UHGV virus genome: UHGV-0454263
DNA length: 24,473 nt
Reading direction: 5' to 3' (one strand)
Source of the DNA: a virus
Numbering within the stretch: the first letter of the stretch is position 1; each line of letters opens with the position of its first letter. The position numbers and the translations under genes are program-made. The notes below the pieces were generated by a model, which made no database searches, was not told the origin of the DNA, and saw nothing but the letters and a program-made list of their open reading frames with translations. Below, in pieces: positions 1 through 24,473 of the stretch.

Positions 1-158
1 TAATGCTGCGGACGATACAGAACATCACCTGCTCGCTGCATTGCTGTATCACCGGGACGGAATTTTTTAGCGTTACGGGAAACTACGCAGGCGGCCTCAA
101 AGCCTTCAACGTAGTTTTCGAACATGATTTCAAGGTCTTTTGCTAATTGGTTAGCCAT
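1..158 (-). CDS. Major capsid (coat) protein, 5' portion only; gene continues beyond window start
   Basis: Minus-strand ATG at 158..156 preceded by GGAG; open frame to window edge (MANQLAKDLEIMFENYVEGF...). Called by synteny directly downstream of scaffold in a P22-like head module; N-terminus does not resemble P22 coat as I recall it. Confidence 0.5.
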   Translation of the reverse strand, partial: MANQLAKDLEIMFENYVEGFEAACVVSRNAKKFRPGDTAMQRAGDVLYRPQH

Positions 159-176
159 GCTTAATGCTCCGATAGG

Positions 177-1070
177 TTATTTTTTTGCCTTTTTAGCGGC
201 GAAATACGGCGTCCAGTCACCAGTTTCCAGCGCCTTGGCTTTCAGTTTGTCGAGGTTATTGATTACTGCGCCGTTGCTCCCCTTAACTGTCGGGGTTGTG
301 GCTGCCGTGGTTTTTGCTTTTGGCATGATTCTGGCCTTAGATTCGATACGTTCCAGCAGACGACCAATTGCTACGGGGTTGGTAGCTTCTGCCAGTTGCT
401 TGCGCAGTTCAGCGTTGCGGCCGAGCGCCAGAACAACGATTTCCGGCTTCTCTGACTCAAACAGGATCGCGTTTTGTGTCTCGATGGGGATTTCCTCGAG
501 TACGGCCTGTTCTGCTTCCTGATAGCCAGGAACCTTGAGAGCCTTAACACGTTGCTGATATTTGGATAATCGCTCTTGATAGGCAGCCTGAAGCTCCTGC
601 TCCTTCTGCTTGCGATCCATCTCCTGTTGCTGGTACTTGCCGTTATCCTCTGCCCACTTAGCCATGCGTTGCTGATAGATTTCTTCATCGAAACCGATGT
701 CATCATCATCCAGTTTTGGCATTCGCGGTGGTTGAGTGATTACCGACTGCTGCTCGACGGGTTTCTGAGACTGACGCATCAGCTCTTTCAGCTCGCGGTC
801 TTTCTCTTTAATCGTCTTGCGCAGGTGTTTTACCAGTCCATGCTCTGCGCCATCTTCGCTGGTTGGCGAATCCAGCTTTTCGTCACCAAAGTAGAATTCC
901 TGTTCTGATTCGTCGTCATCAGTTTCAGTAGCTTCCTCTGCATCATTTCCGGAGGGCTTACTGCCATCTTCTGTTTCGACTTCTTCAGCCAGTTCGACAT
1001 CATCAGGAATCTGCTCTGATGTATCGGTTTCTATTTCAACTTCTGGTGTGTTTTCTGCCATCTGGTCCAT
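177..1070 (-). CDS. Scaffolding protein (P22 gp8-like)
   Basis: 297-aa ORF, strongly acidic N-terminus, coiled-coil-like middle, basic C-terminus; position between portal and coat as in P22-like phages. Confidence 0.6.
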   Translation of the reverse strand: MDQMAENTPEVEIETDTSEQIPDDVELAEEVETEDGSKPSGNDAEEATETDDDESEQEFYFGDEKLDSPTSEDGAEHGLVKHLRKTIKEKDRELKELMRQSQKPVEQQSVITQPPRMPKLDDDDIGFDEEIYQQRMAKWAEDNGKYQQQEMDRKQKEQELQAAYQERLSKYQQRVKALKVPGYQEAEQAVLEEIPIETQNAILFESEKPEIVVLALGRNAELRKQLAEATNPVAIGRLLERIESKARIMPKAKTTAATTPTVKGSNGAVINNLDKLKAKALETGDWTPYFAAKKAKK

Positions 1071-1160
1071 TTGTTACCCCTGTTTACTCGATGTTCAGCC
1101 CATCGGAAGGCAATAGGGTGCCAGGCCTCATAAAGACAGCCATTGCACGTTATTGGTTAA

Positions 1161-3377
1161 TTACTGCTGTGATTGTTGCTGGGTTGATTTTTGCAGGATG
1201 CTGCTGATGTCCATTCGTTGTGCATGGCCCTGTGCCTGACTTTTCAGGACAAGCTCTGCATCAGCACGGGCGTTATCTCCTTGCTGTTGCTGGAACTGTC
1301 CGAGCAGTTTCAGAGCCTCGCGGATATCAGATTTCTGCTGGCTATCGGCAGATGCGAGGATTTTCACAACATTTGCCGCAGCAACCTGAGCATCCGTCTG
1401 TGCCTGGAATGCTTTAACCTGAATAGCTGCCTGTTCGTTCTGCGCTTTCTGCAATTCAGCCTGACCAGCAAGAAGTTGACCTTGCGCTGCAACCATAGCC
1501 GGATCTGGCTGACTGGCCTGTTGTTGTTTCGCCTGTTCAACCATCTGCTGTTCTTCAGGCGTTCTCGGCTTGATAACGCCAGACAGAAGCAACTGATTGC
1601 GGTTGTATTCTTTAAGGTCGTCCATCCCTTCGCCGTCCATATTGTCGAGAATCATCGACGATACAAGGTCGTGCTTCTGCGTTCCTGGTGGGATAAGTGC
1701 CAGCATGGAAAGTAACGACTTAACCGTTGCATCACGACGAGTAGCGAACGACTGACCGACATCGACAGTCACTTCATAGTTGCCCTGCGAAAGGTCATTA
1801 AGCGCGATAACCTGCCCTGTCTGACGGTCAACCACTTCACCAGTCATCAGCGCCACGTCATCGCTGCCGTCCTCATTAACGATACGCATCGGCGTATCAC
1901 TGCCATAGACCTCACGCGCCATAGAAAGCCACACAACGCCAGCGCGACGCATGGATTTAGCCATGTTGTCCATGTAGATATAGGACTGCGTGTCCATCCG
2001 GTTAAAGATGCTATCAACGGTATCGGTGGCGACGTTGCTCGGCATGTTCTCAAGCTGCGACGCACCTGTAATTTGCTGAATAGCAGTTCCGGTGTACTGC
2101 AATAGCCCGGCAAGAGCAGGAGGCATTTGTGTTGTAGGTGTATAACTGCTGACCTGAGCCTGCGCAGTAATATCTCCGTTTTTGTTTTTCAGACTGACCA
2201 TCGGCAGGAACGCCGGGCGCTTTTTGTTGCGCTCCGCCCAATGAGTGGCGAGAGGACCAGGAATCATGTCAACATCAACTACAGGAATACCATCACCGCC
2301 AGCCTGAGTGGCGTTATCTGCAATCATGGAAACCATCAGGTTCTCAAGACGCTGTGCATCCATCGCTTTTGCTGCGTGGCCTTCGATTCGCTCCTGATTA
2401 TCAACAAATGAACGACGCCCATATACCGGGATGAGAGGAATATGTTCGCCCGGAATACGCTTCGGTTCTTCCAGCCATTCAGCGCCAGACAGAAGACCGC
2501 AATAAACTCGGCGTTTCTTCACTGTCCGCTCACCAATCAGTTCGAATGCGCCATCGGTCAGCTCGTCGACAATATCTTTGATTTGATCTTCATCATAGAT
2601 TGCCGTTTCTCCGCTAACAGGGTTACGCCATGCTGTGAGCTTCACCTTCTCTACGCGAACTTCGTAGTAGCGTCCAACATAGATGGCGTCAGGCGTTGAC
2701 CAGTCATACTGAGTACCAGTGTCATCACGAGAAAGGCTTGCCGCGATGGAATCAGGGTATTCAGCCTCGAACGCTTTAGGCGTCATGGAGAACATTTCCA
2801 TAGCCCACATAGCATCAGAGCGGTCATATTGCTTGCTGTCCTGATCGAAGAAAACGCATGTCGCTGGGTCGTAAACAGGAAGAAGGCTGATGCGTCGCTG
2901 CTCGTTACTTGGGTCCATTTCATCTTCGTAATCGGCACACATGCGGAAACAACCGAATCCGCCCGTTACAGCATCATCAAATGCGTTATCACACGCTTCG
3001 CCACCGGATGTTTCCTGATAGTCAGCGCGGAATTTGCCGTTCATCTTTTCGGCTAACGCTTCCGATGCCTTGTCATCCTTCGGCCTGAATTTAACGCTGA
3101 TGCGATTCTGTCGATACTCGCCAATGATGCGATCACATTCACGGGCAATCTTATTCAGTTCAAAGCGCGGGTAATGCTCAAACCTGCCTTCATCAAATGA
3201 GTAACCAGCGTTTGTGCTGCCTTCCCACTGTGCGCCGGACACCCGGACGAAACGTTGAGCCTCAATAATCTGCTCTCGCATATCCTGCGTTGCTGACCAG
3301 GCATTATCAAAGTTGCACAGCACCTTGCGATGCCAGTCAGTCATCTTTCTATCATCAGCCATCATCCAACTCCGCAA
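1161..3377 (-). CDS. Portal protein (P22 gp1-like)
   Basis: 738-aa ORF immediately downstream of large terminase with 16-nt overlap; size and Q-rich C-terminal tail typical of P22-like portals. Confidence 0.85.
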   Translation of the reverse strand: MRSWMMADDRKMTDWHRKVLCNFDNAWSATQDMREQIIEAQRFVRVSGAQWEGSTNAGYSFDEGRFEHYPRFELNKIARECDRIIGEYRQNRISVKFRPKDDKASEALAEKMNGKFRADYQETSGGEACDNAFDDAVTGGFGCFRMCADYEDEMDPSNEQRRISLLPVYDPATCVFFDQDSKQYDRSDAMWAMEMFSMTPKAFEAEYPDSIAASLSRDDTGTQYDWSTPDAIYVGRYYEVRVEKVKLTAWRNPVSGETAIYDEDQIKDIVDELTDGAFELIGERTVKKRRVYCGLLSGAEWLEEPKRIPGEHIPLIPVYGRRSFVDNQERIEGHAAKAMDAQRLENLMVSMIADNATQAGGDGIPVVDVDMIPGPLATHWAERNKKRPAFLPMVSLKNKNGDITAQAQVSSYTPTTQMPPALAGLLQYTGTAIQQITGASQLENMPSNVATDTVDSIFNRMDTQSYIYMDNMAKSMRRAGVVWLSMAREVYGSDTPMRIVNEDGSDDVALMTGEVVDRQTGQVIALNDLSQGNYEVTVDVGQSFATRRDATVKSLLSMLALIPPGTQKHDLVSSMILDNMDGEGMDDLKEYNRNQLLLSGVIKPRTPEEQQMVEQAKQQQASQPDPAMVAAQGQLLAGQAELQKAQNEQAAIQVKAFQAQTDAQVAAANVVKILASADSQQKSDIREALKLLGQFQQQQGDNARADAELVLKSQAQGHAQRMDISSILQKSTQQQSQQ

Positions 3378-4858
3378 GGTATGTTGTAGCTTGAGTAATC
3401 AATCTCTTTAGGATCTTTGATGTCTCGCATCTGTATTGCAAAACGCCTCATCATGTAGCCATAGCGAACAGCAGAAAGGATGTCGTCATTTAGCTTGACG
3501 ATCTTCCCGTTCTCATCGCGGTGATACAGGCGAAACTCTTCAAAGAATGGCTCGCAGGTGTTAAATACCTTGAAACGACCGTCGAGCATCATGTCGCGTA
3601 TCTCTGCTATCCCGGGTTCGACCGCATTACCTCCATCAGGCCATGTTGCATGATCTGGCAACATGTCGAACCCAGCGTCGGCGTATTGTTCCTTGAGCTG
3701 AGCGCCGCCTCCCTTTTCGTGCTGATGCCCGTCATGAGGCCAAGCCGTAGGGGTGTTTTTGCTCCATGCTTTAACAGCACTCCATGCCTCTGTCGCCTTC
3801 TTCTGTTTGGCCTTCCAGACGCGAGAAAGATAAATCACGTCCTCGTCTTTATCCCACCAAAGCTGGATATGTGCCTGTGGGTGATCCCATCCGAAGTCCA
3901 TTGCATTGATGACGTAGAAGTGATCAGGACACTCGAACGGCTGACACTTAATCGTCTCTTCCGGTATCTGGAAGATTCGACCGCTACCCATCGTAGGAAT
4001 ACCGCGAGCACGCGCCTCTCTCTCATGCTCAGGATAAGATGCGATGATTTGCTCTTTCTGCTCGTCGGTGTAGTGCTCAGCGTCATAGATGGTCATGTTG
4101 ACCACTTTCTGCGACTTGCTGGGATTCTTCAGGAACTTGGTAACAACGTCAGACATCCCCATCAGCGGGGTAAACGTCAGAATTGAGAATTGCCCGTATT
4201 TGTTGGTACGGGTAAGCCCTTCGCCATAAATGCTGTATGGTGGCTCTTCGTCAAACCACACGCCGTGGATTGTGTCACCCTGCCAGCGAGCGCGTCCTTG
4301 CGAGTATGGTTTGAAGTAGCAGATTGAAATGCCATCTTCAACGCCATCAGCCGTGTGATGCTTAACCAGAAGATGATCAACAAGGTTCGGAAAGAAAGGA
4401 GACTTCTTCCAGCTAATGATGTCTTCTTTCGGTATGGAACCGTAGCCTGGCTCGTCATTCTCTTCAATACGACCGCACAGGATGCGTTGAGTCGTTTTGG
4501 TTACAGTCTCGTTTGTCTCGCCGCCAATCCAGAAGACAACAGGCTCATAGAAACGCTTACCTTTCCACTCACCGCCATATTTACCATCAGCAGGATAGCC
4601 TTTTGTGCCCGGATAACGCCCGGTAAGGTGAAACGCGACTTCAGCAGCACCAGTAAATGACTTACCAAGCTGGTTACCAGCCATAAAACAGCGCTCTGGA
4701 TAGTCATGCCCGGCGTCGATGAACTCACGCTGTTTGCTGTATGGCGTAAATTCATATAGCAGGTGTGTGTTCCGGTAGTTCTCTTCTTCTTCGAGTAGCT
4801 CGAGCAACTCGATTTGCTCTTCGTCGCTCAGGTTATCAAGAATCGCGTCCAGTTCCAC
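3362..4858 (-). CDS. Terminase large subunit (P22 gp2-like)
   Basis: 498-aa ORF; size and position between small terminase and portal; overlaps the small terminase stop. Confidence 0.85.
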
Positions 4859-5330
4859 GGTTGAATAGCTCCTTGATACGAGAGCGTCGCTTATCGCGAT
4901 CTCCCTTATCAGGTGTCACGTCTTCAACTTGCGACTGCTCTTTGAGGCCCAAATCACGGGCGATGATGTTAGCGTTGAGAAGGTCAGCGGCTGCGCCAGA
5001 GAATTTCTGGTCGTAGATGATGTCTTCCGCTCGTGATGTGACGTCAGAAAAACCTTCCATTGACCGGAAGGTTCCCCATGTTTGCCTGGTGATATCAAGG
5101 AAGGTACACAATCCTGAAATAGTCATGGCTCGCATCTTAGGAAGATTAGCCTTAATTATTTCTCCCTGATATGAAAATACCTTACCCTCCCATAGCGGGT
5201 TATCATCAGCCCACTCGAAGTATTCACAACAAGCAGCCCACAGCGCCTCAGGCGATTCGAATTTAGGGTTTCGCCCATGACTACTGCGGGCCTCCCAGAA
5301 TCGGTTGCCCTTTGGTGCTGCCATATTCAT
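4836..5330 (-). CDS. Terminase small subunit (P22 gp3-like)
   Basis: 164-aa ORF ([31 protein letters not shown]...) immediately upstream of large terminase; start may be Met3. Confidence 0.7.
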
Positions 5331-5359
5331 CTCACTTAATCGTTATTTCAGGTTGAGCA

Positions 5360-5602
5360 TCATGCTCCGGTGGTGAACAGGTCTAACGCTTCCTTCGATT
5401 TACGCACCGCTTCGATAGTGCGGGTCGTGATATCTGAATTAGCGCCACCTGACTGGAAGTGAATTTTGAATAGCTCAAGCTTCAGCTCGTCAGTGCCAAT
5501 GAACTGAAATGCTTCTTCTGCGGCTGCGTTCTGGTTCATGACCAGCTTGTAAATCTCTAACTGGAATTTCTGTTCTTCAGTCATGGGAATAATCTCTGCC
5601 AT
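5360..5602 (-). CDS. Hypothetical small protein upstream of terminase
   Basis: 80-aa ORF in the late orientation; no motif recognised. Confidence 0.45.
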   Translation of the reverse strand: MAEIIPMTEEQKFQLEIYKLVMNQNAAAEEAFQFIGTDELKLELFKIHFQSGGANSDITTRTIEAVRKSKEALDLFTTGA

Positions 5603-5954
5603 TGTTGGCTCCGTTTATCCGTTAAAAGGGATATCAGTTAAGTTATCCCGTGTAGGGTATAAGTCATTGTCGAGACCACTCATTGAATGGTCTCTGCAAT
5701 AACCGATGTCTTTCCATCAGTCCGCCACCACAAAGAATCTTTTTTGCCATAAGGCAGGAGGTTCATCTTTCAGTGGCTGCCAGTGTTATTTCCCCACTTT
5801 CTGGCTTGGGTTGTTTCGCTGTATTGCCGCAACTGGTGGTGCACAGATTTAGTTAAATCTGTTCTCGCCTGAACTATCTTTTACATACCCGGATTGTGGG
5901 GATGTAAATCACGGTTTCATTATCAAGCCCACCCGTAGATGGGCTTTGGAATGG

Positions 5955-6212
5955 CTACTTCGCTTTTGCTTCCGCTCGCTTACGCCGGCGCTCTTCTTTC
6001 CTCTCGGCTTTTGCCATGTCCATGAATGCCTGCATGATCGAGTTCCGCATCATGTAGCTAACAAAGTGATGATTGACACAGCCGTTGAGGCGCAGCTGCT
6101 CGCCAAACTCATCCACCGAGGCCAATGCTTCCATCATGCCCTTCTCGCCTTTCATGAACTCTGAGAAGTCGCGCCCCGCTCTGGAGGCGCATTCAATAAC
6201 ACGATCACTCAT
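5955..6212 (-). CDS. Hypothetical protein with highly basic C-terminal tail, translationally coupled to the KilA-N gene
   Basis: 85-aa ORF; its ATG overlaps the stop of the upstream gene (ATGA at 6212..6209); C-terminus KAERKEERRRKRAEAKAK. Confidence 0.5.
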   Translation of the reverse strand: MSDRVIECASRAGRDFSEFMKGEKGMMEALASVDEFGEQLRLNGCVNHHFVSYMMRNSIMQAFMDMAKAERKEERRRKRAEAKAK

Positions 6213-6706
6213 CCCGGAAGCCCGGGGATCGTAATCTGCAGCTGGTTAGCCAGGGAGTTAATCTCAGCGACCAACACTGGCTTCGTATAGCGCCATGCTG
6301 CCAGCCCTTGTCCGCAGAAGCTCGCCATGTCTTTCTTCTGGTCAAACTCATGACATTTCATGTTGAGCTGCGCACTTAAGCTGTTGCGATGCTGAAGTTC
6401 TCCGGTGAAGTAGTCATCGAGGACTTTATAGGCCGCGTACTTGAACCCGGGGTTTAACCAAGCCGCATAATCGTAAGCAACAAACTTCCCGCCATATGTT
6501 CCACCGTGTACACCGCGCTCAGTAAAAACCACAGATTCGTGGTTTTTCTCCAGCTCGGCTAAGAACTCTTTGGTCTGCTTGTTTCGCAGGTAGTGGTAAG
6601 GCGATTCAGATTCACTTTTACCACTGGCTTTCCACATATCAGTGAGGCAGATCATGCCATCTTCACCGATACGAATTGGTTGATTGAAGAGGGTTAATGA
6701 TTTCAT
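6209..6706 (-). CDS. KilA-N domain protein
   Basis: 165-aa ORF; N-terminal region (IRIGEDGMICLTDMWKASGKSESESPYHYLRNKQTKEFLAEL) resembles KilA-N DNA-binding domains of phage antirepressor-type proteins. Confidence 0.55.
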   Translation of the reverse strand: MKSLTLFNQPIRIGEDGMICLTDMWKASGKSESESPYHYLRNKQTKEFLAELEKNHESVVFTERGVHGGTYGGKFVAYDYAAWLNPGFKYAAYKVLDDYFTGELQHRNSLSAQLNMKCHEFDQKKDMASFCGQGLAAWRYTKPVLVAEINSLANQLQITIPGLPG

Positions 6707-6821
6707 AGCGTGTACCTACTCTTTGAAATGAACCTTTGCCGCACAGGAAACCAGCCCACCGAGGCTCGCCAGCACTACCTGGTATCCTCAAAGGCCCATT
6801 CCAAAGGGGCAGGTTCGGTGT

Positions 6822-6880
6822 AAAAAACATGCGTTGCGGTACGCATTTATTGCAAAAAGCCCCGCATCGCGAGGCTCATT
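6822..6880 (-). terminator. Two tandem intrinsic-terminator-like hairpins downstream of Rz
   Basis: Minus-strand RNA: GCCUCGC-GAU-GCGGGGC followed by UUUUUGC, then UGCGU-accgca-ACGCA followed by UGUUUUUUA. Confidence 0.45.
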
Positions 6881-6907
6881 AAATTGACTTTGTGATTTGC
6901 AAAAAAA

Positions 6908-7345
6908 TTATTTCAGGCATTGCGTCCTGATGTATTCCTGCAGGTAGTTAACCTGCGCGGTTATCCTGTCGATTCCACTTCTGAGACGGTAATAATTGAG
7001 TTCAGCATCTGCTGTAAGTCTTGGGCTTTCTCCATCGCCCATGCTGCTGGCTCCGGTCGTTGACTTTGCACAGGTGGCGGCGACTTGCAGGCGCTTACGA
7101 CCAGCAGAAACATCAGCACGGAGACTTTCGATAGTCGCGTTAGCATCAGCAAGCTCCTTTGTGTATCTGGCGTCAAGTTCTGCTACATCACGTTGACGCT
7201 TCTGCATGTCAGCAATTGTGGATGCGGCCTTATCGCGCTGCTCTTTGTAGGCGATTGCGTTATCACGGTAATGATTAACAGCCCATGACAGGCAGACGAT
7301 GATGCAGATAACCAGAGCGGAGATAATCGCGGTTACTCTGCTCAT
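6908..7345 (-). CDS. Rz: Rz i-spanin
   Basis: 145-aa ORF with N-terminal transmembrane segment and coiled-coil periplasmic part; start overlaps R stop (ATGA); Rz1 embedded in +1 frame. Confidence 0.9.
6961..7146 (-). CDS. Rz1: Rz1 o-spanin (lipoprotein) embedded within Rz
   Basis: Embedded ORF with signal peptide and lipobox (LVVSAC) followed by a proline-rich stretch ([16 protein letters not shown]); start assigned to the internal Met giving [20 protein letters not shown]. Confidence 0.7.
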
Positions 7346-7818
7346 ACCTCAACCTCTCTGACCGTTCCGCCAGCCTCTTTGAATTTTGCAATCAGGCTGT
7401 CAGCCTTATGCTCGAACTGACCATAACCAGCCCCCGGCAGTGAAGCCCAGATATTGCTGCAACGGTCGATAGCCTGACGAATATCACCGCGATCAATCAT
7501 CGGTAAAGCGCCACGCTCTTTAATCTGCTGTAGTGCAACAGCGTCCTGGCTTTTCGGAGAGAAGTCTTTCAGGCCAAGCTGCTTACGATAGGCATCCCAC
7601 CAACGGGAAAGAAGCTGGTAACGCCCGGCGGCTGTTGATTTGAGTTTTGGGTTTAGCGTGACAAGTTTGCGAGGGTGATCAGAGTAATCAGTGAATAGCT
7701 CTCCGCCTACAATGACGTCATAACCATGATTTCTGGTTTTCTGCCGTCCGTTATCAGTTCCCTCCGACCACGCCAGCATATCGAGGAACGCCTTACGTTG
7801 ATTATTGATTTCCACCAT
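7342..7818 (-). CDS. R: Endolysin R, lambda-type lytic transglycosylase
   Basis: 158 aa, [39 protein letters not shown]... essentially identical to lambda R as I recall it. Confidence 0.95.
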
Positions 7819-8125
7819 CTTCTACTCCGGCTTTTTTAGCAGCGAAGCGTTTGATAAGCGAACCAATCGAGTCAGTACCGATGTAGCCGATGAACACGCT
7901 CGTTATATAAGCGAGGTTGCTACTTAGTCCGGCGAAGTCGAGAAGGTCACGAATGAACCAGGCGATAATGGCGCACATCGTTGCGTCGATTACTGTTTTT
8001 GTAAACGCACCGCCATTATATCTGCCGCGAAGGTACGCCATTGCAAACGCAAGGATTGCCCCGATGCCTTGTTCCTTTGCCGCGAGAATGGCGGCTAACA
8101 GGTCATGTTTTTCTGGCATCTTCAT
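7802..8125 (-). CDS. S: Holin S, lambda class I, with dual-start motif
   Basis: 107 aa, [36 protein letters not shown]... near-identical to lambda S; Met1-Lys2-Met3 dual start for antiholin/holin. Confidence 0.95.
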
Positions 8126-8521
8126 GTCTTACCCCCCAATAAGGGGATTTGCTCTATTTAATTAGGAATAAGGTCGATTACTGATAGAACAAATCCAGGC
8201 TACTGTGTTTAGTAATCAGATTTGTTCGTGACCGATATGCACGGGCAAAACGGCATGAGGTTGTTAGCGCAACCTCATGCCACCCGCGTTCACGAAGGTC
8301 ATGTGTAGAAGGCCGCAGCGTAACTATCACTGATGAATTCAGGATAGCCAGTGGCTACGGCTCAGTTTAGGTTGTGCTGTTGCTGGGCGGCGATGACGCC
8401 TGTACGCATTTGGTGATCCGGTTCTGCTTCCGGCATTCGCTTAATTCAGCACAACGATAAGAGCACTCGGTGCATTTAAGCCAAGCCCCATAAGGGAGAA
8501 TGCTCTTACCTGTTGCACAGA

Positions 8522-8583
8522 TATAAAAAATCCCGAAACCGTTATGCAGGCTCTAACTATTACCTGCGAACTGTTTCGGGATT
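8522..8583 (-). terminator. tR' intrinsic terminator ending the short pR' leader (6S RNA)
   Basis: Minus-strand AAUCCCGAAACAGUUCGCAGGUAAUAGUUAGAGCCUGCAUAACGGUUUCGGGAUUUUUUAUAU, matching lambda tR'. Confidence 0.75.
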
Positions 8584-8717
8584 GCATTTTGCAGACCTCT
8601 CAGCCTGCGATGGTTGGAGTTCCAGACGATACGTCGAAGTGACCAACTAGGCGGAATCGGTAGTAAGCGCCGCCTCTTTTTATCTCACTACCACAACGAG
8701 CGAATTAACCCATCGTT
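8522..8717 (-). ncRNA. pR' leader transcript (lambda 6S RNA equivalent), roughly 195 nt from pR' start to tR'
   Basis: Interval between the inferred pR' start (about 7 nt downstream of the -10) and the tR' U-tract; equals the known lambda 6S RNA arrangement. Confidence 0.5.
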
Positions 8718-8755
8718 GGGTCAAATTTACCCAACTTTATTCAAAAAGTCAATAT
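8700..8755 (-). promoter_or_regulatory. Late promoter pR' with Q-utilisation (qut) site
   Basis: Minus strand TTGACT (8752..8747), 17-bp spacer, TAAATT (8729..8724); surrounding sequence ...GGGTAAATTTGACCCAACGATGGGTTAATTCG... matches lambda pR'/qut immediately downstream of Q. Confidence 0.75.
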
Positions 8756-8794
8756 CATGCCGTTAATATGTTGCCATCCGTGGCAATCATGCTG

Positions 8795-9418
8795 CTAACG
8801 TGTGACCGCATTCAAGATATTGTCTGCGATTGACTCTTCCTTGTGGCATTGCACCACCAGAGCGTCATACAGCGGCTTAACAGTGCGTGACCAGGTGGGT
8901 TGAGTAAGGTTTGGGATTAGCATCGTTACAGCGCGATATGCGGCGCTTGCTGGCATCCTTGAATAGCCGACACCTTTGCATCTTCCGCACTCTTTCTCAA
9001 CAACTCTCCCCCACTGCTCTGTTTTTGCTATATCAACCGCGCGGCCTGTACCGTGGCAATCTCTGCATCTTGCCCCCGGCGTCGCGGCACTACGGCAATA
9101 ATCCGCATAAGCGAATGTTGCGAGCACTTGCAGTACCTTTGCCTTAGTATTTCCTTCAAGCTTTGCCACACCACGGTATTTCCCCGATACCTTGTGTGCA
9201 AATTGCATCAGATAGTTGATAGCCTTTTGTTTGTCGTTCTGGCTGAGTTCATGCTTACCGCAGAATGCAGCCATTCCGAATCCGGCTTGTGATTGCGCCA
9301 TCCCCATAGCAGCCATCACATCAGTACCGGAAAGAGAGTCAGAAGCCGTAGCCCGTGGTGAGTCGCTCATCATCGGGCTTTTTGGCGAATGAAATTTAGC
9401 TACGCTTTCGAGTCTCAT
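8795..9418 (-). CDS. Q: Late antiterminator Q (lambda-type)
   Basis: 207 aa, [48 protein letters not shown]... with Cys-rich zinc-binding region; near-identical to lambda Q. Confidence 0.95.
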
Positions 9419-10080
9419 GCGCCTTCTCCCTGTACCTGAATCAATGTGAGGTTTCCGCAGAACACTGCGCCGGTATCGATATACATCTGGTTGGCAAACT
9501 TGAGTGGTTTCACTGCTGGCGTATGACCAAAGATGAACGTGTCCGCGCCTTTGATTTCTTTCACGATCCCGTCTTGTGAGTTGCTGATTCGTTCGCGGTT
9601 CCAGATTACCTGCTGATGATCAACTGGCTTTCCAAACTCGTATTCGTCACAAGGATAATCGGCGTGGCAGATGACATATTTTTTATCTTTACTCACCAGT
9701 TCGATGATTAACGGAAGTTCATCTGCTTTATGGGCAAGAGCTTTAGCCAGAATTTCTTTGTCGTAATCGAGATTAAAGAACCAGCCACCGCCATTAAGCA
9801 GCCAGTGATTGACGTTTCCACGCTCTGATAAGCCATCAATCATCATGTGCTCATGGTTTCCACGTACAGCTCTGAACCAGGGGAATGTGATTAATTCCAG
9901 GCATTCAACGTTCTCTGCACCACGATCAACCAAATCGCCAACCGAGATAAGCAGGTCTTTTTTGGTGTCGAATCCAATCGTATCCAGTTTGTTCATCAGG
10001 TTCGTGTAGCATCCGTGCAGGTCGCCAGCTACCCAAATATTTCGGTATTTGCTGCCATCAATTCTTTCGTAGATATTCAT
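9415..10080 (-). CDS. Ser/Thr protein phosphatase (lambda orf221/NinI-type)
   Basis: 221 aa with metallophosphatase motifs GDLHG, GDLVDRG, GNHE; ATGA overlap with Q. Confidence 0.9.
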
Positions 10081-10688
10081 GCTGCCTCACTTCTGCTGTT
10101 TCGCAGATTTTTAAGTTTCTGCTGATACTCCGCCTTGATGGCCCTGCACTCTTCGACAGTCCAGCGATGGCGGTTATGGTTTGATTCGATTTCGTCTACT
10201 GCTTCCTGCCCGATCCGGTTAATCAGTTCGACGCGATACGGAACGAGATTTCCGCTTTTATGCTGGTTGCACACCACGCATTGCTTGTGAATATTGCGTT
10301 CATCAAATCGGAGTTGAGGTGCCGCAGCAGTTGTCCGGTAATGCCCGGCATCCCACTGAGCAGACGTGAGCGTTCCGCACGAGATACATGGTAAGTCGCG
10401 GTCTCTTTCTCTGATGAAGGCGTTTACGGCTTGTTGGGCTTGTTTAATCCAGTAACTGCGGGGCTTTAAGGCGAGTTTTCGAATCTTAAGTTTATCTTTC
10501 TGTTTCTGCTCCTCTCGTCGTCGTTTCTTCTCTGCTGCTTTTTCCGCTTTTTCGCGTTCTTTGCTTCGTCGTTCGAGTGCTATCTTTGTTCCACTCTCTG
10601 GAGAGCACCACCACTGATTAGCGAATGCAGGGTGAAACCATTCCCGACATTCTTCGTTTTTACATCGTCTTCGCGCTGGTTTAGCCAT
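10077..10688 (-). CDS. ninG: NinG (Rap) recombination protein
   Basis: 203 aa, [31 protein letters not shown]... Cys-rich N-terminus, matches lambda NinG. Confidence 0.9.
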
Positions 10689-10851
10689 CGTATTCTTCCT
10701 CGTACATTGAGCTATTCGGATCGCTCATCAGTTCTGCGCAGCAGTACTCACACACGTGAACTTCCAGCACATGCAGCTTCTGACCGCAATTAGCGCACGT
10801 TAAAGCCCGCTCGACGCTTTCTTGTTCGTAACTTCGATTTGGGTCAATCAC
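10681..10851 (-). CDS. ninF: NinF
   Basis: ...[38 protein letters not shown]... matches lambda NinF; start assigned to GTG at 10851..10849 (GTGA overlap with NinE stop) rather than the upstream ATG at 10893 that would overlap NinE by 46 nt. Confidence 0.7.
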
Positions 10852-11030
10852 CTTGTATTCCTCGCACGATGTCTTAGCCACCGGATATCCCACAGGTGAG
10901 CCGTGTAGTTGAAGGTTTTTACGTCAGATTCTTTTGGGATTGGCTTGCGTTTATTTCTGGAGCGTTTCGTTGAAAGGTATTTGCAGTTTTCGCAGATTAT
11001 GTCGGTAATACTTCGTCGCTGTCGTCTCAT
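10848..11030 (-). CDS. ninE: NinE
   Basis: 60 aa, [52 protein letters not shown]... matches lambda NinE. Confidence 0.85.
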
Positions 11031-11565
11031 GCCGCCCTCCTGACGCCCTCCTGACGCCCTGCCCGATCGCCATCAATGCCGCTTTGGATACGGTAGTAAA
11101 CATCCGTCGAGGACTGATGAACGGTCGCCAAATCAGCAGCATTGAGCCTTTGCTGTTTCCCTTCTTCTCCAGCCCTGTCGATGGTTCGATAAAATTAATC
11201 CGTCCATCAGTGATGATGCGAACTTCGTCAACACTCTCCAGAGCCTTGCTGAGCCATCCGACAGACATATCCTCTGGCACAAGCATCACTACCGTCTGTC
11301 GTTGTTGTATGCACTGCTCAGCGGCTTTTTCCACCCACGGCCTGATATTGCTGTACGGTGGGTTATTCCAGATTGCACCGTGGCTTACCCACTCAGAATT
11401 GAGCGCGTCGTCGGCCTCAGTTAGCCAGTGAGCACACAGAGCATTTTTGTCGCTCGCTGCCGAATCCAGCCAGAATCCAAACTCAATATCCAGTGCATCA
11501 AAAAGCCAAAGCGGCGTTTGCCAGCAGTCCTTGTCGTGTGCTGGCGTATTTGATTTGATAGTCAT
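10951..11565 (-). CDS. Phage N6-adenine DNA methyltransferase (Dam family) with apparently frameshifted C-terminal extension
   Basis: [26 protein letters not shown]... with NPPY catalytic motif; ATG overlaps NinB stop (ATGA at 11565..11562). The 3' end runs 80 nt into ninE in another frame after an 11-bp tandem duplication at 11034..11055. Confidence 0.7.
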
Positions 11566-12008
11566 GCAGCCTTCCCTTTTCGTTGTGACCATTCATACTC
11601 TCGCCGGGAGTCATCACTCCATCGCACGTTGCGCTCTGAGCCGAACCAGAACATGATTTCGATAAGCTCAGTCATGCTGGCCTTTCGCATTTTGCTGGTA
11701 CGCACGCCAAGCATGACAACGCCACCATCGATACCAGGCACACTTCGTTGCTCCAGTTTTTTGGTCTTAAGCCACAGGGCAGTGAACAGGTCTTTCCAGT
11801 CTTCCGGCGCCAGCCGTTGACCATGCCATAGCACCTGACGCGAAACATCGTTCAGCATCGGCCACATACGGTCATTCTGCGCTTTGCTGCGTTTGGGTTC
11901 TCTAACGTGGACTTCATGAGGTGACTTGTCGTCGATGGGAAGTGAGAGTATTGCGTCTATGGCGTTATTTCTGATTGCTTCGTTGCGAAGCATGTATATT
12001 TGCTTCAT
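11562..12008 (-). CDS. ninB: NinB (Orf) recombination mediator
   Basis: 148 aa; conserved ...SRQVLWHGQRL... and C-terminal ...RNVRWSDDSRREYEW... resemble lambda NinB. Confidence 0.8.
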   Translation of the reverse strand: MKQIYMLRNEAIRNNAIDAILSLPIDDKSPHEVHVREPKRSKAQNDRMWPMLNDVSRQVLWHGQRLAPEDWKDLFTALWLKTKKLEQRSVPGIDGGVVMLGVRTSKMRKASMTELIEIMFWFGSERNVRWSDDSRREYEWSQRKGKAA

Positions 12009-12015
12009 CGTTACC

Positions 12016-12222
12016 TCAACTCACAAAACGCCACGCCACTTTTGCTACGACAACAGGCATAACACCGATAATCACCCACAGGAAAATGCTACCGAAAAGC
12101 ACACCCACCAGGTCTTTACCTTCGCCTACCAACCGGACAAAACTGCTGGCAACAACAATGAACGTCGCCACCATCCACATAGCACCGAGAATCCTCAATG
12201 CAGAGAAAATTAACTCAGCCAC
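12016..12222 (-). CDS. Small hydrophobic protein with two predicted transmembrane helices
   Basis: 68-aa ORF MAELIFSALRILGAMWMVATFIVVASSFVRLVGEGKDLVGVLFGSIFLWVIIGVMPVVVAKVAWRFVS; two hydrophobic stretches separated by a short charged loop. Confidence 0.4.
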   Translation of the reverse strand: MAELIFSALRILGAMWMVATFIVVASSFVRLVGEGKDLVGVLFGSIFLWVIIGVMPVVVAKVAWRFVS

Positions 12223-12242
12223 GATTTACCCTCCCCCAAATA

Positions 12243-12267
12243 AAAAGGCCTGCGATTACCAGCAGGC
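12243..12267. terminator. Bidirectional intrinsic-terminator-like hairpin
   Basis: AAAAAGGCCTGC-gattacca-GCAGGCCTTTATCTTTTTTT: GC-rich stem flanked by an A-run upstream and T-run downstream, so it reads as a terminator on both strands; sits directly after the HNH gene. Confidence 0.5.
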
Positions 12268-12269
12268 CT

Positions 12270-12881
12270 TTATCTTTTTTTAACACGCTTTCGAGTCCTT
12301 TTAGATTTTTCCTTAAGATATTCCGCAAGTTTATCCTCATCATTATTAAATTGAGATAAAAGCTCATGCTCGCAATTAAGTGCTTTACTCGCATAAGTTC
12401 CATATAGTTTCTTTCTTGCTAGTGCTGCTATGAATGCTGCATCTTCTTTGCTATCGAAATACCCTAACGATATTGTCTTATTTTTATAACCAACATAAGA
12501 CTTCCACCTGCCAGTTGTCTTATCCCAAGACACTCCAATCGCACCGGATGTGTTTAACCTATTCCCTACAATGTTTCTTGCATTCTGCTCCTCTGTTGCC
12601 AGTCTTAGATTTGAAATCCTATTGTCAAGTCTGTTCCCATTTACATGATCAATAAACTTAGGAGGCCATTTTTTGTATACATAGAACCAAGCAAGTCTAT
12701 GCGCATAATACAAAACATTATTTATGCTAATGCATATATAACCACCACTAACACCTCCAGCAATACTACCTTTTACTCTTACTACTGAATTTGTTTTTAG
12801 CCATTTAAATATTCCTGTTTCTGAGTCATATGATAATGTTGACAGAAGCTCATCGTGATCAATTAGTTTTTTTATTCGCAT
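12270..12881 (-). CDS. HNH homing endonuclease with AP2-type DNA-binding domain
   Basis: 203 aa; HNH motif ...AHRLAWFYVYKKWPPKFIDHVNGNRLDNRISNLRLATEEQNARN... followed by AP2-like ...GVSWDKTTGRWKSYVGYKNKTISLGYFDSKEDAAFIAALARKKLYG; markedly AT-rich relative to flanks. Confidence 0.8.
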   Translation of the reverse strand: MRIKKLIDHDELLSTLSYDSETGIFKWLKTNSVVRVKGSIAGGVSGGYICISINNVLYYAHRLAWFYVYKKWPPKFIDHVNGNRLDNRISNLRLATEEQNARNIVGNRLNTSGAIGVSWDKTTGRWKSYVGYKNKTISLGYFDSKEDAAFIAALARKKLYGTYASKALNCEHELLSQFNNDEDKLAEYLKEKSKRTRKRVKKR

Positions 12882-12959
12882 AAAGAATATACTTAATAAT
12901 ATATACAGTAAGAACCATTAGTAACGATAACCCTGCTATCAGCTCAGTGATGTAGATGG

Positions 12960-13229
12960 TCATTGCTTCATCTCCCTTTCCATTTCATCAATGTCAACGT
13001 CATCAGGAAGATGGGAGCAATACGCCGCTATACCATGATGATTTATCTCATACCCTTTGAACGTTACCATCTGGCGCGTAATCTCAACTTCGTTCAGGAA
13101 TCCGTCATCGCATAACTGCCTGGCTATTTTCGATTTGGTCTGGATTATTGGTAGTGCCTGTTCTTTCAAAGCGCATGATATTTGTGCATCCCATGCCTTT
13201 TCGAGAATGGCTAATTGTTTTTTATTCAT
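12960..13229 (-). CDS. Hypothetical protein
   Basis: 89-aa ORF; its ATG overlaps the helicase stop (TGATG); no motif recognised. Confidence 0.5.
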   Translation of the reverse strand: MNKKQLAILEKAWDAQISCALKEQALPIIQTKSKIARQLCDDGFLNEVEITRQMVTFKGYEINHHGIAAYCSHLPDDVDIDEMEREMKQ

Positions 13230-14665
13230 CAGAATCCTCCTTTCTTCTTGGACTGCGGTTCCTCGCGTTCACGTCGGCGCATTTCAGCAGACTGTTGGTC
13301 TGTGTCATAAATAGCGCCATTTGCCTGAATGCAATACACCGTGCCGGTATTGCCATGACGATTGAGGCGAAGGATTAGTTCGGTTTCACCAGGTGGAACA
13401 CTGTCATCAAAAGCACCTTCACGATGGATCCCCACCCAATAATCGCAATCCTGTTCAATCTGCCCTGTATCTCGTGAGTCACTTGGTAATGGGCGTTTAT
13501 TGGTTCGGCTTTCCAATGCGCGGTTAAGCTGTGTCAGAAGCACAACAACGCAATCAAGCTCTTTGGCAAGGTTCTTCAGTCCTTTGGTGATCATGCCGTA
13601 AGCAAGGTCGTTGCGATCGGCCTTCTCAGCAGTCATTAGTGTCAGGTAATCGACCAGAATCATGCCAACACATCCTTTTTCTCGCTTGATTCGACGGCTT
13701 TCGCTGACGATTTGAGCCAGAGATAATCCCGGCGTGTCGTCGATGTAAAGCAGGTCGATTTCACTCAAGCGATTGGCTGTTTCGATCGCCCTGTTGAAGT
13801 CACCATCGTAATCACCCTGATAGCCGTCATCAGCGTCATTTGTCGCCGGAAGGTAAAAAATATTCGGGTTAATACCTGACTTCTGCCCTACCAGTTTTTC
13901 CAGTATCTGATCACCTGGCATTTCAAGGCTGAACATCAGAGCGGGCTTTTTCTCATGCACTGCGCAATTGATTGCCATCTGGCTGTATAGCGTCGTTTTC
14001 CCCATCTTAGGGCGAGCACCAATGACAAACAGAGAGCCTTTCACCAGACCTTTCGGTGACAGCATCCTGTCCAGCGATGGGATCCCTGTGCTCATTCCCC
14101 GTTGTTCTCCTGATGGGTCAAATCGCTTCTCAAGGTCGCTAACCCAGTCTTCCATGACCTCACCAAATGAACGAAGGCCGCGACGCGATCCGGTTTTTGC
14201 ATGGTCTGTCAGTTGCGTGAAAATCGACTGAATAGCTTCGTACTTCTGCGTCGCAGTCATTCCGTTGCGGGAATAGAGCAATTCCGTCGCTTCAGTCATG
14301 CGGTTGATGGCGTAGCGTTCCATTGCGGTTTCACGAACCTGCATTGCATAGGCAACGATGTTTGCTGCGCTTGGCGTGTTCTTTGCGATCTCAGCGATAT
14401 AAGCAAAACCGCCAACAGACACCGTTAACGATTTACGCTCCAGTTCATCGAAAAGCGTCAGGCCATCTACTGGCTTTTGCTCCCGGTGCATTCTGGTTAT
14501 CTCTTCGAAAAGGATTTTGTGTGGTCGGCTGTAAAATGAATCGGGCTTCAGCATCGCCAGAACTTTCTGGACGCGCTCACTGCTGTCATCATCCAGAAGC
14601 AATCCACCAATCACCGCCTGCTCTGCCTCGATGCTATGGGGCGGCGCATAAAAATTATCGGTCAT
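13229..14665 (-). CDS. Replicative DNA helicase, DnaB family (P22 gp12-like)
   Basis: Walker A GARPKMGKTT, DnaB-like N-terminal domain (SIEAEQAVIGGLLLD); start assigned to ATG at 14665 preceded by GAGGGTG. Confidence 0.9.
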   Translation of the reverse strand: MTDNFYAPPHSIEAEQAVIGGLLLDDDSSERVQKVLAMLKPDSFYSRPHKILFEEITRMHREQKPVDGLTLFDELERKSLTVSVGGFAYIAEIAKNTPSAANIVAYAMQVRETAMERYAINRMTEATELLYSRNGMTATQKYEAIQSIFTQLTDHAKTGSRRGLRSFGEVMEDWVSDLEKRFDPSGEQRGMSTGIPSLDRMLSPKGLVKGSLFVIGARPKMGKTTLYSQMAINCAVHEKKPALMFSLEMPGDQILEKLVGQKSGINPNIFYLPATNDADDGYQGDYDGDFNRAIETANRLSEIDLLYIDDTPGLSLAQIVSESRRIKREKGCVGMILVDYLTLMTAEKADRNDLAYGMITKGLKNLAKELDCVVVLLTQLNRALESRTNKRPLPSDSRDTGQIEQDCDYWVGIHREGAFDDSVPPGETELILRLNRHGNTGTVYCIQANGAIYDTDQQSAEMRRREREEPQSKKKGGF

Positions 14666-15554
14666 CGTGTTCACCCTCACGAACTTTCAGGTAGGTATTG
14701 TCGTTAAGCAGGAAATCAAATCCCTTTTTGTGCCAGACGGTTCCGCGTTGATGGTTTGGGCGTTCTTCGAACATCCATCGGCAATTTTCGCCTACGTAGC
14801 TCAAATAATTTCTCCAGTCCTGCATCGTGAACCCATGCCCGTCAAGCTGGCGGGTTATCACTCCGGCTTTGCGCCAGAACGTTCGGATCTGGTTTTTACG
14901 CTTGTCATTCAGTGCGCGGATTCTTGGCGCTTCAGGAAGGATTTCGTGGTAAGCATCGACAACATCCTGACAGCTGACGGAAGGTTTTTTCTTGTCAGAC
15001 TTTTTGTCTGCTGTGGCACTCTCTAATACGTCAGTATTAGAGATAATATTATTATATTCTTTATCTGTGGTAATTTGCTGGTAATCTGCTGGTACAGTAT
15101 TGCTTGCAGGCATTGGTATTGCTGGCTTTGAGGTGGTAATTTGCTGGTAATCTGCTGGTACAAAATTTGACTGATAATCGTCATATTTCTCTACCGAGAA
15201 AACTGAGAATTTACCGTGTGAAACCCAGTCAATCATGCCGAGTTTTTTGAACTTTCTAAGCAGGTACTGAACGCGATCTGGTTTGAGTCCTGTTTCAAAC
15301 GCCAGAGAGTTTCTACCGCCAAGTAGCTTACCTCTGCCTACCAGAATTTCTCCTGCGTCAGTCATTACATACTCAGGCGTATGCTTTGCTTTGAGGATTA
15401 AGTGAACCCACAGATGCGCAGCTTCTGCGTCCTTGTAAAACGGCACATCCATAATTTTACGGTGCAGCAAGGCATACCCCTTACCGCTGCTTTGATGCGG
15501 TTGTTGTAGCCTTCTGGCCTCTCTGGCTTCGGCTAGATTAGATATGTTACTCAT
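14655..15554 (-). CDS. Replication initiation protein (lambda O / P22 gp18 functional analogue)
   Basis: 299 aa; internal peptide repeat [10 protein letters not shown] x2 encoded by DNA iterons; position between cII and helicase. Confidence 0.75.
15035..15165. repeat. Origin of replication: iterons plus AT-rich tract inside the initiator gene
   Basis: 29-bp unit TGGTAATTTGCTGGTAATCTGCTGGTACA at 15068..15096 and 15134..15162, built from 11-bp sub-repeats TGGTAATNTGC; further GGTATTGCTGG copies between; adjacent AT-rich tract AGATAATATTATTATATTCTTTATC. Confidence 0.6.
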
Positions 15555-15693
15555 GACCTTTCTCCTTCTGCATCAGCTTCACTTTTTCCAACTCAGCCCG
15601 GAATCGACCAGGCTGCTTGAAGCTGGACAGGAAGCGATCACGTAGTATGTGTTTGTGAATTTTGTCCTGGTAAGGACTGAGTTGTTTTGTCAT
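15547..15693 (-). CDS. Small ORF between cII and the initiator gene (P22 orf48-like position)
   Basis: 48 codons ([48 protein letters not shown]); stop overlaps the initiator ATG (ATGAGTAA); below the ORF-track length cut-off. Confidence 0.4.
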
Positions 15694-15725
15694 AATTACT
15701 CCTGTGGATTGATCCAGTAATTCCC

Positions 15726-16022
15726 TCAGAATTGCATATCAATTTGCTTAAAATCCTCGGTGGCAGCCGGGGATTTTTTCTTTGTGATTTCATCAAGCGC
15801 ATACTTAAAAGCCCTGCTAATCGGACTGATGTCTGATGCCATTCCGAAAGCACACAAGACCGAAGCAATAAATCTCCAGTCCGTTCTGCTTATCTTCGAT
15901 TCATGACAGCCAATCATCTTTGCCAGACCGCGCTGGGTAAGCGTTGACAGGTTGATAAGTAAATCTGTTTCAGCGCGATCAACGTCACGCTGTGATAGTT
16001 TGCTGTAACTTGTTTGTTCCAT
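15726..16022 (-). CDS. cII: CII-like transcriptional activator
   Basis: 98 aa; HTH and C-terminus ...[20 protein letters not shown] resemble lambda CII (...TNKKRPAATERSEQIQMEF). Confidence 0.8.
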
Positions 16023-16097
16023 TTCTTAAGATTTCCAGTAGTGAATAGTTAGTTGAAAGGTATGCGTGGAAACGCATATGGCCTTAGTTGGTCAGAT

Positions 16098-16153
16098 ATC
16101 TTGGAACTCGCTTTTCAGCGACGTAGGACGAATGTCCGTTGTTACAAAGAGCG
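16098..16153 (-). promoter_or_regulatory. nutR (boxA plus boxB hairpin)
   Basis: Minus strand CGCTCTTTG (boxA-like), 23-nt spacer, TCGCT-GAAAA-AGCGA (boxB-like stem-loop); between cro and cII. Confidence 0.5.
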
Positions 16154-16160
16154 GGGTTAC

Positions 16161-16394
16161 TTATGCTGCTGATGCTCTACGCGATACGAACACCAGATTT
16201 TCCTTTTTCACAGGTTTATAACCCGTGAAATTACGAGTGGCTTCTTCGATTGCATTCGCTTTATCTGGGGAAGCTCTTCGAAACCCATATGCAATCTGAT
16301 CAAGATAGCCAACTGAAGTATTCGCTAATGCGGCGAGTCGCTTCCATTCCTCACTAGAAGCCTCTTTTCGCCAGCGTAGTAGTTCATTACTCAT
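16161..16394 (-). CDS. cro: Cro-like HTH repressor
   Basis: 77-aa ORF divergent from cI with predicted helix-turn-helix (LAALANTSVGYLDQIAYGFRR); first gene of the rightward operon. Confidence 0.65.
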   Translation of the reverse strand: MSNELLRWRKEASSEEWKRLAALANTSVGYLDQIAYGFRRASPDKANAIEEATRNFTGYKPVKKENLVFVSRRASAA

Positions 16395-16507
16395 TAGTGC
16401 CTCCGTTTATCACACAGAGTAACTTTACCATTTTGATAAATCAACTGCAATAAAGATTTATCAAAATGCGTATTTATCCATTTGCTAAATAGAGGGAGAA
16501 TCGTGGG
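16395..16507. promoter_or_regulatory. OR operator region with divergent pR and pRM
   Basis: 13-bp inverted repeat ATTTTGATAAATC / GATTTATCAAAAT plus further TTTATC half-sites; candidate pR on minus strand TTGCAG-17-TAAAGT (16450..16422); cI RBS GAGGGAGA upstream of ATG 16508. Confidence 0.6.
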
Positions 16508-17212
16508 ATGGAAAACAAAGATATTCGCAAATCGAATCTGGCGTTTTTGCTAGACGAGCATAAAAAAATCGCGGGTAACACTAATGCAAGCTTTGCCGAT
16601 AAGCTTGGAGTTAGCCCTTCTCAACTCACGCAAGTCTCCGGTGAAAAAAGCACTCGAAACATAGGGGATAAACTAGCAAGAAAATTCGAAGCCGCACTTG
16701 GGTTACCTAATGGGTGGCTTGATTTGGTACATGATGTAACACCAATTGCATCATGCTCAGATTCTTTAACTTTTGTCGGTCAGGTAAGAAAAGGGTTAGT
16801 GCGCGTGGTTGGTGAGGCAATTCTTGGTGTTGATGGTGCCATCGAGATGACCGAAGAGCGCGATGGGTGGCTCAAGATTTATAGCGATGATCCAGATGCC
16901 TTTGGTCTTCGTGTGAAAGGAGACAGCATGTGGCCCAGAATAAAATCAGGAGAATATGTACTCATTGAGCCTAACACCAAAGTATTCCCGGGGGATGAGG
17001 TGTTTGTCAGAACTGTTGAAGGACACAACATGATCAAAGTTCTTGGCTATGACAGAGACGGAGAATACCAATTTACAAGCATCAACCAAGATCATAGGCC
17101 AATAACGTTGCCTTATCATCAAGTAGCAAAGGTGGAGTATGTAGCTGGTATTCTGAAGCAATCTCGCCATCTGGATGACATCGAGGCAAGGGAGTGGCTG
17201 AAAAGTTCGTGA
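16508..17212 (+). CDS. cI: CI repressor (HTH N-terminal domain, S24 LexA-like autocleavage domain)
   Basis: 234 aa; N-terminal HTH; C-terminal S24 peptidase motif GDSMWPRIKSGEYVLIEP with Ser-Lys dyad. Confidence 0.9.
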   Translation: MENKDIRKSNLAFLLDEHKKIAGNTNASFADKLGVSPSQLTQVSGEKSTRNIGDKLARKFEAALGLPNGWLDLVHDVTPIASCSDSLTFVGQVRKGLVRVVGEAILGVDGAIEMTEERDGWLKIYSDDPDAFGLRVKGDSMWPRIKSGEYVLIEPNTKVFPGDEVFVRTVEGHNMIKVLGYDRDGEYQFTSINQDHRPITLPYHQVAKVEYVAGILKQSRHLDDIEAREWLKSS

Positions 17213-17315
17213 CTTCATCGTCACATAGCTGGTAACCAGTGGCCTGAAGAGACGTTTGGGTGATGAAACCACTTTTATCTACAATTTACAGGGCGGTAAA
17301 CATTGGCAAAAATAG

Positions 17316-17584
17316 ATGATTATCAGCCAAGCCAAGTAGAAGTTGATAAAGTACTTTATTGTAAAAAAATAGNNNNNNNNNNNNNNNNNNNNNNNNNNNN
17401 NNNNNNNNNNNNNNNNNNNNNNNNNNNNNNNNNNNNNNNNNNNNNNNNNNNNNNNNNNNNNNNNNNNNNNNNGATTATCAGCCAAGCCAAGTAGAAGTTG
17501 ATAAAGTACTTTATTGTAAAAAAATAGATGATTATCAGCCAAGCCAAGTAGAAGTTGATAAAGTACTTTATTGTAAAAAAATAG
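17316..17584 (+). repeat. Perfect 57-bp tandem repeat array (at least 3 copies) interrupted by an assembly gap
   Basis: Unit ATGATTATCAGCCAAGCCAAGTAGAAGTTGATAAAGTACTTTATTGTAAAAAAATAG at 17316..17372, partial copy 17473..17527, full copy 17528..17584; the run of exactly 100 N (17373..17472) lies inside the array. Confidence 0.9.
17373..17472. other. Assembly gap (100 N) of unknown true length
   Basis: Exactly 100 consecutive N, flanked on both sides by the same 57-bp repeat. Confidence 0.95.
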
Positions 17585-17631
17585 TTAACTTTTCTGGCGT
17601 TAAATGGAAACAGAAACCAAGTCGCTCTGAT

Positions 17632-18072
17632 ATGTGGCTACAAGCTCATATCATCCCCTTGGATGAGGATTGTATACCTATACAAGGGCTAAAGTTTGAA
17701 CTGAAATGGAAACCAGATCAGGATTCAGAACCTGATGACCCGATTTCTTACCCTAAAATAAATATTATTGCTTTCTATCATAACAAGAGGGTTTTCGCGG
17801 TAGATACCTATCACTTTGACAAACACACGAATAGTTACAAGTTCGATCATCCGAAGTACCAAGATATCATTTACGGTGCTCACTACCATGTATACTATGA
17901 AGAAGCTGGATACTATAGTGATAGAATAGCGTTTCCAATCGAAGATGACATAAACCCAGATGACCTGGTAGGGTATTGGAATTACTTCTGTAAACATCTG
18001 AACATAACTTACTCTGGGAGAATACCTTTACCACTTGAAGATGAGTCGGGGCAAATGGGGTTTGGAATATGA
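17632..18072 (+). CDS. Uncharacterised protein A in the rexA-equivalent slot (possibly extends upstream through the repeats to TTG 17303)
   Basis: 146-aa ORF, His/Tyr/Asp-rich, AT-rich codon usage; the 57-bp repeats upstream are open in the same reading frame; stop overlaps the next gene's ATG (ATGA). Confidence 0.55.
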   Translation: MWLQAHIIPLDEDCIPIQGLKFELKWKPDQDSEPDDPISYPKINIIAFYHNKRVFAVDTYHFDKHTNSYKFDHPKYQDIIYGAHYHVYYEEAGYYSDRIAFPIEDDINPDDLVGYWNYFCKHLNITYSGRIPLPLEDESGQMGFGI

Positions 18073-18821
18073 TGTGCTCAACAGTGATCTCACAACTAGG
18101 TTTCGAATGCCATCCAATAGGCAAGACCTTGAGAATTATCAGTCCATTCACTTACTGTGATGATGGAGAGCATGTCGGTGCTTTTATCCGTGAAGTCAAT
18201 GGTAGGTATTTAGTTAGTGATAGATGCGATGCCTTAATGAATATGGAGGCAAGAGGGATCTCGCTTACCAAAAAACGACTTGATGAGATACGACAATTAC
18301 TGCTTAAAGAAGGCGCAGAGCTCAATGATCGAGGAGAAATCATTGCTTGGGCAACAGAAAAGGATGTCGGTGCGATTACATCGAACATAATTAGAGCTGG
18401 TATACTCGCATCAACTTTGTCGTTAGACTGGTATCAGCCAGTTCAAGCTGAAAAGTTTGAAAGTATGGTTATTGATTATCTATATCACACAGAGCTTAGA
18501 GACGCACTTTCTCTTCGTGAAAACGTATATGGCTTGAGTGGACATCAAATTACCGTCCCTGTAACAATAAAAACCGACATACCTAAATACGTTTTTACAT
18601 CAAGCGTGAAACACGGAGGAAGCTGGAATAGTGCTTACTCATTGCTTGGGAAACTAATTGATCTTAAAGCATCAAGTGAGGAGTATAACAACAGATTTGT
18701 TGTTATAGACAGCGAAGCAATTGGTGACCAAATGCAACAACTCTCCTTACTCTTCCATGAATCAAGCCAAGTTCTACCATTCTCCAAAAGAGAGACTTGG
18801 GTTAAGAGACTTGCAGCATAA
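18069..18821 (+). CDS. Uncharacterised protein B in the rexB-equivalent slot
   Basis: 250-aa ORF translationally coupled to protein A; no Walker motif or transmembrane segment recognised; AT-rich. Confidence 0.65.
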   Translation: MMCSTVISQLGFECHPIGKTLRIISPFTYCDDGEHVGAFIREVNGRYLVSDRCDALMNMEARGISLTKKRLDEIRQLLLKEGAELNDRGEIIAWATEKDVGAITSNIIRAGILASTLSLDWYQPVQAEKFESMVIDYLYHTELRDALSLRENVYGLSGHQITVPVTIKTDIPKYVFTSSVKHGGSWNSAYSLLGKLIDLKASSEEYNNRFVVIDSEAIGDQMQQLSLLFHESSQVLPFSKRETWVKRLAA

Positions 18822-18825
18822 TACA

Positions 18826-18852
18826 ACCCGGCCTCAGCGCCGGGTTTTCTTT
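18826..18852 (+). terminator. Intrinsic terminator after the cI-proximal cassette (tImm-like)
   Basis: ACCCGGC-ctcagc-GCCGGGT stem-loop followed by TTTTCTTT, 5 nt after the protein B stop. Confidence 0.65.
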
Positions 18853-18959
18853 GCCTCACGTTCGCCCACCTAAAAACACATAATCGATTGTATTTATTGG
18901 AAAATAAACAGATACAACTCACTAAAACGCGCAATTCTGATCCCCCTCAAGTCTCTTTA

Positions 18960-19080
18960 TTCCTTCTGATAAATTCCTGCAATCAAATAAAAAACCATAA
19001 TAATCAACAAGATATTTGAAAACCAAAACAATTTATCATTTTGCTATTGCCATGGATTTATCATTCCGATAAAGTTAACT
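18960..19080 (+). promoter_or_regulatory. OL operators and candidate pL
   Basis: Repeated TTTATC/GATAAA half-sites (CTGATAAATTCC, AATTTATCATTTTGC, TTTATCattccGATAAA); candidate pL TTGCCA (19047..19052), 17-bp spacer, TAAAGT (19070..19075), whose -10 context TAAAGTTAACTC resembles that of pR. Confidence 0.5.
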
Positions 19081-19121
19081 CATCAGCAGGACGCTGTAAG
19101 CCCAACGGAACAGACTGGCAG

Positions 19122-19167
19122 GCTCTTTAAACAACGTCGAACACTCGACTACGTGGCTGAAAAGCCA
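19122..19167 (+). promoter_or_regulatory. nutL (boxA plus boxB hairpin)
   Basis: GCTCTTTAA (boxA-like), 23-nt spacer, TGGCT-GAAAA-AGCCA (boxB-like); same architecture and spacer length as nutR. Confidence 0.5.
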
Positions 19168-19265
19168 GATCACCCAACCACATAAGCTGTGGGATGCAAT
19201 GCCGAAGCAACCGTCTCAGGAGGGGCTTCGAGATTGCATCGCCAAAGTTTATTCGGGAGGAATCT

Positions 19266-19538
19266 ATGTCCAGAAAAACAGAATTTAAAGGAACCGCAGC
19301 TTCTCGCCGTAGAGCTCGTCGTGCAAATCTGCAAAGTCAGGAGGCGATCAGCTCCGACAAGCTACACAGGCCAACCCCTTCACGAGTGGTCTTGCAATGC
19401 AAGCGCAAACCAGCAATGAGAGCAGAAGTGATAACTCTGACAACGTTGACCAGAAAATATGAAGGTTCAACTTGTCTTCCAAACGTAGCTCTTTACGCAG
19501 CAGGATACCGGAAATCAAAACAACTGACGGCGAGATGA
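19266..19538 (+). CDS. N: N-like antiterminator with arginine-rich motif
   Basis: ATG at 19266 with GGGAGG 5 nt upstream; MSRKTEFKGTAASRRRARRANLQSQ... resembles the lambda N boxB-binding ARM (QTRRRERRAEKQAQ); position after pL/nutL. Confidence 0.7.
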   Translation: MSRKTEFKGTAASRRRARRANLQSQEAISSDKLHRPTPSRVVLQCKRKPAMRAEVITLTTLTRKYEGSTCLPNVALYAAGYRKSKQLTAR

Positions 19539-19559
19539 CGATCCCCCGCCGTCGAGGAA

Positions 19560-20099
19560 CTAAATTAGCTCATCAGCTTTACCAGCAAAGCGCATATAAC
19601 ACTCATGGAACCAGACGTCAGGTATAACAAATTTCTCTTTACCTGACGCGCTGTAAGTCACACCTGAGCGATGGAGAAGGCCTTTTCTCATAAGAGATAA
19701 AGCGACCGGATCGCCGTGCTTAAGTACGATTTTGTTATTTGCCATAACAGCAAATGCTAAAACCTCTTTTTCCTGAATACTCAGAGAATTGAACAGGCGC
19801 TCAGTCTCCACAATTACTTTAGCCTCATCTCTCTTACTGAGATATTTTTTATATCTGTCTGAAGATGCCAGAAATATAAACTCCATCACCCTGTTCAGAA
19901 CATAACTGATACACAAAAGCATCGCGTAATACATCCAGTGATCTGGAAGTATTTCTGGGTTCCTTATATCTACCCACTCTTTAATTGATGCTGGGGTGAT
20001 TATTATCAAGGCAATTAAAATAATAAGCATATGAATTAACTGTTGTAGCGTAAGACCACGCAGGAAGAAACGTAACAGTTCCTGCCACCAGTTACTCAT
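19560..20099 (-). CDS. sieB: Superinfection exclusion protein B (SieB-like)
   Basis: 179-aa ORF with N-terminal transmembrane segment, encoded antisense between N and ral exactly as lambda sieB; AT-rich. Confidence 0.7.
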   Translation of the reverse strand: MSNWWQELLRFFLRGLTLQQLIHMLIILIALIIITPASIKEWVDIRNPEILPDHWMYYAMLLCISYVLNRVMEFIFLASSDRYKKYLSKRDEAKVIVETERLFNSLSIQEKEVLAFAVMANNKIVLKHGDPVALSLMRKGLLHRSGVTYSASGKEKFVIPDVWFHECYMRFAGKADELI

Positions 20100-20244
20100 C
20101 GGTGAATCTCCATCATTCTCTCTGTAGGGGTGAATAGAGTTTATCCGATTTCTCGCTGTAGGGGTACACGAGAACCACCGAGCCTGATGTGGTTAAAAGA
20201 CAGGCACAATCTTTACTACCGCAATCCACTATTTAAGGTGATAT

Positions 20245-20331
20245 ATGGAAGAAGAATTTGAAGAGTTCGAAGAGCATCCTCAGGATGTGATGGAACAATA
20301 CCAGGACTATCCGTATGACTACGACTATTGA
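20245..20331 (+). CDS. orf28-like small ORF overlapping the ral start
   Basis: 28 codons (MEEEFEEFEEHPQDVMEQYQDYPYDYDY) overlapping ral, as lambda orf28 does. Confidence 0.45.
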   Translation: MEEEFEEFEEHPQDVMEQYQDYPYDYDY

Positions 20332-20515
20332 TACAAATCAATGGTGTGGACAATTCAAACGATGCAATGGATGCAAGCTGCAATCGGAATGCATGGTTAA
20401 GCCTGAAGAAATGTTTCCTGTAATGGAAGATGGGAAATATGTCGATAAATGGGCAATACGAACGACGGCAATGATTGCCAGAGAACTTGGTAAACAGAAC
20501 AACAAGGCTGCCTGA
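20315..20515 (+). CDS. ral: Restriction alleviation protein Ral
   Basis: 66 aa, MTTTIDTNQWCGQFKRCNGCKLQSECMVKPEEMFPVMEDGKYVDKWAIRTTAMIARELGKQNNKAA, near-identical to lambda Ral. Confidence 0.9.
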   Translation: MTTTIDTNQWCGQFKRCNGCKLQSECMVKPEEMFPVMEDGKYVDKWAIRTTAMIARELGKQNNKAA

Positions 20516-20554
20516 TGGTGGCCTTTATTTTTGGCATAAACAACAGAGGCGAAG

Positions 20555-20752
20555 ATGTTGACAGTTGGAAAGTCATATTCAACTAAAAACGGAAAAACAT
20601 TTAGTTGTGAAAAAGATATTGGAGAAATAGACACTATCTTTCCATTTGGTGGGTGGGTATACAATTCTGATGGAAGCAAAGACAGATTTGCATATTACAC
20701 CAGAGGAGGTGCGTATAAACTAACCAAATCAGAATATGATTTAATTATTTAG
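20555..20752 (+). CDS. Hypothetical protein (in the lambda ea10 position)
   Basis: 65-aa ORF; no motif recognised. Confidence 0.45.
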   Translation: MLTVGKSYSTKNGKTFSCEKDIGEIDTIFPFGGWVYNSDGSKDRFAYYTRGGAYKLTKSEYDLII

Positions 20753-20856
20753 CACAGAGAAGCACTGTGTATTCATTCCAACGAGTGAATACACAGTGCA
20801 ATGTCGCTCGTAACTAAACAGGAGCCGACTTGTTCTGATTATTGGAAATCTTCTTT

Positions 20857-20882
20857 GCCCTCCAGTGTGAGGGCCTTTTTAT
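20857..20882 (+). terminator. Intrinsic terminator upstream of cIII (tL-like)
   Basis: GCCCTC-cagtgt-GAGGGC followed by CTTTTTAT. Confidence 0.5.
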
Positions 20883-20943
20883 ATGCATACCAATAACGCT
20901 TCACTCGAGGCGTTTTTCGTTATGTATAAATAAGGAGCACACC

Positions 20944-21084
20944 ATGCAATATGCCATTGCAGGGTGGCCTGTTGCTGGCTGCCCTTCCGAATCTTTACTT
21001 GAACGAATCACACGTAAATTACGTGATGGATGGAAACGCCTTATCGACATACTTAATCAGCCAGGAGTTCCCAAAAATGGATAA
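20944..21084 (+). CDS. cIII: CIII (FtsH/HflB inhibitor), shorter than the lambda protein
   Basis: ATG at 20944 with AAGGAG 8 nt upstream; MQYAIAGWPVAGCPSESLLERITRKLRDGWKRLIDILNQPGVPKNG matches lambda CIII over 46 residues and then stops. Confidence 0.85.
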   Translation: MQYAIAGWPVAGCPSESLLERITRKLRDGWKRLIDILNQPGVPKNG

Positions 21085-21190
21085 AACACTTATGGCTATC
21101 CAGACTAAATTCACTATCGCCACTTTTATTGGCGATGAAAAGATGTTTCGTGAAGCCGTAGAAGCCTACAGAAAATGGAGGTCAAAATGA
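21077..21190 (+). CDS. kil: Kil-like small protein
   Basis: 37-aa ORF (MDKTLMAIQTKFTIATFIGDEKMFREAVEAYRKWRSK) overlapping the cIII 3' end, as kil does in lambda; identification by position and size, not verified. Confidence 0.45.
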   Translation: MDKTLMAIQTKFTIATFIGDEKMFREAVEAYRKWRSK

Positions 21191-21375
21191 TTCCGGTAGA
21201 ACTGGCGAAAACTCCAGAGTTAAGTCGATTAAAAAGAGAATATCACATTGCTGAGGCTCGTTACTGGCGTAAAGCGGGAGATAAATCAAAGAAACAACTT
21301 TGTTTATGGCAGGCGCAAAGAGAGCGCATGAATGAGCGCGAATTTCTTTCCTGCCCATCCGAATTACCATTCTGA
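21187..21375 (+). CDS. Hypothetical protein
   Basis: 62-aa ORF from ATG 21187 (ATGA overlap with the Kil-like stop). Confidence 0.45.
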   Translation: MIPVELAKTPELSRLKREYHIAEARYWRKAGDKSKKQLCLWQAQRERMNEREFLSCPSELPF

Positions 21376-21383
21376 GGCAAATT

Positions 21384-22064
21384 ATGGGAACTGCGACATT
21401 AATACTCGGTGAATCTGGCACCGGAAAATCAACCAGCATGAGAAATATCAACCCAGAGGAAGCAATACTTATAAAACCAATAGGCAAGCCGCTACCATTT
21501 AAATCAAAAGACTGGCTTGCATGGGATGCCAGAGCAAAAAAAGGAACCGTAGTTACCACTGACAAATGGGACGTAATAGTTGCTGTAATTAAGCGTGCTC
21601 ACGAATACGGAAAAAGAATCGTTATTGTTGATGACTTCCAGTATGTGATGAGCAATGAGTTTATGCGCCGCTCAGAAGAAAAATCGTTTGATAAATTTAC
21701 TGAGATAGGCCGCCACGCATGGGAGGTGATTAAGGCTGCACAGGATGCACCTGATGACCTGAGAGTCTATTTTCTTGCACATACCGAAGAAACCCCTATG
21801 GGGCGCGTGAAAATGAAAACTATCGGCAAAATGCTGGACGAGAAAATCACTGTCGAAGGCATGTTTACTATAGTTCTTCGCACTCTTACCCGCGATGACC
21901 AGTTCTTTTTCACCACGAAAAACAACGGTGCAGACACTGTCAAATCCCCAATGGGAATGTTTGATTCCAATGAGATTGATAACGATCTCTCTTTCGTCGA
22001 TGCCACTGTTTGTGATTACTACGGCATCAATAATGTTCATCAAATTAAGGAAAACGCCGCATGA
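21384..22064 (+). CDS. Sak4-like RecA-family ATPase (phage recombination module)
   Basis: 226 aa; Walker A GESGTGKST near the N-terminus, Walker B-like VIVDDF; size and motif placement typical of phage Sak4/AAA_24 proteins. Confidence 0.6.
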   Translation: MGTATLILGESGTGKSTSMRNINPEEAILIKPIGKPLPFKSKDWLAWDARAKKGTVVTTDKWDVIVAVIKRAHEYGKRIVIVDDFQYVMSNEFMRRSEEKSFDKFTEIGRHAWEVIKAAQDAPDDLRVYFLAHTEETPMGRVKMKTIGKMLDEKITVEGMFTIVLRTLTRDDQFFFTTKNNGADTVKSPMGMFDSNEIDNDLSFVDATVCDYYGINNVHQIKENAA

Positions 22065-22648
22065 GCAACGTGATTTTTACTTATAACGAAGAAGCAGCAC
22101 TGACCGCAGGGCAAGGTGGTTTTATTAACGAAACTGGCGCCCATATCATTACCATTACTGAAGCAGAACTAAAGCAATCAGAAAAAGGAGCCAAATTTAT
22201 TGAGTTTTCTGGAGAATCCGACGACGGACGTAAAATCCAATATCTTAGCGTCTGTGTTCAGAAAAATGACGGAACGGAAAACAAATTTGGCGCAAATGTC
22301 GTTCACGCCATGATGGGGTGTGCCGGGATTGGACAATTAACGCAGCATATGGTTTCCGCCAGTAAATTTGTTGCACCTGAATTTCATGGAAAGAAAATCG
22401 GGTTAGTGCTCCAGAAAGTATTAACCACAAACAAAAAGACTGGCGCAGACAACTACCAGATGGAAATACGCATCCCGTTTATTGCACAAACAGGTCAAAC
22501 CCTTAAAGAAAAGGCAGAAGGCAAGCAACCAGAAACTATCGCCAACATGGTTGCCAATCTCAAAGATAAAGACAATCGCTCTAAAAACGTAAGCCAGAAT
22601 CATGCAGATGATTATGGTTACAGCCAGAACGATTACCCTGCTTTCTGA
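22061..22648 (+). CDS. Hypothetical protein coupled to the Sak4-like ATPase (possible ssDNA-binding partner)
   Basis: 195-aa ORF with ATGA overlap with the upstream ATPase gene; no motif recognised. Confidence 0.55.
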   Translation: MSNVIFTYNEEAALTAGQGGFINETGAHIITITEAELKQSEKGAKFIEFSGESDDGRKIQYLSVCVQKNDGTENKFGANVVHAMMGCAGIGQLTQHMVSASKFVAPEFHGKKIGLVLQKVLTTNKKTGADNYQMEIRIPFIAQTGQTLKEKAEGKQPETIANMVANLKDKDNRSKNVSQNHADDYGYSQNDYPAF

Positions 22649-22671
22649 TTACTGAAAATAAGGCTCCCATT

Positions 22672-22968
22672 ATGCCAGCGCCTCTGTATGGTGCGGATGA
22701 CCCGCGCAATTGCTCCGGTAGCTCCAAGGCGGAGGTGCTGGAAAATATCAAAAACATTTTCGACACGTTTATCGATCTGCCACCAGAAACAAAAGCAGAA
22801 CGGATGTACCGACGCGATATACAACTCGCGTTAAAAAATGAGAAGGACCGAACAAACGAAACATCAATCCGACCATTCCGCAAAGCCACATATACCCACT
22901 TCCCTGAATATATCGACCCGCGCCTGCGTAATTACCGCTCACGCTATGGCGCTATCAGTAATGACTGA
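22672..22968 (+). CDS. Hypothetical protein
   Basis: 98-aa ORF in the leftward operon orientation. Confidence 0.45.
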
Positions 22969-22979
22969 GGAATTTACCA

Positions 22980-23143
22980 TGAGAGGACTTGCATACAATC
23001 CCGGCATTCTTCCGGCAGAAATGATTATTCGCCAACGCGTAAAGCCAATGCCATCGAGAGAGGAATTACTTAAGAGAAAGAGTTTCGGTTCTGTTAATGA
23101 CAACAAATATCTGAATGCGATGTTGCGGAGTGGGAAGAAATGA
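22980..23143 (+). CDS. Hypothetical small protein
   Basis: ATG 22980 with GAGGAA 7 nt upstream; 54 aa; stop overlaps the next gene's ATG. Confidence 0.35.
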
Positions 23144-23787
23144 AACAAATGACACTAATTGAGATGGATGGATTTCTGAAAGGTAAATGCATCCCACGAG
23201 ATTTAAAGGTTAACGAAACAAACGCTGAATATCTGGTGCGTAAATTTGCTGAAGCGGAGGCTAAGATTTCGGCTCTGTCCGAAGACCACCAGAAAGCGAT
23301 TGAGTCAATTAAGCAGGCTGATTCGGCTGTTAAGTTGGCACACGAGAAGTTTTCAGCGCTGGCGGCGGAGAATGCGGGGCTGAAGTCATTTGGCGACAAG
23401 CTTAATGAGATGCATAACGACTTAAACGGCGAAGGCACGGGCATTCAGGGGCGCGCAGAGGTAGCGTGCCAGCAGGTGGCTCTTGAAGCGGCAATGGAAG
23501 AATTTGACGCTATCAAAACTCCAGCCACCGACGCCTTCCTGGATGAAGTGCGGGCGGAAGCACGCAACGAGGGGATTAACTACACCGCAAGCCGTCTTGC
23601 TGCTGCGTTCAATCACGGATTTATCAATAAGTCTTTGCGTGAAGTTTTCGACGTTACACGCATGATTTTGTCAGCGAAAGAAGAGTTGGCTAATGAACCG
23701 CATCCGATTGATGGCCTGTCCGGTGAATATGCGGAGAAATCCCTTGAAGAATGGGCGGAACAGATTCGCAAAGGAGGCAACCAGTGA
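23140..23787 (+). CDS. Hypothetical coiled-coil protein
   Basis: 215-aa ORF, Ala/Glu-rich with heptad-like segments; stop overlaps the GTG start of the downstream HNH gene. Confidence 0.55.
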
Positions 23788-24371
23788 GCAAGATTGACTA
23801 TCAGGCACTGCGTAAAGCAAAGGTAATCACAAAGGAATTTGTTGAGGAACACCTTCACTACGATGGGAAGGATTTTTTCTGGAAGAAGCGCGAACCAAGT
23901 TCGTTTTCTGACAGCCGCACATGCAAGGTTTGGAATACTCGAATTGCAGGGAAGCGGGCCGGAGGAATCAGCGCTCAAGGTTATGTAGAAATTCAAATCA
24001 AAGGGAGTCGATATAAGGCTCATAGATTAGCGTGGTGTCTTGTTCATGGCGATATACCAACAGACATGCAGGTTGATCACATTAACCACGACCGAACTGA
24101 TAACCGAATAGAGAATCTGCGCCTTGTTGATAATCAGGGAAACCAAAAGAACTCTTCGATACGAAAGGACAACATTGGAGGCTGCACAGGTGTTACCTGG
24201 AATCCTAGCCATAAAAGATGGATTGCCTACATACGCGAAAATGGTAAGCACAAGCACATTGGTAGCTTCATTAAATTCTCTGATGCTGTAAGAGCAAGAG
24301 AGGAAGCTCAGGCAAGGCTTGGATTCCACATGAATCACGGCGCCGCAGGCATTCGCATCAAAGGAGAGTGA
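23784..24371 (+). CDS. HNH homing endonuclease with AP2-type domain (second copy, diverged)
   Basis: GTG start at 23784 with AAGGAGG 6 nt upstream; HNH motif ...AHRLAWCLVHGDIPTDMQVDHINHDRTDNRIENLRLVDNQGNQKN... and AP2-like ...GVTWNPSHKRWIAYIRENGKHKHIGSFIKFSDAVRAREEA. Confidence 0.75.
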   Translation: MSKIDYQALRKAKVITKEFVEEHLHYDGKDFFWKKREPSSFSDSRTCKVWNTRIAGKRAGGISAQGYVEIQIKGSRYKAHRLAWCLVHGDIPTDMQVDHINHDRTDNRIENLRLVDNQGNQKNSSIRKDNIGGCTGVTWNPSHKRWIAYIRENGKHKHIGSFIKFSDAVRAREEAQARLGFHMNHGAAGIRIKGE

Positions 24372-24372
24372 T

Positions 24373-24473
24373 ATGACCACTATTACCAAAGAGCGACTGC
24401 TGACAATCAGGCAGTGGCGCGAAACATACGGACCTGGTAGCAACGTTGTACTGCCAGCAGAAGAAGCGGAAGA
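24373..24473 (+). CDS. Hypothetical protein, 5' portion only; continues beyond window end
   Basis: ATG 24373 with AAGGAG 6 nt upstream; open frame MTTITKERLLTIRQWRETYGPGSNVVLPAEEAE... to the window edge. Confidence 0.4.
   Translation, partial: MTTITKERLLTIRQWRETYGPGSNVVLPAEEAE

Follow-up and report, generated by a model that had tools for sequence, protein, structure and literature searches.

Why does the dam gene of a P22-like E. coli prophage run 80 nt into ninE, when in related prophages the two genes meet at an ATGA stop/start overlap? The locus lies in UHGV virus genome UHGV-0454263, a 24,473-nt stretch referred to here in its entirety as the window, and the nin genes described below are all read from its minus strand. 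We give a probability of about 0.7 to the following answer: a real, derived 11-bp duplication polymorphism arose by slippage in the nin region of P22-like E. coli prophages, its protein tail is tolerated, the coupling between the two genes is lost, and the allele is nearly neutral. The last point follows from the dispensability of the lambdoid nin region, as known from the lambda nin5 deletion.

The dam gene (11565..10951) encodes a phage N-6-adenine-methyltransferase (Pfam PF05869, TIGR01712) of 204 codons, followed by a TAA stop at 10953..10951. Residues 1–174 are native and residues 175–204 form a 30-residue frameshift tail. Downstream, ninE (10848..11030; 60 codons plus stop; Pfam PF05322, E = 3.3e-42) retains its own ATG at 11030..11028 and is read in the +1 frame relative to dam; its product (P0016) is identical to a protein that NCBI records list for E. 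coli under the name ‘NinE family protein’. The two genes overlap by 80 nt (10951..11030), a stretch in which the extended dam frame crosses the ninE start and codons 1–26 of ninE. The open reading frame coordinates thus agree with an earlier sequence-only reading, in which the Dam frame was said to run about 30 codons further and to overlap ninE by 80 nt in another frame. Upstream of dam lies ninB (11562..12008; Pfam PF05772), whose TGA overlaps the dam ATG in an ATGA, as that reading had also noted when it likened the ancestral dam/ninE junction to ninB/dam. Strong Pfam matches on the same strand identify ninF, ninG (10688..10077), and a NinI-like phosphatase gene (10080..9415). In the window, as in the related loci L003 and L005, ninH is missing and ninG meets the phosphatase gene directly (ATGA, 10077–10080); most sister prophages (L008, L009, L010, L019, and L020 were compared) carry a 68-aa NinH between them.

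Direct reading of the minus strand places a perfect two-copy tandem, GGCGTCAGGAG GGCGTCAGGAG, at 11058..11037. In the register of the sequence-only reading, copy 1 occupies 11058..11048 and copy 2 occupies 11047..11037. The order on this strand is ...GATCGGGC AG GGCGTCAGGAG GGCGTCAGGAG GGCGGC ATGA..., and within 11027–11066 the letters GGGC AG precede the first GGCGTCAGGAG. Tandem Repeats Finder likewise recovers the perfect 11-bp duplication that had been claimed, and extends it to 11033..11060 (period 11, 2.5 copies, 100% matches), where the whole 28-nt array reads AGGGCGTCAGG AGGGCGTCAGG AGGGCG. A chance origin is unlikely, as only two of 300 first-order Markov simulations of the window, run without its N run, contained any perfect two-copy tandem repeat with a period of 11–30. 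The array also bears on translation signals. The putative ninE Shine-Dalgarno sequence, AGGAGG (11036..11041), whose role we assign from the consensus, lies 5 nt upstream of the ATG, and the duplication creates a second AGGAGG (11052..11047) 11 nt upstream of the first. The former dam stop, a TGA at 11027..11029 within the ATGA overlap and the point at which dam ends in one-copy relatives, is now out of frame. Removing one copy restores a 175-aa Dam that ends in GQGVRRAA and whose TGA shares its TG with the ninE ATG; here translation and annotated relatives both bear out the earlier reconstruction.

Sequence comparison indicates that the window gene is a member of the PF05869/TIGR01712 family of phage N-6-adenine-methyltransferases. 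Its product matches PF05869 with E = 1.5e-63 and 213.9 bits (cut-off 28.1; residues 4–169, model positions 1–167 of 169) and the equivalog model TIGR01712 with E = 1.1e-78 and 262.5 bits (cut-off 97.05; residues 2–168, model positions 1–165 of 165). These spans cover the NPPY tetrad of catalytic motif IV of N6-adenine methyltransferases (residues 68–71, codons at 11353..11364), which is invariant across 32 aligned homologues, and they uphold the claim that the catalytic core is intact. The window Dam keeps 174 of the 175 native residues, and its terminal Ala175 gives way to a basic tail, with a computed pI of about 10, read from an alternative frame of ninE. Conservation among the 32 homologues ends near G168, and both family models end at residue 168–169. 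Beyond this point the family is variable: the last residues may be AA, VA, AE, SA, or YE, natural C-termini give lengths of 169–191 aa, and more distant members have 8–16 extra residues. At 204 aa the window Dam falls outside the typical pattern of 169–191 aa with a stop at the start of the next gene, so that its layout departs from the family and its predicted fold does not. In a search for other proteins carrying the tail, the query matched through its Dam half only.

Structure prediction gives a similar picture. The AlphaFold2 model has a core of alternating strands and helices with pLDDT of 75–95, and residues 177–204 are almost all below 50. The best matches among solved structures, CAPAM, CamA, and E. 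coli Dam, are all N6-adenine or adenosine methyltransferases, with TM scores of only 0.3–0.5 and E near 1e-3; no solved structure related by sequence to the window Dam was found, and its family lacks one. The cap-specific mRNA adenosine methyltransferases CAPAM/PCIF1 (TM about 0.5) rank ahead of the DNA enzymes CamA and Dam. Because the methyltransferase fold and active site appear untouched, the enzyme probably still works, carrying a floppy tail. A separate substitution bears on this expectation. Codon 105 is CTC (Leu; 11251..11253) in the window, and the aligned residue is Phe in 31 of 32 sequences, that is, in all but the window's own. Leu at this nearly invariant position marks the window's dam haplotype and could mean that the enzyme was already compromised.

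The consequences for ninE are of a different kind. The dam stop now lies 80 nt inside ninE and the ATGA overlap is lost, so termination–reinitiation at the ninE ATG would no longer be possible. The ninE Shine-Dalgarno sequence is retained and duplicated, and ninE would be initiated from this strong ribosome-binding site of its own while ribosomes translating dam traverse its start. With ninE started independently and dam ribosomes running through, NinE output is probably altered and most likely lowered. RNA folding offers no structural argument for changed ninE translation, as the mean unpaired probability of the ninE start is barely different between the alleles (0.41 against 0.32). On both strands, searches of the junction turned up neither a promoter-like excess nor a terminator, and no Rfam family matched. 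Elsewhere in the operon the window keeps its coupled overlaps, namely ninB/dam (ATGA), ninE/ninF (GTGA), and ninG/phosphatase (ATGA); dam/ninE is such an ATGA pair in one-copy relatives, whereas in the window it is not.

Comparison with relatives indicates which state is ancestral. A 761-nt query across the region had matches in 418 phage records and in 2,169 of the 5,426 complete E. coli genomes, where they fell at 3,579 places; the best matches, phage and E. coli alike, all span 11 nt fewer. The one-copy state occurs in all 253 matching phage records. The sequence-only reading had proposed aligning the junction with related prophages. In our alignments mEp213 and VT2-Sakai are one-copy and the window differs from each by a clean 11-nt insertion, as it does from the one-copy locus L026. 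The dam gene has 175 codons (528 nt) and a stop overlapping the ninE start in mEp213, VT2-Sakai, and E. coli PK13, ERP001, and JX21CE33; in mEp213 the submitter's start lies 27 nt further upstream and the stop is unchanged. We also built a strict 43-nt two-copy query on which megablast cannot seed from one-copy DNA. It matched just one of the 5,426 complete E. coli genomes (YPE10) and none of 50,697 phage records. An exact 32-nt two-copy pattern was absent from GTDB species representatives, IMG/VR, and JGI metagenomes; unlike these scans, an exact-protein index did bring the two-copy allele to the surface. Since the relatives carry one copy, the duplication is the derived state, as the earlier suggestion of a derived frameshift had it.

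A 15-billion-protein collection contains the exact 204-aa Dam, with 44 contigs listed for it and index entries in 71 blocks (NCBI, ENA, and Logan). At 16 further loci that we fetched, ten through the 204-aa Dam and six through the identical NinE, and which come from about 15 other assemblies, the 718-nt dam–ninE segment is identical to that of the window. One of the 16 is probably not independent: L005, a 17,372-nt contig of ERZ807448, matches window positions 951..17372 with 100% identity and stops just where the window's N gap begins, and is therefore probably the window's own source. The other two-copy loci come from different assemblers and sources (SPAdes NODE, MEGAHIT k141, Logan, and NCBI genomes). 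Judged by their gene tables, the two-copy loci sit in at least seven mosaic P22-like prophage contexts, which vary in the replication module (DnaB-type or RepO/Toprim-type), in the downstream gene (ninG or an HNH gene), in the presence or absence of ninH, and in which of three kinds of Q antiterminator they carry. Their late genes are P22-like (gp3, terminase, and P22 portal). Given the exact protein in 71 blocks and the identical 718-nt segment at 16 further loci, we take the two-copy allele to be real and inherited and consider sequencing error, which the sequence-only reading had left as an option, excluded by the occurrence of the same allele in independent assemblies. That reading had also named an observation that would speak against a derived frameshift: related phages with the same two copies and a conserved extended C-terminus. 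Two-copy relatives do exist, but the tail is not conserved among them in any informative sense, because nearly all two-copy loci owe the allele to common descent, diverged protein clusters lack the tail, and conservation ends near residue 168.

The window itself is a scaffold with a 100-N gap (17373–17472), near a 185-aa gene upstream of a cI-like repressor. Directly after the gap, at 17473–17584, a 57-nt unit occurs twice perfectly, and the 3′ part of the same unit ends the contig before the gap. With the unit on both sides, the assembly evidently broke inside a real 57-nt tandem repeat; L003 spans this region without a gap.

How often has the copy number changed? The one-copy protein that we reconstructed from the window exists in nature (P0031, on 19 contigs), and junction-anchored pairwise alignment reveals prophages that differ by the indel alone. 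The one-copy locus L031 and the two-copy locus L009 otherwise agree at every position for 2,588 nt upstream and 10,010 nt downstream, as do the one-copy L026 and two-copy L020 for 2,972 and 3,189 nt. The two pairs represent separate backgrounds, with substitutions between them at −2458 to −2309 and from +2901 onward, and both copy states occur on each. In YPE10 the duplication lies on a different dam haplotype, which has Phe105, differs by ten substitutions, of which the closest to the array lies 85 nt upstream of it, and is joined to a ninE allele that differs from the window's from +12 onward. The YPE10 204-aa protein is found on three contigs, and a Phe105 version of the window-type two-copy protein on one. 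The closest one-copy loci (L017, L021, and L022) have Phe105, and residue 105 (F or L) and copy number (one or two) occur in every one of their four combinations. By contrast with YPE10, hypothetical two-copy proteins of five other haplotypes (VT2-Sakai, mEp213, and three more) are absent from the 15 billion proteins. Because the twins differ by the indel alone and YPE10 provides a second haplotype, these sequences indicate that copy number has changed more than once or has travelled on very short recombination tracts. On the latter reading, the exchanged tract would have been no longer than about 120 nt in YPE10 and no longer than 5 kb in the twins. Short tandem duplications revert readily by slippage, and in view of this known instability we favor recurrence, including reversion, over recombination.

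The anatomy of the one-copy junction suggests how the duplication arose. Even the ancestral sequence, AGGGCGTCAGG-AGGGCGGCATG-AG, has the form of an imperfect 11-nt repeat (AGGGCGTCAGG / AGGGCGGCATG), and the window array therefore amounts to three copies in register, two of them perfect. Within the ancestral junction the 6-nt sequence AGGGCG recurs exactly at an 11-nt spacing, which to judge from its sequence is a classic substrate for replication slippage; slippage between these direct repeats would add one 11-nt unit. After that the allele would have survived, passed between mosaic prophage backgrounds, and been acquired or lost on more than one occasion.

Other changes cluster at or near the same place. 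A +1 G allele (CAGGAGGGGCGGCATG; GGG to GGGG) occurs at the junction in L034:1985-2065 and L035:1985-2065, on two replication-module backgrounds, and puts dam in the ninE frame to give a 233-aa Dam–NinE fusion (P0046, in a cluster of 41 sequences). In P0067 (235 aa, E. coli O55:H7) the NinE frame is reached through an earlier frameshift in dam. In E. coli CFSAN061770 (L015:1120-2030) a gene of the phosphoadenosine-phosphosulfate-reductase (PAPS-reductase) family has been inserted precisely at the dam/ninE boundary and overlaps both neighbors by a stop/start ATGA; this record also has a frameshifted ninB. That a duplication, a +1 G fusion allele, and an inserted gene share one short G-rich junction shows that it is a soft spot of the nin operon. 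A different set of repeats lies elsewhere in the window: inside a 299-aa replication-initiator-like gene, 11-nt direct repeats (ATCTGCTGGTA) form two clusters, one of about 3 copies at 15063–15094 and one of about 2.5 at 15134–15160. By analogy with lambdoid O genes these clusters are probably origin iterons.

Several other explanations deserve weighing against slippage with a tolerated tail. The extra 11 nt might be absent from the real DNA and have entered during sequencing or assembly, an idea to which the draft state of the gapped window and the absence of the two-copy pattern from three large contig collections lend some color. We nevertheless find it scarcely conceivable, in that the identical allele recurs at the 16 further loci from different assemblies and assemblers and the same duplication is present on a second haplotype in a complete genome (YPE10); moreover, the 28-nt array is shorter than the k-mers that assemblers typically use and should neither collapse nor expand. 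A more serious contender accepts the allele and disputes its history: the duplication may have arisen only once, with the one-copy twins and YPE10 produced by homologous recombination among mosaic prophages. Recombination is certainly active at the locus, with one breakpoint inside ninB (L006) and another at the dam/ninE junction (L032), and the differences between the two twin backgrounds are clustered like imported patches. The window-type two-copy loci all lie on one 718-nt haplotype, and the five haplotypes for which no two-copy protein was found include the VT2-Sakai type common to many matching Stx-phage records. YPE10, however, would have needed both crossovers to fall inside about 117 nt, with one no more than 11 nt from the array, and the four combinations at residue 105 and the ready reversion of short tandem duplications also sit awkwardly with one event. 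We regard a single origin as possible but doubtful.

A further pair of alternatives concerns what the allele does. It may be a step in prophage decay of an unneeded gene, in which the tail destabilizes or inactivates Dam and read-through suppresses NinE. PGAP/RefSeq marks dam of YPE10 as a pseudogene, NCBI-derived gene tables list no Dam product at two-copy loci, the window haplotype has Leu at the nearly invariant Phe105, and further frameshift alleles are found at the junction or close to it. Yet all invariant columns and the complete family-model span are kept along with the 174 native residues, the family naturally tolerates C-terminal extensions of 8–16 residues, the early, lysis, and head gene sets of the prophages around it look complete, and the allele has reached many backgrounds; pseudogenization thus seems unlikely to us. 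At the opposite extreme, the repeat could be an adaptive switch of the contingency type, toggling the Dam tail, NinE coupling, or a Dam–NinE fusion. Both copy states do occur on identical backgrounds, the repeat unit contains the ninE ribosome-binding site, and a third copy would give the in-frame Dam–NinE fusion that +1 G gives in nature. The arrays, on the other hand, never hold more than one or two perfect copies and the three-copy Dam–NinE fusion protein is absent from the 15 billion proteins; two-copy loci are rare and nearly all of one haplotype, the tail is conserved in no diverged relative, and nin genes are dispensable in lambda. An adaptive role is accordingly very improbable. Equally speculative is the conjecture that phage populations exploit this G-rich, slippage-prone repeat to vary methyltransferase or NinE output among three configurations, which would be coupled genes (one copy), a tailed Dam with uncoupled ninE (two copies), and a Dam–NinE fusion (a third copy or +1 G). 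In a related variant, tandem rare AGG AGG codons, which are present, would allow a +1 ribosomal shift into the tail frame in one-copy phages, and the duplication would hard-wire a minor natural isoform made in this way. A search for a programmed frameshift site returned no X XXY YYZ heptamer in the array, no Rfam match, and no other protein cluster with the tail.

We therefore return to a duplication that probably arose by slippage and is probably nearly neutral, an ordinary polymorphism in an accessory prophage gene that reveals no new mechanism. Its persistence in prophages does not prove phage viability. Beyond the sequence-only reading, our analysis adds the presence of both states on otherwise identical prophages, a second haplotype with the duplication, and a separate +1 G fusion allele. 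There is also a practical consequence for annotation. At two-copy loci, Prodigal-type calls keep the 204-aa Dam and omit ninE and ninF, whereas NCBI-type calls keep ninE and ninF and give no Dam product (gene tables of L003–L012 against L018–L025), and RefSeq treats the YPE10 dam as an incomplete pseudogene. Comparative tallies of phage methyltransferases and nin genes will therefore depend on the pipeline used. As a marker, the 11-nt indel is handy for following a recombining P22-like prophage lineage of E. coli, and the allele is a small natural experiment on the uncoupling of an ATGA-coupled gene pair.

Among known enzymes, the window Dam is closest in kind to the phage family that includes the product of VT2-Sakai orf32 (VT-2 Dam) and HP1 Dam; it has the full-length family match, the NPPY motif, and the usual position between ninB and ninE. 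The VT2-Sakai gene is 98% identical to the window dam at the DNA level (14 substitutions in 707 nt, indel apart). The window protein differs from the VT-2 type in having 204 rather than 175 residues, a tail in place of the terminal Ala, no ATGA overlap, and Leu for Phe105. According to work by Radlinska and Bujnicki in 2001, the VT-2 enzyme reportedly methylates adenine in GATC. VT-2 and HP1 are listed among the phages with cloned Dam-like genes, and the life-cycle role of phage Dam enzymes is described as not well understood (PMC7556043). A putative Dam of phage Phi24B is expressed in lysogen cultures (PMC3342100); we do not equate its CDS CM2 with the nin-region gene. M.EcoPA8orf6770P, an MT-A70 enzyme of an Stx-phage prophage, has a DPPW motif, needs a partner protein, and prefers 16S rRNA (PMC10810198). 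Like the window Dam it is prophage-encoded and annotated as a DNA adenine methyltransferase, and its phages are among our matches. We considered it as homologous evidence and set it aside, as it is a different gene (gp5) of a different family (MT-A70, DPPW) (PMC10810198).

At the level of the DNA, the closest parallels are slipped-strand contingency loci and the fusion alleles of the same junction. As in contingency loci, the window's repeat unit is flanked by pre-existing direct repeats, its gain causes a frameshift, and both states are found on otherwise identical genomes, the twin pairs differing in repeat number across 6–12 kb of identity. Unlike contingency loci, which have a range of repeat numbers and long arrays, this repeat occurs as one or two perfect copies only and the two-copy state is rare in the population. 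Nor does it switch a gene on or off: the whole conserved domain stays in frame, and the shift alters the protein from the last native codon, 175, onward. The Dam–NinE fusion alleles (P0046 and P0067) resemble the window in having a frameshift at or upstream of the junction, an intact methyltransferase core, and a changed relation to ninE. They differ in outcome, as the fusion alleles enter the ninE frame and yield a fusion protein, whereas the 11-bp duplication of the window enters the third frame and yields an unrelated tail.

Follow-up and report, generated by a model that had tools for sequence, protein, structure and literature searches.

A probable free-standing HNH-AP2 homing endonuclease gene inserted at ninA/tR2 in a lambdoid Escherichia coli prophage

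The window, by which we mean the whole 24,473-nucleotide stretch of DNA analysed here, carries the early-right operon of a lambdoid prophage on its minus strand. The CII gene (15726-16022) comes first in the operon, and ninB is followed, in order, by a Dam methylase gene, ninF, ninG, a phosphoesterase gene and the Q gene. Between CII and ninB, the locus is composed of the following features, given in gene order with the evidence in brackets.

14655-15554, minus strand: O-like gene (ORF calls, Pfam, PHROGs)
13229-14680, minus strand: DnaB-type helicase gene, directly before the 89-aa ORF
12960-13229, minus strand: upstream neighbour, an 89-aa ORF, phrog_2239 (ORF call, Pfam, PHROGs)
12932-12963, minus strand: left half of the target, ninA codons 1-11, ATGACCATCTACATCACTGAGCTGATAGCAGG
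12859-12963, minus strand: ninA' fusion micro-ORF, 34 aa, MTIYITELIAGLSLLMVLTVYIIKYILYANKKTN (sequence; annotated in relatives)
12267-12931, minus strand: inserted cassette of 665 bp, made up of a 50-nt leader, the HNH-AP2 ORF and 3 trailing bases
12882-12931, minus strand: 50-nt cassette leader (sequence, promoter scan)
12270-12881, minus strand: predicted HNH-AP2 endonuclease ORF, 203 aa (Pfam, PHROGs, AlphaFold, Foldseek)
12576-12710, minus strand: HNH_3 nuclease domain, residues 58-102 (Pfam PF13392)
12399-12542, minus strand: AP2-type DNA-binding domain, residues 114-161 (Pfam PF00847, model, Foldseek)
12234-12271, minus strand: lambdoid tR2 intrinsic terminator (hairpin 12244-12271 plus T-tract), the right half of the target
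12215-12266, minus strand: displaced 3' part of ninA (..LLVIAGLFIWGRVNRG*), whose stop overlaps the GTG start of the next ORF
12016-12222, minus strand: downstream neighbour, a hydrophobic 68-aa ORF, phrog_1165 (ORF call, PHROGs)
11562-12008, minus strand: ninB/orf recombination mediator gene (Pfam NinB, E 1.7e-48)

The original prediction had described an AT-rich HNH-AP2 homing endonuclease at 12243-12950, lying between a helicase-associated ORF and ninB. The placement at the joint of the replication and nin modules was correct, although the 68-aa ORF (phrog_1165) precedes ninB, and the coordinates included the hairpin and extended 19 bases beyond the true left boundary at 12931. The description needed one addition, in that the insert interrupts a small known gene, ninA. 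The strongly AT-rich island was evident in the composition of the insert, with a GC fraction of 0.340 over 665 bp compared with 47-51% GC in the flanks, and in the GC3 of the HNH-AP2 ORF, which was 0.255 compared with 0.44-0.57 for the neighbouring genes; equally AT-rich 665-bp windows make up only 2% across the whole 24,473 nucleotides.

Profile searches placed an HNH_3 domain (PF13392) at residues 58-102 of the 203-aa protein, covering the full profile (1-46; E 8.1e-16, 57.8 bits, cutoff 24.8), and an AP2 domain (PF00847) at residues 114-161, the latter scoring just below the Pfam cutoff (E 1e-7, 32.6 bits, cutoff 33.3). A cluster representative that is 99% identical to the protein (P0001) has a precomputed PF00847 match, and in PHROGs the protein matched phrog_99, annotated as 'HNH endonuclease', with an E of 3e-72. 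In a sequence search of the PDB, the AP2 domain of WRI1 and I-HmuI, an HNH homing endonuclease, came out best. With an alignment of 52 homologues as input, AlphaFold gave a model (mean pLDDT 84.5) that has three strands (117-120, 125-132, and 135-142) and a helix (145-163) in the AP2 region. The best Foldseek matches of this model in the PDB were the TEM1 AP2 domain (7et5; rmsd 1.2 Å over 48 columns) and I-HmuI (1u3e_M; rmsd 3.9 Å over 106 columns, E 0.017), each with a probability of 1.00 at modest E values of 0.012-0.017. D78, H79, and N100, the putative catalytic and metal-binding residues, align on D74, H75, and N96 of chain 1u3e_M, which we take to be the metal-binding and general-base residues of 1U3E. 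Across the 52 homologues, which span 39-99% identity, D78, H79, N87, N91, and N103 were invariant, and N100 was kept in at least 90%. By profile, residues and fold, the protein is thus assigned to the HNH_3/I-HmuI-like HNH endonucleases, with a putative nuclease activity. The predicted combination of an HNH motif with an AP2-type domain was borne out, for HNH by Pfam and phrog_99 and for both parts by the fold matches, and neither sequence nor fold searches led to a non-nuclease family, the outcome that had been named as evidence against the prediction; both returned HNH nucleases and AP2 domains. The order seen here, HNH followed by AP2, is that of a described family of homing endonuclease genes (PMC10448857).

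The boundaries were defined by the comparison with insert-free prophages that the original prediction had proposed. The resumption of homology was first located by alignment with VT2-Sakai, HK022, and PA28. A synthetic empty-site query, made by joining 200 bases from each side of the insert, gave a single 400/400-base match of 98.0-98.8% identity in insert-free E. coli prophages (e.g., strains E66 and SD134209), compared with two pieces over 1065 bp in insert-bearing ones, and this yielded base-exact boundaries together with an intact target. No allele with 100% identity to the window flanks occurred among the complete E. coli genome matches listed. In gene sense, the empty allele reads ...ATGACCATCTACATCACTGAGCTAATAACAGG|CCTGCTGGTAATCGCAGGCCTTTTTATTTGG... 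and the window allele ...CTGATAGCAGG|[665 bp]|CCTGCTGG...; the trinucleotide AGG is repeated at both cassette ends, which leaves the boundary ambiguous by 3 nt. The insertion point follows codon 11 of ninA and precedes the CCTGC of the tR2 stem, within the 5' arm of that stem, and the terminal AGG of the cassette restores the arm, with hairpin folding energies of -18.0 kcal/mol in the window and -16.3 in the empty allele. Because the insertion lies within the 5' arm of tR2 and the arm is rebuilt by AGG, the terminator belongs to the phage backbone and not to the insert. This qualifies the earlier description of an island ending in a bidirectional terminator hairpin. In a terminator scan, the hairpin at 12244-12271 did fit the intrinsic-terminator pattern on both strands, but it is the resident tR2, present in insert-free phages, and its bidirectional look arises because the T-run is the complement of the lysine-codon A-run that ends the HNH ORF. 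Phages Lahn1, Nil2, and Nil3 have this stretch labelled as 'tR2 terminator', and the P22 annotation places a terminator inside ninA.

The interrupted gene, ninA, is an ORF of 24-32 codons with tR2 inside it. The P22 annotation gives it as MTIYITELVTGLLVIAGLFIWGRGKT, and it is mentioned for lambda (PMC4824070, PMC8022706), although the lambda record NC_001416 leaves it unannotated. The micro-ORF across tR2 was also considered as a new gene, and this was rejected because it is the known ninA of the P22 annotation and the lambda literature. The ninA loci compared were 12215-12266 plus 12932-12963 of the window, IMG/VR loci L007-L126 and L132-L249, P22 (L261:2674-2754), and lambda (L259:1068-1148). 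Conservation of the left half-site, ninA codons 1-11, extends to lambda, P22, VT2-Sakai, and 115 empty IMG/VR alleles. Behind the same ninA 5' half we also found an unrelated second hairpin allele of the terminator (GGGCTATTTACACAGTAGCCC), and the cassette never occurred in that allele.

Several minor observations concern this micro-gene. The ninA frame was open in 114/114 translated empty alleles, with mainly synonymous or conservative variation, and the alternative hairpin allele also leaves the ORF open and hydrophobic (MTIYITELITGAIYTVALFYWIKNEG..). The first 69 bases of the HNH cassette are open in the ninA frame only. It is curious that a terminator is retained within a translated micro-gene in three sequence forms. 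An imperfect short repeat surrounds the insert (12267-12274 and 12932-12939), reading ATAGCAGG on the left and ATAA-AGG on the right, with ATAACAGG in the empty site; it may be a trace of the first insertion or due to chance.

The distribution of the cassette was patchy. The site is empty in both lambda and P22, in agreement with the statement that neither phage has such a gene at this position. Among 384 phage records matching the stretch, 19 contained the cassette, all of them HK022 or E. coli prophage-derived phages, mostly Stx-converting, and the others matched just 44 bases of tR2. The cassette was present in 126 of 5426 complete E. coli genomes, at 138 places, counts in which clonal O157:H7 lineages confound the multiple copies, and a 101-base empty-site query matched at 3018 places in 2059 of these genomes. 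Among 120 IMG/VR loci with a tR2 31-mer, five carried the cassette. Copies were 98-100% identical. A scan of one genome per prokaryotic species gave no close copies outside E. coli, returning the E. coli copy and two weak AP2-only matches. The original prediction had pointed to conserved presence at this position, as a core gene of the replication module, as the observation that would speak against it; we found instead that about 95% of the lambdoid phages and prophages with the site lack the cassette.

Despite changing neighbours, the insertion site was constant. In 30 IMG/VR cassette loci, retrieved with an internal 26-mer of the gene, every readable junction was located at ninA/tR2 (26/26 on the left and 27/27 on the right), and the same junctions were read in the copies of HK022, PA28, SH2026Stx1, phi330, and 1717. 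At least six unrelated sequences stood upstream of the ninA ATG, including the ends of ren, of three different DnaB-type helicases and of the 89-aa ORF, and at least seven different sequences followed tR2 among the cassette copies. A query consisting of the left half-site followed by any base except C found no other cargo at the site in IMG/VR, returning only this cassette, the unrelated hairpin allele, and single-base tR2 variants. Five bases to the left of the junction (-5), a G was present in every insert-bearing allele examined and in 1/115 empty alleles, the remaining 114/115 having an A; further to the left, the bases differed between insert-bearing alleles. This linked G would be consistent with a very short co-converted flank, or with a single origin.

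Some individual loci at this site deserve mention. One IMG/VR locus, L039, was the sole empty allele of the 115 with the cassette-linked G at -5, with both flanks of the window type; it could represent precise loss of the cassette, an ancestral recipient allele, or a resistant target variant. In Stx2 phage 1717 (L004 3203-5644) and in IMG/VR locus L257, an ISEc8 element has entered the cassette 8 bases from its left end, with GGTTATCG as the target duplication, and separates the HNH gene from ninA' and the upstream operon. Two further cassette copies, L250 and L251, had single-base changes in the tR2 stem (GCAGGTC and GTAGGCC); their downstream context diverges within the T-tract, and right-hand homology is down to about 30 bases.

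Sequence variation among the copies was limited. Nine haplotypes were found among 27 copies; the length was 665 bp in 26/27, and the 203-aa ORF was intact in 26/27, with an A7-to-A8 frameshift in one. Two copies in E. coli genomes are annotated as split or truncated. The 17 segregating sites comprised 9 synonymous, 8 non-synonymous, and 0 at catalytic residues, and a rough dN/dS of ~0.3 indicates that the HNH-AP2 ORF is under purifying selection. The 50-base leader had no segregating sites among 26 copies.

Taken as sequence evidence, the exact boundaries, the intact empty site, the use of one site, the patchiness, and the near-identical copies in unrelated contexts make up the signature of a homing gene, in support of the selfish mobile insertion originally proposed. 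We therefore read the feature as a free-standing HNH-AP2 homing endonuclease gene in a lambdoid E. coli prophage, with a probability of roughly 75%, where cleavage and homing are the parts deduced from sequence and analogy. In the literature searched, we found no experimental work on this gene or its target.

The layout of the cassette offers clues to its expression. The promoter scan found no promoter-like site on the gene strand within the cassette, and no Shine-Dalgarno-like sequence precedes the HNH ATG in the 50-nt leader. Of the 34 codons of the ninA' fusion ORF, ninA supplies the first 11 and the cassette the remainder. The ATG of the fusion ORF overlaps the stop of the preceding 89-aa ORF, and its last 23 nt are shared with the start of the HNH ORF. 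This fusion ORF is annotated as HK022_56 and H3H24_gp28, and the same peptide was found at HNH-bearing loci. The absence of an own promoter, together with an orientation within the pR operon upstream of tR2, points to early lytic expression and silence in the lysogen, and the lack of a ribosome-binding site, with the HNH ATG lying inside a ninA' ORF that is itself coupled to the upstream gene, suggests weak, coupled translation.

Under the homing reading, lytic growth or induction would bring transcription of the cassette from pR, whereas it would stay silent in the lysogen. The AP2 domain and the N-terminal sheet would then let the protein bind an uninterrupted ninA/tR2 sequence in another lambdoid phage, either co-infecting or co-resident, and its HNH centre would nick or cut the bound DNA, by analogy with I-HmuI. 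The cut genome, on being repaired from the cassette-bearing one, would acquire the cassette along with a few flanking bases. Because the insertion splits the target, the carrier genome would be protected, and because the insertion rebuilds the terminator hairpin, the cost to the host phage would be small. The HNH stop codon lies 3 bases ahead of the tR2 core stem, and near-complete repression of tR2 is reported where it lies a few bases after a translated gene (PMC4824070); from this stop-codon spacing, one may speculate that translation of the HNH gene also affects tR2 read-through. Matches to the ninA/tR2 sequence occur in ~38% of the complete E. coli genomes, often in multiple prophages of the same cell. 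We tentatively suggest, as an idea we consider possible yet rather less likely than its opposite, that ninA/tR2 itself is the natural target, and that cutting there, on induction or co-infection, drives the mosaic joint between the replication and nin modules and serves as a weapon between co-resident prophages.

One argument against homing is the occupancy of a very common target, which at ~4-5% is low for an efficient homing element. Also on this side are the empty allele L039, with window-type flanks that include the G at -5, the AP2 score just short of the Pfam cutoff, and the modest Foldseek E values, albeit at a probability of 1.00. The low occupancy favours a different account, in which the cassette is passive cargo that entered once by illegitimate recombination and was subsequently carried by homologous exchange at the module joint, with the nuclease inactive on the site now or always. 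The neighbours of empty sites, upstream as well as downstream, form the same mosaic, so that ordinary module shuffling could have moved a static cassette, and the linked G at -5 would fit a single origin. The imperfect repeat around the insert and the foreign composition of 34% GC also speak for this account. However, an ORF that has stayed intact under purifying selection, with conserved catalytic residues and the architecture of site-specific homing enzymes, is not readily expected of inert cargo. Moreover, the new left contexts require exchange within 27-32 bases of homology, and some right ones within about 30, and exchange within such short homology is more easily explained by break-stimulated repair. 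On balance, we regard passive carriage as unlikely, although it is the most serious competitor of the homing reading.

Retention of an intact gene could likewise reflect domestication, either as a weapon against competing lambdoid genomes or as an AP2-type DNA-binding tuner of tR2 read-through into nin and Q. The gene lies at a regulatory node ahead of Q, tR2 has a GC-rich stem and AP2 domains are reported to prefer GC-rich DNA (PMC10448857), and the spacing of the HNH stop codon to the core stem corresponds to the arrangement in which tR2 is reportedly repressed after a translated gene (PMC4824070). Nevertheless, the great majority of related phages manage without the gene, and invariant nuclease residues would be needless for a pure regulator, which makes domestication improbable; the weapon role shares its biochemistry with homing and is hard to tell apart from it. 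An HNH protein in a tailed phage might also suggest a packaging-associated nuclease that acts with terminase, of the HK97 gp74 type, and HK022, a carrier of the same gene, is a relative of HK97. Yet the gene belongs to the early operon, about 7 kb from the 498-aa (3362-4858) and 738-aa (1161-3377) ORFs, putative packaging genes judging by their position; its HNH_3 domain is joined to AP2, unlike the terminase-linked type; and it is absent from most relatives, which package normally. Its location between the replication and nin genes and the wrong domain type led us to discard the terminase-associated assignment, to which we give almost no credence. Three other candidates were likewise not supported. 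A moron does not fit a gene without a promoter-like site on its strand and with a terminator that is the backbone tR2 of empty alleles; an intron-borne endonuclease does not fit an ORF that fills 612/665 bases, with no Rfam family near its gathering score in 11900-13400; and an intein does not fit an HNH frame that differs from the ninA frame.

The cassette itself is already known, both as HK022 gene 57 and as annotated Stx-phage copies, and the HNH-AP2 family has been described. The HK022 gene 57 product (AUM59825.1) comes from the same 665-bp cassette at the same ninA/tR2 site, with 99.0% DNA identity and three residues that differ; 'putative endonuclease' NP_597900.1 in the phage 1717 record is the HK022 gene 57 product. 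The Stx phages PA28, 1717, SH2026Stx1, WGPS4, and WGPS6 carry the same cassette annotated as 'HNH endonuclease' or 'homing endonuclease', and such annotations also extend across RefSeq E. coli genomes. Compared with the window, the HK022 and Stx-phage copies have 98.2-99.0% DNA identity, and the 203-aa protein differs by 3-6 residues. Only the neighbours differ: the 89-aa ORF precedes the cassette here and in Stx2a phage F578, whereas the helicase gene does so directly in HK022 and ren in PA28.

Among characterised enzymes, I-HmuI of Bacillus phage SPO1 (PDB 1U3E) resembles the window protein in its N-terminal sheet, HNH centre, and D-H...N residues, at ~20% sequence identity. I-HmuI reportedly makes a strand-specific nick near its insertion site, and by analogy such a nick is a likely mode of action of the window protein. 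The gene of I-HmuI lies within a group I intron, and the enzyme has a C-terminal helix-turn-helix domain, whereas the window protein is the product of a free-standing gene and has an AP2 domain followed by a basic helical tail. The seg and mob genes of T4-like phages are likewise intron-less insertions between conserved genes, patchy among relatives, and spread by break repair with co-conversion of the flanks. The window gene shares with them the lack of an intron, the position between conserved genes, and the patchiness; the free-standing T4 enzymes are mostly GIY-YIG proteins or HNH proteins without AP2, and their phages are virulent. HNH-AP2 homing genes are mentioned in phages, cyanobacteria, and protists (Magnani et al. 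2004, as cited in PMC10448857). In Vibrio phage ICP1, the 'IPA-HNH' genes have an N-terminal HNH and a C-terminal AP2 domain, are free-standing, and lie at boundaries of genetic exchange (PMC10448857), all features in common with the window gene. The ICP1 proteins have diverged beyond what the Pfam HNH_3 profile can detect (PMC10448857), whereas the window protein is a clear HNH_3 member, and the window gene differs further in residing in temperate lambdoid phages and in having as its target a terminator within a micro-gene.

As a discovery, the locus carries little weight, given that the cassette became public with the HK022 phage genome and routinely bears the label of an HNH or homing endonuclease. 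The sole addition made here is the base-exact map of the target, the lambda tR2 inside ninA. This sequence is among the most conserved short sequences of lambdoid phages and is also the joint at which replication and nin modules are exchanged. A lambda recipient with an HK022 donor would offer a simple system for asking whether a homing nuclease promotes module exchange in temperate phages, Stx phages included. If the suggestion about the natural target were true, the element would be an active driver of the replication/nin mosaic joint in lambdoid phages, including Stx phages.

Two observations elsewhere in the window may be added. Flanked by the cI-like repressor gene (16508-17212) and by the N gene (19194-19538), an AT-rich stretch (32-41% GC) at 17632-18821 on the plus strand occupies the position of lambda rexAB. 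Its two ORFs, of 146 and 250 aa, match PDC-M24A (E 3.8e-4) and PDC-M24B (E 4.4e-10), a candidate defence pair in PADLOC, as well as Pfam DUF6978 (weakly) and DUF1828. On the minus strand, ninG and the Q antiterminator gene are separated by a calcineurin-like phosphoesterase gene (9415-10080; 221 aa; Pfam Metallophos, E 3.9e-16), whose product looks like the usual lambdoid orf221-type phosphatase.

What the first reader, a model, noticed from the sequence alone, without database searches (positions are those of the whole stretch)
17303..18852. Uncharacterised AT-rich two-gene cassette in the rexAB slot downstream of cI: candidate novel prophage exclusion or defence system
In lambda, cI is co-transcribed from pRM with rexA-rexB, which exclude other phages, and that slot lies between cI and the OL/pL/nutL/N block. 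Here the same slot (cI, then these genes, then an intrinsic terminator, then OL/pL, nutL, N) holds two translationally coupled ORFs (146 aa and 250 aa, ATGA overlap). Neither resembles RexA or RexB or any family I recognise. The block is visibly AT-richer than the flanking lambda-like DNA, suggesting horizontal acquisition, and I see no strong terminator between cI and the cassette, so it is probably expressed in the lysogen. Protein A is rich in His, Tyr and Asp; protein B has no Walker motif or membrane segment.
Basis: partly seen in the sequence, partly recalled or inferred. Interest (0 to 1): 0.85.

Follow-up and report, generated by a model that had tools for sequence, protein, structure and literature searches.

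The report
Prophage two-gene candidate defence cassette
Where phage lambda keeps its rexAB exclusion genes, this E. coli prophage carries a conserved but untested gene pair (a small protein with no recognisable fold plus a nuclease-fold protein) that is most likely an anti-phage module, already flagged by two computational screens.

Summary

One correction is needed. Gene A is not 146 aa. It starts at TTG 17303. The 57-bp "repeats" are in-frame copies of its conserved N-terminal 19 residues (185 aa with one copy in all other genomes). A 100-N gap interrupts the array, and I found this expansion nowhere else.

Both genes are under purifying selection. They are always paired, and always lie downstream of, and co-directional with, a prophage repressor of varying type, from E. 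coli to Aeromonas. One divergent allele follows a lambda-type cI.

B combines a DUF1828 domain (type III secretion chaperone-like fold) with a DUF1829/PD-(D/E)xK nuclease fold that lacks a canonical catalytic motif. A has no structural match, but it carries an invariant D-H-N-H-H constellation.

Both proteins weakly match PADLOC candidate PDC-M24 (A to M24A, B to M24B). Both are listed as "predicted novel defense gene" by DefensePredictor, which did not screen them.

Verdict: a plausible, widespread and unvalidated prophage defence candidate. About 5.6% of complete E. coli genomes carry one of the two alleles, including Nissle 1917. It is not wholly unrecognised, and the mechanism is inferred only.

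The parts
16508..17212 (+). cI-type prophage repressor (context: head of the presumed operon)
   Evidence: Peptidase_S24 3.8e-16 and weak HTH_3. Identical to WP_000428098.1, annotated as a LexA-family regulator in E. coli CFSAN018748.
17236..17262 (+). Relic of the 3' end of a different (lambda/Nissle-type) cI: cag tgg cct gaa gag acg ttt ggg tga = QWPEETFG*. This is the left recombination joint of the cassette module.
   Evidence: It lies after the stop codon of the window's own cI. Homology with loci that carry other cI alleles begins at query position 24, which is window 17236. The same sequence ends the cI genes of L002, L019 and L030.
17303..18072 (+). Gene A: TTG start, then MAKI, then at least 3 tandem copies of a 19-aa unit, then a 162-aa remainder. 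It is interrupted by a 100-N gap. The single-copy form is 185 aa (WP_001062368.1).
   Evidence: Full-length alignment with 183-187-aa homologues. RefSeq annotation. phrog_2017 at 1.7e-66. pS 0.84-0.89 against pN 0.16-0.23, including codons 1-39. AF2 pLDDT 82, pTM 0.81.
17315..17583 (+). In-frame 57-bp tandem array that duplicates codons 5-23 of gene A. It contains the gap 17373-17472.
   Evidence: TRF reports period 57 with 100% matches. Repeat family D1. The unit-to-unit junction 33-mer occurs once in the window and nowhere in three exact-match collection scans. A related 42-mer junction query found nothing in 5,426 complete E. coli genomes. The listed genomes show single-copy spans of 181 nt.
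18069..18821 (+). Gene B, 250 aa. N-terminal DUF1828 domain (about aa 1-120, window 18069-18428) and C-terminal DUF1829/PD-(D/E)xK-fold domain (about aa 129-250, window 18453-18818).
18825..18856 (+). Intrinsic terminator that closes the cI-A-B unit (equivalent to lambda t_imm).
   Evidence: 8-bp stem with 6 GC pairs, then TTCTTTGCCT. This stretch (about window 18824-18900) is shared at 93-96% identity with 933W, mEp332 and other lambdoid phages that lack the cassette, and it is annotated 'terminator' there.
19045..19077 (.). OL/pL operator region (context)
   Evidence: 33-nt inverted repeat with OR at 16420-16452, 76% complementary. Promoter-like site at 19047-19075.
19194..19538 (+). Antiterminator N (context)
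   Evidence: Pfam N_peptide 2.4e-32.

Best explanation
The cassette is a lysogen-expressed, horizontally exchanged two-gene anti-phage module (superinfection exclusion or abortive infection). It is carried in the repressor operon of temperate phages and is functionally analogous to lambda rexAB, but unrelated to it.

Most likely working model:
- A and B are made together from the cI transcript. There is no terminator before them, the stop and start codons are coupled, and A's weak non-ATG start limits its dosage.
- B is the effector. Its C-terminal PD-(D/E)xK-fold domain attacks nucleic acid.
- B's N-terminal domain, which has the fold of type III secretion chaperones and YbjN-like proteins, is a protein-binding module. 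It either holds A or senses a phage protein.
- A is a small beta-rich protein with an invariant D97/H104/N106/H123/H125 site. It is the co-factor, sensor or regulator that gates B.

Shown here: the gene structure, conservation, the pairing of the two genes, their linkage to the repressor, the modular exchange, and the folds.

Inferred only: expression in the lysogen, a defence phenotype, nuclease activity, and the A-B interaction.

The tandem expansion of A's N-terminal 19 residues is a private and very recent variant of this strain. It probably arose by slippage between the AAAAATAG microhomologies that flank the unit. Its consequence is unknown.
For: 1. Real genes. pS is 0.74-0.89 against pN 0.09-0.23 relative to Salmonella, Yersinia and Izhakiella, for A, for A codons 1-39 and for B.
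2. Obligate pair. A lies immediately upstream of B, with a 4- or 13-nt overlap, in all 35 full-length related loci examined.
3. Repressor linkage across phage types. The upstream repressor is an S24 cI-type protein of 215, 231, 234, 235 or 237 aa, or a short HTH repressor of 128-131 aa. This holds in E. coli, Salmonella, Klebsiella, Yersinia, Providencia, Xenorhabdus, Pantoea, Thorsellia and Aeromonas.
4. Module exchange. The identical B protein follows at least 4 cI alleles. There is a relic of another cI's 3' end at 17236-17262. GC is 38.5% against 46.7% for the window.
5. Operon architecture. There is no terminator between cI and A, and there is a terminator after B.
7. Defence-specific pointers. 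Across the whole family, the only PADLOC hits are PDC-M24A for A-type proteins and PDC-M24B for B-type proteins, in the same gene order. PDC systems were defined by being embedded in BREX, DISARM or type I RM loci. DefensePredictor log-odds are 4.9-5.4 for A and 5.6-6.3 for B, both labelled "Predicted novel defense gene".
8. The cassette is carried by sequenced phage genomes: ev017, ev207, PhiR57_1, PhiR63_2 and Stx1_121427.
9. The non-ATG start of A is conserved in 11 of 12 lineages.
Against: - No experiment exists. The pair is absent from DefensePredictor's screened units (Tables S6-S8). Searches for the domain, candidate-system and Pfam identifiers (DUF1828, DUF6978, PDC-M24, DUF1829, PF08861, PF08862, PF22398) found no functional study.
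- The PADLOC matches are weak, at 13-38 bits.
- B lacks an obvious canonical D...(D/E)xK motif. The polar invariants of the C-domain are S157, H159, K173, T177, D198, R209, D214 and Q224, so catalysis is unproven.
- Not every gene in the cI operon is a defence gene. Phage 434 hex, for example, modulates repressor cleavage (abstract listed).
- In related icd-integrated prophages, protection has been attributed to other elements: svsR in NC101 and 'pr' in Nissle.
Confidence: 0.55

Rival explanations
1. The pair is a toxin-antitoxin-like addiction module. Its primary role would be to stabilise the prophage, or the repressor region, in the host. One partner (B as nuclease, or A as enzyme) would be toxic and the other would neutralise it. 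Any phage exclusion would be a by-product.
Against: The cassette matched only on chromosomes in complete E. coli genomes, and every locus examined is a prophage repressor slot. No known toxin or antitoxin family matches either protein in Pfam, NCBIfam or PADLOC. A is larger and better conserved than typical antitoxins, and it has an enzyme-like invariant site. The two roles are not mutually exclusive, since many toxin-antitoxin systems are defence systems.
Confidence: 0.17
2. The pair is an accessory of the lysogeny switch or of prophage DNA transactions, not a defence. It might, for example, modulate repressor cleavage or induction, as phage 434 Hex does, or process DNA at induction.
For: Co-transcription with the repressor is the one universally conserved feature. 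Phage 434 hex occupies the same slot and prevents RecA-mediated repressor cleavage (abstract). B has a DNA-enzyme fold.
Against: The same cassette works behind unrelated repressor types: S24-cleavable cI proteins and short HTH repressors that lack an S24 domain. That argues against a repressor-specific partner. Distant relatives (PDC-M24) were defined because they are embedded in BREX, DISARM or RM loci, not in prophages. DefensePredictor also scores both genes as defence.
Confidence: 0.12
3. The pair serves a lytic-cycle or counter-defence function of the phage itself, such as an anti-restriction or recombination nuclease, and it merely happens to lie next to cI.
For: Nuclease-fold proteins are common among phage early genes. 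In lambda, rexB is also transcribed late from pLIT (established knowledge, not tested here).
Against: The cassette is insulated from the pL operon by a terminator and by OL/pL lying downstream of it. It keeps its position next to the repressor, not next to recombination genes, in every phage type examined. It persists in prophages described as defective, such as Nissle prophage 3.
Confidence: 0.08
4. The 57-bp repeats are a non-coding regulatory array (iterons, operators or promoter multimers) upstream of a 146-aa gene A. This is what the first reader's gene model implies.
For: Each unit contains a perfect 14-nt palindrome, ATAAAGTACTTTAT, and a weak promoter-like match, TTGATA-16-AAAAAT.
Against: The unit equals codons 5-23 of a protein segment conserved across genera, with saturated synonymous sites. 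The palindrome is not conserved at the DNA level in any homologue. Unit length is exactly 19 codons. No complete E. coli genome or collection scan yielded a unit-to-unit junction. Promoter-like hits do not exceed the shuffled expectation: 10 found against 7.3 +/- 3.0.
Confidence: 0.04

Closest known systems
Lambda RexA/RexB (cI-cotranscribed exclusion system)
   Same: Same genomic slot and logic: two genes between cI and t_imm/OL-pL-N, on the same strand as cI. A divergent allele of this cassette sits behind a lambda-type cI, where rexAB would be.
   Different: There is no sequence relationship; no RexA or RexB Pfam hit appears at E <= 1. By established knowledge RexB is a multi-pass membrane protein, whereas B is a soluble alpha/beta two-domain protein. 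The predicted effector is a nuclease fold, not an ion channel.
PADLOC phage-defence candidate PDC-M24 (CAS_00098, FAM_00129>>FAM_00065; Payne et al. 2024, bioRxiv 10.1101/2024.01.29.577857)
   Same: Both components match, in the same order. A matches PDC-M24A (E 4e-4) and B matches PDC-M24B (4e-10, full length). This holds for allele 2, for the Aeromonas pair and for distant A relatives. PDC-M24 is also untested.
   Different: The matches are remote (13-38 bits). PDC systems were defined by being embedded in BREX, DISARM or type I RM loci, whereas this clade lives in prophage repressor operons.
Pfam DUF1828 plus DUF1829 proteins (DUF1829 belongs to clan PDDEXK)
   Same: B matches DUF1828 above Pfam's gathering score. 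A published HHpred analysis gives DUF1828 (aa 25-114, 99.5%) and DUF1829 (aa 155-241, 98.8%) for WP_000968518.1, which is 99.6% identical to B.
   Different: hmmscan does not detect DUF1829 in any of 25 family members. The family has no known function, so membership says nothing about mechanism.
PD-(D/E)xK nucleases of the Cfr10I/NgoMIV/PspGI type and the Can2 nuclease domain
   Different: Identity is only 5-12%. No canonical D...(D/E)xK motif is present. The invariant residues are S157, H159, K173, D198 and D214. A Cfr10I-like relocation of the acidic residue to the helix (D198) is possible, but I could not test it.
Class I type III secretion chaperones, YbjN-like proteins and DUF2170 proteins
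   Different: There is no secretion context. The domain carries its own invariant polar motif, D51-x2-D54-x3-N58-x-E60-x-R62-G63, and I did not check whether the chaperones share it.
DefensePredictor 'predicted novel defense genes' (DeWeirdt et al., Science 2026, PMC13092281)
   Same: A is listed by its exact accession and B by the 99.6%-identical Nissle allele and a further allele: WP_001062368.1, WP_000968518.1 and WP_000968517.1.
   Different: This is a prediction only. The pair is not among the units they cloned and tested. The DUF1829 protein they validated, DS-6B/HipAD, has a different architecture: DUF3037 plus DUF1829, paired with a HipA-family kinase.

Membership tests
RexAB | Homology to RexA (PF15969) and to the RexB Pfam family | tested here: not met
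   hmmscan against Pfam at E <= 1 returns only DUF6978 for A and DUF1828 for B.
RexAB | Position between cI and t_imm, co-directional with cI, with no intervening terminator | tested here: met
   Allele 2 lies behind a lambda-type cI.
RexAB | A membrane-channel component (RexB, multi-pass membrane protein) | tested here: not met
   AF2 models both proteins as soluble globular folds. No dedicated transmembrane predictor was run.
PADLOC PDC-M24 | Both component HMMs matched by adjacent genes in the order A then B | tested here: inconclusive
   A matches PDC-M24A at 18.4 bits (E 4e-4). B matches PDC-M24B at 37.6 bits (E 4e-10) over positions 4-254 of 256. The pattern is consistent across the family. 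PADLOC's own score thresholds are not available here, and the A match would probably fail them.
Pfam DUF1828 | Score above the gathering threshold (22 bits) | tested here: met
   35.5 bits for aa 26-110. All 25 family members match.
Pfam DUF6978 | Score above the gathering threshold (29.6 bits) | tested here: not met
   21.4 bits covering only the C-terminal third of the model. 8 of 15 distant relatives give sub-threshold hits.
PD-(D/E)xK nuclease superfamily | alpha-beta-beta-beta-alpha-beta core fold | tested here: met
PD-(D/E)xK nuclease superfamily | Catalytic D ... (D/E)-x-K constellation on strands beta2 and beta3 | tested here: inconclusive
   No canonical motif is present. H159 sits at the start of beta2 and K173 at the start of beta3, and the invariant acids D198 (helix) and D214 (after beta4) lie elsewhere.
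PD-(D/E)xK nuclease superfamily | Metal-dependent nuclease activity | not testable with these tools
   This needs biochemistry.
Type II toxin-antitoxin module | One partner is toxic and is neutralised by direct binding of the other | not testable with these tools
   Only the coupled gene arrangement is seen. No known toxin or antitoxin family is hit.
Anti-phage defence system (generic) | Reduces phage plating or propagation when expressed | not testable with these tools
   No published test was found.

The most novel reading that the evidence does not exclude
A is a previously unseen enzyme or sensor fold, built around an invariant R92/D97/H104/N106/H123/H125 site. It works with a non-canonical PD-(D/E)xK protein as a new mechanistic class of prophage immunity. 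A's conserved N-terminal 19-residue segment would be the peptide that docks into B's chaperone-like DUF1828 domain. On this reading, the in-frame tandem amplification in this strain is a natural gain or alteration of A-B valency, for example selected by a phage inhibitor or by toxicity, and not a neutral slippage product.
Probability: 0.12. Interest if true: 0.78.

Novelty: new variant of a known kind. Interest (0 to 1): 0.55.

Why it matters
If it is validated, this would be a widespread defence system that nobody has tested.

- Allele 1 is in 241 and allele 2 in 61 of 5,426 complete E. coli genomes, together about 5.6%. Carriers include the probiotic Nissle 1917, the type strain ATCC 11775, urinary and avian pathogenic lineages, a Stx1a-converting phage genome and the O104:H4 outbreak clone. 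Relatives occur from Salmonella to Aeromonas.
- Such a system would affect phage-therapy host range and competition between prophages.
- It might account for the "unidentified factor" behind Nissle's resistance to lambdoid phages.
- Mechanistically, it pairs a nuclease fold lacking the canonical motif with a small protein that has no structural relatives.
- The A family is very small: 20 clusters at 50% identity among 1.84 billion representatives.
- The conserved repressor-A-B arrangement makes a clean experimental handle: a 1.3-kb insert, two genes, and clear point mutants.

Tried and rejected
**Relationships to known families**
- RexA/RexB or any named defence family: no hits in Pfam, NCBIfam, PHROGs or PADLOC beyond DUF1828, a weak DUF6978 match, two PHROG families of unknown function, and PDC-M24.
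- Solved-structure relatives by sequence profile: nothing below E 0.29.

**Fold of A**
- Foldseek against BFVD gave nothing significant.
- The afdb50 library was unavailable.

**Repeats as a population-level, phase-variable tract**
- Rejected. Every complete genome listed has a single-copy span.
- The unit-to-unit junction is absent from the complete E. coli genomes, the species-representative genomes, IMG/VR and the JGI metagenomes.
- Caveat: the megablast query contains an A7 run and could in principle be affected by low-complexity filtering. The exact-pattern scans do not have this problem.

**Repeats or palindrome as a DNA-level element**
- The palindrome is not conserved in homologues.
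- Rfam finds nothing in 15500-20500.

**Reaching distant B relatives with genomic context**
- The word-indexed profile search and the genome scan returned only Enterobacterales and Aeromonas relatives.
- I therefore could not verify for myself the claim that PDC-M24 is embedded in RM or BREX loci. It rests on the paper.

**Literature**
- Searches for the domain, candidate-system and Pfam identifiers found no functional study of this pair. Broader searches on lambdoid cI-N slot defence, Nissle 1917, PADLOC candidates and phage names turned up nothing on it either.
- HepS (Gifsy-1) is unrelated.
- The 'pr' gene of Nissle maps to cII, not to this cassette.

**dN/dS**
- Synonymous sites are saturated for A (pS above 0.75), so only the contrast between pS and pN is reported.
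Full report
**1. What is in the window**

The window is a lambdoid prophage. On the + strand it reads as follows:
- OR (16420-16468).
- A cI-type repressor at 16508-17212 (Peptidase_S24 3.8e-16).
- A 90-nt spacer.
- Gene A, then gene B at 18069-18821.
- An intrinsic terminator at 18825-18846 followed by a T-run.
- An OL region that is an inverted copy of OR (19045-19077 against 16420-16452).
- N (Pfam N_peptide 2.4e-32), and sieB on the opposite strand.

A's TGA stop overlaps B's ATG as ATGA at 18069-18072. No terminator-like site lies between cI and the cassette. With the N run excluded, the cassette has 38.5% GC, against 44.7% for cI and 46.7% for the whole window. The low values in the raw profile are partly an artefact of the N run.

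**2. Correction of the gene model**

Gene A is not a 146-aa ORF.
- RefSeq annotates a 185-aa protein, WP_001062368.1, starting at the TTG that corresponds to window 17303.
- Homologues from Klebsiella, Salmonella, Yersinia, Buttiauxella, Xenorhabdus and other genera are 183-187 aa. They align from residue 1, and M1, A2, K3, D6, P9, Q11, V14, D15, L18 and K22 are invariant.
- Against Salmonella, Izhakiella and Yersinia, codons 1-39 show pS 0.76-0.91 and pN 0.20-0.24. This is the same pattern as in the rest of A and in B.
- The start codon is GTG or TTG in 11 of 12 lineages. That explains why a reader looking for ATG chose 17632.

The "repeats" are therefore coding. The unit is 57 bp, or 19 codons (DDYQPSQVEVDKVLYCKKI, residues 5-23), in frame, and the copies are 100% identical.

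A run of exactly 100 N (17373-17472) lies inside the array. The register shift across it is 155 nt, which is a multiple of neither 57 nor 3. I therefore read it as an assembly gap of unknown length. The window shows at least 3 copies.

In the single-copy allele the unit is flanked by the microhomology AAAAATAG, a plausible substrate for the first slippage event.

The unit-to-unit junction occurs once in the window and nowhere else:
- A 42-mer junction query found no match in 5,426 complete E. coli genomes, and all listed carriers show single-copy spans of 181 nt.
- Exact scans for a 33-mer junction found none in the species-representative genome collection, in IMG/VR or in the JGI metagenomes.

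The expansion is thus private to this source and recent. Its effect is unknown. In the AF2 model, residues 10-30 are confidently packed into the domain (pLDDT about 92; helix 11-18, strand 22-25), so any extra copies would hang off the N-terminus.

**3. Distribution and context**

Allele 1 is present in 241 of 5,426 complete E. coli genomes. Carriers include Nissle 1917, ATCC 11775, NU14, APEC O18 and ATCC 25922. It also occurs in the sequenced phage genomes ev017, ev207, PhiR57_1, PhiR63_2 and the Stx1a-converting phage Stx1_121427.

A second allele pair (A' of 180 aa and B' of 258 aa, about 41% and 51% identical) is present in 61 further genomes, including the O104:H4 outbreak clone.

In all 35 full-length related loci examined, A lies directly upstream of B with a 4- or 13-nt overlap. 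A prophage repressor lies upstream on the same strand in every one. The repressors differ widely:
- S24-type cI proteins of 215, 231, 234, 235 or 237 aa.
- Short HTH repressors of 128-131 aa in Klebsiella Rac-like and Salmonella prophages.
- In L020-L024, a cI whose N-terminal domain I recognise from memory as lambda's ([27 protein letters not shown]...). There the cassette stands where rexAB stands in lambda.

The identical B protein follows at least four cI alleles. Homology with loci carrying other cI alleles starts at window 17236. There the window carries "QWPEETFG*", the 3' end of a lambda/Nissle-type cI, stranded after its own cI stop codon. The right-hand boundary is the terminator region, which is shared with many lambdoid phages that lack the cassette. 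This is the signature of a module exchanged by recombination at conserved joints.

In some Izhakiella and Providencia loci, a DUF3024 gene is inserted between the repressor and A.

**4. The proteins**

*Protein B* (AF2 pLDDT 85) has two domains.

An independent published HHpred run on the 99.6%-identical WP_000968518.1 gives DUF1828 (99.5%) and DUF1829 (98.8%, clan PDDEXK).

A canonical D...(D/E)xK motif is not evident. The invariant polar residues of the C-domain are S157, H159, K173, T177, D198, R209, D214 and Q224. An arrangement like that of Cfr10I and NgoMIV, in which the acidic residue is supplied from the following helix (here D198), is conceivable, because that subgroup dominates the nuclease hits. 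I could not inspect coordinates, so catalytic competence remains open.

The N-domain has its own invariant motif: D51, D54, N58, E60, R62, G63.

*Protein A* (AF2 pLDDT 82, pTM 0.81) is beta-rich.
- The family is tiny: 20 cluster representatives among 1.84 billion.
- Across these relatives, down to 21% identity, the invariant residues are K22, W31, R92, D97, N106, G121, H123, H125, F158 and P173, with H104 nearly invariant. This looks like a catalytic or metal- or ligand-binding site.
- Matches to Pfam DUF6978 are below threshold.

**5. Relation to what is known**

Neither protein matches RexA, RexB or any named defence family. In PADLOC-DB, however, A-type proteins hit only PDC-M24A and B-type proteins hit only PDC-M24B. 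This holds for allele 1, allele 2, the Aeromonas pair and distant A relatives. The scores are weak, at 13-38 bits.

PDC-M24 is the cassette FAM_00129>>FAM_00065, with 153 instances. It is one of 145 untested candidates that were nominated because members of each are embedded in BREX, DISARM or type I RM loci.

DefensePredictor (Science 2026) lists WP_001062368.1 (log-odds 4.9-5.4) and WP_000968518.1/WP_000968517.1 (5.6-6.3) as "Predicted novel defense gene" in its ECOR and 3,000-genome tables. Neither the accessions nor "DUF1828" appear in its tables of screened units, plaque data or validated domains. The DUF1829 protein it validated belongs to a different system, HipAD.

Nothing experimental was found for this pair.
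- The Nissle 1917 study attributes part of that strain's resistance to lambda and Stx phages to a gene it calls 'pr', and it explicitly leaves another prophage-3 factor unidentified. By its primer sequences, 'pr' is the cII homologue.
- Protection by the related icd-integrated prophage NC-SV was attributed to an sRNA at the 3' end of cI.

**6. Interpretation**

The best-supported reading is a lysogen-expressed anti-phage module that occupies the rexAB niche. B would be a nuclease-fold effector carrying a protein-binding sensor or docking domain, and A would be an obligate partner that regulates or triggers it.

The context evidence is strong and comes from several independent directions:
- linkage to the repressor across unrelated repressor types and across genera;
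- modular exchange between phages;
- persistence in a prophage described as defective;
- two defence-prediction resources.

The mechanism is inferred. The main rivals are a toxin-antitoxin or addiction role, which is not exclusive of defence, an accessory role in the lysogeny switch (as with 434 hex), and a lytic or counter-defence function. Reading the repeats as a non-coding regulatory array is essentially refuted.

**7. Novelty and score**

The finding is a real, widespread and uncharacterised gene pair. It is not unrecognised, because it belongs to catalogued families of unknown function and has already been predicted as defence by machine learning and, remotely, by PADLOC.

A specialist would not be surprised that a moron (an accessory gene set carried by the prophage) in the cI operon is a defence candidate. 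The attractive parts are the partner protein with no known fold, the non-canonical nuclease domain, the direct substitution for rexAB, and the prevalence in medically relevant E. coli.

I rate it a new variant of a known kind, with interest 0.55.

Noticed in passing
window 17236-17262: The sequence 'QWPEETFG*', which is the 3' end of a lambda/Nissle-type cI gene, lies stranded downstream of the window's own cI stop codon. It marks the exact left recombination joint of the cassette module.
   Followed up: yes
window 17373-17472: A run of exactly 100 N lies inside the tandem array. The register offset across it (155 nt) fits neither the 57-nt period nor the reading frame, so this is a gap of unknown size. 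The repeat copy number and the integrity of gene A in this strain cannot be known from the window.
   Followed up: partly
window 17346-17359, 17501-17514, 17558-17571: Each repeat unit contains a perfect 14-nt palindrome, ATAAAGTACTTTAT. It is not conserved at the DNA level in homologues from other genera, so it is probably incidental.
   Followed up: yes
window 17303 (and L003-L033 equivalents): The start codon of gene A is GTG or TTG in 11 of 12 lineages, and ATG only in Thorsellia. This suggests selection for weak initiation of A relative to B.
   Followed up: partly
window 15726-16022 (-); L002 2604-2900: The 'phage repressor pr' (EcN_1294) that Bury et al. 2018 reported to protect against lambda and Stx phages maps, by its published primers, to the cII-family gene and not to cI.
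   Followed up: partly
L019-L024 (E. coli, including ED1a); H83-H88 (O104:H4): A second, divergent allele pair (A' of 180 aa and B' of 258 aa, about 41% and 51% identical) occupies the same slot. In L020-L024 it follows a lambda-type cI. It is present in 61 of 5,426 complete genomes, including the 2011 O104:H4 outbreak clone, and it gave no match in the phage-genome collection.
   Followed up: partly
L025 3044-3385, L027 3053-3394, L028 3052-3393: A 113-aa DUF3024 gene (Pfam 3.4e-27) is inserted between the repressor and gene A in Izhakiella and Providencia prophages. It may be a third component or a separate accessory gene.
   Followed up: partly
L009, L011, L012, L016, L017 at about 4652-5311; window 19560-20099 (-): The slot just downstream of N is also variable. 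It holds sieB in the window and in some loci (39.8% GC in the window, as AT-rich as the cassette), and an Nmad5-domain gene of 207 aa in others.
   Followed up: no
L032 (Actinomadura rugatobispora contig, 518 bp): A 518-bp contig in an actinomycete assembly encodes the end of A and the start of B at 84% identity to the E. coli proteins. This is almost certainly enterobacterial contamination of that assembly.
   Followed up: no
window 13229-14680 (-) and 14655-15554 (-): The replication module pairs a lambda O-like initiator (299 aa) with a 483-aa ORF, not with a lambda P-sized gene (233 aa in L001 and L002). The window's phage therefore differs from the closest E. coli matches on that side of the immunity region.
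   Followed up: no
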